This document shows, piece by piece, positions 1 to 64,000 of a DNA stretch of 64,000 nt (positions are counted from its first letter, which is position 1; the number at the start of each line of letters is the position of its first letter). The DNA is from an uncultured delta proteobacterium. Its GTDB lineage: Bacteria > Myxococcota_A > Polyangia > Polyangiales > Polyangiaceae. The notes under the pieces are model-generated. The model did not search any database and was not told where the DNA came from. It worked only from the letters and a program-made list of their open reading frames with translations. The stretch covers positions 768,001 through 832,000 of the forward strand of contig CAWJCS010000004.1 of NCBI GenBank assembly GCA_963841435.1, read 5' to 3'. A program made the position numbers and the translations under genes.

Positions 1-807
1 CCTCGCACCCGCCGTTTCGAGGTGGAGCGCCGTGCGTAGCATCAGACCGTCGAGCGGCAGCGTGCCCGAGTGATTGGCCACCACGATACAACGCCCCTGC
101 GCGGGCAGATTCTCGATGCCGCTCGTCTTGGCGCGAAAATAGCGGCGATACAAAAACTCGGCGATGGGCCGGACCTTGCTCTCGTAGGCGGGGTCGAGGC
201 CGAAGTCGTCGACCTCTTCGGAACGGCTGCGCAGGCCCTCGCGCCCCCACTGTTTCTCGAAGTAAGGGCTCGCGTCGGCGACCTCCGGCGTGGCCGCGGG
301 CGCGGGCGCGTCGGCGCTGGCGGGCGTGCCCAGGGGGCGGCTGTTGGCCTCGCGCTCGGATTCGGCTCGGGCGGCGCTCGTGCGAATCAGTCCGTCGAGG
401 CGCGCCTCCAGGGACTTGATCTGCTCCGCAACGTCGCCATGGGGGGCGCCCGACGGTGGCATCGAGTCGAGCGGGTCGGACCAGCCGAGGTGCGGCGGGA
501 TCATGCGCGAGCCGAGCCCGAGCTCGGGGGCCTCCTCGACGAGATCCTCGTCCTCATCGAGACCGAGCGTCGGCGGGGGCGGCCGCGGAGCTCTTTGCTT
601 CGGCTCGACGGGCTCGGGGTGAGGCGGCGCCGCCGTGGCTGGGGGTTTGGCTTTGGGCTTGCCCGGGCTCTCCGCCTTCTTGCCGTCGCCCTTCGTGGAG
701 GCCCTGCCGCGTGCGGCGGGCTTCTTCGGGGCGTCGTTCTTGGGCTCAGCCTCGCCGGCGCGGCGCTTGCGCACGCTGACCTCGTCCTTTTTCTTCTTCT
801 TGGTCAC
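1..807 (-). CDS. Lysophospholipid/glycerol acyltransferase family protein with long Lys/Pro-rich N-terminal extension (runs off window start)
   Basis: Manual translation from GTG at 807 (overlaps upstream stop): ...DDFGLDPAYESKVRPIAEFLYRRYFRAKTSGIENLPAQGRCIVVANHSGTLPLDG, containing the PlsC-type NHxxxxxxD motif. Not in the ORF track because it has no stop in the window. Confidence 0.8.
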   Translation of the reverse strand, partial: MTKKKKKDEVSVRKRRAGEAEPKNDAPKKPAARGRASTKGDGKKAESPGKPKAKPPATAAPPHPEPVEPKQRAPRPPPPTLGLDEDEDLVEEAPELGLGSRMIPPHLGWSDPLDSMPPSGAPHGDVAEQIKSLEARLDGLIRTSAARAESEREANSRPLGTPASADAPAPAATPEVADASPYFEKQWGREGLRSRSEEVDDFGLDPAYESKVRPIAEFLYRRYFRAKTSGIENLPAQGRCIVVANHSGTLPLDGLMLRTALHLETAGAR

Positions 808-1856
808 GCCGGCGTCTCCGACAGGAGCTTCACGTCACGCAGGTGCTGAGCGTTCGCGAAGTCGATGATCGCCTCACGGCTCGTGTAGAGCGGCCGGAAG
901 CTCAGCGCACGCCGGGCGAGCTCGCCGTCCGCCACGCACACGAACTCGAGATAATCGAAGAACGACGGGGGCGCCTCGGCGATCTGCGCCACCCAGAGCG
1001 CACCGACGAGGGGGCCCGCGAGCGGTCGCGGCAGCGGAAACGGCGCACGCCCGGCGAGGCGAATCGCGGTGCTCAGCGGAAGCACGCCGTCCGGCGTGAC
1101 GTTGAAGACGCCGGGCGCATCGCGCAAAACGGCGAGTCGAAACGCTGCGACGGCGTCGGCCTCGTGCAAGAACTGGCAGAGCGGATCGAACCCGAGCACC
1201 GTGGGAACGAGGCGGTGGCTCAGATACCGCGTGAGGAAGTTGTTGACGGTAGGGCCGATGATGGGAGCCGTGCGCAGGATCGTCACCGTGCGGCCGCGCC
1301 CGGGCTTACCGAAGCGTAGCGCCTCGCTCTCGGCCTCGATCTTATCGGCCAGGCAGGGCTCGGTACGGCGCGCGCGAAGCGGGTGCTTCTCCGACAGAAA
1401 ATTGGGGTTGGTGGGGTGCGCGCCGTAGAGCAACGTCTGGCTCCACATCACGAGCTTCTCGACCCTCGAGCGGCGGCACGCGTTCATGAGATGCATCGTG
1501 CCGACGCTCTCGAGCTCGTGGGCGAAGCCCCTCGCGTGCGTCGGTGACGGCAGAAATGCCAGGTGGAGCACCGTGTCCACGCCTTCGGCGACGAAAATCT
1601 CCGAGAGGCGCTCCTCGGCGGCGGGGTGGGTGAGGTCGAAGTCGTACACCCGGGTCTTGTTGCCGGCCGTGCCGGGCGGCCGCGTGTCCAGGGCGACCAG
1701 GCTCCGGATCGCCTCCTCCTCCTCGAGCACACCGATCAGGTTCGTGCCGAGAAAGGTCGATGCGCCGGTGACGGCGACGACTCGCCGCCGTGGCGGCCGT
1801 GAAGCCAGGGCGGAAGATCCTGGCACCGAGTAGTCCAAGGTGCGGTCGTCACTCAC
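804..1856 (-). CDS. NAD-dependent epimerase/dehydratase family protein
   Basis: Rossmann-like VAVTGASTFLG and VLHLAF; translationally coupled to the acyltransferase. Confidence 0.8.
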   Translation of the reverse strand: MSDDRTLDYSVPGSSALASRPPRRRVVAVTGASTFLGTNLIGVLEEEEAIRSLVALDTRPPGTAGNKTRVYDFDLTHPAAEERLSEIFVAEGVDTVLHLAFLPSPTHARGFAHELESVGTMHLMNACRRSRVEKLVMWSQTLLYGAHPTNPNFLSEKHPLRARRTEPCLADKIEAESEALRFGKPGRGRTVTILRTAPIIGPTVNNFLTRYLSHRLVPTVLGFDPLCQFLHEADAVAAFRLAVLRDAPGVFNVTPDGVLPLSTAIRLAGRAPFPLPRPLAGPLVGALWVAQIAEAPPSFFDYLEFVCVADGELARRALSFRPLYTSREAIIDFANAQHLRDVKLLSETPA

Positions 1857-1987
1857 GTTCGGCGCTCTCCGAGGGCGGCGTTCGGGGAAGGTCCAACGAG
1901 CGTGACCCTACCACACCCGCTCACCAATTCGATTGGCGGGCCTCGATGGGCAAGGCATAAATGCCGGCTGTCGGCTACACTAACCTG

Positions 1988-3001
1988 ATGGACGAATCCG
2001 CGGCCCAGCCCCAGCGACTGGGGCCATACCTTCTCGGTGAGCGCCTCGGATTCGGCGGCATGGCTGAGGTCTTCGTGGCCACGCGGCCCGGCCCGCACGG
2101 TTTCAACAAGCGCTTCGCGGTCAAACGCATTTTGCCGGAGCTCGCGCGCGACCCGCGCTTCGTGGCGATGTTCTGCGACGAGGCCCGCATCTGCGCGAGC
2201 CTTTCGCACCCGAACATCGTCGAAGTGATCGACTTCGGCGAGAGCGACGGCGAAGTGTTCATGGCGCTCGAGTACGTCGACGGCATCTCGCTCGCGAAGC
2301 TCCTGCGCATGGTGGCGGGCGCTCGGCGGCGCTTCCCCGTGCCTGTCGCGCTGTTCATGGCGCACGAGCTCCTGCGCGCTCTCGATTTCGCGCACACCGC
2401 TTGCGACGAGATGGGGCGACCGCTCGGCATCGTGCACCGCGACGTGTCGCCGGGCAACGTGCTCATCGGTCGCACGGGCGAGGTGAAGCTCGGCGACTTC
2501 GGCATCCTGCTCTCGTCGTTCGTCAACCGTCGCACGCACCCAGGCGAGCTCAAGGGCAAGATCGGTTACATGTCGCCCGAGCAAGCGATGGGCAGTGCCA
2601 TCGACCCGCGCAGCGACCTCTTCGCCGTGGGTATCGTGCTCTCCGAGATGCTGCTCGCTCGCCCGCTGTTTTCGGGCAAGAACGAGTTCGAGATCCTCAC
2701 CAAGATCCACGACGCGGACCTCTCGAACCTCGACAAGTACGGCCACACCGTGCCGACCGAAGTGATGGCCATCGTGCGTACGGCCCTCGCGCGCGAACCG
2801 TCGCGGCGCTACGCGAGCGCGGCGGCCTTCGCGCTGGCGATCCAGAGCGCCACCGATCACCTGGGCTTGCCGGCGGCGGGCGCCCCGGAGCTCGTTTCGT
2901 GGCTGTCGGCCGTGGGTGCGCTGCCGTCGCGTAGCGGCACCATGCCCGTCCAGCGCGTCGAGGACTACCTGCCGCCCGTGCGCACCAAAGGCGATCGCTG
3001 A
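1988..3001 (+). CDS. Hanks-type Ser/Thr protein kinase (kinase domain only)
   Basis: GFGGMAEV, AVK, HRDVSPGN, LGDFG, YMSPEQ. Start placed at ATG 1988, 6 nt after TACACT (ORF track start 1961). Confidence 0.9.
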   Translation: MDESAAQPQRLGPYLLGERLGFGGMAEVFVATRPGPHGFNKRFAVKRILPELARDPRFVAMFCDEARICASLSHPNIVEVIDFGESDGEVFMALEYVDGISLAKLLRMVAGARRRFPVPVALFMAHELLRALDFAHTACDEMGRPLGIVHRDVSPGNVLIGRTGEVKLGDFGILLSSFVNRRTHPGELKGKIGYMSPEQAMGSAIDPRSDLFAVGIVLSEMLLARPLFSGKNEFEILTKIHDADLSNLDKYGHTVPTEVMAIVRTALAREPSRRYASAAAFALAIQSATDHLGLPAAGAPELVSWLSAVGALPSRSGTMPVQRVEDYLPPVRTKGDR

Positions 3002-3015
3002 ACGCGTTCGGTCCG

Positions 3016-4739
3016 TCACGCGTTGGGGGCGCGGGGCGGTAGCGTGGGGCGTTCCGAGCTGCCGGGATCGCTCAGCGTTCGCACCGAGGTGGGGGGGCTC
3101 GAGTCGGGGCCCGCGGGCTCGAGCAGCGACAGTAGCGACTTCAAATCGATGGGCTTTTGCAGCGTCGGACAGTGGCTGTTTTTCACGTAGTCGGCCTCGG
3201 CGCGGCCGAGCGCGCCACCCGTGATGAACACGAAGCGCGCCGCCGTTTCGGGGCGCGCGCGCAGCATCCGCTCGTGCAAGACGTTGCCGTTTTGTCCGGG
3301 AAGGTACACGTCGCACACGACGAGGTCGGGCGAATAGTCGGGCTCTAGCAGCACGATTTCGGCTTCCGAGGCAGTCGCCGCCGTCCTCACGTCGTGGGGC
3401 TTGAGCCCGCGGCGTAGGGCGCGCAACAGCACCGGATCGTCGTCGACGATGAGGATCTTGCTATTGCCGGGCGCCGCGGTCGAAGCGGGAAGCGGCGTTT
3501 CGCTGAACTTTGCTTCGCCCGCGGCGTTGACGCGCGGCAAGACCACGTGGAGCGCCGCACCGCCGCCCCTGCGCTCGTGGACTTCGATGTGCCCGCCGTG
3601 CTCGGCGACGACGTCCGAGCAGATCTTGAGGCCGAGGCCGGCTCGGTCACCGCGCTGCTTGGTGGTGTAAAACGGCAAAAAGACGTTCTCCACGGCATCC
3701 TGCGGGATCCCGGGGCCGTTGTCCGAGAGCATGAGCAGCACGTGCGGGCCGTCGGCGGCGACGCGCACCCAGATGCGTGGACGCGACACGGCAGAGCACG
3801 CGTCGGCAGCGTTGAAGACCAGGTTCAGCACAACCTGGCCGAGGGCGTCCCTTCGGCCGAGCGTGAAGCAGTCCGCGTCGTAGTGCTCGAGTAGCTCGAT
3901 GCCGAGCCGCTCGAGATGGGGTCGCGCCACGACGATTGCCTCGCGCGCGGCGGCCGACACGTCAACGCGCGCGAGCGGTGTTTCGCGGCGGCCGACGCTC
4001 GTGAGCTTGTCGATGGTGTCGCGGATGCGAACGATGGCGATGCCCATGTCGGACGCCAGCTCGGCGAGCTCCGCCACGGCGCCGCCCACGGCGGTGTCGC
4101 TCGGCCCGCCGAGTCGCTCGAGCTGCTCGACGAGCCGCGTGAGCTCGTCCTGCTGCAACGCGAGTGCCCCCGTCGGGCTCCGGAGCTCGTGCGCCACCGT
4201 CGCGGTGACGAGCCCGACGCCGGCGTTCGAGACGCCCGTGACCAGGCGGCTGCGGTCGAGGTGGGCCTCTTCTTGATGGCGCTCGCGCTCGAGCGCGAGC
4301 GCGGCGATGCCGGCGATGGTGGAGACGAAGGCGAGGGTCTCTTCGTCGAGCATGGCTGCGTCGTCGAAGCAGAGGACGATGGTCGAACAGGACGCTGCGC
4401 CGGTGGAGGATCGGCTGCACGAGGATGGCTCGCGCGCCGAGCGCCGCGAGCTCGCTCGCATCGGGGACCAGTTCGAATCTCGCGCCGCACGTCGTTCACC
4501 TGAACGACGCGCCGGGCCGTGGCGGCGCGCTCGGCGAGCGCACGCGCCCCGCGCCGCAGCCGCACGAGGTCGAGGCCCGGCCGCAGGCTGAGCCGCCGTT
4601 CCGCCGCGGGCTCGAGGGCGCCGTCCGAGCCGAACGCCAGGGCGCATCGAGCCGGGGACGCATCGAGCAGCGCGTCGAGGCAGTCGCCGAGCACGCCGCC
4701 GGCAGACTCTTGCGAAAGGCGCAGAGACAACGCGCACAA
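3016..4739 (-). CDS. Hybrid sensor histidine kinase (GAF-like, HisKA, HATPase, receiver); frameshifted near 4400-4470
   Basis: H-box VAHELRSP, N-box NLVFNA, DNGPGI, FYTTK, GLGL, receiver ILIVDDD...VVCD...KP. N-terminal part lies in another frame (3825..4739 ORF). Start uncertain. Confidence 0.8.
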
Positions 4740-4828
4740 GGCTTCGAGCCTCCGGAGTCGCAGAGCCTGGGACAGTGGGTACCCCGACGCAGCCTAGCAG
4801 CCTGCTTTGGATCGGTCTCGGGATTGTG

Positions 4829-5413
4829 TCAGAGCAGCTTTCGCATCACCGGGTACTGTGCTTGCTCGTGGACGACCTCGAAGCCCTCGGTTTCGAGTAG
4901 AAGCAGGGGCCCGGTCCACAGCATCTCGTCGCCTACGTCGTTGGCGCGTCGAGGAAACGCTTCGAGCGCCGTGCCGCCGCGCGTACGCGCGAGCTCGATA
5001 CCCGTTCGGAGCAGCGCGCGCGCCACGCCGCGCCGGCGCTCCTCGGGGTCGACCAGAAAGCAGCCAACCACCCAAACGCGGTCACGCACCCCTTGCAAGC
5101 AGGGCAGGTCTCGGTAAATCCGCTGCTCGTAGAGCTTCGGGAGCGCCTGAGCCGGCTCGAGCTTCATCCATCCGACGACCCGTGCGCCGCGCCGTGCGAC
5201 GACGCCGGCGAGCGTTTCGTCTCGCGCTCTTTGCTCGAGAGCCGAACGGTTGGCACCGGGTTCGAAGGCCAGGCGCGCGAGCCAGGCGTTCTTGTCGCCC
5301 GTGAAGTGCCAGTACTGACAATGGCAGCCCGAGCCCGAGCGTTCGAATAGCTCGGCGAGCGCCGCCGCGTGCTTTGCCGCATAGGGCTCGGCGGAGAGAG
5401 CGTCCCAGGTCAC
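4829..5413 (-). CDS. GNAT family N-acetyltransferase
   Basis: [18 protein letters not shown] acetyl-CoA motif A; N-terminal GCHCQYW. Confidence 0.8.
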
Positions 5414-6903
5414 GCGCGCGTGAGCCGCTCCACGGCGGCCGCCGCCGAGAACAAGCGCGCCTCGCCGAAGGCCGGCGCCAGGAGCTGCAGACCGACGGGC
5501 AGCGCGGGCCGGCTTTCGGTGGCGGCGGTCGCGCCGCAGGGCACGCTGAGGGCGGCAATGCCGGCGAGGCTCGCCGGCAGCGTGTACACGTCGGCGAGGT
5601 ACATCGCGAGCGGGTCGTCGATCTTCTCGCCGAGGCGGAAGGCGGGCGTGGGGCTCGTCGGTGCCGCGATCACGTCGACCTCGGCGAAGGCGGCGTCGAA
5701 GTCGCGGCGGATGAGCGTTCGGACGCGCTGCGCCTTGCGATAGTACGCGTCGTAGTAGCCGGCGCTCAGCACGTAGGTGCCGAGCAGGATGCGGCGCTTC
5801 ACTTCCTGGCCGAAGCCTGCGTCACGCGTGGAGCCGTACATCGCCGTGAGGTCGCCGCGCTCGGGCTCGATGCGCAACCCGAAGCGCACCCCGTCGAAGC
5901 GCGCCAGGTTCGACGAAGCTTCGGCCGTGGCGACGATGTAGTAGGTGGCGACCCCGTAGCGCGTGTGCGGCAGGGTGACGGGCTTGATGGTCGCGCCGTC
6001 ACCCTCGAGCTTGCGAAGGGCTTCGCGAACGGCGCGTTCGACCTCGGGGTCGAGGCCTTCGGCGAAGTACTCCTGGGGCAAGCCGACACGCAGGCCCTTC
6101 ACGTCCCGCCCGCAGGCGGCGACGTAGTCGGCGACGGGTACCTCGGCGGCCGTCGAGTCGTGAGGATCCGCGCCCGCGATGGCGGCGAGCAGGTGCGCGG
6201 CGCCCTCGACGTCGCGGGCGAAAGGTCCCACCTGGTCGAGGCTCGACGCGAAGGCGATGAGCCCATAGCGCGAGACGCGGCCGTAGCTCGGTTTGACGCC
6301 CACGACGCCACAGAGCGACGCGGGCTGGCGGATCGAGCCGCCCGTATCGCTGCCGAGCGCGCCGAGCGCCATGCCCGCGGCGACGGCCACGGCGCTGCCG
6401 CTCGACGAGCCCCCCGGGGCGCGCGTGGGATCGACGGGGTTCTTGGCGGGGCCGAACGCCGAATTTTCGCCCGACGAGCCCATCGCGAACTCGTCCATGT
6501 TCGTCTTGCCGACGAGCAGCGCCCCGGCGGTTCTGAGGCGCGCGACCGACGTGGCATCGTACGGCGGGCGGAAGCCGTGCTCCGGTCCCGTGGGCTTTCC
6601 GTCGGGCCCGCGCCGCGTGAGGATGCGCGAGCCGGCCGTCGTGGGGGCATCGAGCGTGCAGAGCGCGTCCTTGATGGCGACGGGTACGCCGGCGAGCGGG
6701 CCGAGAGATTCCCCGCGCGCTCGCCGCGCGTCGAGCTCGGCGGCGTTCGCGAGCACGGCTTCGTCGTTCACGTACAAGAACGCGTTCAAGTCGCGACCTG
6801 CGTGGATGCGCTCGAGCGTGCTCTTTGCAACCTCGACGGCGGAGAGCTCCCCGCGAGCAACGGCGCTCGCGAGCGCCCCGACGGACAAGTCGAGCGCGCC
6901 CAT
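5410..6903 (-). CDS. gatA: Asp/Glu-tRNA(Asn/Gln) amidotransferase subunit A
   Basis: Amidase signature [55 protein letters not shown]. Confidence 0.97.
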
Positions 6904-7193
6904 CAGTCGTCCACGAAGCCCGGCACCGCGAACCCGCCGCCACCGCGACGCGGCGCCTCGGCGAGCGCAGCGTCCGTCGCGAGTCCCGGAACCACCAGAT
7001 CAGCGCGCAGTGGCGCGCGTTCGGCGGCGACATTCGCCGTTTCCGGCACGCCGTCGGTGGCGAGCTGGTTGAGCTCTTCGACGTAGGCGAGGATCTTGGC
7101 GAGGTCGCGCTGCATGACGACCACTTCCTCCGGCTCGAGGTCGAGCCGCGCGAGGCGTGCCACGTGCAGCACCGTCTCCTTGGTGATGGCCAT
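6903..7193 (-). CDS. gatC: Asp/Glu-tRNA amidotransferase subunit C
   Basis: [17 protein letters not shown]...LRAD...FAVP, 96 aa, directly upstream of gatA. Confidence 0.93.
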
Positions 7194-7408
7194 GGCGCGC
7201 TCATAGCAGCCCCGCGGCGGGCCGGGAACGGAGCGCTGCCCGCACATCCGTTCAGCCCGCGGGCCCACGAGGAAACCAGCGCCCCGGCCGAGCCGATGCG
7301 GCCGACGTGTCCGAGTCGCGCCCTTCCAACTCGACGGCCACGACGCTCGTCTATATCCTCCGTTCGAGACCGCGCCTCGCCGACCGGTGGAGGCCAGCGG
7401 GGGCACGT

Positions 7409-9190
7409 GTGAGAAACGGCGAGTTCGTCACAGGAGAACCGGTCCCGGGCACGCGCTACCGCGTGCACCGTCTACTCGGTGTCGGCGGCATGGGGTCCGT
7501 CTACGAGGTCGAGCACATGGAGCTCGGCAAACGCTTCGTGCTGAAAGCGCTGCTCAGCGACCTCGCCATGCGCGAAGATCTGGTGACGCGCCTGCGCAAC
7601 GAGCAACGCGCGCTCGGCCGTCTCGAGCATCCGAACATCGTGACCGTGACGGACGCGGGCGTCACGAGCCAAAACGTGCCGTTCTTCGTGATGGAGCGGC
7701 TCGAGGGCGAGACGCTCGGCGCGCGGATCAAGCGCGTGCGAAGGCTCCCGCCGCTCGAAGCGCTGCGCGTCGCAGAGGGTGTGCTCCAGGGGCTTGCGGC
7801 CGCGCACGAGATCGGCGTCGTGCACCGCGACATCAAACCCCCGAACATCTTCCTGGTCGCCGGTAACAAGCCAAAATTATTGGACTTTGGAGTGGCCAAG
7901 ATCGCCGACGCCGGCGGCGCGATCACGGCGCGCGGCGTCGCCGTCGGCACGCCCCGCTACATGTCGCCCGAGCAGGCGAGCGGCGAGCCGGTCGATGGTC
8001 GCTCGGATCTTTACGCCGTTGGGCTCTTGCTCTTCGAGATGATCGTCGGTCACGGGCCCTTCGACGACGCGCGCGACGCGAACGAGATGCTCCTCGCGCA
8101 GCTTGGACGCAGGCCACCGAGCTTGATCGAGTGTGCGCCCGACGTAACACCCGAGCTCGATGCGCTCGTGCAGAGCCTGCTCGCCAAGGATCCCGCGCGC
8201 CGGCCCCAGCACGCGCGGGCAGCCGCGCTGAGCGTCTGCACCGCGCAGCGAGCTTACGGCGCACCCGAGCGTTTCGACACGGCGACACCGCCTGTCGGTC
8301 AGGTCCCCGCCGCGGGTCCCTCGCGCGCGACGTTGCTCGTCGGATCGCCGACGGGGTCGGTCACGGACGCTCCGACGGTGGCAAGAGGCCCAGCCCCGCG
8401 CGAGCACACCAAAGACACGCTCATCGACGACCGAGGCTCCACGCTCACCGGGGAGCTCGGCGCGAGCACGCGGACCGAGCTTTTGCCGGCCGTAACGCCG
8501 CCGGTCGCCAGCGTCACCGAGACGCGCACGCAGGTCCTCATCACGCCGCCGGATGGCGAGCGCACGCTCGATCCGGTTCCCGTCGAGCCTCGGCCGCCTT
8601 CGGTGCCGCCCGGCGAGAGGCCTCGGCGCGGGCGTGCGCTCGTCGCCGCGGGCGTCCTCGCCGTCGGCGGCGGGTTGCTGCTCCGCTCGTTGCTGGCCGC
8701 GCAGGGCGGGGCTGCGGCCGCGCAGCCTCCCGAAGACGTGCTCGGAGGAGACGCGCCGTCGGCTTCGTCGCAGCCGGAGCTCACGGGCGCTTCGCCGCGG
8801 GCGGGCGCCGAGTCCGTGACGGTCGGGCGTGCGGAGTCGCCCGCATCGAGCGTCGGGCTCGGGGCGCCTTCAGGCGCGCTCACGACGAGGTCGGCCTCCC
8901 CGCCGTCGGCGGTCGCGCCGGCATCGGTCCCTCGGGTAGCGACCGGACGACCGCCGTCGACTGCGTCCGCGGTCCCGGCTCCCGTGGCGACGCCCGCGGC
9001 GCCGAAGCCCGCAAAATCGGGGCCGTCCATTCCGACACCCCGGCCCGCGCCCGCCGCCTCCGGGGCCGCACCCACCGCCGCGCGGGCCCCGGCGACCCCG
9101 AAATCCGGCCTGAGCGTTGCTTTGACGCCAGCGGCCGCCCCGTCGAAGCCGGCCCCCGTCCCGACGGGGTTGCCGAGCTCGGGTCTCTAG
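7409..9190 (+). CDS. Membrane Ser/Thr protein kinase with Pro/Ala-rich C-terminal tail
   Basis: GVGGMGSV, HRDIKPPN, LLDFG, GTPRYMSPEQ; one hydrophobic segment ALVAAGVLAVGGGLLL. Start GTG 7409 is estimated (ORF track 7307). Confidence 0.88.
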   Translation: MRNGEFVTGEPVPGTRYRVHRLLGVGGMGSVYEVEHMELGKRFVLKALLSDLAMREDLVTRLRNEQRALGRLEHPNIVTVTDAGVTSQNVPFFVMERLEGETLGARIKRVRRLPPLEALRVAEGVLQGLAAAHEIGVVHRDIKPPNIFLVAGNKPKLLDFGVAKIADAGGAITARGVAVGTPRYMSPEQASGEPVDGRSDLYAVGLLLFEMIVGHGPFDDARDANEMLLAQLGRRPPSLIECAPDVTPELDALVQSLLAKDPARRPQHARAAALSVCTAQRAYGAPERFDTATPPVGQVPAAGPSRATLLVGSPTGSVTDAPTVARGPAPREHTKDTLIDDRGSTLTGELGASTRTELLPAVTPPVASVTETRTQVLITPPDGERTLDPVPVEPRPPSVPPGERPRRGRALVAAGVLAVGGGLLLRSLLAAQGGAAAAQPPEDVLGGDAPSASSQPELTGASPRAGAESVTVGRAESPASSVGLGAPSGALTTRSASPPSAVAPASVPRVATGRPPSTASAVPAPVATPAAPKPAKSGPSIPTPRPAPAASGAAPTAARAPATPKSGLSVALTPAAAPSKPAPVPTGLPSSGL

Positions 9191-9225
9191 ACTAGGTATT
9201 CGGCCCCCCGGGATTTCCCCGGGGA

Positions 9226-9314
9226 CACACCACACGCCCCGGTGCGCGTCCGTCGGGTTCGGTGCTGGCTGCTTCGGCAGCCGGCTTGCCCGCGGCGGGG
9301 CGGAGGCCAAACCG
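9226..9314 (+). ncRNA. rpsB leader (t44 / ribosomal protein S2 autoregulatory element)
   Basis: Directly upstream of rpsB with the typical CACACG...CGGTGC-hairpin (GGCTGC-TTCG-GCAGCC)...GGAGG..AACC layout. Confidence 0.65.
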
Positions 9315-9332
9315 AAAGGAGCAGCGCAACCA

Positions 9333-10235
9333 ATGACTGACGTCCAAACGAGTGCCGATACGGCACCCGAACCAAATCCTACATACGAAGCGCCACCATC
9401 CGACGCGCCGCCACGGCAGCGCGATCCCGCGGCGCCCCTCGGCGTGCGCGAGCTGTTCGAAGCGGGCGTGCACTTCGGCCACCAGACCAAGCGCTGGAAC
9501 CCGAAGATGCGCCCGTTCATCTACGGCGCGCGCAGCGGCATCCACATCGTCGATCTCGACCAGACCGCGCGGCTCTTCAAGCGCGCGTTCGATTTCCTCT
9601 CCGACACCGTCTCGCGCGGCGGCTCGGTGCTGTTCGTCGGCACCAAGCGCCAGGCCGCAGGAGATCGTGCAGGAAGAGGCGCGCCGCGCCGGGCATGTTC
9701 TTCGTCACCAACCGCTGGCTCGGTGGCACCCTCACGAACTTCCGCACCATCAAGGGTGGCCTCGATCGCCTGCGCACCCTCGAGCGCATGCGCGAGGACG
9801 GCACGCACGAGCAGCTTCCGAAAAAGGAGGTCGTGCAGCTCGAGAAGGAGCGCGCGCGGCTCGAGAAGTACATCGGCGGCCTCAAGGGCATGGGCGCAGC
9901 TGCCGCAGGCGGTGTTCATCATCGATCCGGCGCAGGAATCGATCGCCGTCAGCGAAGCGCGCAAGCTTCACGTGCCGATCGTCGCCATCACCGACACGAA
10001 CTGCGATCCGGACCTCGTCGACTACGTGATTCCGGGCAACGACGACGCCATCCGCTCGGTGCGACTCATCACGGGCGCCGTCGCCGACGCGTGCGTCTAC
10101 GGACTCGCTCGTCGCCGCGAGCACCTGCACGCGAGCGAGCGCGAGGGTGGCGGCGGGCCGGGTCCGCGCGCGGGCAGCGATACCCAGGTCATTTACGCGC
10201 CTCGTGGGCCGCGGGCTGGCGAGGGTGAGAACTGA
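9333..10235 (+). CDS. rpsB: 30S ribosomal protein S2 (three +1 indels near 9655, 9691 and 9895, probably sequencing errors)
   Basis: [39 protein letters not shown] (alternate frame), [17 protein letters not shown]. Confidence 0.97.
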
Positions 10236-10238
10236 GCC

Positions 10239-11177
10239 ATGGCACAAGTCAGCATGCAGAAGGTCAAGGAGCTGCGCGACCGCACCCAGGCGGGGCTCAA
10301 CGACTGCAAGGGCGCGCTCACCGAGGCCGAAGGCGACATGGAGAAGGCCGTCGAGGTCATCCTCAAGAAGGGCCTCGCCAAGAGCGCCAAGCGCGCCGGG
10401 GCGATCGCCGCCGAAGGCGTGGTCACCGCGCTCGTCGCCCCGGACGGCAAAGTCCGGCGTGATCGCCGAGGTGAACATCCAGACGGACTTCGCGGCCCGC
10501 AACGAGGATTTCCTCGCGTTCGTCAACAAGGTGGCCCAGGCGGCATTCACGGCGCGCGCCGGTGCCGACCTCGGCGCCGAGAAGGTGCCCGGGCGGCTCG
10601 GGAACGCTCGAGGAAGCGCGTCAGGCGCTCGTCGGCAAGCTCGGCGAAAACATCGCGATCCGCCGCTGGGATCGCGTCGCGATCGACGGCCCCGGCAAGG
10701 TGCACGCCTACGTGCACCTCGGCGGCAAGGTGGGCGTCGTGCTCGCCACGCGAACCGGCTCCGATGCGGCGGCCAAGTCGCCGAGCTTCGAGAAGTTCGT
10801 CGACGATTGCGCGATGCAGATCGCCGCGATGGCGCCCTCCTACGTGTCCGCCTCCGAGGTCCCCGCGGACGCGAAGGCCAAGCAGACGCAAATCTTCGAG
10901 GCGCAGCTCGCCGAAGAGGGCAAGCCGGAGAAGGCGCGTCCGAAGATCATCGAGGGCAAGATCGCCAAGTGGCTCAAGGATGTGTGCCCTGCTCGAGCAG
11001 CAGAGCGTCCTCGAGCAAGCGAAAAGAGCGTCGGAGCAGCTGCGCGCGTCGCTCGAAAAGGAGCTCGGCGCGGACGTGACGCTCGCGCGCTTCGTGCGCT
11101 TCGAGCGCGGCGAGGGCATCGAGAAGCCCGCCGGTGACGACTTCGCGACCGAGGTCGCGAAGATGGCCGGGGGATGA
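10239..11177 (+). CDS. tsf: Translation elongation factor Ts (several indels)
   Basis: [27 protein letters not shown] and AMQIAAMAP (alternate frames), [12 protein letters not shown]; follows rpsB. Confidence 0.95.
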
Positions 11178-12088
11178 GCCTCGCGGCCATCTCGATCGAC
11201 CTCGACGAGATCCATCACTATTACGCGATTCACGGGCTAGAGCCGCCGGCGGCCGGCGCGCACACCGCTTACGACAGCGGGCTCTCGCGGGCGGCCGCCT
11301 GGGCGAGCGGGCTCGATGTGCCGCTCACACTGTTCGTCGTGGGGCGGGACCTCGAACGGCGAGAAAATGCCGACCTCGTTCGCGAGCTCGCGCACAAGGG
11401 TCACGAGGTCGGCAACCACACGCTCTCGCACGGCTACGACCTGACTCGGCTCGACCGAGACACCGCGCGCGCCGAGGTCGAAGGCGGCTCGCGAGCCGTC
11501 GAGGCCGTCACGGGCGCACGACCGAAGGGCTTCCGAGCGCCGGGCTACCTCGTGACGGACGAGCTACTCGACGTCGTCGAGGAGGCGGGCGCTCTTTACG
11601 ACTCGTCGGTCTTCCCCTGTCCGGCGTACTTCGCCGCCAAGGCGCTCAAGCTCTTGGGGCAAAAGCTCCGGGGGAGGTCGTCGCGCGCCATCCAGGGCAG
11701 CCCGCGCGTCCTGCGCGCCCCGACGCGGCCGTACCGGCGCGGTCGGCCGTACTGGCAGGCGGGCTCGGGTTTGCTCGAGCTGCCCGTGCAGGTGACCCCG
11801 GGGAGCCGCCTGCCGTACATCGGCACGACGCTCGTGCTCGCCGGGCCCGACGGCGCGCGGCTCCTGACGCGCACACTCGTCGGCGAGCCGCTCGTGAATC
11901 TCGAGCTCCACGCCATCGACTTCTTGGGCCCCGACGACGGGCTCGGCCCGCTCGCGAAGCACCAGCCCGACGCGCGCGTGCCGTTCGCGCGCAAGATCGA
12001 CGCGCTCACGGCCGTCGTCGAGCTGCTCAAACGCCAGGGTTTCGGCTTCGTGCGCCTCGACGAGGCGGCGCGGGCATTCGCCGCCTGA
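11174..12088 (+). CDS. Polysaccharide deacetylase (CE4/NodB-like)
   Basis: [37 protein letters not shown]. Confidence 0.85.
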
Positions 12089-12142
12089 CGAAGGCGCATC
12101 GGACGCCTCCGACCAGCCTCGCGGACCCACCGCCGTTTGGGT

Positions 12143-12568
12143 TCACACGCGACGGAAAAGCAGCACGAAAAGCGCCCCGATGCTCGCACCGACGGCGTCG
12201 GCGACGGCGTCGGCCACCTCGGCGCTGCGGTCGGGCAGCGCAAGCTGATAGACCTCGAGCAGCACGCCGACCAGGATCGCAGCGCCTGCTGCGAGCAGCG
12301 CGAGCTGCCAGCGCCGGAGGCCCGTGAGCTCGTAGCGCACTGCCCGGAAGCCGAGCACGGAGAGCACCAGGAATGCGAGAACGTGCTCGCTCTTGTCGAA
12401 GGGGAGTGGCAGGCGGACGTCAGCGGACGGCTCGATCGGCTGTGCGCCCCCACCCAAGAAGATCGCCAGGGTCCACGCCAGCGCGGGTAAGACGTTCACC
12501 GCGAAACCGCCGCGCACGGCCGGGCGCGGCTCGAAGTTCGCGCGCTCGCGCTCGGCGTCGGTGGTCAT
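12143..12568 (-). CDS. VanZ family membrane protein
   Basis: DKSEHVLAF...LLEVYQLALPDRSAEVADAVAD; ATG 12568 overlaps the MFS stop. Confidence 0.75.
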   Translation of the reverse strand: MTTDAERERANFEPRPAVRGGFAVNVLPALAWTLAIFLGGGAQPIEPSADVRLPLPFDKSEHVLAFLVLSVLGFRAVRYELTGLRRWQLALLAAGAAILVGVLLEVYQLALPDRSAEVADAVADAVGASIGALFVLLFRRV

Positions 12569-13824
12569 CGTGCCTCGCTCGCGTCCAGATCCGCGGTGTG
12601 CTCCAGCTCGCGACCCTTGGTTTCCGGCAAGAGCCACAGCACGAGAATGAGCGCGAGGGCGGGAAAGACGACGCTCACCCGCAGCACCGGCCCCCAACCC
12701 GACTCGCCGAGCGCACCGATGACGACGGGCGACAACACGTAGCCGATGCGCCCGATGAGGTTGTTCGACCACATGAAGGCGTCGCCGCGGAGCGCCGTCG
12801 GGAAAAGCTCGGCGGTGAAGGTGTTGAGCACCGTGAGGACCGCGCTCACGCCGAAGACGGCGAGGATCATCGAGACAACGAGCAGCGGCCCGGGGGGCAC
12901 CGCGTAGCTGCCGAGCACGCCGAGAACGACGGCGAGGTACACGACCACGGCGCCGGTGCGGCGACCCGCGACGTCGCAAAATTTTCCCACGAAGAACACG
13001 AGCGGCATCGAGACCAGCGCGGCGATCTGGATCACCCCCGCCGCGGCGTGATCGGAGAGCCCAAGCTCACCGAGCGCATAGTCCTTCCAGAAGCTCACCC
13101 CGTTCTGCGTGCAAACGTAGGTGAGAAACCAGATCGCGCCGAGCTCGAGTACTCGGCGGCGGTGCGGCGTGTGCCAAATCGCGGTGAGCGGTCGCCGCGC
13201 CTCGACGCTCGTCTGGGCCTCGAAGCGAGCCGTTTCGCGCAGCCCGCGGCGCGCCCACGCGAGCAGGAGCAACGGCACCACGCCGACGAAGTAGACGCTG
13301 CGCCAACCGAACGCGTGCGTGAGCAGCGGCACCGCCCCCGCGCAAACGACGGCCCCGAGGCCGTTGATCGCGCTGACGACGCCGATCACCATGCCGCGCC
13401 GCTCGGCAGGGTACTCCTCGGCCGCGACCACCATGCTCGTCGCCCACTCGCCGATCAGAAACACGCGCCCCGCGAGCTGGAACAGCGCGAAGCTCCAGAC
13501 GTTCGGGGCGAGCCCGGAGAGCAAGGTGAAGAGCGCGTAGCCGAGGATCGTGAGCGAGAGCACGCGCCTTCGACCCCAGCGATCGGCCTTCGACACGAGC
13601 AGGTACGCGAGCACCGTCCCCGAGTTGATGACGCCGAACAAGAGCCCTGCCCCTGCGCGATCGAGCGCGAACTCGGCGCGGATGCTCGGCAAGACCTGGG
13701 TCAGCGCGAAAAAGTCGTAGCCCTCGAAGAAGGTCGCGACGCTGAGGAAAGCGAACAGTCGACGCTGGTAGGGCGTGAGGCGCGCGGCAGCGGCCCCGGC
13801 GGGGTCGGCGCCGCTTTCGCTCAT
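12565..13824 (-). CDS. MFS transporter
   Basis: FFEGYD, motif [34 protein letters not shown]; about 12 hydrophobic segments. Confidence 0.9.
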
Positions 13825-14615
13825 TCGATGAGGCCGCTCTCGGGGCTCGACGCGTTGGCGTGAGCGCGGCGTGGCATGCGGCCCGCGAGGAACGCCTTGC
13901 GCCCGGAGCTCACCGCCTCGCGCATCGCCTGGGCCATGAGCAACGGATCGCGCGCACCCGCGATCGCCGTGTTCATCAGCACGCCGTGGCACCCGAGCTC
14001 CATGGCGATGCTCGCGTCGCTCGCCGTGCCGACCCCGGCATCGACGATCACGGGCACCTTGGCTTGCTCGAGAATGATGCGAAGGTTGTGGGGATTGCGG
14101 ATGCCGAGCCCGGAGCCGATGGGGGCGGCGAGCGGCATGACCGCAGCGCAGCCGATGTCTTCGAGCTTTCGGCACACGATGGGATCGTCGATGCAGTAGG
14201 GGAGCACCGTGAAGCCCTCCTTGACGAGGATCCTCGCGGCTTCGAGCGTCTGCTCGTTGTCGGGGTAGAGCGTTTTGGCGTCGCCGATCACCTCGAGCTT
14301 GACGAGCTCGGCGACGCCGAGCTCCCGCGCCAGGCGCAGCGTGCGGACGGCGTCGTCCGCGGTGAAGCAGCCGGCGGTGTTCGGCAGGATCGTGTAGCGG
14401 CCGCTCGTGAGGAGGCGTCCGAGCGAGCCTTCGCCGCGCTCGGCGAGATTCACGCGGCGCAGCGCCACCGTGACGACCTCGGCGCCGGAGGCGGCGAGCG
14501 CGAGCTCCGTCTGCTCGACGCTCGCGTACTTGCCCGTGCCGACGAACAGCCGCGAACGAAAGCGGTGGGTGCCGACGACGAGCGCGTCGTCGGCGCTCGC
14601 TTCGGCACTGGTCAC
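13821..14615 (-). CDS. thiG: Thiazole synthase
   Basis: [49 protein letters not shown]. Confidence 0.96.
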
Positions 14616-14893
14616 AAGAACCCGGCCTTCTTTGCGGTACCGGTCGTGGGAGCGTCCACGCTGCCCGCGTACACGTCCTCGAGCGCCACCAAATAGTGCT
14701 CGCCCTTGTTGGTGCGGGCGTGCACGAGGTTCGCATCCACCTTCAGCTGCTGGATGCGAGCGATGCTGAGCGTCGAGTTCCCGGCGGCGACGTAGAGCGT
14801 GAGAGCCCGGCCGTCCGGCAAGCCGAGCCAGCCGTCGTCGGCCTTCTTTGCTTCGGCCACCGACATCAAGGCGCTCCAGTGATCGTGGGTCAT
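14612..14893 (-). CDS. Small hypothetical protein (93 aa, beta-rich) coupled to thiG
   Basis: Protein-like composition from MTHDHWS; stop overlaps the thiG GTG; promoter-like element upstream. Confidence 0.7.
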
Positions 14894-14900
14894 GGGCCCG

Positions 14901-14929
14901 AAGCTTTGGACGCGGCGCGCTGCTGTCAA
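14901..14929 (-). promoter_or_regulatory. Sigma70-like promoter, probably leaderless, for the hyp-thiG-MFS-vanZ operon
   Basis: Minus strand TTGACA-17 nt-AAGCTT-7 nt-ATG. Confidence 0.55.
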
Positions 14930-15133
14930 GCAGGCTGGGGGCGGCCGCGGACGGCCCGCGAAGATCGCCCGGCAGTCCCACCCTTCGGCGGGTCCGGCCC
15001 GTCCCGCGCGGAGGGAGCGACCGCGGACGCGCGGCTTTCGGGGTGCGCGCGAGCGCGCGCCGTCGCCGCGAGGGATGCCACCCATGGGCGAGGTCGATAG
15101 CAGTGCTCCGCCCGGTCGGCTACGCTCGGTCCG

Positions 15134-15949
15134 GTGTCCGAGAACGGCGAGGCGAGCCCCCAAGACAACGAGACGGGCGCGCACATCGTCGTCGAGGATC
15201 TCGAGCGGCACTTTGGCCGGTTCGTCGCCCTCGCAGGCGTGAGCATGAGCGTCGAGCGGGGCTCGGTGGCCGTCGTGATCGGCGGTTCAGGCGCCGGCAA
15301 GACGACGCTGCTCAAGATCCTGATCGGCCTCGACCGGCCCACGCGCGGCAGCGTCAAGGTGAGCGGCATCGACATCACGCGTCTCTCGGAGCGCGAGCTC
15401 AACCGTGTGCGGCGGCGCTTCGGCATGGTCTTTCAGTACTCGGCGCTGCTCGACTCGATGAACGTGCTCGACAACATCGCGTTTCCGTTGCGTGAGCACA
15501 CGAGCTTGAGAGAGCGCGAGGTGCGCGAGCGAGTTCGCGAAAAGCTCGCCGTGCTCGGGCTCGACGGCACGGAGGAGCGCTACCCAAGCCAGCTCTCCGG
15601 CGGCATGCGCAAGCGCGTCGCCCTCGCGCGGGCGCTCATGCTCGACCCCGAAATCATTCTCTACGACGAGCCCACGAGCGGTCTCGACCCCATCACGAGC
15701 CGAAAAGTCGACGACCTGATCCTCGAGACACGCCAGCGCTTCGGCGTCACGAGCGTCGTCATTTCGCACGACATGGCCGGTGCCCTGCGCATTGCAGACC
15801 GTATCGTGCTGCTCGCGAGCGGTAAGGTCGTCGCGGAGGGGACCCCGCGAGAGCTGATCCAGGGGGGTAGCGACCTCTTGCACGAGTTTGTCGAGTCGAG
15901 CGGCATCGCCGCCGAACGGCTGCTCGGCGACCGCGCGTCGAGCGCCTGA
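15134..15949 (+). CDS. ABC transporter ATP-binding protein, MlaF/Mkl type
   Basis: GGSGAGKT, FQYSALLDSMNVLDNIAFPLREH, LSGGMRKRV, YDEPTSGLDP, SHD. Confidence 0.88.
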   Translation: MSENGEASPQDNETGAHIVVEDLERHFGRFVALAGVSMSVERGSVAVVIGGSGAGKTTLLKILIGLDRPTRGSVKVSGIDITRLSERELNRVRRRFGMVFQYSALLDSMNVLDNIAFPLREHTSLREREVRERVREKLAVLGLDGTEERYPSQLSGGMRKRVALARALMLDPEIILYDEPTSGLDPITSRKVDDLILETRQRFGVTSVVISHDMAGALRIADRIVLLASGKVVAEGTPRELIQGGSDLLHEFVESSGIAAERLLGDRASSA

Positions 15950-16025
15950 AACCGGACCCGGTCGCCCGCCGGGGCCCCGCGCAGGAGTAGTGCCAGCCGC
16001 GGCTCCGGGTTAGCCTCGACGAGAT

Positions 16026-17006
16026 ATGGCGCTCACGCTTCTGGTCACCGGTGCCGCAGGCTTCATTGGAAGTCACGCTGCGGCCGCGCTAGCCGCCCGC
16101 GGCGATCGCGTGATCGGCCTCGACAGTTTCGACACGTACTACGACCCCGCGCGCAAGCGCGCCAACGTCGCCGAGGTGAGCGCGACGGCTCCCCAGGGGT
16201 CGTTCTCGCTCGTCGAGGGAGACGTGCGCGACGAGGCGCTCGTCTCGCGCCTGTTCGACGAGCATTCGTTCGACGCCATCGTGCACCTTGCGGCGCTCGC
16301 GGGCGTGCGCGCGTCCGTCGAGCAGCCCAAGCTCTATTACGACGTGAACCTCGGCGGCACGCTCGCGCTGCTCGACGCCGCGCGAGCGCACGGCTGCCGT
16401 CGCTTCGTGCTGGCGTCAACCTCGTCCGCGTACGGTTCGAGCCCGCGTGTCCCCTTCGTCGAGGACGACCCGGCCAATCGCCCCCTGGCCCCTTACCCGG
16501 CGAGCAAGCGCGCCGCCGAGATGCTGGGACACGCGTACCACCACCTGCACCGTATCGGCTTCATCGCGCTGCGCTTCTTCACGGTGTACGGCCCGCGCGG
16601 ACGCCCCGACATGCTCACCTACAAGCTCGTCGAGGCGATGCGCACGCGCGAGCCTATCCCGCTCTACGACGGCGGCAAGCTGCTGCGCGATTGGACGTAC
16701 GTCGCCGACACGGTCAAGGGCATCGTGGCGGCCACCGACGCCGAGCTCGGCTACGAGATCATCAATCTCGGCTGCGGGTCGCCGGTGCTGGTGTCGGACT
16801 ACATCCGGGCGTTCGAGAGGCTCACGGGCCTCACGGTGCCGACGCGCCCCGCGCCGCGACCGGAGGCCGACGTCGAGCGCACGCACGCGAGCATCGACAA
16901 GGCGCAGCGCTTGCTCGGCTACACGCCGAGCGTCGGCGTGGCCGAGGGGGCGCGCCACTTCCTCGAGTGGTACGAGAAGGCCGTCGCGCCGCTCAGCAGC
17001 GGATGA
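16026..17006 (+). CDS. NAD-dependent epimerase (UDP-glucuronate 4-epimerase-like)
   Basis: TGAAGFIG, HLAALAGVR, YPASK, LRFFTVYGPRGRPDM. Confidence 0.88.
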   Translation: MALTLLVTGAAGFIGSHAAAALAARGDRVIGLDSFDTYYDPARKRANVAEVSATAPQGSFSLVEGDVRDEALVSRLFDEHSFDAIVHLAALAGVRASVEQPKLYYDVNLGGTLALLDAARAHGCRRFVLASTSSAYGSSPRVPFVEDDPANRPLAPYPASKRAAEMLGHAYHHLHRIGFIALRFFTVYGPRGRPDMLTYKLVEAMRTREPIPLYDGGKLLRDWTYVADTVKGIVAATDAELGYEIINLGCGSPVLVSDYIRAFERLTGLTVPTRPAPRPEADVERTHASIDKAQRLLGYTPSVGVAEGARHFLEWYEKAVAPLSSG

Positions 17007-17755
17007 CGCCGCGCCTCGTCGCGATCACGGATCTTTCGCGCGCCAGCCGCTCGGAGACACTCGATCGACTCGAGCGGCTTTCGAGCGCGGCATCGCCGGG
17101 CACCGTGCTCGTTCAGCTTCGCGACCTCGGGCTTTCGGCGCGCGAGCGGCTCGCGTTCGGCCGCGAGCTTCTCGCCGTTTGCCGCAACACCGGGCAATAC
17201 CTCGCGGTGAACGACCGGCTCGACCTCGTCGAGGTGCTCGACGCCGACGCCGTGCACCTCGGCGAAGCCAGCGTGACGACTCCCGACGCGCGCCGCCTGC
17301 TCGGCGCGCGCTTCCTCACGCGGGCGTGCCACGACCCCTCGCGCGTTGCGGAGCTCGACGCCGACGGCATCCTGCTCTCGCCGATCCTCGCCGCGCGAAA
17401 AGGGCGTTCGGCGCTCGGCGTCGAAGCGTTGAAGGTTGCGAGCGCAGCGCTCGCCGCGCCGAGCCCGCCGACTCCTTCGTCGAGCCTCCCAACGCGTGGT
17501 GGCCCGCCGCCGCACGCTGCGACACACGGTGCGGTGGTTTCGTCGGACGCCGGCGGCACGGCGCGCCGGCCGCGGCTCTACGCGCTCGGCGGCGTCGACG
17601 CGCGCGGGGTAGCGCCCTGTCTCGCTGCCGGGGCGGACGGCGTCGCGGTGATTGGCGCGTGGCTCGATGACGAGAGGGAAGGGGAGCTCGTCGACGCGCT
17701 CGGCATCGGTTGGCACGGCCGCGGCGGCGATGGGAGCGGCCTCGGCGACGGATGA
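17003..17755 (+). CDS. Thiamine phosphate synthase / TenI family protein
   Basis: From ATG 17003: LVAITD, VQLRD, AVNDRLD, AVHLG, YALGGV, GADGVAVI. ThiE versus TenI not resolved. Confidence 0.75.
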   Translation: MTPRLVAITDLSRASRSETLDRLERLSSAASPGTVLVQLRDLGLSARERLAFGRELLAVCRNTGQYLAVNDRLDLVEVLDADAVHLGEASVTTPDARRLLGARFLTRACHDPSRVAELDADGILLSPILAARKGRSALGVEALKVASAALAAPSPPTPSSSLPTRGGPPPHAATHGAVVSSDAGGTARRPRLYALGGVDARGVAPCLAAGADGVAVIGAWLDDEREGELVDALGIGWHGRGGDGSGLGDG

Positions 17756-18013
17756 GCCGGACGGGCCGCGGAGCTGCTCCAGGGGCCTTTTCCATCGGGT
17801 GTCGGGCGGGCACCCGAGAAGGGTCCGGCTCGCCCCGGGACAGCGGGGGCGGCACAAGCCTCAAGGCTTTTGTGCCTGGAAACGAGATCTGCTAGGCGAG
17901 CCGCCAGGGTGCTCCGAAAAAAGAACAGCTCGAGGCAACCGGGTGGCGGCTTGCACCGATGATGCGAATACCGCCGCGCGGCGGAGCAGTTACCCAAGCT
18001 AGGGGACGATACT

Positions 18014-19231
18014 ATGCGCAAGAATCAGTCACTCTCCGGTCTTCTGGTCCTTCTCCCGATGGCTGCCGCGCTTTCTAGCGGCGCATGTGCGGGCGACTTC
18101 GAGGGATGCCAGGCATCTCGATCGTGTCCCGAGACGGGTAAGGCGGGGCAGGGCGGTGCGGGTGGGTCGGTGGGAACGAGCGGCAAGGGCGGCGGGGCCG
18201 TCGTCGGGGGTGGCGAGGCTGGCGAGGGTGGCGAGGGTGGCGAAGCGGGCGTCATGCAGGGCGGCGGCAAGGGAGGCACTTCGTCAGGCACGGCCGAGGC
18301 CGGGATGTCCGGGCAGACCGACGCCCTGGATGAAGGTGGGATGGGTGGCGAGGCCGGCTCCGCGTCGGAGCCGCAAGGGGACTCGACCCCTCCGACGATC
18401 GTGTCGGTGACACCCGAGGACGGCGCGATGGGCGTTGGCGCAGACGCGCCGATCACGGTCACGTTCAGCGAACCGATGAGACGCAGCGCCGCACAGGCCG
18501 GCTATCAGTCCGCAGACCTGTCGGCTTCGAGCGTCACGTTCGACTGGAGCGACGACAGCACCGTGCTCACGATCCAGCACCAGCCCCTCACCGTAGCCGA
18601 AGGGACCGACCCAAGTGACGTCGTTGCCGCCGCGTATCACCTGGCGATGACCGACACCGCCGAAGATCTGGCGGGGAACCGCATGGCTCAGGATTTCGAC
18701 TGGACGTTCACGACAGTGCGGCGCATCAGCCAGATTCTCGTCGCCGAGGGTGACCACGTGCGGCACTTCCACCAGACGGGGAACGTTGCGTGTGGCAATC
18801 ACTACTGGGTCGGTGACGACGCAGACAGGCAGACCTCGTTCGCGCTCACGGAATTCGATCTCTCCGACCTGCCGGGCGACATCGCCGAGTGGGAGGTTGC
18901 GACGTTCGACGCGGACGTCATCGACATCAGTGGAGACCCAACGGATCTGGGGCTTCTGGACATTTCCAGACTGCACGCCGTCCCGCTGACCACTGCGAGC
19001 AGCAACACCCCGTTCACCGCGGTCGTTTCGGTGGCGAACGTCAAACTGGGGCACATCTCGAAAACCCTCCTTCCCGCCCTGCAAGAGGAATTCCAGACCA
19101 TACGGGCCGCGGCTTGGCCCTGGGTCCAATATCGGATCAGCTTTCGCCAGGGGACGGACGGCGACGACGCTTGGGACTGGATCCAGTTCCCGTGCCACTT
19201 CGAGCTTCGGACCCGCTACCTGGTCCCCTGA
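18014..19231 (+). CDS. Secreted lipoprotein with Gly-rich linker and bacterial Ig-like domain
   Basis: Signal peptide ending SGAC; DSTPPTIVSVTPEDGA...ITVTFSEPM...EDLAGN...WTFTT. Confidence 0.75.
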   Translation: MRKNQSLSGLLVLLPMAAALSSGACAGDFEGCQASRSCPETGKAGQGGAGGSVGTSGKGGGAVVGGGEAGEGGEGGEAGVMQGGGKGGTSSGTAEAGMSGQTDALDEGGMGGEAGSASEPQGDSTPPTIVSVTPEDGAMGVGADAPITVTFSEPMRRSAAQAGYQSADLSASSVTFDWSDDSTVLTIQHQPLTVAEGTDPSDVVAAAYHLAMTDTAEDLAGNRMAQDFDWTFTTVRRISQILVAEGDHVRHFHQTGNVACGNHYWVGDDADRQTSFALTEFDLSDLPGDIAEWEVATFDADVIDISGDPTDLGLLDISRLHAVPLTTASSNTPFTAVVSVANVKLGHISKTLLPALQEEFQTIRAAAWPWVQYRISFRQGTDGDDAWDWIQFPCHFELRTRYLVP

Positions 19232-19265
19232 GCCAACCGACCGAGGCACCCTCGGGCTCCCGCTC

Positions 19266-20976
19266 TCACGAAGCGATGAGTTCGTCCTGGCGACAGCCCG
19301 TCCGCGCCATCGTTGCCGGTGCCCGCGCCGATCCCCGCTACACCCTTACTCCCGAGGTCGAACGTCGCCCCCGAGAGATCCACGGTGCTATCCGCCGAGC
19401 GCAAAACGCCAACGGAGACCCCCCCCGCGCCACCGCCCCCCGCGCCGCCTGCGCCGCCCTTGCCGCCATTGCCGCCGGGCAGCGCCGTGCGCAACTCCCG
19501 TCGCCTGCCGGCGCCGCCATCCTGTCCGACCTCGCCCGCAGCACCTGCGCCGCCATCACCTGCGTTGCCCGTGCTGAGTGAGGTGGCCACCAGGGTCACC
19601 GTCGAAGCGCGTACCAGAAGGGCGATGCTCGCGCCGCCGCCCTTGCCGGCGCCGCCTCCGGTGCCGCCGCAGCCGCCGCAGGCGCCGCTGCCGCCGCCGC
19701 CCGATGGCGCTGCACGCCGCCGCCGCCGCCGCCGCCCTGTCCGGGGCCACCGGTCGGTGCCGGCCGCTGCCGCTGCCAGGGACTCCATCCCGCCGAAGCG
19801 AGGGTCGCCAGGGTAGCGCGCGCACCGAGCGCGTCGGGCCGCCGGGGCGCTCGACCGCCACCTGCCTGCCCGCCGTTGCGCACTCGTGCACTAGGACCGT
19901 TCCGCCCGCCACCAGCAGGATCCGGCGCCGGCCGCTGCGCCTGCCAGCCCTCGGGGACAGTCGCCACCGTCGCCACCAGCACCCCGAACCGAATGCGATG
20001 CCGTCAGCGCAGGCGCAGGCAGTGCTTCGCCGCCGACGATGCCCGTTGCCGGATTCCCATCGAGGCTCCCCACGTGATGATTCGACCCCGGCACCCCCGC
20101 ACTCTCCCCGTTCATCCCGTCGCCCGCGGTGATCGCGACGCGCGAAAACGTGACGCCCTGCGAGCCCGAGACGAACACGGCGACGCTGCTCTGGCCGGGC
20201 GTGTCGGCGTCCGCGGAGACGAACGCGAGGTCCGTCACCGTGACGTTGGTGGCGCCGTTGACGCGGAGGGCGTACCCCGGGTCGCTCGGTGCGATGGTGG
20301 CGCGATGCGCGGCGTCGTAGACCCAGGGGGCGCCGCCGGACGGGCACGCGAAGCCGCCGTGCAGCGCGACGTCGTCGCTCGTTACGTCGACGTGCTCGTC
20401 GAAGGTGCCGCCGCAGACGAAGATGGGGAGCCCCGCCGTGGCGCGGGTGATGGCTTCGCCGAGCGAGGCGAGCGGCGAGTCGGACGAGCCGGCGTTCTGG
20501 TCGTCGCCGGTCGGGGCGACGAAGATCCCGTTCGCGTCGTCGGGCACGCAGCCTGCCGCGAGGGCATCTGGATCACAGGTCGGCGGGCCGCCGCCGCCCG
20601 CTTCGCCGCCGCCACCGCTCATGCCCGTCACGCCGGCGTTGCCGCCTTCGGCGCCGCCCATTCCGCCTTCGCCGCTGGTTCCTGAAAGGCCGCCCATGCC
20701 GCCGCCGCCCGTGCCCCCGGAACCGCCGCCCGAGCTGCCGCTGCCGCCCGTGCCCCCGGAACCGCCGCCCGAGGAGCCTGCCGTGCCCGCCGTGCCTGCC
20801 GTCGCACCCGACGGAGTCCCGCACTCGTAGCTGTTCGCCCCGCAGAACTTCGAGCCAGAGCAACCTTGCGCCGCGCCGATAGCGCCGAGCGCCACGAGCG
20901 CCCCCAGCGTCGACACCCCGGCCAACCGCCGTGTCGCTTGCCTCGCCTGCCCGGAACGCCCGCTCGAAACCACCGG
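19266..20976 (-). CDS. Gly-rich (PGRS-like) secreted lipoprotein, probable beta-helix region; several indels
   Basis: Lipobox-like AAQGC, GGxGG repeats, IFVAPTGDDQNAGS..PLASLGEA; C-terminal GGGASIAL/GGVSVGV blocks spread across frames. Both ends approximate. Confidence 0.6.
20709..20773. repeat. Intragenic direct repeat, 39 bp period (encodes SGGGSGGTGG)
   Basis: CCGTGCCCCCGGAACCGCCGCCCGAG at about 20709 and 20748. Confidence 0.8.
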
Positions 20977-21299
20977 TGCGCGCACCGCGGGTTCGTAACC
21001 TCGCACGCGCGATTCTGTCCACTCCTGGGAGCCGCCGCCGGGTACGTGGCTTCGAGCAGCCGCTGGAACACCGAGCGGTTCTGCCCTCGGACGCGAACGA
21101 CGGGTCGCTCCAAACCTCCCGACGTGAGCCCCATCGCCCGTGTCCTCGTGGCGCGTCGCGCGCCTTTTTGGGCCCGGCGCGGATGGGGCCACGTGCACCG
21201 ACCGGTCGCGGTCAGGAACGACCGCGGGTCGGGAGCACTTCCGCGGGACCGGACGGGCTGCGACGGCACACGCCGCCGCGGGCGCGCCCGCAATGAGCC

Positions 21300-21395
21300 G
21301 CGGTGCCGCGCCGCGCCGCGCCGTCCCGCGCAGCGCCCTCGCGCCCCGCCCCGTGCCGCCCCGTCCCGTGCCGCGCCGCGCCGTCCCGCCCCGCG
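21300..21395. repeat. Low-complexity GC pentamer repeat (CGCCG/CCCGT) downstream of gmd
   Basis: Visible in the intergenic sequence; GTGCCGCGCCGCGCCG..TCCCG occurs twice. Confidence 0.7.
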
Positions 21396-21406
21396 GTGGC
21401 GTCGGG

Positions 21407-22405
21407 TTAGACGAAGCGGAGCGGTTTGCCGGTGCGGTGCTCGTCGCGGGCGAGCTCGAGGTCGTGGTCGGTCATGAGCTTGGCGAGGTCGGCGAAGCTC
21501 GTTTTGGGCTTCCAGCCGAGGACCTCGCGCGCACGCGTGGCGTCGCCGAGCAGGAGATCGACCTCGCTCGGGCGGAGGTAGCGCGGGTCGGTTCGCACGT
21601 GCTCTTTCCAGTCGAGGCCTAGGTGTCCGAACGAGACATCGAGGAACTCGCGCACGCTGTGGGTTTCGCCGGTCGCGATCACGAAGTCCTCGGGCTCTTT
21701 GGCTTGCAGCATGAGCCACATCGCTTCGACGTAGTCCTTCGCATAGCCCCAGTCGCGCTTCGCATCCAGATTGCCGAGCGTGATTGTCTTCTGGAGGCCC
21801 ATCTTGATGCGTCCGGCGGCCCGCGTGATCTTGCGAGTAACGAAGCTTTCTCCGCGCCGCGGCGACTCGTGGTTGAACAGGATGCCGTTGACCGCGAACA
21901 TCTGGTACGCCTCGCGGTAGTTCAGCGTCGAATAGAACGCGAAAGCCTTGGCGGCGGCGTAGGGGCTACGGGGGTGAAACGGCGTCTTTTCCGTTTGTGG
22001 CACTTCCACGACGCGACCGTAGAGCTCGGAGGACGAGGCCTGATAGAAGCGGCAACCCTTCGGCCCCGACTCGCGCAGCGCTTCGAGCACCCGAAGACAT
22101 CCGACGCCCGTCACGTCCGCCGTGTACTCCGGCATGTCGAAGCTCACGCGCACGTGGCTCTGCGCTGCGAGGTTGTACACCTCGCTCGGCGCGGACCTGT
22201 CGAGTGCCTGGCGCAGGCTCGCCGAGTCGTTCAGGTCTGCGTAGTGGAGCGTGAGCGCTTCGCGCGGGAGGTGGTCGATGCGGGCGGTGTTGAAGGAAGA
22301 GGACCGGCGGACGACGCCGTGAACTTCGTACCCCTTCTCGAGCAAGAGCTCGGCGAGGTACGAGCCGTCCTGGCCCGTAATCCCGGTGATAAGCGCCTTA
22401 GGCAT
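21407..22405 (-). CDS. gmd: GDP-mannose 4,6-dehydratase
   Basis: [55 protein letters not shown]. Confidence 0.95.
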
Positions 22406-22540
22406 GACGCCCTGTCTAGCACCCTTTGGCAGGGTTCGGGCGACTCACAGGGTGCATCCGCCCCGCGGTGCGGGGCCGGCGATCATGCGCCGCCGCGCCG
22501 CCCGGCGTGCAACCCCGCCGCCCGCGGCGCCCCCCGCGTG

Positions 22541-24709
22541 TCAGCGTTGTTTGCGTGAGGATGCTGGTTGCGTGAGAGGCCAGGGCGTTAAGAGCGGCAC
22601 GGGGGCCTTGGGGCCGCTCTGGCGGACCGCGCGCTCGCACTCCTCGATCGAGAGGCGGCGCGGTCCGAAGATGCTCGGATCGGCGGCGTCGGCGTCCATC
22701 AGGTCGGAGGGCTGGTCGACGCCGTAGTCGTCGGGATGGCCTGGAAGATCGAGCAGGATGTGACCGATCTCGTGCGCGAGGACGTACGAGCGCGGTCCGG
22801 CGCGGACGGCAGCGCGGTCGATCAAGACGACGTTCTGGATCGCGGCCCCGCCGTCGTCGACGAACGATTCGCCGATGCGCCCCGAGCCGCCGAATGCGGG
22901 GATCAGGAAAACGTCGATCGTGGCGGGGTCGCCGTCATCGACCGCTTTCACGAGCGTGCGCTCCTCGATGGTGCCCGCGCGGGCATCAACGTCCGTGAAG
23001 TGATCGAGACCATCGGCGAGGTCAACCTCGCCGAGGCACGCGGCGAGGGTGCGATCGGACGACAGCGGAGCCGAGCCGTCGAGGCCCAACGTCGCGGGAC
23101 TGCCGTCGCGCGCACGCACGAGCACGTCCGCGCTTCTCAGGGCCGCGCGCTGGGTGCGCGGGTTCGGGCTCACGGTCGCGGAAAAGCCGAGGGCCTCCAC
23201 GGCGTGTGCCACGTGCACCGCAACGTCGATGGGCGTCTCCCCGGGCTCGGTCGTGACCCGCGCGCGGCGCCCGCCCACGGAGAAGCGCAGCTCGCCGCCG
23301 CTGGCGGGCAGCGGAAAGTCGCAACCCACGGCCAGCAGGAAGGGTGGCGGAGGGTCCTCGACGGCGATCGCTTCCGGCGTGACCATGCCGAAGTTCACGC
23401 CGCATTGACCCCAGATGCCGGCTGCCACCTCGATCTCGTGCGCGACCATGTTGCGCGCGCCGCGCTCGTTGCCGCCCACGGCCGGTGCCGCGCCGGGCGC
23501 CCCTCGCAGCACGTGGGTGCGGAGCGTCGCGCGCAGGCGTTCGATCGGGCCGAGCGCCGTGACGCGTGGACCTCCGACGCGCACGCTCGTCGCCCGCCGG
23601 CCGTAGGCACTCACCGTGAGCCGCCCGCCGACTTCGGCCTGGATCGAGCTCGCCGCGAAGCTCGGGTGGCGCCGATCGACCTGGTCGCTCGTGGCGCGGA
23701 TGGGCGCTGTAGTGCGGCATGCGATGAGCGGTGGTGACCCGCTCGGACACGCCGCCGGCTCGAGTGGCAGGCGCGCGATGTGGTCGAGAGCGGAGCCGTC
23801 GGGGCGCGTGCTCGTCAGCGCGACGGCTTCCGGTAGGTCCTCGAGCGGGCCCGCCACCACCCAGCGCAGCGCGTCGGGGTCGCGCGCGGGGGTCGGCCCC
23901 CCGTCGTTGAGCGGCAGGGGCAGCACGCGAGACATGGAAGCGTGGGAGCGCGCCAGGTCCACGCGCGCTCCCTGGTCGTCGACGGCCATCACGTCGAGCA
24001 CGCTCACGCGTCGCGGCACACCATCGATCTCGAGTGTCGTCGCGCCAGGCGCGAGACCCTGAAGGCCGAGTCGCCGCGGGGCTCGCCCGCTGCCGTGCCA
24101 TGGCTTGTTCCCGGCGATGAAGCGGGCGATGCCCCCTTCGAGCCGCCCCACGCGCGAGACCGCCTGAAGGTAGAGCACGCCCGCCGCGCGCCGCCCCAGC
24201 GGGTCTTGTTCCGAGTCCGCCACGCCGTCGTCGTCGTCGTCGTCCAAGTCCGCGAAGACGAGAAACGGAGCGGCGCCGGACTGGGTGCGGGCCTGCGGAA
24301 CGTCGAGGTTGGTCGGATCCTCGCCGCCCGCGTCGGGTGCGTCGTCACGCCGGGTCTTCGGGTCGCCACCCGGGGGGGGCGAGCTCGTGGTTTCCGTCCC
24401 CGATGGGTCCGGTTGCGGCGAAGCCCTGCGCGCGTCGAGGGGCTCGGTGCCCGTGCGCGCCGCGGACTCGGCGCGCGCTGGCGTTGCAGCGGGGCGCCCC
24501 TGAGCTCGCGAGGCCAGGACGAGGAGCCCCGCCGTCAGCAACGCCCACGAGGGCGCGTCCAGGCGCGCTCGCCAGCCCCGAGGTCGGGAAGAAGGGGGAG
24601 CACTCCGCACGTCACCCAGTATGTCACCAAGCCTCCGTCGCGTCTTTTGTTCGAGGCGAGCCTCGTTGACGCAAAGCGCTCGCGTTCCGACCGTCGCCGG
24701 CGGGGTCAA
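22541..24709 (-). CDS. Hypothetical exported protein with C-terminal zinc-metallopeptidase-like motif
   Basis: Hydrophobic N-terminal segment, DLDDDDDDGVAD acidic motif, LAHEIGHILLDLPGH...LMD. Start uncertain. Confidence 0.6.
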   Translation of the reverse strand: MTPPATVGTRALCVNEARLEQKTRRRLGDILGDVRSAPPSSRPRGWRARLDAPSWALLTAGLLVLASRAQGRPAATPARAESAARTGTEPLDARRASPQPDPSGTETTSSPPPGGDPKTRRDDAPDAGGEDPTNLDVPQARTQSGAAPFLVFADLDDDDDDGVADSEQDPLGRRAAGVLYLQAVSRVGRLEGGIARFIAGNKPWHGSGRAPRRLGLQGLAPGATTLEIDGVPRRVSVLDVMAVDDQGARVDLARSHASMSRVLPLPLNDGGPTPARDPDALRWVVAGPLEDLPEAVALTSTRPDGSALDHIARLPLEPAACPSGSPPLIACRTTAPIRATSDQVDRRHPSFAASSIQAEVGGRLTVSAYGRRATSVRVGGPRVTALGPIERLRATLRTHVLRGAPGAAPAVGGNERGARNMVAHEIEVAAGIWGQCGVNFGMVTPEAIAVEDPPPPFLLAVGCDFPLPASGGELRFSVGGRRARVTTEPGETPIDVAVHVAHAVEALGFSATVSPNPRTQRAALRSADVLVRARDGSPATLGLDGSAPLSSDRTLAACLGEVDLADGLDHFTDVDARAGTIEERTLVKAVDDGDPATIDVFLIPAFGGSGRIGESFVDDGGAAIQNVVLIDRAAVRAGPRSYVLAHEIGHILLDLPGHPDDYGVDQPSDLMDADAADPSIFGPRRLSIEECERAVRQSGPKAPVPLLTPWPLTQPASSRKQR

Positions 24710-26082
24710 TCGCGCGAGAGAGAACGCGAGGACCGCAAACGCGAGCGCAGCACGCGCAACACGCCTTCTGGGCCGAGCTTGCCGGCGTAGGCGAGCGTGT
24801 CCCTTGCTCGTCGCACCTTGCCGACAACGCGCTCTTCGAGCCCCGCGTCGGGCCCCACGGTCTGCCCGAGGGCGTCGGCGTACCAGGTCGAGAAGGCAAG
24901 GTAACGCTCGAGAGAGTCGTCGGCCGCGCCCGCGAGCGACTCCGGCAGCGCAAGCCCGGCGCCACGGCAGGCGGCGGCATAGAGCCTTTGCCAGTGGGCG
25001 ACCACGACGCGATCCGCGAATCGACCCGCTGCGCGCTGTTGGGCCCCGCGCGACAGCGACGCGCGGAGCGTGGCATCGGCGGCGAGCGCCTTCACCGCGT
25101 AGGCGAAACCCCGGGCGGAGGTCACGATCAGGCCCCCTTGCCCGTGACCGACGACTTCCACCTGGGCGTTGTCGAGCGTGGGAGTCGTATCGGTCACGAC
25201 CGGCAGGCCGTGGAACATGCCTTCCGCCACCGCCAGGCCAAACGATTCTCCAATCCCGGAGCTATGCACCATCAGATCCGACGCTGCATGGACTCGGGCG
25301 ATGCTCTCGAGCTCGAGTGTCGGCTCCACGCACAGGACGCGGCGGCCGAATCGCCGCGTGAGCAACGCGGCTTTCTCCGGCGGAGCCGCCATGAAAAGGA
25401 ACCTGAGCCGTGGTACGCGCTCGAACAGCTCGGGCAGCGCGAGCTCCAGGCGGGTGCTCCACTTTCTGAGGTCGGGGCGGGCGACGCGGCAGCACACGAA
25501 GGCGTCGGCATCGATCCCGAGCGCCGCGCGAGCGACATCCCGTGGCGGCAGCTCCGGCGCGCCGAAGCCGTCCGGCGTGGGCACCGGCAGGTAGACCGCG
25601 CGGTGGCCGCGCTCGTAGAGGGCACGCATGTCCGTCCCCGTCTGGCCGGCCTGCCGCTGCATGCTCGCGAGCGACATGTGTCCCGTGATGGCGGGTGGCT
25701 TGGCCTCGCGGAAGGCGGGGGGCCGCCCAAACACGTTGGTTTCGACGACCACGGGGACTCCGGCTTTTGCGCACAGCTCCTGCACGGTTCGCGAGTAGGC
25801 GCAGTCGCGCTCCGAGCGCACGTAGTGGAGCAAGGCGGGGCGGAACGTCGCGAGCACGTCGGCGAGCCGGCCGAGCTGCCCTTCGAGCTCGGTTGCCCGG
25901 ACCCCGCGGGTCACGAGCCGGTCGTAGCGCGGACCTCCCCAAAGCCCCACGACGAGCACGTCGAACGCCGCGCGATCGAGCAGCGCGGCGCGAACCTCGA
26001 CGGCCTGCTCCGTGCCGCCGAGCCCCCACCCGCCGCCGAGCTCGATCACCCGCAGCCGCGGCGTTTCCGTTGCGAGTTCCAA
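24706..26082 (-). CDS. Glycosyltransferase family 4
   Basis: SSGIGESFGLAVAEGMFHGLPVV (EX7E). Start estimated; the ORF track extension overlaps the opposite-strand gene. Confidence 0.8.
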   Translation of the reverse strand: MELATETPRLRVIELGGGWGLGGTEQAVEVRAALLDRAAFDVLVVGLWGGPRYDRLVTRGVRATELEGQLGRLADVLATFRPALLHYVRSERDCAYSRTVQELCAKAGVPVVVETNVFGRPPAFREAKPPAITGHMSLASMQRQAGQTGTDMRALYERGHRAVYLPVPTPDGFGAPELPPRDVARAALGIDADAFVCCRVARPDLRKWSTRLELALPELFERVPRLRFLFMAAPPEKAALLTRRFGRRVLCVEPTLELESIARVHAASDLMVHSSGIGESFGLAVAEGMFHGLPVVTDTTPTLDNAQVEVVGHGQGGLIVTSARGFAYAVKALAADATLRASLSRGAQQRAAGRFADRVVVAHWQRLYAAACRGAGLALPESLAGAADDSLERYLAFSTWYADALGQTVGPDAGLEERVVGKVRRARDTLAYAGKLGPEGVLRVLRSRLRSSRSLSRD

Positions 26083-26191
26083 GAGGCCGTGCGCTCCGAC
26101 ACCGGCTCGACTGCCGGGCCGGCCAGAGTCGTCTTCTAGCACGGGCGTTTGCGGCCCTCGACGACATTGGCGCACGACGAGGGCTGCCACT

Positions 26192-26794
26192 ATGCTCGCC
26201 CGCGTGCGTGCCGCCCTCCAGTTCGCGCTCTGGCGCTTGAGGCTCGTCGAAGCGGATACCCAGACGACCCGCCGCGAACGCGACGCCTTGAGTCGCCACG
26301 CACGCGACTCCTCCCGACCGGTCGAGATTGGCGTGTGGCAGGGCGTGACGACCAAGCGCCTGCGTGCCGCCATGGCGCCGAGCGCGGAGCTCTGGGCAAT
26401 CGATCCGTACGTCGCGGGGCGACTCGGCGTGAGTCTTCCCGAGCTCATCGCGCGTCGCGAGGTGGAATCGGTCGAGAATGGCCGGGTTCGCTGGATCAAG
26501 ATGACCGGGGCCGACGCCGCTTCGCGGTGGACCCTCGAGGGGCGCGAGCCGACCGATTTCGTCTTCGTGGACGGCGACCACAGCTGGGAAGGCATCGAGA
26601 CGGATTGGACGGCCTGGAGCCCTCTCGTCGGCCCCGGCGGCCGGGTAGCACTCCACGATTCGCGTCCGACACCGGCGCGACGGATGGAGGGTGCGGGCAG
26701 CGTCCGCTTCACGCAGGAGCGCATCCTCGTCGATCCCCGGTTTCGCGTGATCGACGAAGTGGACTCGCTCACCGTGGTCGAGCGGCTCGGGTGA
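26192..26794 (+). CDS. Class I SAM-dependent methyltransferase (Methyltransf_24-like)
   Basis: VEIGVWQG, WAIDPY, DFVFVDGDHS, VALHD. Confidence 0.82.
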   Translation: MLARVRAALQFALWRLRLVEADTQTTRRERDALSRHARDSSRPVEIGVWQGVTTKRLRAAMAPSAELWAIDPYVAGRLGVSLPELIARREVESVENGRVRWIKMTGADAASRWTLEGREPTDFVFVDGDHSWEGIETDWTAWSPLVGPGGRVALHDSRPTPARRMEGAGSVRFTQERILVDPRFRVIDEVDSLTVVERLG

Positions 26795-26818
26795 GGGACG
26801 CCCGGGCGAGCTCCTGCC

Positions 26819-27898
26819 ATGAACGTTTGGGTGATTGCCGATGTCTCGCGCGCCGTGCCGGGCGGCATGCGTCGGCACATGGAGTTGCACGCCCTCGGTC
26901 TCGTCCGCGCCGGTCACCGAGCGCGTACCATCTTCAGCGAGGACCTGGTCGGTCTCGAGCGCTTGCTCGACTTTCGTGCGCTGGGCACCCGTAGCTACCT
27001 CTTGCTTCGCGATCGCTACCGAACCGAGCGACCGGACGTCGTCAACGTGCACACGTGGTGCGCGCCAGCCTGGATCCTTGCGCGCCGGGCCGGCCTCGTC
27101 AACGCCAAGATCGTGGTGATGTCCTACGCCGCGGACGAGCCCGCCGTCCCGCTCGTCCGCCCTCGCGATCTGCTGCAGTTCGCGCGCTTTGCCGTGCCCG
27201 CGCGGACGACGTTCCCGCTTGCGGATGGGATCTGGTGCGTGAACCAGGCGGACGTGGACTACTACGTGGGGCGGTACGGCGTCGCACCGCATCGGGTTGC
27301 GCGCTTCCCGCACGCCGTGGCCGACGGGTTTTACGCACCCGAGCCGCAGCCTTTGCGCCGACCCCGACAAGTGCTGTTCGTCGGGACGTGGATCCACAGA
27401 AAGGGCGTCGACGTGCTCGCCGCAGCACTGAAGCGCGTCGTCGTGGAGCTGCCGGACATCGAGGTCGTGATCGCAGGCACCGTCTCAGACGAGCAGGCAG
27501 TCGTCGCCGACCTGGCGCCCGACGTGGCGGCCAGAACGCGCGTGATCCCGCTGGCGGACGACGACACGCTGCGCGCACTTTACCGGGAGAGCGCCCTGCT
27601 GCTCTTGCCGTCGCGCCGCGAAGGTCTGCCCATCACCATGTTGGAGGCGATGGCATCGGGCTGTCCGCCGCTCGCCGCCGCGAACTCCGGGATGGTAGAT
27701 GTCATCAGGCCGGGAAAAAATGGCTGGCTCGAGAGCTCGTTCGATCCGTCACGTTGGGCCGCCCGCGTCGTCGAGATCCTGAGGAACGAAGACGGCCTCG
27801 CCGCCGCCTCGCGTGGGGCGCGTCAAAACGCCGAAGCATTCCGCGTCAACGCCGTGGCGGCGGAGGTTGCGCGCTTCTATCAGGCGCTCGAGCGCTGA
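26819..27898 (+). CDS. Glycosyltransferase family 4
   Basis: LFVGTWIHRKG, PSRREGLPITMLEAMASG. Confidence 0.9.
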   Translation: MNVWVIADVSRAVPGGMRRHMELHALGLVRAGHRARTIFSEDLVGLERLLDFRALGTRSYLLLRDRYRTERPDVVNVHTWCAPAWILARRAGLVNAKIVVMSYAADEPAVPLVRPRDLLQFARFAVPARTTFPLADGIWCVNQADVDYYVGRYGVAPHRVARFPHAVADGFYAPEPQPLRRPRQVLFVGTWIHRKGVDVLAAALKRVVVELPDIEVVIAGTVSDEQAVVADLAPDVAARTRVIPLADDDTLRALYRESALLLLPSRREGLPITMLEAMASGCPPLAAANSGMVDVIRPGKNGWLESSFDPSRWAARVVEILRNEDGLAAASRGARQNAEAFRVNAVAAEVARFYQALER

Positions 27899-28845
27899 TT
27901 TTCTCGTTCGAGCGCGGCCTGCTCGGCGACCACCATGCGGTGCGCGAGCTCACCGAGCGAGACGCTCGCCTGCCAGCCGAGGCGCTTGAGGGCGTGCGAG
28001 GGGTCGGCATGAAGCGCCCGCACTTCGCCTGGGCGAAAAAGCTTCGGATCCGAGGTCACGTAGTCTTCGGCCGTGAGGTCGAGCTCGTCGAATACCAGCT
28101 TTACGAACTCGCCGAGCGGGTGGGACTGTCCCGTCGCGATCACGAAGTCTTCAGGAGCGTCGAGGCCGAGCATGCGCCACATGGCCTCCACGTACTCCGG
28201 AGCCCAGCCCCAATCGCGGACGACGCGGAGGTCGCCCAACACGAGGCGATCCGCCGCGCCCCGCGCGATGTCACAAGCGGCGCGGACGATCTTTCGCGTG
28301 ACGAAGCGCTCCGGGCGTCGCGGCGATTCGTGATTGTAGAGGAACCCGATGGCGGCGAACACGCCGTGGTAGCGGCGGTAGCTTCGTGCGAGCTCCACAG
28401 CGGCCGCTTTCGACAGCGCGTACGGGCTTGCCGGAGCAAGCGGCGTGCCCTCGTTGGCGCGCGCCGTCCCGGTGTCGCCGAAGACTTCTCCGGAACCTGC
28501 GATGAAGACCCGCGGGGGGCGTGCGGCCCTGCGGGACGCCTCGAGCACGTTCAGCGTCGTCAGCGCGATACTGCGGAAGGTGAGGGCGGGCTCGGCGAAC
28601 GAGAGCCCGACCGAGCTCTGCCCGGCGAGGTGATACACCTGGTCTGGGCCGAGCTCGGCGAAGAGGCGTTCCACCGACGGCGCGTGCTCCAGATCGAGCG
28701 CGCGGATCTCGATCGCGGTGCCAGCGGGCGTGGGCGGGCCGGTTTTGCGCGACGTGCCGACGACGCGGTAGCCCTTGCCGAGCAGTAGTTCGGCAAGGTA
28801 ACTCCCGTCCTGGCCCGTGATACCTGTGATGAGCGCCGTCGTCAC
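27880..28845 (-). CDS. Second GDP-mannose 4,6-dehydratase-like enzyme
   Basis: [58 protein letters not shown] 28845. Confidence 0.85.
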   Translation of the reverse strand: MTTALITGITGQDGSYLAELLLGKGYRVVGTSRKTGPPTPAGTAIEIRALDLEHAPSVERLFAELGPDQVYHLAGQSSVGLSFAEPALTFRSIALTTLNVLEASRRAARPPRVFIAGSGEVFGDTGTARANEGTPLAPASPYALSKAAAVELARSYRRYHGVFAAIGFLYNHESPRRPERFVTRKIVRAACDIARGAADRLVLGDLRVVRDWGWAPEYVEAMWRMLGLDAPEDFVIATGQSHPLGEFVKLVFDELDLTAEDYVTSDPKLFRPGEVRALHADPSHALKRLGWQASVSLGELAHRMVVAEQAALERENQRSSA

Positions 28846-28863
28846 GCGAGCTTGGAACCTAAC

Positions 28864-29991
28864 ATGAAGCTTGCCGTGCTGTGCGACCTCTTGGAAGAGC
28901 GGTGGCCGAGCATGGACCTCGTGGCCGAGCAGCTTGCGCTGCACGCGGCGCGCCTGCCCGGAGTCGAGGTGGCATGCGTGCGGCCCGTGGTTCCGCCGCG
29001 CTTCGCGCCGGCCGCTCGCCGCTCGGCTGCTGGTCAGAAGCTCGCGTTGGCGGTCTTGCGATATGCGTACTATCCGAGCCTGGTCGTGCGCGGCAGTCGC
29101 GCCGATTGGTACCACGTCGCCGACCACAGCTATGCGCACCTTGCCCTCGCGCTGCCGCGTGGGCGCGTTGGCATCTACTGCCACGACGTGGACGCCTTCC
29201 GTCCGCTCTGGACAGCCTCGGCGAGCACCCCGGCGCGCGCGCTCGCTTCCGTGCTGAGGCGCGGATTGCGCCGCGCCGTGGTGGTGTTCCACTCGACGCC
29301 CGCGGTGGGCGAAGAGATCGTGGAGCGCGAGCTGGTCCGGCGCGACCGCGTGGTGCTGGCGCCTTACGGGGTTGCTTCCGAGTTTCGGCACGAGCCAGCC
29401 CGCGAGGCCTCGCCGCCGGCCGTGCGCGCACCGTTCGTTCTCCACGTGGGCAGCCTCATCCCCAGAAAGAATCCCGAATTCTTGATCGAGTGGTTCCTCG
29501 GCCTGCGCGAGGCGCGCCCCGATCTCGAGCTCGTTCAGATTGGCGGCGAGCTGCCGGGCGCATTGCGCGAGAAGCTCGCACGCGCCGGGGCCCTCGGTCA
29601 CTTCCACGGACTCAGGGGACTTTCGCGCAGCGAGCTCGCCGCGTACTACCGCGCGGCACGTCTCGTCGTGCTTCCGAGCCTGGCCGAAGGCTTCGGCCTT
29701 CCTCTCGTCGAGGCGCTCGCTTGTGGCGCACCCGTGCTCGCGAGCGACCTGCCCGTCCTGCGCCAAGTCGGCGGCGAGGGCGTCGTCTACGCGCCGGTCG
29801 GGGACCGCGAGAGCTTCGTTCGCGTGGCCCTCCGGCTACTCGTCGGCGACGGAGTGCCACCACTCGCCACCCGGTTGGAGGTCGCAGAGAGGTACAGCTG
29901 GAGCGCGCACGCTTCGACCGTCGTCGACGCCTACGTGTCGCGAGCGCCCCGGAGCCAGAACGACAGCGCCACCCCGCGCCGTCGCGTGTAG
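28864..29991 (+). CDS. Glycosyltransferase family 4
   Basis: EERWPSMD, HVGSLIPRKN, PSLAEGFGLPLVEALACG. Confidence 0.9.
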   Translation: MKLAVLCDLLEERWPSMDLVAEQLALHAARLPGVEVACVRPVVPPRFAPAARRSAAGQKLALAVLRYAYYPSLVVRGSRADWYHVADHSYAHLALALPRGRVGIYCHDVDAFRPLWTASASTPARALASVLRRGLRRAVVVFHSTPAVGEEIVERELVRRDRVVLAPYGVASEFRHEPAREASPPAVRAPFVLHVGSLIPRKNPEFLIEWFLGLREARPDLELVQIGGELPGALREKLARAGALGHFHGLRGLSRSELAAYYRAARLVVLPSLAEGFGLPLVEALACGAPVLASDLPVLRQVGGEGVVYAPVGDRESFVRVALRLLVGDGVPPLATRLEVAERYSWSAHASTVVDAYVSRAPRSQNDSATPRRRV

Positions 29992-30755
29992 ATGTAGCCG
30001 AGGGGCAAAAGCACTAGCATCAGCGTGTAGGCACCGAGCCTCAAGGGCCGGTTCCACACGCCGGGCGGCGTCCACCGGTCTGCACCGGCCCCGATCCGGG
30101 CGCGCAGGCTCCTGAGAGCACTCGACTTGAACCAGTTGAAGCGTGTGAACGCATGATAGTGGTAAACCTGCGCGCGGTACTTGAGCGGGAAGGGGTCGCG
30201 ATCGGCGTTGACCACGCGAGTCACGAGCTCGTCGTTTTGCCGCAGGTCATCCGCCGTTGCGAGCTGACCATCGTCCAGCGGGTACACGTATCCGAACAGC
30301 GGGTCGAGCACGCGCCACTTCCCGTCGAGCTCCGCTTCGACCACGACGTGGCCCGCATAGCTGTCCGTCAGCCCGATGAGCAGCTTGCGCGAAGGGATCT
30401 CGAACGCGTCGAGCGCCGCGATCAGCAGCGTGGAGCGCTGCGAGCACCCGCCACCGCGCTTGAGCAGGACTAGCGGAAACCGGTAGTAGAACGAGTCAGC
30501 GTTCTCGAGCTTGGCGTCGGGGCCCCTGGCGAAGTGCCGATGCAGCTCGTTCACGTGCCGCGTCGCGAGCACGGCGAACTCGGTGTCGGTCTTGGCGGCC
30601 GCGCGCAGAGGTGCAAACTCCTGCCGGACGCGGTAGAGCTGGTAGTAGCTCGTGGCCAGCAGCACCGCGGCCAAGGTCGCGATCAGCCACCACCCCGCCG
30701 CGAGCCAAGCGGTGGGTCGGCGCGCGCGCTTTGGCGAAGGTTTCGAAGTGTTCAT
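29931..30755 (-). CDS. Membrane-anchored transglutaminase-like domain protein
   Basis: Cys-His-Asp triad GGGCSQRS...GHVVVE...WRVLDP; hydrophobic segments at both ends. Confidence 0.72.
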   Translation of the reverse strand: MNTSKPSPKRARRPTAWLAAGWWLIATLAAVLLATSYYQLYRVRQEFAPLRAAAKTDTEFAVLATRHVNELHRHFARGPDAKLENADSFYYRFPLVLLKRGGGCSQRSTLLIAALDAFEIPSRKLLIGLTDSYAGHVVVEAELDGKWRVLDPLFGYVYPLDDGQLATADDLRQNDELVTRVVNADRDPFPLKYRAQVYHYHAFTRFNWFKSSALRSLRARIGAGADRWTPPGVWNRPLRLGAYTLMLVLLPLGYIYTRRRGVALSFWLRGARDT

Positions 30756-30869
30756 GACGGAGTTCCGACCGGTCAGACGACGGCGAGGCGAAACCGGGCG
30801 CAGGCGCAAGCCTAGGGCAATTCGGCGCTCGGGCGATGCCGAACGCTTGCATCAAGGACGATTGGACGA

Positions 30870-32861
30870 ATGTGTGGTGTAGCGGGCCTGCTCGGCGTTC
30901 AAAGTGAACTGGCGCTGGAAGCCGCGCGCCGTATGCAGCGCGCCTTGAGCCACCGCGGGCCCGACGACGAAGGGCTCGTCCAGGTGGCGGCCGTCGGGGG
31001 CGGCGTCCCCGCCGTGCTCGCCCACACTCGCCTGTCGGTGGTGGACCTATCGCCGGCGGGGCACCAGCCCATGGCCGACGTTGGCACGCCGCCGAATTGG
31101 GTTAGCTACAACGGCGAAATATACAATTTCCACGAGCTCGCCCACGACCTCGGCGAGCGGGGGCACGCTTGCCGTACGCGCTCGGACACGGAGGTATTGC
31201 TACAAGGGTATCGGGCCTGGGGCGTCCGTGCGGTGGAGCGCTTCGAAGGCATGTTCGCCTTCTGCCTGCTCGATACCGCGAGGGGCCTCGCGTGGCTCGC
31301 CCGCGATCGCCTCGGGGTCAAGCCCCTCTACCTTGCGCGCCCGTCCGCCGGGGGACTGCTCTTCGCGAGCGAGGTGAGGGCACTGCTCGCCGCGGGCGAA
31401 GACTTCGTGCCGCGTCGGCTGAGGCGGTCAGCGCTCGAGAGCTTCCTCGCGCAGGGGGCCGTCATCGGGGACGACGCGCTCGTCGAAGGCGTCTCGATGC
31501 TCCCGCCGGGGACGTTGCTGCTCGTGGATTTCGACGGTCGCACGGTACGATCGACGCGCTACTGGGAGGTGTCGTTCGGTGAGGATCGTGGCGCACTGGA
31601 CCTACCGGCGGACGGATCCGCACCTCACCACGAGGGCCATCGGCACGCGGGGCCGGCACGGTTCCGCACGGAGGTGGTTGCCGAGCTTGCGCTCGGCTTG
31701 CGCCGCGCGACGGGGCGACAGCTGTTTGCGGACGTGCCCGTGGGGCTGTTTCTATCGGGTGGCGTGGACTCGGGCGCGCTCGCCACGGTGGCGAGCGAGC
31801 TCGGTGGCAAGCTTCGCACCCTGTGCGTGGGGTTCGACGTGGAGGGGTTCGACGAGAGCGCCGCCGCACGGGCCACCGCCCTCGAGCTCGGCACCGATCA
31901 CTCCGAGATCCGCCTGACGTCCGAAGCCGTGCTCGAGTCGTTCGACGAGGTACTGGCCGCCGTCGACCAACCGACCGTCGACGGTTTCAATACGTTCCAC
32001 GTCGCGCGCGCCGCCCGCCGCGCCGGGCTCACGGTTGCGCTCTCCGGGCTCGGCGGCGACGAGCTATTCGGCGGCTATGCGAGCTTCCGCGACGCCCCGC
32101 GCGCCACTCGGCTCGCCCGCGCCGTGTCGGGCCTGGACGGCGCGAGAGCGCCGTTGTCGCATCTCGTCGAGCGTCTGGGGCCCGCGTTGGGCGTCGATCG
32201 GCGAGCCACCTTCAAGTTGGCGGAGGTCCTGCGCCGACCAGCGGACTTGTTGCAGATGTATCTCTTGCGGCGCGAGCTATTTCCGCTGAAGGACCGGCGG
32301 GCGCTGCACCCCCTGCCGGACGGCAGCGACCCATTCTGCGGGATCGACGCGACCGTTCTCGCCGAGCTCAGGCACGGCGCGCGATCCGGCACCCCGCGAG
32401 ATCGCGTCGCGGCGTTCGAGCTCAATGGTTACATGCGCCACATGCTGCTTCGCGACAGCGACGTGTTCTCGATGGCGCACGGTCTAGAAATCCGCGTGCC
32501 GTTGCTCGAGCACTACGTGGTGGCGCAGGCAGCCCGCGCGCGTGGCCGCTGGCGCGGTCCGGATCCGCGGGCGAAGCCACTGCTCGTCGATGCTGCGGGA
32601 CCGCGCTTGCCGGCACGCGCTTACGGCGGAAGAAAGCGCGGGTTCACTCTGCCGTGGGCGAGCTGGCTGAGCGGCCCGTTGCGCGCGCGCGTCGAAGGAG
32701 CGCTCTCACGGGACGGACTGCGCGACGCTGGGCTCGAGCCTCGCGCGGCTCGCGGCATGTGGCAGCGCTTTCTTGCTGGCGACCGCGGTGTCTCCGCGCT
32801 TCAGCTGCTCGGCCTGGTCGTGCTCGACGAGCTCGTGAGTCGAGAAAGACTGCGGGCCTGA
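30870..32861 (+). CDS. asnB: Asparagine synthase-like glutamine amidotransferase
   Basis: MCG N-terminus, HRGPD, NGEIYN, DRLGVKPLY, LSGGVDS, SGLGGDELFGGY. Confidence 0.9.
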   Translation: MCGVAGLLGVQSELALEAARRMQRALSHRGPDDEGLVQVAAVGGGVPAVLAHTRLSVVDLSPAGHQPMADVGTPPNWVSYNGEIYNFHELAHDLGERGHACRTRSDTEVLLQGYRAWGVRAVERFEGMFAFCLLDTARGLAWLARDRLGVKPLYLARPSAGGLLFASEVRALLAAGEDFVPRRLRRSALESFLAQGAVIGDDALVEGVSMLPPGTLLLVDFDGRTVRSTRYWEVSFGEDRGALDLPADGSAPHHEGHRHAGPARFRTEVVAELALGLRRATGRQLFADVPVGLFLSGGVDSGALATVASELGGKLRTLCVGFDVEGFDESAAARATALELGTDHSEIRLTSEAVLESFDEVLAAVDQPTVDGFNTFHVARAARRAGLTVALSGLGGDELFGGYASFRDAPRATRLARAVSGLDGARAPLSHLVERLGPALGVDRRATFKLAEVLRRPADLLQMYLLRRELFPLKDRRALHPLPDGSDPFCGIDATVLAELRHGARSGTPRDRVAAFELNGYMRHMLLRDSDVFSMAHGLEIRVPLLEHYVVAQAARARGRWRGPDPRAKPLLVDAAGPRLPARAYGGRKRGFTLPWASWLSGPLRARVEGALSRDGLRDAGLEPRAARGMWQRFLAGDRGVSALQLLGLVVLDELVSRERLRA

Positions 32862-34237
32862 GCCCCCTGCGCGGGCGCCTGCGTCGCGCGGGCCCTGGCT
32901 TCCCGGGCCCACGAGCCCCCGGCCTGGAGCAGGCTTGCGTTGATCAACCAGAACTCGAGTCCGGTGGTGCTCGCGAAAATTGGGTAGCTGAAGGTCAGCG
33001 CCATGGCTCCCAGGTTGTATCCAGCGACGACCGTGGACCAGTCCTCGAGCTTGGGCGTCGATCGTCGGCGCGCGAGCCGCACGCTGTATGACATCACCAC
33101 GATCAGGGCGAGGGGGTAAACGATGAGCAGCGGGATACCGCCGTCGATCACCCAGGCGTTCCACTGGATTTCTGCGGAGAGATTGTTGTAAAAGTCGTTG
33201 CCAAAATAGTTTGCGACCTGCCCCCAACGACCGAGTCCGGCGCCGAAGGGATAGTTGGGGACGAGCTCGTCGAAGGTATGCTCGAGGTACTTGCCGCGCG
33301 AGCCGTAGTAGACGGCGCCGGGGCTGGCCGCGATGAGCCCCTCGAGCCGCTCGGTCGTGTGCTCGCCTCCGAGGGCGATGGCGATGTAGAGCGCGGCGAC
33401 CGCCAGGCTCGCGCCGACGACGCCCACGATGGCGAGCTTGGAGAAGCGCCCGGTCGACGCGAGGAGCGCGAAGGTCATCGCGAGGCACACGCCGAGCATG
33501 ACGATGAGGCTGCGGATCTGGCAGAGGTAGAGGCACGTCATCCCCGTGAGCGCGCTCAGAATGGCGGCGCTCCGCGCGAAGCGGAAGGGGCGGACGATGT
33601 AAACGCCGACGCCGAGCAGCATCGCGTAGAAGCCGCCGGACGCCGCCCCGCCTGGCGTGTCCGTCAGCCCCATCGGTCGCGGGATGAGCTGCCCGTCGGC
33701 CACCTGAATCAGCAATGCGCCGAGATTGCGGCGGGAAAACTGGCTCACGTCCGCCTGGAAGCGGCCCGGGAACGTGGTCTGCAGCACTCCCATCACGGCG
33801 CTTGCCGTGCTGAAGGCCCACATCGCGACGAGCAGCTTCTCGAAGACCTTCATGTCGCACTTGAGGCGCGCGACCCAGAACACGGGGGCAATGATCGAGA
33901 GGTGGAATGCCAGCGCTGCGACTCGCGCGAGGTAGTCGCCGCCGTCGGGATTGAAGAATGACAAGACCAAGATGGCGATGATCGGCGCCACCGCCACGGG
34001 CACCAGCGTCCTCGCGAGGCTGCGGCCGGGCACGATCAGCATGAACGCGAAGCTCGTCCCGAACGCGAGCGAGCGAAACAGCGGGCGCGCAGAGCCGAAG
34101 CCCGGAACGAGCAGCAGCACCTGGCAGGCGATCTGGATCGTGAGGTAGGCGTACAGCCATTTCGGAGAGGCGCCCGCGGGGGCGCTCGCCGCTCCGGATA
34201 GCGTCCGCGTGCCGACTCGGCTCGAGGTCATGGTCAT
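32801..34237 (-). CDS. Wzy-like polysaccharide polymerase / O-antigen ligase-like membrane protein
   Basis: About 10-11 hydrophobic segments, RPMG loop, YPFGAGLG; coupled to a GT gene. Confidence 0.65.
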   Translation of the reverse strand: MTMTSSRVGTRTLSGAASAPAGASPKWLYAYLTIQIACQVLLLVPGFGSARPLFRSLAFGTSFAFMLIVPGRSLARTLVPVAVAPIIAILVLSFFNPDGGDYLARVAALAFHLSIIAPVFWVARLKCDMKVFEKLLVAMWAFSTASAVMGVLQTTFPGRFQADVSQFSRRNLGALLIQVADGQLIPRPMGLTDTPGGAASGGFYAMLLGVGVYIVRPFRFARSAAILSALTGMTCLYLCQIRSLIVMLGVCLAMTFALLASTGRFSKLAIVGVVGASLAVAALYIAIALGGEHTTERLEGLIAASPGAVYYGSRGKYLEHTFDELVPNYPFGAGLGRWGQVANYFGNDFYNNLSAEIQWNAWVIDGGIPLLIVYPLALIVVMSYSVRLARRRSTPKLEDWSTVVAGYNLGAMALTFSYPIFASTTGLEFWLINASLLQAGGSWAREARARATQAPAQGAQARSLSRLTSSSSTTRPSS

Positions 34238-35388
34238 GGTCGAGCCTGGGCCGGTTCCGGTGCGCGGCGCCGTGCGCGCGTGAGCTCGGCGAACAGGTCG
34301 CGATAGCGCGCCACCATCGTCGGCTTGGCGAACTCGGACCAGGCGCGTTTCCGGGCGGCGTCACCGAGCTTGCGGCGGAGCGCCTCGTCACGAACGAGCT
34401 GTCCAAGTGCGCGAGCGAGCGCCGCGCTGTCTCTTGCCGGCACCGTGAGGCCCGTGACGCCGTCGGCGCACACCCAGGGCACACCCGAGCGAAGATTGCA
34501 GGCGACGACGGGCTTGCCGCAGGCCATCGCCTCGACCTGGGCGACCCCGAAGGCTTCGTTGGGGCTCACGGAAGGGAACACGAAGATGTCGCAGGCGTGC
34601 AGATAGCACGGCAGGTCGTCGTCGCTCACGTCGCCGCAGAACACCACGCGATCCGCGACGTTCGCGCGGGCCGAAAGGCTTCGAAGCTCGCCCTCGAGCG
34701 GCCCGGTCCCCACCAGCCAAAGCTCGGCGTTGGGCAGCGAGCGCAGGGCCTCGATGGCGTACCGTTGCCCCTTGTAGCCGACGAGGCGGCCCACGTTGAG
34801 CAACACCGAGCGACCGGCGGCGCTCCGTCTGAGGTTCGTGACCCGTGCGGCATCCACCCGCTCCTCCGCGAGCGCCGTCAGATCGAGGCCGTACGGAATG
34901 ACCTCGACCTTGTGGTGGTACGTCGGCAACCAGGACGAGAACTCGAGATGGTTCGGTGTCGCGACGACGATACGATCGGCTCGCCTGAGCACCGCGTGCT
35001 GCAGCGGGCGGTAGGCGTTCAGGGCGGCTCTCTGCCGAATGATGTCGCTATGCCAGCTCAGCACCACCGGTACGCCGCGAGGGGCGAGCACGCAGGCGAG
35101 GTCGGCGAGGGGGTTCGGGGTATGCGCATGAATCACGTCGGCCCGAAAGCGCTGACTCGCGAGCGGGTACTGGGGACAAAGTGGCACGCTGAGCGCGCTG
35201 CCGAAGCTCGCTAGCCGGTGCACGGTGACGCCGTCGGCCCGCTCGCGCGTCGAACGCGGCGCGACGTTGGCGACCACGCACTCGACATCGTCACCGGCGG
35301 CGCTGAACCCGTCGCAGCAGTTGCGGATCAGCGTCTCGATGCCGCCACGAACCGGAGGGTAGAACTTGCCGAGCTCCAGGATCTTCAC
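34234..35388 (-). CDS. Glycosyltransferase family 4
   Basis: KFYPPVRGGIE, VGRLVGYKG, EAFGVAQVEAMACGKPV; GTG 35388. Confidence 0.9.
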   Translation of the reverse strand: MKILELGKFYPPVRGGIETLIRNCCDGFSAAGDDVECVVANVAPRSTRERADGVTVHRLASFGSALSVPLCPQYPLASQRFRADVIHAHTPNPLADLACVLAPRGVPVVLSWHSDIIRQRAALNAYRPLQHAVLRRADRIVVATPNHLEFSSWLPTYHHKVEVIPYGLDLTALAEERVDAARVTNLRRSAAGRSVLLNVGRLVGYKGQRYAIEALRSLPNAELWLVGTGPLEGELRSLSARANVADRVVFCGDVSDDDLPCYLHACDIFVFPSVSPNEAFGVAQVEAMACGKPVVACNLRSGVPWVCADGVTGLTVPARDSAALARALGQLVRDEALRRKLGDAARKRAWSEFAKPTMVARYRDLFAELTRARRRAPEPAQARP

Positions 35389-35537
35389 GGCGCGCCAGGC
35401 ATCTCCAGGCGGCAGCTCGACCGCGGCATGCGCCCTCGACGGCCCACCTCGCGGCGCTCGCCCACCCCATGCGAGCGCGGGGACGGTTGACCGGTTCGCA
35501 GCGCCCGCGCTAGCTTCCCGGGTGGAGACACCCAACC

Positions 35538-35927
35538 ATGCGCCATCTATGGCTCGTTCTCGCGATCATCGCGTGCGGCCTTCACGGTTGCAAGAAGGAC
35601 GAGCAGCCGCCGCCACAGCCCGCTCCCTACCAAGCCTATCCGCCCGCGCCCACGGCGGCCGCGCCCGCGCCCGCGGCGCCCGCACCCGCGCCTGTGCCAG
35701 CGGCTCCGGCTCCGGCTCCGACCGTCGCGCAGCCCGCGCCTGCGGCGCCCGCGGGCGGGCTGTCGCAGCCTTCGCCGATGGCGCTGCCGTGCACCTCCGA
35801 CGCGAACTGCCTCACGCACCGCTGCAACGCGCAGTTTGGCAAGTGCGCTTGGCCCTGCCAGTCCGACAACGACTGCAACCCCGGCAATCGTTGCATGGCG
35901 GGGGCCTGCGTGCCTGCAGCCCAGTGA
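35538..35927 (+). CDS. Small lipoprotein with Pro/Ala linker and Cys-rich C-terminal domain
   Basis: Lipobox LHGC; CTSDANC...CQSDNDC repeats with 8 Cys. Confidence 0.75.
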   Translation: MRHLWLVLAIIACGLHGCKKDEQPPPQPAPYQAYPPAPTAAAPAPAAPAPAPVPAAPAPAPTVAQPAPAAPAGGLSQPSPMALPCTSDANCLTHRCNAQFGKCAWPCQSDNDCNPGNRCMAGACVPAAQ

Positions 35928-36256
35928 CAGAAGCGGAATACGATGCCCACGCTTTGCCAGAGCTCGCCGCGTTAGTACGCGCCCTCGACGCATTGGACGA
36001 GGACGACTTGGTGCCGGAGCTCGCCGGCGACATCCTGACGATCGAATTTTCCGACGACGTACGGTACGTGGTGAACTCGCACCGCGCCGCCCGGCAGATC
36101 TGGATGGCGGCGGAGCGGAGCGCATGGCACTTCGATTGGTCGGAGAGCGCGGGACGCTGGGTTGCAGCCAAGACCGGCGAAGAGCTCTGGTCGGCCTTGG
36201 AAAGCGTGCTGCAAAAGAAGCTGGGGGCGCCCGTTTCGCTCTCTCGGACCGCTTGA
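35924..36256 (+). CDS. cyaY: Iron donor protein CyaY (frataxin)
   Basis: GDILTIEF...YVVNSHRAARQIWMAA...HF; acidic N-terminal helix; GTG 35924. Confidence 0.88.
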   Translation: MTEAEYDAHALPELAALVRALDALDEDDLVPELAGDILTIEFSDDVRYVVNSHRAARQIWMAAERSAWHFDWSESAGRWVAAKTGEELWSALESVLQKKLGAPVSLSRTA

Positions 36257-38061
36257 TGAAAGGGTTCGATGCCCGAATGACGCGAGCTGGCCTGGGTGAC
36301 GCCCTGCGCCAAGAGCTGCGCTCCGTCACTTATCCGTTGCGCCGCCGCGGGCGCCACCGCTTGGGCGCGCTGGCGAACGATGCCTTGCTCACGCTGGGCA
36401 AGGGACCTCGCTTTCAGGAAACGCTGGCGGAGCAATGGAGGCGCATTCTCGCGCGGAGCGAAAGCGTGCTCGCGAGCATGCCTCCCGCCGGCGCGCCGCG
36501 CGTGCTGTTTGGTGCCATGTTCGGCGGTGGTCTGAACCGCGTGATGGACTCGACGCTCGCGATGGCGCTCCGGCTGCGCGGAGCGACCCCGACCATCCTT
36601 CACTGTGATCGTTCCCTCCCGGCGTGCGAGGTCAATGGGCTCGGCAACTGGCAGCCGTCGCCTGGGCCCTTCGCTCCCCTGCGCTTTCGCCACGGCGCCC
36701 AGTACGCCTGTCAGGCTTGCGCGTTCAAGTTGGACGAGAGCCATGGTGGGATCGGGCTACCGAGCGAGATGCTTTCGAGCCACGTCCGCCCGGGGGATCT
36801 CGAGCTCGGTGCGCGCATCGCCGAGGGAGTGAGCCTCGCCGACTTGCGCCACGTCATGCACCGTGGCGTCTGCGTCGGGGAGCACGCGCACTCGTCGCTG
36901 CTCAAGGCCACCTTGCGCGGCGATCCGATCGACGACGAAAAGACGCGCTTCCTCGCCCGCCGCCTGCTCGCCGCGGCGGTCGTCCTCACCGAGGCCGGGG
37001 AGCGCGTGTTCGAGCGTGTGGCGCCGGATCACTTCGTCGTGCCCGATGGCGTGTATCTGACCGCAGGAACGCTGGCGGAGCTCGCCCTCAGGCGCGGCGT
37101 GCACGTGGTGGTGCACGGCGCGCCTTTCCGCCGGGGGACGATCTGGCTCCACCACGGGCAGAGCTACTTTCGCGCCTTCATCAAGGATCGCAACGACGAC
37201 TGGGCACACCTCCGCATGACCCCCGAGCGGCGGCGCGTCGCCGACGAGTACCTCGCCGCCAAGCATTTCGCGACGCGCGACTACATCGCGTACCACAAGG
37301 GGGCGATTCAAGACGAGGGGGCGATTCGAGCGGAGCTCGGGCTCGACGAGCGCCCGATCGTGAGCGTCTTTACGAACGTGCTCTGGGACGCACAGCTCCA
37401 CTACGACTTCAGCGTTTTCAAGAACATGCTCGAGTGGTTGTTCGATACCATTCGCTTTTACGCTGCGCGCGACGATCTGCAGCTCGTCATCCGCATCCAC
37501 CCGGGCGAAGCGCGTGGTGCGTGGCCCACGAACCAGCCCATCCTGCCGGAGCTCGAACGGGAGTTTCGTTCGCTGCCGCCGCACATCAAGATCGTGTCGC
37601 CCGAGAGCCGCGTGAGCTCGTACGTGCTCGGGACGATGAGCCGCGTGGCGCTCGTCTACGGTGCGCGGCTGGGCGTGGAGCTCGTGATCCTCGGCACCCC
37701 CGTGATCGTGGCGGGCGAAGCGCTGATCCGCGGCCGCGGTTTCACCTACGACCCCGCGTCTCGCGACGAGTACTTCGGCCTGCTTGCCGAGGGTGCCGCC
37801 CTTTCGGCCCCCTCGGCCGAGGTGCGCGAGCGGGCCCGAAAGTGGTATTATTACTATCTGTTTCGCATGATGATGCCGTTCCCGTTCTTCGACGGCGATC
37901 CGGTGCGCGAGCGGGGGCTCTCGTTCTACTCGCTCGACGATCTGCTTCCGGGTCGCTCGCCCGTGCTCGATCGCGTCTGCCTGGGCATCACCGACGGAAC
38001 GACGCCGTTCGAGTGGGACGAGTTCGAAGCGGACGACGCAGCAGTCGGCGCACCGCCCTGA
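36256..38061 (+). CDS. Capsule polysaccharide biosynthesis/modification protein (KpsS/LipB-like)
   Basis: FTNVLWDA, LVIRIHPGE, SSY, GVE...GTPVIVAGEA; Cys-containing N-terminal part. Confidence 0.65.
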   Translation: MKGFDARMTRAGLGDALRQELRSVTYPLRRRGRHRLGALANDALLTLGKGPRFQETLAEQWRRILARSESVLASMPPAGAPRVLFGAMFGGGLNRVMDSTLAMALRLRGATPTILHCDRSLPACEVNGLGNWQPSPGPFAPLRFRHGAQYACQACAFKLDESHGGIGLPSEMLSSHVRPGDLELGARIAEGVSLADLRHVMHRGVCVGEHAHSSLLKATLRGDPIDDEKTRFLARRLLAAAVVLTEAGERVFERVAPDHFVVPDGVYLTAGTLAELALRRGVHVVVHGAPFRRGTIWLHHGQSYFRAFIKDRNDDWAHLRMTPERRRVADEYLAAKHFATRDYIAYHKGAIQDEGAIRAELGLDERPIVSVFTNVLWDAQLHYDFSVFKNMLEWLFDTIRFYAARDDLQLVIRIHPGEARGAWPTNQPILPELEREFRSLPPHIKIVSPESRVSSYVLGTMSRVALVYGARLGVELVILGTPVIVAGEALIRGRGFTYDPASRDEYFGLLAEGAALSAPSAEVRERARKWYYYYLFRMMMPFPFFDGDPVRERGLSFYSLDDLLPGRSPVLDRVCLGITDGTTPFEWDEFEADDAAVGAPP

Positions 38062-38091
38062 GGTCTCGGTGCCCCCTCGGCGCGCACCGGG

Positions 38092-39213
38092 TCACGAGGG
38101 GCCGGGTGCCCCGGCGAGCGCCCGCTCGATGGCGGGCAGGCGCGTGGAGGGGTCACAGAGCTCGCGTGCTCGGCTCGGCCCCGCGGCGCCCAGGCGGCGA
38201 CCGAGCGCGCGATCATGCACGAGCGCGCGCAACGCGTTGGTCAGTGCGTCCTCGTCCGCCGCGAGGAAGCCGACCTCGGGCGTGATGATCTCTCGGGGGC
38301 CGCCCATGTCCATCGTCACGACGGGTAGACCGGCCGCCATGGCCTCGATGAACACCACGCCGAACGGCTCGGCGCCCGCGTTGGGCTGACACTGCACGTC
38401 GGCGGCGGCGAGCAGGCGCGGCACGTCGTTGCGCTGACCGAGGAAGCGCACGCGGCCTGCGATGCCCAGGCTTTCCGCGGTCGCCTTCAGCTGTTGGAAG
38501 TAGGCGTGCTCGACGGGACGCTGCGGACCGCCGACCAGCACGCAGAGCCAGTCGGCTGCGGGTGGCAGTCGCGAGAGCGCCCTCAGGTGGCGCAGCTGGC
38601 CCTTCCAGGGCTCCATGCGGCTCACCTGGATCACGACGGTCGTTTCGGGCCCGGCGCCGAGCTCCGCGCGCAAGCCGGTGCGCTCGGGGTCCGAGAGTCG
38701 CGCTGGTTCCAGGGCCACGGGGTAGAACTCGACCGCCGCCGGAACCCGCCGGAAGATCCGATCGAGCGTGCCCAGGGTGAACTGGCTGTTGCAGATGGCG
38801 AGATCGGTCAGGGTGCGGCCCGCCCAGAGCTCGAAAACGCCGCGGTGGTCGGGGGCGTCGTGGAGCCAGAACACCATGCGCCCAGGCCCGGACTTCGCCG
38901 CCGGTCCGAGCAGCGCCTGCGTCCAGACCGAGTGGCAGACGACCACATCGTAGGCGCCCTCGCGCACCAGCCGCGCCAACCGCCCTCGGGCTCGTGTGAG
39001 GGTCCAGGGCGCGCGGACCCGCACGTGCCCGAGTTGGTGCACGGTGGCGCCGGCTTCCAGAAGCTCCCGTTGTAGGCGACCCTCGAAGCACAACGCGAAT
39101 TCGGAATGCATCGTCGGCGCGACGTCGGCAAAGCGTGCGAGCGTGAGCAGGAACGTCTCGATGCCGCCGAACAGATTGCCCGAGTAAACGTGTAGGACGC
39201 GCAAGGCGGTCAC
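38092..39213 (-). CDS. Glycosyltransferase family 4
   Basis: SGNLFGGIE, SRMEPWKG, EPFGVVFIEAMAAGLPVV; GTG 39213. Confidence 0.9.
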   Translation of the reverse strand: MTALRVLHVYSGNLFGGIETFLLTLARFADVAPTMHSEFALCFEGRLQRELLEAGATVHQLGHVRVRAPWTLTRARGRLARLVREGAYDVVVCHSVWTQALLGPAAKSGPGRMVFWLHDAPDHRGVFELWAGRTLTDLAICNSQFTLGTLDRIFRRVPAAVEFYPVALEPARLSDPERTGLRAELGAGPETTVVIQVSRMEPWKGQLRHLRALSRLPPAADWLCVLVGGPQRPVEHAYFQQLKATAESLGIAGRVRFLGQRNDVPRLLAAADVQCQPNAGAEPFGVVFIEAMAAGLPVVTMDMGGPREIITPEVGFLAADEDALTNALRALVHDRALGRRLGAAGPSRARELCDPSTRLPAIERALAGAPGPS

Positions 39214-39289
39214 GGCTCCCGGCGGCAACGCGCGGCCACCGCCGCCGCGTCGAATCCGCGTTTGCCGTGGCAACCCCAGATTTTGCGCG

Positions 39290-40309
39290 TCATTCGATGC
39301 CCAAGAGCGCCCGTGCGACGGGGTCCTGAGTCCGCTCCGCGAGATGGGACAGCCGAGGGAACCCAAGCAAGCTCTCGCTGAAGCGCTGGAACGGGTACGG
39401 CAAGAGGTTCGCGGAGAACGGATGGCAATACCAGATGCTGATCACCAAGCGCGACTCGACCCCGGGCCGGCTGCCGTAGTGCCAGCAGCGGCAGGTGTCC
39501 GCGTACCAGACCGTTCCGCGCGGTCCGAGCGCCTTCTCGATGACCGGCGCACGACCGAGCACCCGCTCGCCGTGCGCGGCCAACTCGGCGTCGCTCAGTC
39601 GGTTCATGTAGCGGCTGCGCCCTAGCGAATCGTTGATCGCGTCCGAATCGTCGGCCGGCACGACATGCAGCGGGCCCGAGCCCTCGCTCACGTCCGAGGC
39701 GTGCACGAACACGCGCATGTGTCGGTCGGCCGGTTCGTCGAGGTGCGGGTACTGGCTGTTGTAGCTTGCCATGCGGTCGCCCATGTCCGACATGGGCGCG
39801 TCGTTCGGCGAATAGAGCAGCGACACCTCGCGCAGAACCGGTAGCGTTCCGAGGTAACGTGCCGCGGGAGCCACGACATCATGGTCGAGAGCCAGGCTGA
39901 CGAAGGGCCCCCCGAGGTCGAGGTCCGAAGCGTCGAGCGGCACGCGCAGCAAGTAGTCCTTGCTGATGGCGAAACGTCCAAGGCCGCCGTCATCGAGCGC
40001 CGCTTTTAGCACCTCTGTAGAGCGCGAAAGCGCGCGCTGGACGACGGGCAGATCGCCGATGAACTGGTGCGCGAGGGCGTTTCCCTCCGGCACGACGAGT
40101 GAGCGCGTCGGTGCCAGTCTGGCCGCCAGCTCCCGGCGGCGCCGGTGGGCGTCCGAGAACTGCCGCTCCGAGACTTCGCGGTAGCGGCGGGCACGCGCGG
40201 GCGTCACGGTCTGTTGCCCGCCCCACTGTCCGACGTGGAGGGTGCGGGTGAAAAGCCGCCTGAGCCGGAAATCGACGCTGCGTTTGGCTTGCTCGAGAAG
40301 GGATGTCAT
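39290..40309 (-). CDS. PhyH-like Fe(II)/2-oxoglutarate dioxygenase
   Basis: HxD (SQYPHLD), GPLHVVP, GPRGTVWYADTCRCWHYGSR...RL. Confidence 0.65.
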   Translation of the reverse strand: MTSLLEQAKRSVDFRLRRLFTRTLHVGQWGGQQTVTPARARRYREVSERQFSDAHRRRRELAARLAPTRSLVVPEGNALAHQFIGDLPVVQRALSRSTEVLKAALDDGGLGRFAISKDYLLRVPLDASDLDLGGPFVSLALDHDVVAPAARYLGTLPVLREVSLLYSPNDAPMSDMGDRMASYNSQYPHLDEPADRHMRVFVHASDVSEGSGPLHVVPADDSDAINDSLGRSRYMNRLSDAELAAHGERVLGRAPVIEKALGPRGTVWYADTCRCWHYGSRPGVESRLVISIWYCHPFSANLLPYPFQRFSESLLGFPRLSHLAERTQDPVARALLGIE

Positions 40310-40326
40310 GGGGTCGCGTGGCGCGC

Positions 40327-41523
40327 TCAAATGAGACCCGCGCCGCTCAGCACATCGGTGAGCGCGGCGCCGGTCACCACGGCGTCCTTCGAGCTGTAGA
40401 CGGGGGCACCGAAGCCTGGCGAGAGCGGACTGCCCTCGCCGACGTAGGCCGCGGTCTTGACGTCCAGAAAGTTCTCGATGCAAGAGTTGATGACGTAGAG
40501 GCCACGGAACGAGTACGTGCGCGGCAGCTCGGCCTCGTTGATCATGAGCTCGTGGAGCTTCTCGCCTGGACGAATGCCCACGACCTCGACGGGGGGGCGC
40601 TTGCCGAGCTTCTGCATCAAAACCTCGATGAGGTCCGGGATCTTGAAGGCAGGCAAGCGCGGCACGAACACCTCGCCGCCGATGGCGTACTCGAGGGCCC
40701 GCAGGATCAAATCGACGGCTTGCCCCGGCGTGATGATGAAGCGCGTCATGTCGGGGTCGGTCAGCGGCACCGTCTCGCCGTTTTGGATCTTCTTCGAGAA
40801 GAACGGGATGACCGAGCCGGTGCTTTCGAGCACGTTGCCGTAGCGGACGGTCGTGAAAATGGTGCGCTGGTTGCCCTTGTTGTAGTTGCTCTCGCTGAAG
40901 ATGCGTTCCGCGACGAACTTGCACGCCCCGTAGGTGTTGACGGGCGAGCACGCCTTGTCCGTGGAAATGAGGACGGCGCGTTCTACGCCGCTGTACAGGC
41001 AGGCGTTCACCACGTTCAGCGTGCCGACGATGTTGGTCTGGATCGCTTCTTCGACGTTGTACTCGATCATGTCGAGGCGCTTGAGGGCCGCGGCGTGGAT
41101 CACGAGGTCGGCGCCGCGCGTCGCCTTGATCAGCCGCTGATAGTCGCGCACGTCGCCCACCAGCGTTCTGAGGGCGGGGTGGTCGCAGAACTCCTCTTCG
41201 ACGTTGTGGTGCTTCACCTCGTCGCGACTGAAGACGCGAATGCTGTGCGGACGGTATGGCAACAAGGCGCGGATCAGGCTGCGGCCGAGGTAGCCGGTGC
41301 CGCCGGTGATCAGGATCGTCTTGCCCTCGAGCATCTGCCGAAGCCGCGCGGCGTCGTCCGCGGGGGCGATCGTCGCCGTCGCGCCGCGCGACTCCAGCCG
41401 CCGCGAAAGCTCGTCGGCGCGCTGCGTCAGCCGGGCGAGCGCGGAGCGGAGCTCGGTGAGCTCGGCATGATCCTTCTGATCTTCGTGAGACGGGTTGGGT
41501 CGGCTGCTTTGGGACTCGGTCAT
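40327..41523 (-). CDS. UDP-GlcNAc 4,6-dehydratase, PseB/FlaA1-like
   Basis: TGGTGYLG, FSRDEVK, HAAALK, STDKACSPVNTYGACK, RYGNV, MTRF, GIRPGEKLHE. Confidence 0.85.
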   Translation of the reverse strand: MTESQSSRPNPSHEDQKDHAELTELRSALARLTQRADELSRRLESRGATATIAPADDAARLRQMLEGKTILITGGTGYLGRSLIRALLPYRPHSIRVFSRDEVKHHNVEEEFCDHPALRTLVGDVRDYQRLIKATRGADLVIHAAALKRLDMIEYNVEEAIQTNIVGTLNVVNACLYSGVERAVLISTDKACSPVNTYGACKFVAERIFSESNYNKGNQRTIFTTVRYGNVLESTGSVIPFFSKKIQNGETVPLTDPDMTRFIITPGQAVDLILRALEYAIGGEVFVPRLPAFKIPDLIEVLMQKLGKRPPVEVVGIRPGEKLHELMINEAELPRTYSFRGLYVINSCIENFLDVKTAAYVGEGSPLSPGFGAPVYSSKDAVVTGAALTDVLSGAGLI

Positions 41524-41578
41524 GGGTTCAGACGGGCAGGAGAGTATGCGCTCGAGCGTGTGATCGGGCGACGGGCTC

Positions 41579-42604
41579 CTACTCCTTGGGTTCCTTCTGA
41601 GTTGCTCGTGCTTCGTTGATCATTCGACGGAGCTCCGAGACGGTGAGCCACCGGACCGGCGCTTCGCTCGAATAGCGGGGTGGCAGCGCGCCGTCCAATG
41701 CGGGCGTCGTCCCCCCGGGTTTCAGGTAGGGATGGTCACCGAAAGCAGCGAGCCGCGGCGCGTCCCCCTCGTCCCAGAGCAAGTCGAAGAGGCGCTCGCC
41801 TGGTCGCAGGCCCGTCACCTCCACGGGCGGCGGCCCGCTACCGCCACGCTCGAGCCAGACCGCCTCGGAAAGGTCGTCAATCCGGTAGGCGGGGTAGCGC
41901 GGCAGGAGCGTGGCGCCCGGAATTTCGACGGCCAGGTCGGCGCAGAGCCAGACGAGATCGACCGCTTCGGCGAGCGACAACGCGAAGCGCGTCATGCGGC
42001 GATCCGTCACGCGGATCGTGCCATTTTCTGCCAGCTGTCGGAAGAACAACAGCGCCGCCGAACCGCTCGAACCGATCACGTTCGAGCAGCGCAGGCACAC
42101 GAAGCGTGTGGACCCGAAGGTGTCGGCCTCGGCGAACAGTCGCTCCATCAGCGCCTTGGTCAGCCCGTAAACGCTGGCCGGCGAGCACGCCTTGTCCGTC
42201 GAGACGCCGACGACCCGCGCCACACCGGCCTCGACGGCCGCGCGCGCGACGTGAGTCGAGGCCGTGACGTTGGCCCGGACGGCATCGGCGACGTGGCGCT
42301 CGGCGACCGGCACCTGCTTCTCCGCGGCCGCATGGATGAGCGTGTCGATGCGCTCTTCGGCCAGCAACCGCGCCAGCGCCTGCCCGCCCGCAGGCGACCC
42401 CAGGTCGAGCGTGACGGCTCGAATGCCGGAGAGCTCGCGTTCGAGGGCCGCGCACTTTCCGGCATCGCGCGAGACGACCACGAGCCGCGCCGGCCAGCCT
42501 TCGCGATGCGCGCGGCCGAGCAACGCCCGTCCGAGCGATCCCGTGCCTCCCGTCACCAGGATGCGGCCCGAGCGCTGTGTCGAGGGGGAAGCCGGCGGCA
42601 CCAT
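41579..42604 (-). CDS. Second PseB/CapD-like nucleotide-sugar dehydratase
   Basis: TGGTGSLG, HAAAEKQV, STDKACSPASVYGLTK, MTRF, GLRPGE. Confidence 0.8.
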   Translation of the reverse strand: MVPPASPSTQRSGRILVTGGTGSLGRALLGRAHREGWPARLVVVSRDAGKCAALERELSGIRAVTLDLGSPAGGQALARLLAEERIDTLIHAAAEKQVPVAERHVADAVRANVTASTHVARAAVEAGVARVVGVSTDKACSPASVYGLTKALMERLFAEADTFGSTRFVCLRCSNVIGSSGSAALLFFRQLAENGTIRVTDRRMTRFALSLAEAVDLVWLCADLAVEIPGATLLPRYPAYRIDDLSEAVWLERGGSGPPPVEVTGLRPGERLFDLLWDEGDAPRLAAFGDHPYLKPGGTTPALDGALPPRYSSEAPVRWLTVSELRRMINEARATQKEPKE

Positions 42605-42608
42605 GGCG

Positions 42609-43694
42609 TCAGCGCGGCGGGGGAGCCGGGGAGGACGCGCTTGGTAGCGCTAGTGACGCGTCGATGACGCGCTCGGCGCCGCGGCCGTCGACGACGCGTT
42701 GCGCCCTCTCGCTCATCGCTTGCCGCGCGGCAGGTTCGAGTAGCGTGGCGCACGCCCGGGCCACGGCGTCGGCCGTGAGATCCAGTGGGCCTCCGGCGTG
42801 CAACGAGGCCCCCGTGGCCGTGAACGAGGTCGCCCACGGGACCTGGTGCGGCACGGTCGCGACGGTGACGGCAGGCGTGCCGCAGGCCGCCGCCTCGTAC
42901 TTGGTCACACCCGCCGAGACGACGGCAAGATCGGCCACCCGAAGCAGCGGGAAAATGGACGGAAGGCTGGTGTGCACTCGTATCGCATTGGAGCGGGGGA
43001 GCACGCCGGCATCCTTTAGCGCCGTCACGTCCTCCATGCCCGCGAGCAGGTCGATCTCGAGCCCGTCGCCGCACGCCGCGACCAGTCCGGCGAGCACCGG
43101 CGCGAGCAGCGTGGGCGCGACGACGCCGCCGCCCAGCGCGACGACCGCGCGCCCGGGAGCGCCGTCGTGTCGCCGAGACGGCGCGCCGGCGTATTCGCTG
43201 CCGAGAATCGCGTACGCGGGGCCCAGCAAAAACCGTGGGGCGAAGCGCTGGTCGTAGTCTTCGGGTCTCGCATCGCCCGCCGGGTTCACGAGCACCGCGT
43301 GCGGGAAGCGCGCCCGCGTCAAGTCGTCGATCACGATCGACGGTGCCAGGCGGGCGATTTCGCCGAGCAGCTCGGCGTACGCCCGGAGATCCCGCGTCTC
43401 GTCCGTATTGGAGAGGTCGACGACCGAAAGCTCGACACCCCGACGTGTTGCGATGTCTCGGCAGAGCCGAGCGTCGTCCGCGGGGCGGGCCCCGGGATCG
43501 AGCCCCACGAACTCGCAGCCGGCGCTCTCCATGCGCTGCCGGATCCGCGCGTCGTGAGTGCGGGCCACGGCGATCACGTGCGCGCCGCGCGCCAGGAGTC
43601 GTTGGGTCACGGCGAGCGCCCGAGTGACGTTTCCCATGCCGAGCTTCGCTGACCCGTCGGCGCGTGCGAGGACCACCTTGGGAAACGAGGTCAC
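42609..43694 (-). CDS. PseG/SpsG-like UDP-sugar hydrolase (GT-B fold)
   Basis: RADGSAKLGMGNVTRALA, IVIDD, LLGPAYAIL, ALGG, AGVTKYEAAACGTP, VDGRGAERV. Confidence 0.78.
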   Translation of the reverse strand: MTSFPKVVLARADGSAKLGMGNVTRALAVTQRLLARGAHVIAVARTHDARIRQRMESAGCEFVGLDPGARPADDARLCRDIATRRGVELSVVDLSNTDETRDLRAYAELLGEIARLAPSIVIDDLTRARFPHAVLVNPAGDARPEDYDQRFAPRFLLGPAYAILGSEYAGAPSRRHDGAPGRAVVALGGGVVAPTLLAPVLAGLVAACGDGLEIDLLAGMEDVTALKDAGVLPRSNAIRVHTSLPSIFPLLRVADLAVVSAGVTKYEAAACGTPAVTVATVPHQVPWATSFTATGASLHAGGPLDLTADAVARACATLLEPAARQAMSERAQRVVDGRGAERVIDASLALPSASSPAPPPR

Positions 43695-44449
43695 GGGTAG
43701 CCCCGCTGGCGGACGTGCTCGTTGATGGCGACGAGGTCCGGGCGCGCGTCGAAGAGCGCGGTGAGAGCCGCAGCGTCCGGCAGCGCCTCCCCCGGCCGAA
43801 ATAGCGCGTCGTAGAGCGCGGCGATGAGCTCGTAGTCCTCTTTCGTGTCCAGACTGAGCCGCGGGTGATGCGCGCCGAGGACGGGCCCGGTGCTCACACG
43901 CTCGACCCGGAAGTCGTGGCCCCGTGCGTAGAGGTAGGGCATGACGTGGGTCCGGTCGGACGCATCGACGGCTTCGCGCGCCGCGCGCTCGAGCGCCCCG
44001 GCGGACGCCACCTCGACCTCGAAGCCGTGGATGCACGAGGTATCGTCGGGCCAGTTGGCGCTCATGTTCGACGTGTAGTCGGCGTCGCTCGCGAGGTGGG
44101 CGAGAACGACGCGATCGACCAGCGACGGCAGGAGCAGCGGCTTGTCCGCGGGCATGCGCACCACGCAGTCGCCCGCGGCACTCTGCAGCGCACCGACGAA
44201 CCGCCCGAGCACGTCGTCGAGCGAGCCGCGATGAAGGGCAACGCCCCAGCGTGTGCAGGCAGCGGCGATGGCGTCGTCGCTCGTCTCCACGCTGGTCGCG
44301 ACGACGACGGCGCCCACGCTCTTACAGCGCTTCAAACGCTCGACGATGTGCCACAGAACCGGCCGGCCGGCCAATGGAAGCAGAACCTTACCGGGAAGCC
44401 GCTTGGACGACATGCGGGCTTGGATGACGGCAACGACTCTCGGCGGCAC
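43691..44449 (-). CDS. SpsF/PseF-like cytidylyltransferase
   Basis: IQARMSSKRLPGKVL, RGSLDDVLGRF, RLSLDTKED. Confidence 0.85.
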   Translation of the reverse strand: MPPRVVAVIQARMSSKRLPGKVLLPLAGRPVLWHIVERLKRCKSVGAVVVATSVETSDDAIAAACTRWGVALHRGSLDDVLGRFVGALQSAAGDCVVRMPADKPLLLPSLVDRVVLAHLASDADYTSNMSANWPDDTSCIHGFEVEVASAGALERAAREAVDASDRTHVMPYLYARGHDFRVERVSTGPVLGAHHPRLSLDTKEDYELIAALYDALFRPGEALPDAAALTALFDARPDLVAINEHVRQRGYP

Positions 44450-44705
44450 GGTGATGCTCCCGAGCGCGTCGCCCGGGCCCGGCAGGCTACATACCACGAG
44501 CGCCCAGGGGCCCCTCGGGTCCGCCGGGCGCGCTCGACGCGGGGCGCGGCCCATGGCAGAAGCGCCCGCCTAGGCCGAGCTAACGGCTCGCGTTCAGCCC
44601 GCCGAGACCGAGGCGAAAAGGGTCGCCCGCCGGCGCTACGAGTCGCGAGCTTCTCGCCCGGCCGGGGCACGATAGAGCTGCGGAGAACACATGAGCTTCA
44701 ACCTG

Positions 44706-46000
44706 CATGCCCTCGTAGCCGGCGTAGGCGTGGTGGCGCTCCTGGTTGATGTCGAGCCAGGGCGTGCGGGTCTTCAGCGCGACGAACTGGGTGCGCCCGC
44801 CGGACATCAGAATGTCGGCCTCGCCGCCCGCCAGCATGCGCCACAGCTCCTTCGGCGGGATTCGTCGACCATTGGTGCATCGTCGCCCATGATCTGGCGG
44901 ATGCGGTCCTTGTCCTCGTCTGTCGACTTGCGGACCGAGGTCGAGACGACGGTCATGCCGAGTTCCTGCAGGGCACCGATCATCGCCCACGACTTGACGC
45001 CGCCGGTGTAAAGCAGCACCCGCCGGCCTTCGAGGCGGGCGCGGTAGGGGCCGAGGGCGGTCGTCGCCTTCAGCGCTTCCTCCGCGGTCACCGCCTCGGC
45101 GCGGGCGAGCAGGTCCGCCGGCGCGCCGCGCTCGACCAGCATGCGGGCGAGGGTCAAAGCGAGGCCGTCGTCCCGCCGATGCCGTAGAACGAGCCCTCGA
45201 AGAACGGGATGCCGAAGCGCGCCTCCAACTTGCGGGCGAGCGAGACCAGCGCCTGGCTGCAGACGACCATGTTGACGCGCGCCCGATGCGCGGTGCAGAC
45301 GTCGGCGTAGCGGGCGTCGCCGGTGATCGAGGCGAGGATGCGGATGCCGATGCGAGCGAGGAGCGGGCGGATTTGCCCGATCTCGCCGGCGACGTTGTAT
45401 TCGCCCAAGAGGTTGATGTCGAAGGGGGTGGAGGTCTCCGGCTCGCGGGTGCCGATGACGTGGTCGAGCAGGGCGTCGCCGGCGAGCTTGTTGCCGAAGT
45501 TCTTTGATCCGGCGAACCCCGGCGCCGTTCACCGGGATGACCGGCGTCGAGAGCCGCTTCGCCGCTTCCGCGCACACTGCGTCGACGTGCTCGCCAGTCA
45601 GGGCCGGCACGCAGGTGACGTAGACGAAGACGGCGGGCGGCCGGAAGCGCTCGATGATCTCCTTGATCGCCCGGTAGAGCTTCTTCTCGGCGCCGTGGAT
45701 GATGTCGAGCTCGGAAAGGTCGGTGGTGAAGCCGGACCGGTAGAGGGTGGGGCCGGTGGAGCCGACGTTGCGGCTGTTCCAGCTGTTGCCTTCGCAGGCG
45801 ATCGGGCCGTGGACGAGATGTGCCGCATCGGTGATCGGCTGCAGGGCGATCTTGGCGCCGTCGAAGGCACAGCCGCCGGCGGCGGCGCCGGGGGTGAGCG
45901 TCTTCGCCGAGCAGCCTGCTTTCCGCTCCTTCGCCGTCTTCGCCTGATTGACGGCGCAGCCGGGCTCGTCGAACGCCTTCGTCAGCTTGTCGGTCAGCAT
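44706..46000 (-). CDS. nifE: Nitrogenase FeMo-cofactor scaffold NifE, 3'-truncated at the junction, with indels
   Basis: PGAAAGGCAFDGA, HGPIACEGNSW, GEYNVAGE, YTGGVKSW, PWLDINQERHHAYAGYEGM, then an abrupt loss of similarity. Confidence 0.93.
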
Positions 46001-46102
46001 CCGGCCCTCCCGATAGGCTCCGTCGGCCGAGGTAGGATCCCCGCGTGACGACGCCGTCCGGGCGCGAGAGGAGAGGGACGGACGGCGCGCACGCGGAGAC
46101 GC

Positions 46103-46119
46103 GGAGCCATGACGGCTCC
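46103..46119 (-). terminator. Short hairpin directly after the nifK stop (possible terminator or processing site)
   Basis: GGAGCC-5 nt-GGCTCC; no U-tract. Confidence 0.35.
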
Positions 46120-46234
46120 TAGCGGGTGAGATCGAACGAGATGTCGGTCTCGCCCGCCGTGTCGGTTGCCCGATCGAGATCATCGAAGATGCGGTCGAGG
46201 ATGCGGACCAGCACCTGCAGTCCCCCCTGGTAGC

Positions 46235-46235
<1 letters not shown>
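46119..46235 (-). pseudogene. nifK: C-terminal remnant (38 codons) of nitrogenase MoFe beta subunit
   Basis: Manual translation GYQGGLQVLVRILDRIFDDLDRATDTAGETDISFDLTR*, the typical NifK C-terminus, located just before nifE. Confidence 0.88.
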
Positions 46236-47299
<1,064 letters not shown>

Positions 47300-47353
47300 T
47301 TACACTCCTCTCGCTTGGGAAACGGGTGGGCGTGACGCCCTTGCCGGTTGAAT

Positions 47354-47369
47354 TGCAAGGCCTGTGCCA
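47354..47369 (-). promoter_or_regulatory. Sigma54 (-24/-12) promoter of nifH
   Basis: TGGCAC-AGGCC-TTGCA on the minus strand, consensus match. Confidence 0.9.
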
Positions 47370-47452
47370 CCGCCTCGCCAGCGCAAAAGCGGCTCGTATT
47401 AGCAACAGTTAGCGCCTGGAACCCGGGCTGTTGCCGGCGCCGCCGCAGCGGC

Positions 47453-47497
47453 TGTTGCGAAGCCGACAATCCGCGACACTCTGTCCGAACCGGTACA
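47453..47497. promoter_or_regulatory. Two NifA upstream activator sequences for nifH
   Basis: TGT-N10-ACA at 47453-47468 and 47482-47497. Confidence 0.85.
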
Positions 47498-47628
47498 GCG
47501 CCGGACGCCGGGGAGCTGCGGGCCGGCTCCGGTTTCGGTCCGCCCGCAGCGGCTCGTTCGCGCCCGCAGAGTTGGCCCGGCGCTTGCTTTAAGCGCGGTC
47601 AGGGGTTTCGGAAAAAACGGGCGTGACG

Positions 47629-48465
47629 ATGGAAACGACGACGGAAGCAGCGGGCGTATGGCGGCGGGGTGGCGGCACCAACCTGATCGGGGTGCCCGTC
47701 CGCCGTGTTCGCCAGCACCGCCTTCAATGCCGATGCTCCGCCCGTGCACATCGCCGGCACCCGCGAGATGAACCGCGACCTGTTCCGCATGCTCGCCGGC
47801 GCCGGGTCGATCGCCGAGGCCGCCGACATTTTCTCCGCCTACACGGCGCGATGTTCGGCCTCGCCGCCGAGCCGCGGCGCGGATAAGCCCGAAGAAGGCG
47901 CGGCCGCCCGGCGCTATCGCACCGGCTATCTGCGGCTGCTGCGCGGCTGGGCGTACGATTCCAACAGCCCGGAGGGGGCGGTGCTGAAGGGCTGGGTGGA
48001 AAGCCGGTTCGGCCTGATGCCGACCTATCACAAGCAGCCGCTCACCCATTTCACCGTCGCCGGCCTGGGCCAGATACGTCGAGGAGAAGATCGGCAGCCG
48101 CTTCCATAACAACGCCATCACGAGCCAGCTCGACCTTCTCTACGAATACGCCCAGTGGGTGCGGAGGCCGGTTCTATCCGGAGGAGCGGCTGCTCCGGCT
48201 CTATCGCGGCGTCAACGATTTCGACGAGCATCCGATCGTCGAGCGGCGGACGAAGCGGCAGGTGGTGGTCCGCCTCAACAACCTCGTCTCGTTCACCTGC
48301 GAGCGGGACATGGCGACGTGGTTCGGCGACTACATCCTCGAAGCCGATGTTCCGGCGGTGAAGGTTCTCTTCTTCAACGCGTTACTCCCCCGGCATGCGC
48401 TCAAGGGAGAAGGCGAGGTGCTGGTGATCGGCGGCGACTACCTCGTCACCGCATCCTGCTACTGA
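47629..48465 (+). CDS. draT: NAD(+)-dinitrogenase-reductase ADP-ribosyltransferase (several indels)
   Basis: YLRLLRGWAYDSNSPEGAVLKGWVESRFGL, LYRGVND, LNNLVSFT, LKGEGEVLVIGG; divergent from nifH. Confidence 0.92.
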
Positions 48466-48478
48466 ACGTATTGGCCGA

Positions 48479-49417
48479 ATGACGTCGCCCCGTCCTCTCG
48501 TTTGCGACCGATGCCGGGATTTCCGACCGGGCGCTCGGCGCCTATCTGGGCTTTGCCATCGGCGATGCCCTCGGCGCCACCGTCGAATTCATGACGCCGG
48601 CGGAGATCGCCCGCCAGTACGGCGTGCATACGCGGATGATCGGCGGCGGCTGGCTGAAGCTGGAAGCGGGTCAGGTCACCGACGATACCGAAATGACGCT
48701 CTGCGTCGGCCGCGCTATCGTGCGGTGCCGGCGGCTGGGATCTGAAAGCCGTCTGCGAGGAATTCGCCCAATGGCTGAAGCGGGTGCCGGTCGACGTCGG
48801 CAATACCGTCCGTCGCGGCATCCGCCGGTATATCGTCGACGGGACGATGGCGGCGCCGCCCAGTGACGGCGACGGCGGCAACGGCGCCTGCATGCGCAAT
48901 CTGCCGGTCGCGCTGGCGACGCTCGGCCGTCCGGACGATTTCCAAGACGTGGACGCTGCAGCAGTGCCACGTCACCCACAATCACCCGCTGTCGGACGCG
49001 GCGGCGCTCGCTCTCGGCCGGATGGTCCAGCGTCTGGTGCTGGGCGGCGGCGTCACCGCCTGCCGGGAAGAGGCGAAGGCGCTCGTTGCGGCGCATCCGG
49101 GCTTCCGCTTCGAGCGCTATCGCGGGCCGTGCTCCGCCTATATCGTCGATACCGTCCGCACCGTCCTCAAAAACTACTTTCTCACCGACTCGATCCGTAC
49201 CTGCGTCACCGAGACGGTGAACATGGGAGGCGACGCCGACACCGCCGGCGCCTTTGCCGGGATGCTGGCCGGCGCCACCTACGGGGCCGCCACATTGCCG
49301 GAAGGCTGGCTCCGGCGGCTCAATCCCGCCATCGGCAAGGAGATCTCGGCGCAGGTTCCGCAGATCCTCGCCATCGCCGACCGGCGGCGGCGGGCGCCAT
49401 GCGGCAAAGATTCTTGA
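48479..49417 (+). CDS. draG: ADP-ribosyl-dinitrogenase reductase glycohydrolase (several indels)
   Basis: GDALGATVEF (alternate frame), IGGGWLKLEAGQVTDDTEM, PVDVGNTVRRGI, GNGACMRNLP, THNHPLSD, GGDADT. Confidence 0.92.
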
Positions 49418-49471
49418 TGGACGCCGGTGAAGTAATCCGGGAGCGATGGGAACGACTTGTGTTGTCTGCTG

Positions 49472-49681
49472 CTAGGTGTTGAGGCGGAAGCCGACTTTGA
49501 GGACGACCTGGTAGGAGCTGACCTTGCCGTTCTCGACCTGGCCGCGGAGTTCCTGAACCTCAAACCAGGTCAGGTTGTCAGGGTTGAACCCGCCGCTGCG
49601 ATGGCGTTGTCGATGGCGGCCGAAATGCTGGTCCGGCGAAGTCCCGACGAGTTCGACTTTTTTGAAGACGCTGTTCTGCAT
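49472..49681 (-). CDS. Dodecin (flavin-binding protein)
   Basis: FKKVELVGTS...WFEVQELRG...YQVVLKVGFRL, about 69 aa; compensating indels in the middle. Confidence 0.85.
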   Translation of the reverse strand: MQNSVFKKVELVGTSPDQHFGRHRQRHRSGGFNPDNLTWFEVQELRGQVENGKVSSYQVVLKVGFRLNT

Positions 49682-49827
49682 GGGGTTATTCCTTGGCCGC
49701 TGAGACAGGGGTTTCCGACACATGGCGGGATGCGCAGCCGAGGTCAATGGCCGCAGCCGAAAGCACCTGAAGGCACTGCAAGGTCACAGAGGCCGCCAGC
49801 GGGCGGCACCGCCTCGCCGGGCGCCTC

Positions 49828-50038
49828 TCAGTCGCCCGAAATGCGGCGCGCCTCGACCGTCAACGGCAGCCGGGTGTCGGCGGCCAGTGTCCGGCATCGC
49901 GAAGCGCCAGCCGTTCGCGAGTTCGATCCAGCCACCCCACAACTCCGATCGTTCGCGGGCGACGACCGGCTGTTCCAGATCCTTCTTGGCGACGTAGAGC
50001 GAATACTGCTCGCCGCGTCGCGCCAGGGTCACCTTCAT
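49828..50038 (-). CDS. nifT: NifT/FixU
   Basis: MKVTL...YVAKKDLEQPVV...WGGWIELANGW...RLPLTVEARR (indel near the end). Confidence 0.88.
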
Positions 50039-50366
50039 CCTGCGCCTCCGCCGCCGCTCGTTTCCGACCGGTTCCAGTTCGCCCTGGCGCATGCCGACGA
50101 TCCGGCCGCGTTCGTAGAAGTCGACGGCATAGATGTAGTAGCGCTGCAGAAACTCGCCGATCGACTGGATATAGCCGACGTCACCGGCATCGATCAGCAC
50201 CGTGCCCCGCGCCAGACCGGGATAGGTGCCGTCGTTGCGGACGCTGTGCAGCGCCCGGACCTTCTGACCCGGCTCGAACGTCGGCGGATCGAAGGTCTCG
50301 ATCGGCGCCGGCGTCACCGCAGCCGCCGCCGGCGGCGGTGACGGCATCGATTGTCGCGCGCGTCAT
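50035..50366 (-). CDS. nifZ: NifZ
   Basis: PTFEPGQKVRA..VRNDGTYPG...GDVGYIQSIGEFLQRYYIYAVDF...VGMR; ends are approximate because of indels. Confidence 0.88.
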
Positions 50367-50555
50367 CCACGGACGATGGTGTCGGCCGGGCAGGACGCCA
50401 CACACTGAGGCTCGTCGAATTGGCCGCTTGCATTCGGTACAACGGGCCGCGTTGATCACGCAGACGTCGCCCTTCATGCTGATTGCGTTATTGGGGCATC
50501 CGAACTCGCACGAACCGCAGCCGGTGCAACCGGATGGATCGATCTTGTAGGCCAT
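50363..50555 (-). CDS. fdxN: 2[4Fe-4S] ferredoxin, FdxN-type
   Basis: MAYKI..CTGCGSCEFGCPNNAI...CTEC..FDEPQCVASCP (one indel); follows nifB. Confidence 0.85.
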
Positions 50556-50651
50556 CGACGATACTCCAATCGTCTGGTCGTCCGGCCAGCGGCCGGACGA
50601 CGGGGTCGAGGCCCGGCCTTGAGCGGACGGGCCGGAATGTCCGGCTCGGAC

Positions 50652-52165
50652 TCAAGCGCAGCGTCCGGCCGTCCGCGCCGAAGTCGTCGCGAACACCGCC
50701 GCGAGATGGTGGGCGATCGCGGTCTCGATGTATTCGAAGGCGTAGGCCTCGCTTACGATGATCCCGGCCGCGGCCAGCGCATCCGACGGACAGCGCCCGA
50801 TTTTCGCGCACAGGACGATCGAGACCCCTCGAGGGCGGCGATCGTTGCCGCCAGCACATCATCGTCGCCATCGCCGCCCGGCAGTAGCGCTCGATCCGGC
50901 GATGGCCGACGAAGCGGATGCCGTCGGCATCGGCGGCGAAGATCTTGAATTCATCGGCATGGCCGAAGTGCTGGTTGACCCGGCCGCCGCCCTTGCTGCA
51001 GGCCGCGATCAGGACAGGCTCGGCAAGCCCGAGGCTGCGGACGACGGCGGCGGCATCGGCGGCCTCGTCGCCCTTGTCTTCGCGTTCGCGGGCGACGACG
51101 GCGCGATAGGCCGTCCGTTCGGCCTCGCTCGCACGGACGGCTTCGGCATCGGTCTCCGGCAGCGATCGCAGTGCAAACTCGCTTCCGCGGTCCTCGCCGA
51201 GCAGGCCGACGGCATCGGCCCGGCACTGCCGGCAATGCCGCATCAGCCGGGCATCGCCACCAAGCCGGTCCTGCGCCGCCTGCAGCTCCGCCGGCGTCGG
51301 CCCGCGCTGGCCGGTGAGGCCGTAGTGCGGTGCCGTGCCGGGGATCGGAGATCAGCGGCATGATGTTGTGCAGGAAGGCGCCGCGACGGCGGACCTCGGC
51401 GTTGACCTCGGCGAGATGCAGATCGTTGATGCCGGGGATCAGGACCGAGTTGACCTTGACCAGCACGCCGCGCCGCGACCAGCGCGTCGAGGCCGGCGCA
51501 GCTGCCGGTCGCGCAGCACCGTCGCCGCCTCCAGCCCGGTCAGCCGGCGATGGCTCAAAGAACACCCACGGCGTAGATGCGGGCGCCGATTTCGGGGTCG
51601 ATGGCGTTGATGGTGATGGTGACGTGATCGATGCCGAGCTCGCTGATCGTCGTCGACGTGATCGGGCAGGGCGAGGCCGTTGGTCGAGAGACAGAGCTTG
51701 AGATCGGGCAGTTCCTCGCGCAGACCGGCGGAAGGTGGCGAAGGTGTGCCGGTGATCGGCGAGCGCGTCGCCCGGTCCGGCGATGCCGACGACCGACAGT
51801 TCCGGCATCCGTTTCGGCGACGGCCAGCACCTTCCTGACGCCGTCGCTCCGGCGACAGCCGCTCGCTGACGACACCCGGGCGGCTCTCGTTGGCGCAGTC
51901 GTACTTGCGGTTGCAGTAGTGGCACTGGATGTTGCACGCCGGCGCCACCGCCACGTGCATGCGGGCGAAGTAGTGGTGGGCGTCCTCGTTGTAGCAGGGG
52001 TGGTCCTCGATGCGGGCGAGGATGTCGGGCGGCAACGTCTGCGCGGGTCGGCGCCTGATCGCAGCCCTGGGAGGACGGGCAGCCGGCGCGTTTCGGACTC
52101 GCCGCTGCCGCGGCGGTGGACGTGCGCTGGAGCAGATCGTCGAGCGAGATGACCGTGCGGCCCAC
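50652..52165 (-). CDS. nifB: Radical SAM FeMo-cofactor biosynthesis protein NifB with C-terminal NifX-like domain (many indels)
   Basis: [78 protein letters not shown]. Confidence 0.95.
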
Positions 52166-52226
52166 CGGCGTCTCCTTTTGCGTTCCGTTCGACGCAGCGA
52201 CGGTCGCGGCGTCGGCGGATCATCTG

Positions 52227-52242
52227 TGCAAGGCGCGGGCCA
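52227..52242 (-). promoter_or_regulatory. Sigma54 promoter of nifB
   Basis: TGGCCC-GCGCC-TTGCA on the minus strand. Confidence 0.82.
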
Positions 52243-52301
52243 GCGGCACATCCTATTGAATTAAGCGGAAGAAATTGGGAGATCACCGGGTCCGCGGCGT
52301 C

Positions 52302-52336
52302 TGTCCGGTCCGCGACAGCCTGTCGGAAAGCCGACA
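52302..52336. promoter_or_regulatory. Two NifA upstream activator sequences for nifB
   Basis: TGT-N10-ACA at 52302-52317 and 52321-52336 (TGTCGG-AAAG-CCGACA palindrome). Confidence 0.85.
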
Positions 52337-52346
52337 GCCGCAGGCC

Positions 52347-54066
<1,720 letters not shown>

Positions 54067-54191
54067 CGCCGGCCTCGCAGAAGGATTACAGTTCGCCGGA
54101 ATGGCAGGGTTCTATCAACTCTCTGGGCGAAGCGCGGCCGGTCTCGTCTGCCATGACGCGCCGGTTTATCTGAAAAGTCACCTCCTATTGG

Positions 54192-54207
54192 AGCAAAAGA
54201 CGTGCCA
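54192..54207 (-). promoter_or_regulatory. Sigma54 promoter upstream of nifA
   Basis: TGGCAC-GTCTT-TTGCT on the minus strand. Confidence 0.82.
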
Positions 54208-54469
54208 TGCGGCGCCGTTCCAGTTTCGTCCCGTCCGGCAGTGAGCTTAGCCGGTTGCTGTGGAAAAGAAGCCGGAGATCGCGCTGATCAAAGCATGGCC
54301 ACTGGCGTCCGCCGTGCCCAAGCGTTGCGCATGCGCAGCGATGGAGCGAACGGCGGCGGGCACCTGCCGATCAAGACCGGCGCGGCCTTACCCTCAACTG
54401 GGGGTAGTGGCGCCACTCTGGCGCGACAACGAGAACCGGCGAAGTCGCCCCGATCAGGAAAGAGTCAGA

Positions 54470-55479
54470 TCAACGGGCGTTGCCGGCGGCGACCGCGGCA
54501 GCGATCACATCCTCGCCGATCCGCGCCCGGAACGGCTCCCAAGCCGGAAGGAAGGCCGCTCGCCACGCTTCCAGTTGCACCGGCGTCGGCTCGATGATGC
54601 GGGCGTCGCCGGCTTCGGCGATGATCCGCCGGTCGCTCACCGCCTGTTCGGCGGCGATGCGGCGCTCCTCGACGCTGACGTCGGCGATGATCCGCTCCAG
54701 CCCTTCGCGGACATCCGGCGGCAGGCCGTCCCAGAACGTCTGACTGGTGACCAGCATGTAGCCGAGGAAGCTATGGTTCGTTTCGGTGAAGTTGCGCACC
54801 AAGGGGTACATGCCGAATGAATAGATGTTCGACCAGGAGTTCTCGAGGCCGTTAATCAGCCCGCGCTTCAGAGCGTGCTTGATCTGCCCAAACGGCATCT
54901 GCAGGGCAATGACGCCGATGTTGGCGTACTGCTCCTGGAAGATGGCCGAATTCTCGACGCGGAAGGTCATGCCGTGGGCGTCATCCGGCAAGAACAGCGG
55001 TTCGGTCGGCGCCGATCACCCGCATGCCGCTGTCCCAGTAGGCGAGGCCCTTGAGGTCGCGCGTTCTTCATCGAATCGAGCAGGCCACGGCCGATGTCCG
55101 TATCCTGGAAGCGATGGACATGCTCCACATCCTTGAACAGGAACGGCAGCTCGAACACTTGCGTTGCCGGCGAATAGCGCTGGAACAGGGTGAACGATGG
55201 CGCCGCCAGTTCGACGTCGCCGAGGATCAGGGCGAGCAGGACCTCTTCATCGGTGAAGCGGCGCGATTCGGGATAGACGTCGACGCGGACGCGGCCGGGA
55301 AACGCCGCCTCCACGCGTTCCTTAAGGAGGTTGGCGCCGACCCCTTTCGGGGCATTTTCGGACACAACATGGGCGAAGCGGATGACGATCGGCTCCTTGG
55401 GCGGCTCCTCGGCGCGGCCGGCGACGGGTGAAGCCAGCGCCGACAGGAGGATCGCAATTGCGAACAGCAACCGTGGCAT
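54470..55479 (-). CDS. dctP: TRAP substrate-binding protein DctP, second copy (indels near 55010-55060)
   Basis: IRFAHVVSENAPKG, FELPFLF, GLENSWSNIY, TETNHSFLGY. Confidence 0.85.
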
Positions 55480-55535
55480 GAACGGCTCCCCTCCGTATCA
55501 GTTGTTTGTTGTCGTCCCGGTGAATGCGGGTGCCT

Positions 55536-58627
<3,092 letters not shown>

Positions 58628-58858
58628 TTACAAGGAAAGCGCGTTTTTTGGAAGACGAGAAACGTTCGGTGTGCGTCGCTGCAAGCAGGACGCGAGATCG
58701 ATGTGCGGACGGCCGCCGTTTCTTTCCCGAGTCTCCGGACCGCCGTAGACGACCATGGCATAGGCGGTCGGATCGTCGACGGCAACATCCTCCTTCCGCC
58801 GTGGGCAGGCAAGCTCCTCCTTCCGGACCCATAAAAACCCGCGCAGCACGATCTGAGC

Positions 58859-58891
58859 TTGACGCGGATTCAATAGACGATAAAGTTTATC
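58859..58891 (+). promoter_or_regulatory. Sigma70-like promoter overlapped by a palindrome, upstream of hyp-rrf2
   Basis: TTGACG-16 nt-TAAAGT; GATAAA-G-TTTATC palindrome at 58879-58891. Confidence 0.45.
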
Positions 58892-58934
58892 TACAAAGTA
58901 GCGATTCAAGGTGCGGACAGCCACGGAGACAGCG

Positions 58935-59348
58935 ATGCATGCGTTGCTTGAGCAGACCGTGAAGGGAGCACGACGCTTTTATGTGGCCGCCGGCAGTCGC
59001 GTCAGCGGCTGGTCGGTGCTGCCTCTCCGCCAGCGGGATGCGGAGAGGAGCCACCGGCGACTCGGCATCGGCAACAGCGATGCCGTTGATGGGCCGGACG
59101 GGCTGCTGCCGTCGCCCGATAGGGAAGAGCCCCGGCTTCTGGGAGAGTGGCTCGCCCCGGTTGAAGAGCCGGTTGCGGAGATCGGGACAACCGCTGCCGA
59201 CGCCGTCGCGGAAGATGGGGTCGCCTGGGATGTAGATGCCGTTGCAGAGCCGGCCGGCGATCTGGTGGCGCTCGGCACGCTCGTCTGCCTGTTGACGATC
59301 ATCTTCAGCCTGTCGGCCCTTGCCGGCCTCGCTCGCTTGATCCTCTGA
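58935..59348 (+). CDS. Hypothetical protein with C-terminal transmembrane helix
   Basis: GGAG RBS; acidic middle region; hydrophobic C-terminus. No family recognised. Confidence 0.45.
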   Translation: MHALLEQTVKGARRFYVAAGSRVSGWSVLPLRQRDAERSHRRLGIGNSDAVDGPDGLLPSPDREEPRLLGEWLAPVEEPVAEIGTTAADAVAEDGVAWDVDAVAEPAGDLVALGTLVCLLTIIFSLSALAGLARLIL

Positions 59349-59478
59349 AGTCGGTTGGTGGAGGGGAGCAGCTGCGGGTCGTCCCTACGGCGGCGCTGCC
59401 CGCAGTTCCTTCTTCGCCCGCCGTTGACGCGGAACGATATTCGTGGATAGGCTATTATGTCGATCGAAGCGCTGGGTA

Positions 59479-59931
59479 ATGCTGTCACACAAGGCCAAGT
59501 ACGCGCTGAAAGCGTTGTTCCGATTGGCGAGCGCGCCTCCGGGGACGATGATGCTTGTCGCCGACATCGCCGAAAAAGAGAACGCGCCGAAGAAGTTCCT
59601 CGAACTGATCCTCCTCGAACTCAAGCGCAACGGGCTCGTTTACAGCGTGCGCGGCCGCAACGGCGGCTATGCGCTGGCACACCCGGCGGCTCATATCACG
59701 CTCGGTCAGGTGATCCGACTGATGGACGGGCCGCTCGCACCGATTCCGTGTGCCAGCCTCAGCGGCTATCGGCAATGCGTCGACTGCACGAACGAGGATA
59801 CGTGCCCGGTTCGCGTGGCCATGCGCGAAGTCCGCGATGCCCTGGCGAAGATCCTCGACAACCGTACCCTCGTCGATGTGGGCCGGGCCGACGCGGCACG
59901 GCTGCTCAATCAGGTGCACGCCGACATCTGA
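59479..59931 (+). CDS. Rrf2 family transcriptional regulator with four Cys
   Basis: KAKYALKAL, PKKFLELIL, SVRGRNGGYAL, DGPLAPIPCAS...CVDC.....C. Confidence 0.92.
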   Translation: MLSHKAKYALKALFRLASAPPGTMMLVADIAEKENAPKKFLELILLELKRNGLVYSVRGRNGGYALAHPAAHITLGQVIRLMDGPLAPIPCASLSGYRQCVDCTNEDTCPVRVAMREVRDALAKILDNRTLVDVGRADAARLLNQVHADI

Positions 59932-59947
59932 TTTTTTTTCGCGATAA

Positions 59948-59968
59948 TGTCTATCAAATTAATGGACA
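59948..59968. promoter_or_regulatory. AT-rich inverted repeat upstream of sbp, candidate Rrf2 operator
   Basis: TGTCTATCAAATTAATGGACA; 8 of 10 symmetric positions pair. Confidence 0.55.
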
Positions 59969-60025
59969 AAATTCACTTACTCGTGTAGCGAATGGGACGA
60001 ACCGATCGATACAAAGGAGGCCAAT

Positions 60026-61069
60026 GTGGGTTCACGTCATGCGTTTATCGGTGGCGGTGTCGGTGTCGGGCTCCGCGCCGCGGTCGCTTTCGCGGTCGTC
60101 TCGGTGGCGCTCCCGGGGAATGCCGCCGAGGTCACCGTTCTGAATGTCTCGTACGATCCGACCCGAGAATTCTATCAGGAGTTCAACCCGGCCTTCGCTC
60201 GCCTGTGGGTGCAGACGTCCGGCGACAAGCTCGTCGTCCGCATGTCTCACGGCGGCTCCGGCAAGCAGGCCCGATCGGTGATCGACGGGCTGCAGGCGGA
60301 CGTGGTCACGCTGGCCCTCGCCTATGACATCGACGAGATCGCCGCTCGCACCAAGCTGATCCCGGCCGACTGGCAAAAGCGGCTGCCCGACAGCAGCGCG
60401 CCCTACACCTCGACGGTCGTTTTCCTCACCCGGACGGGCAACCCAAAAGCGATCAAGGATTGGGACGATCTGGCACGCGATGGCGTGGCGGTGATCACAC
60501 CGAATCCAAAAACGTCTGGTGGCGCCCGCTGGAACTTTCTCGCCGCCTGGGGGTACGCCCTGAAGCGCTGGCCGGGTGACGAGGCGAAGGCGGAGGAATT
60601 TGTCGGGCGGATCTTCAAGAACGTGCCGGTTCTGGAGACGGGAGCGCGAGGCGCCACGACGACCTTCGCCCAGCGCGGACTCGGGGATGTCTTGATCACC
60701 TGGGAAAACGAGGCGTTCCTTGCCAAAGAGGAGTTCGGCAAGGATGCCTTCGAGATTGTGATCCCCTCGGTCAGCATCCGTGCCGAGCCGACGGTCGCCC
60801 TCGTCGACGGCTGGGCCGACAAGCACGGCACCCGTACCGTCGCCGAGGCTTATCTCCGCTATCTCTATTCGCCGGAAGCTCAGCGCCTCGCCGCCAAGCA
60901 CTATTTCCGGCCGTCGCACCCGAGCGACGTGGCCGCCGCCGACCTCGAGCGCTTCCCGAAGCTGGACCTGTTCACCATCGACGATGTGTTCGGCGGCTGG
61001 CAGAAGGCACAGGCCCGCTTCTTCGCCGACGGCGGCGTTTTCGACAAGATCTACAGTCCGGCGAGGTAG
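60026..61069 (+). CDS. sbp: Sulfate ABC transporter substrate-binding protein
   Basis: [42 protein letters not shown]. Confidence 0.95.
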
Positions 61070-61074
61070 CGATC

Positions 61075-61512
61075 ATGGCCACCATTGCGGCACGCATCGG
61101 TCTGAGGCGGCACGACAGCGTCCTTCCCGGCTTCCGGCTGACGCTCGGCCTGACCCTCGCCTATCTCGGGCTGATCGTCCTTCTGCCGCTGTCGGCACTC
61201 ATCATCAAATCCACCGGCTTGGGCTGGAGCGGATTTGTCGATGCCGCGTTCACGGCGAGGGCACTTGCAGCCTACAAGCTCAGCTTCGCGACGGCGCTGA
61301 CCGCCGGTGCGATCAACGTCGTCTTCGGCGTCATCGTCGCCTGGGTCCTCGTCCGCTACGAGTTTCCCGGCAAGCGGCTGATCGACGCCGTCGTCGATCT
61401 GCCGTTCGCCCTGCCGACCGCCGTCGCCGGCATCGCGCTCGCCACCATCTACGCCCGCAACGGCTGGGTCGGTGCGCCGCTGTCGATGCTCGGAATCGTC
61501 CTCGCTTTCACG
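61075..61512 (+). pseudogene. cysT: 5' half of sulfate permease CysT, fused in frame to a cysA fragment
   Basis: [40 protein letters not shown]; similarity stops at GIVLAFT. Confidence 0.88.
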
Positions 61513-62104
61513 CTGTTCAAGCACATGACCGTCTTCGATAACGTCGCCTTTGGCCTCCGCGTCAAACCGCGCACCGAGCGTCCCTAAACATCGAGGGTGA
61601 TCCGCCTCCTGCAACTCGTCCAGCTCGAGCCGTTCGTCGATCGCTACCCGACGCAGCTCTCCGGCGGTCAGCGGCAGCGCGTCGCCCTTGCCCGGGCGCT
61701 GGCCATCGAGCCGTCGGTCCTTGTCCTCGACGAGCCGTTCGGCGCCCTCGATGCCAAGGTCAGGAAGGGGCTTCGCCAGTGGCCCTGCCGTGCCGGCTCG
61801 ACGACGGCAAGGTGGTTTTCCCGGGAGGGGAATTGGTCGTCCCGAGTCCGATCAATGGAGCGGCGGTGAACGCCGTCGCCTTATGTCCGGCCGCACGACG
61901 TCGAGGTGTTCGGGAGCGCGGTCATGGTCGGGAGCGAGGCGGTCGTTCGTTAAGGTCGAGCTCGCCGTCGCCAGTTCGGACCAGATGGTGGAAGTCGATC
62001 TGTCGCGCGACGAGTTTCGCAAGCTGCATCTCAAAGTCGGCAAGCCGGTTTTCATGCGGGTCCGCAAAGCACGGGTTTTTGCCGAGACGGCGGCGTGCGG
62101 CTGA
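61513..62104 (+). pseudogene. cysA: Degraded sulfate ABC ATPase CysA (no Walker A, internal stop, internal deletion)
   Basis: [23 protein letters not shown] at 61585-61587, [33 protein letters not shown], then a jump to the C-terminal domain (YVRPHDV). Confidence 0.85.
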
Positions 62105-62162
62105 ACTGAATAAGAATTTAAACCGCCTTCGTTCTAGAACCTCATGCGGCCGCGGCTCCGGG

Positions 62163-63488
<1,326 letters not shown>

Positions 63489-63583
63489 TGTTTGTATCCT
63501 CTGCAAGATCGTTCGGGGGCCGCAGTCGGGTTCGGCATCGAGTCCATCGACGCCGGCGAGGGCGGGCGCGCGATCGGCACGGC

Positions 63584-64000
63584 TCATTGTCGGTGGCCCG
63601 CGGGCGGGTCCTTGATTGCGTCCAGCCGCTCGAGCGTCTCGGTGCGCCCGAGGACGGCCATGACCTGAAAGATCGGCGGCGACACCGTCGAACCGGTGAG
63701 CGCCGCCCGCAGCGGCTGGGCGATATCGCGCAACTTCAAAGACGCCCGCTCGGCGGCGAACCGGCGCAGCCGCTCCTCGAGGGTATCGACCGTCCAATCC
63801 GCAGGATCGGCGAGGACGGTCGCCACGTCGGCCAGCAAGCGGCGGTTTTCGTCGGTGAGCAGTCGATCGGCATCGGCGTTCATCGGTATGGGGGCGGCGA
63901 CCGCATAAAAAGCGGCGTTGTCGGCCAGTTCGACGAGGGTGCGGGCGCGCTCGCGAAGGCCGGGCAAACCCCTCATAATCCGGTCCCGGGCGGCTGGAAC
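63584..64000 (-). CDS. gltX: Glutamate--tRNA ligase, C-terminal part (5' end outside window)
   Basis: [11 protein letters not shown]...[26 protein letters not shown] anticodon-binding domain; gltX-gltA order. Confidence 0.88.

Follow-up and report, generated by a model that had tools for sequence, protein, structure and literature searches.

A Polyangiaceae-like to Rhodospirillales-like junction beside truncated nif genes in a Polyangiaceae genome assembly, most probably the seam of an inter-genome chimeric contig

The window, that is, the whole stretch of DNA analysed here, comprises 64,000 nucleotides (C4:768,001-832,000) of G000, the genome under study, which amounts to 7.78 Mb in six contigs of 68.5-68.9% G+C without Ns, and has marker-based quality estimates of 95.04 (completeness) and 2.71 (contamination). 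The recovery of 7.8 Mb in only six contigs, together with the broken reading frames described below, suggests that the genome originates from a long-read assembly. Contig C4 is 909,933 bp long, and at window position 44,705 (C4:812,705) its sequence changes within a few bases from Polyangiaceae-like to Rhodospirillales-like DNA; the site as a whole occupies C4:812,560-812,720, about 97 kb before the contig terminus. Two metagenome-derived genomes served as references: G064, a Polyangiaceae MAG, for the left side of the window, and G041, a Rhodospirillales MAG of 3.3 Mb, for the right side, of which 200 kb (500-700 kb) were used in comparisons.

The left part of the window (1-44,554) is Polyangiaceae (Myxococcota) chromosome, as judged by Pfam domains, orthologues in G064 and composition, and it encodes Ser/Thr kinases, an amidase and a glycan-biosynthesis cluster. 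The kinases which an earlier note, made from the letters alone, had placed on this side are accounted for by two Pkinase-domain proteins; these and the amidase are followed by the long run of glycan-synthesis genes (Pfam), the last of which, on the minus strand at about 43,691-44,554, encodes a cytidylyltransferase of the CTP_transf_3 family. The 150 bp upstream of this gene (44,555-44,704; 69% G+C) are the last stretch without a match to G041. Thirteen ORF products of G064 match the left part at 59-84% amino acid identity and together span window positions -554 to 32,858. At the DNA level, 44 of 46 congeners lack any counterpart of the final 6.7 kb before the join (38,001-44,704); the matches in the other two are weak (67%) and confined to the first 1.2 kb of this stretch. 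A paralogous copy of 38,113-41,734 (72-90% nucleotide identity) lies elsewhere in the genome, at C5:889,943-894,371. Sparse conservation next to the join, together with the existence of that copy, would fit a reading in which the right block is the true neighbour and the left 44.7 kb, or the last few kilobases of it (the glycan cluster), the misplaced piece. We regard this as scarcely credible, given that bulk-genome composition continues right up to the join, that G064 orthologues cover positions -554 to 32,858, and that Polyangiaceae-like DNA makes up 813 kb of the contig and the other kind 97 kb.

To the right, the first gene encountered is nifE (44,706-46,000, minus strand), which lacks its last 29 codons and contains three frame switches, such that both the TIGR01283 profile and a tblastn search with NifE of G041 recover it in four pieces. 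The profile pieces lie in different frames and cover positions 4-448 of 459, the best of them scoring 212.6 bits against a cut-off of 505.1. The previous observation that NifE breaks off at ...HAYAGYEGM near 44706, with nifN missing, is borne out: homology to NifE ceases with the codon that ends at 44,706, the G041 protein continues for 29 residues beyond this point and is followed by nifN, and no nifN match exists in the whole of G000. Thus neither a NifE above the TIGR01283 cut-off nor a downstream nifN is present in the window, and G041 has both; its nifH, nifD, nifK, nifE and nifN all exceed their NCBIfam cut-offs. Further to the right lie nifH (46,385-47,374, minus strand; TIGR01287, 362.7 bits), which is divided by one frame switch into two tblastn pieces with NifH of G041, and draT and draG (47,690-49,384, plus strand; Pfam DRAT and ADP_ribosyl_GH), with two frame switches each. 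The remainder of the Rhodospirillales-like block within the window (49,475-64,000, NCBIfam) comprises dodecin, nifT, nifB, nifA, a TRAP transporter, an Rrf2 regulator, a sulfate ABC transporter, gltA and the 3' end of gltX. The right-side gltA is in three frame-shifted pieces, and the right-side GltX is intact at 474 aa. Scans with NCBIfam and Pfam thereby recover the draTG, NifA and gltX-gltA genes that had been read on this side from the letters alone.

Between nifE and nifH, adjacent blastn blocks skip 2.9 kb of G041 and leave a nifDK remnant (46,119-46,354, minus strand), in which a 5' stub of nifD (46,354-46,238; 39 codons) is butted to a 3' stub of nifK (46,235-46,119; its last 39 codons). 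The two stubs are joined out of frame at about 46,236-46,238, and the approximately 2.9 kb missing between them correspond to G041:C2:534,221-537,128, where both nifD and nifK are full. The break is blunt, with microhomology of at most 1 nt, and lies 1.5 kb from the join at 44,705. A search of the whole of G000 found nothing of nifD or nifK beyond the stubs, and the nif genes of this genome are confined to the C4 tail. The deletion could represent a real, non-fixing alphaproteobacterial variant, or could be part of the same aberrant read as the join; we infer that a single aberrant template or read accounts better than two independent biological events for a pair of blunt breaks only 1.5 kb apart in a region where the consensus is poor.

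Nif-like DNA occurs in one of the 40 relatives searched, a congener of the genome under study (G002; 510 contigs, contamination about 8), where nifH-, nifE- and nifB-like loci on small contigs (C344:3,429-4,310, C116:4,000-5,228 and C344:7,839-8,944) share 77, 72 and 70% nucleotide identity, respectively, with the right side of the window. This DNA may be contamination there too, or may reflect genuine nif genes in the genus; it is irrelevant to the join, since all nif genes of G000 lie within the tail.

The join itself can be placed at 44,703-44,708, with a breakpoint at about 44,705, on the basis of blastn homology to G041, which starts at 44,705, and of the last NifE-homologous codon. With window positions 44,001-64,000 as the query, matches to G041 are long and collinear and the first matching query base is 705 (window 44,705); positions 44,001-44,704 have no match in the whole G041 genome. 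Nor is there residual homology to the 3' end of G041 nifE in the 100 nt left of the break, where the observed local score was reached by 128 of 500 shuffles. The absence of an integrase, transposase, tRNA or target duplication at the break, as originally proposed, is upheld by family scans, a tRNA scan and a repeat search, all of which came back empty: no integrase or transposase family was matched among 21 ORF pieces (NCBIfam) and 17 (Pfam) around and right of the join, a set that takes in part of the small ORFs; no tRNA gene was found in window positions 30,000-64,000; and no repeat of at least 20 nt from 44,300-45,000 recurs elsewhere in G000 beyond marginal E-values. A false join mediated by a repeat was considered and rejected, there being no repeat at the junction. 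No Ns interrupt the assembly at the join, and no second junction back to host DNA was found: the block reaches the contig end, and neither composition nor similarity to the 500-700 kb portion of G041 reveals a continuation on the other five contigs.

The change in composition coincides with the start of homology. Using a 5-mer Markov LLR in which the alphaproteobacterial model was derived from G041 only and the bulk model from the other G000 contigs, we found values to be negative in every 1-kb window from 30,001 to 44,001, with the sign flipping between the windows that start at 44,001 and 45,001. The LLR was positive in 97 of 97 windows of 1 kb in the tail, compared with 1.7% of 760 upstream windows of C4. 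Among 1,554 windows of 5 kb genome-wide, only 21 exceeded +5 nats/kb; 18 of these make up the contiguous C4 tail, and the other three are two low-GC islands and the rRNA operon region. The earlier note had proposed comparing tetranucleotide profiles on the two sides, and these differ in the same sense, with the tail resembling G041 (r=0.976) rather than the G000 bulk (r=0.811), and the 97 kb left of the break resembling the bulk (r=0.99). By way of calibration, 76 other 97-kb segments of G000 had a median correlation with the bulk of r=0.990, and only two fell below the tail, each of which holds an island of approximately 10 kb with about 53% G+C. The compositional switch at the join is therefore far beyond chance, and the foreign block is single, terminal and not ameliorated in composition. 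The sign change of the 5-mer LLR between the windows starting at 44,001 and 45,001 and the onset of G041 homology at 44,705 together confirm the abrupt junction between two kinds of DNA that had initially been described.

Other compositional irregularities occur in the genome. The strongest outliers after the C4 tail are two stretches of approximately 10 kb with 52-54% G+C (C2:850,000-860,000 and C6:1,690,000-1,700,000; long-ORF cover 0.13 and 0.23), both of which are bordered on each side by DNA of 68-70% G+C. The contig ends at C1:1-10,000, C5:1,830,000-1,846,843 and C6:1-10,000 have a lower G+C (0.64-0.67) and a long-ORF cover of 0.20-0.43, and are not alphaproteobacterium-like in the 5-mer test.

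The lineage of the right side is equally distinct. The best locus for the right-side GltX belongs to the Rhodospirillales MAG G041 (83% identity), and among the best 80 loci, 76 have titles with alphaproteobacterial names, four are titled only Proteobacteria or Pseudomonadota, and none is titled Myxococcota. The genome contains an intact native gltX (C2:934,381-935,781), the product of which has its top matches, of up to 82%, in Polyangiaceae MAGs, as well as an intact native gltA (C4:659,188-660,411), both in addition to the right-side copies. A phylogeny across the junction had been suggested as a check, and in a tree of 38 GltX sequences the two copies fall in alphaproteobacterial and Polyangiaceae clades, respectively. 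The right copy is sister to that of a Rhodospirillales MAG (84% identity, SH-aLRT 100) within a 19-row alphaproteobacterial clade, although NCBI's ranks give two of its rows a different class label; the native copy falls within a five-row Polyangiaceae clade (SH-aLRT 99), and 1.13 changes per site separate the two clades. The sulfate-binding protein (59,963-61,066) was also considered as a taxonomic marker and dropped, as its best 80 loci are 58-70% identical and are distributed over many phyla.

Synteny extends this affinity to the entire tail. A blastn comparison aligns C4:812,705-909,863, the 97 kb that close the contig, with G041:C2:532,694-630,118 in 26 blocks of at least 300 bp and 68-89% identity, 23 of which are collinear and three, all short, inverted or displaced. 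Orthologues of genes of the block in G041 include gltB (glutamate synthase large subunit), polA, dnaX, PDH E1-alpha and E2, lipA, motA, pckG and moeA. Judged by this gene content and order, the right block is ordinary core chromosome of a Rhodospirillales bacterium, and not an island. The rest of G000 yielded only the rRNA operon and paralogue-level matches to the 200 kb of G041, and the block is absent from the 40 relatives searched, among which one MAG gave the best match, 0.9 kb of nifH at 77%. Window positions 54,077-59,477 form the only long right-side stretch in the window that is not collinear with G041; TRAP-transporter genes within it (dctP and dctM pieces) match G041 in inverted orientation at about 71%. 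The two sides accordingly map to different lineages, Rhodospirillales on the right and Polyangiaceae on the left, by the GltX tree, by best matches and by synteny, and not to the single lineage that would speak against chimerism altogether.

The two sides differ, too, in the quality of their consensus. We counted frame switches by tblastn with the stop-to-stop ORF products of G041, retaining those proteins whose best match reached 55% identity. In the tail, 34 of 52 proteins contained at least one switch, with 76 switches over 19,236 aligned residues (1.32 per kb). The same procedure with the ORFs of G064 found two of 13 proteins on the left to be broken, with four switches over 5,771 residues (0.23 per kb); this control is small, and its reference, being more distant (59-84% amino acid identity), may detect switches less well. 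The density is thus 5.7 times greater on the right (binomial P=1.2e-5), where consensus quality stands as a proxy for coverage, and the denser indels that had been seen on this side from the letters are now quantified as 76 switches in 52 proteins versus four in 13. A net extra base accounts for 61 of the 76 tail switches and a net missing base for 15 (P=1e-7). At the nucleotide level few of the gaps relative to G041 fall in homopolymers; the nucleotide-level indel spectrum was otherwise set aside, as most gaps are alignment noise at around 80% identity. Of the left-side switches, one lies in a histidine-kinase/response-regulator gene (3,025-4,781) and three lie in a single gene at 10,245-11,174; the host part, and the assembly as a whole, is not error-free. 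A region of about 110 kb at C5:820,000-930,000, host-like in composition, has a long-ORF cover of 0.17-0.71 per 10 kb compared with a genome median of 0.87, and may be poorly polished or strain-variable.

One public sequencing run matched the junction region, with 6% of sampled words, and provided 86 short contigs on 34,706-54,705. Among the eight listed of 132 pieces from this run, none bridges 44,705, which has no bearing on spanning reads either way; five lie to the left with no differences, and three lie to the right with 3-6 differences in approximately 150 nt. All seven rows of differing letters in this comparison fall right of the join. The only indel reported is one letter at 48,726 that is absent from the short-read contig, and this is the position of a draG frame switch, where matches to G041 end at 48,725 (frame 2) and resume at 48,727 (frame 3). 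Therefore, at least that break is absent from an independent sequence, with the qualification that it is a single data point, that the run may have some connection with the source sample, and that its alphaproteobacterium may be another strain (96-98% identity). The right side, in short, has the look of a second organism's sequence, derived from poor coverage and rich in consensus errors.

These data also bear on whether the block might be an old transfer in decay, its frame breaks, nifDK deletion and truncated nifE all being real, pseudogenizing mutations in foreign DNA that became fixed in the myxobacterium. Such a history would explain why damage of three sorts, namely frame switches, the loss of 2.9 kb and the truncation of nifE, occurs together in a block whose genes would all be dispensable to a host with copies of its own. 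Pseudogene decay in bacteria is deletion-biased, yet 61 of the 76 switches are net single-base gains; gain-biased indels are a product of some long-read chemistries at low depth. Further, the proteins between the breaks remain 58-95% identical to those of G041, the block has retained the composition of the donor order (r=0.976), the one break that can be compared, at 48,726, is lacking from independent short-read sequence, and the block is terminal on its contig. Decay in situ is, in our estimation, so improbable as to be nearly negligible.

A more serious competitor is that at least 97 kb of Rhodospirillales chromosome, taken for example from lysed prey, really were integrated, and very recently, by illegitimate recombination, with the frame breaks being sequencing errors of a locally poorly covered region. 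Myxobacteria lyse other bacteria, the join is assembled without Ns and without any repeat at the site that could have misled an assembler, and unameliorated composition would be compatible with a very recent event. Nonetheless, coverage and consensus quality should be uniform along a single replicon, and switches are 5.7 times denser on the right from the first gene on. Moreover, the block is core chromosome that duplicates the host's own gltX and gltA; it is terminal, and the other five contigs contain no second junction; the break is devoid of recombinase, tRNA and repeat; and none of the 40 relatives searched contains the block. On balance we consider a recent integration very unlikely. The fuller proposition, that a predatory Polyangiaceae line integrated at least 97 kb of Rhodospirillales chromosome including its nif genes by illegitimate recombination, is very unlikely indeed; if true, it would offer a snapshot of the uptake of prey chromosome across phyla before amelioration.

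The two sides of the join derive from different lineages; the foreign one consists of core chromosome, is terminal, and has a far worse consensus. We consider it very probable that the join is an assembly artefact, namely an inter-genome chimeric contig, and hence, with high probability, that the feature exists in the file and has no biological counterpart. Approximately 813 kb of Polyangiaceae chromosome would then have been fused, with no repeat in common, to one end of a 97-kb chromosomal fragment from a second organism; this organism, a member of the order Rhodospirillales, would be much less well covered than the Polyangiaceae of the bin. The physical cause was most likely a chimeric long read, or the false extension of a contig end with a weakly supported native path; the join lies at the edge of the glycan-synthesis cluster, where the native path would plausibly be weakly supported. 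Because no repeat is shared by the two sides, a chimeric read is the probable cause. Several observations sit less comfortably with an artefact: the left side has frame switches of its own, there is no repeat to account for an assembler joining the two sides, the marker-based quality figures (95.04 and 2.71) look clean, and low long-ORF cover is found also in Polyangiaceae-like parts such as C5:820-930 kb, such that consensus quality varies within the host. The earlier note had favoured a chimeric read or misassembly and warned against attributing nif to the myxobacterium, and this reading agrees with all the tests run and is supported by the terminal collinear block, the duplicate housekeeping genes, the unameliorated composition and the worse consensus. 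The nif, draTG, nifA, gltA and gltX genes right of the join most likely belong to the Rhodospirillales organism and not to the myxobacterium.

Taken at face value, the contig would place nifH, nifE, nifB, nifA and draTG in a Polyangiaceae myxobacterium, and would imply a spectacular cross-phylum transfer of housekeeping genes. The value of the present analysis lies mainly in data hygiene: C4 should be split at 812,705, the approximately 97 kb from there to the contig end should be cut away before comparative genomics, surveys of horizontal transfer or nif censuses, and the nif genes should be reassigned to a second, low-abundance Rhodospirillales organism. More broadly, a bin of 95% completeness and 2.7% contamination in six contigs can hide a foreign tail of 97 kb.

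Three known systems provide a context for these findings. Relative to the nifHDKEN/draTG/nifA set of Rhodospirillales, the block has the gene order and sequence found in G041, with draT and draG divergent from nifH; it differs in that the window is without most of nifD and nifK, has a nifE that is 29 codons short and no nifN, and contains frame switches in every gene. The block resembles a horizontally acquired genomic island or integrative element in that its composition and phylogenetic affinity are foreign and host DNA adjoins it. Here, however, recombinase, tRNA and att repeat are missing and the junction is single; instead of accessory genes, the cargo is collinear core chromosome in donor order (polA, dnaX, gltX, gltA, gltB and PDH genes). 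Of the features that define such elements, a border recombinase, a tRNA or att site with direct repeats, two junctions and accessory cargo are all lacking, with the search for direct repeats pertaining to the one end of the block that can be seen.

The closest likeness is to interspecies chimeric contigs in MAGs, which have already been described in bins that pass marker-based checks, according to the available parts of three sources (10.64898/2026.10.15.759294, PMC9661791, PMC10174551); marker-based estimates of quality miss foreign sequence that is joined within a contig, as the available part of one of them relates (10.64898/2026.10.15.759294). In the present case, as in those, foreign sequence resides in one contig, the bin passes marker checks, and the switch is abrupt in both taxonomy and composition. 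Four signs of a chimeric contig are present: an abrupt change in composition, two lineages, two kinds of gltX and gltA, and a step in consensus quality (a proxy for coverage). The present example differs from those described in that the foreign sequence is 97 kb long, stems from another phylum and is error-rich, whereas the figures cited in the available part of the first source (10.64898/2026.10.15.759294) relate to short-read assemblies.
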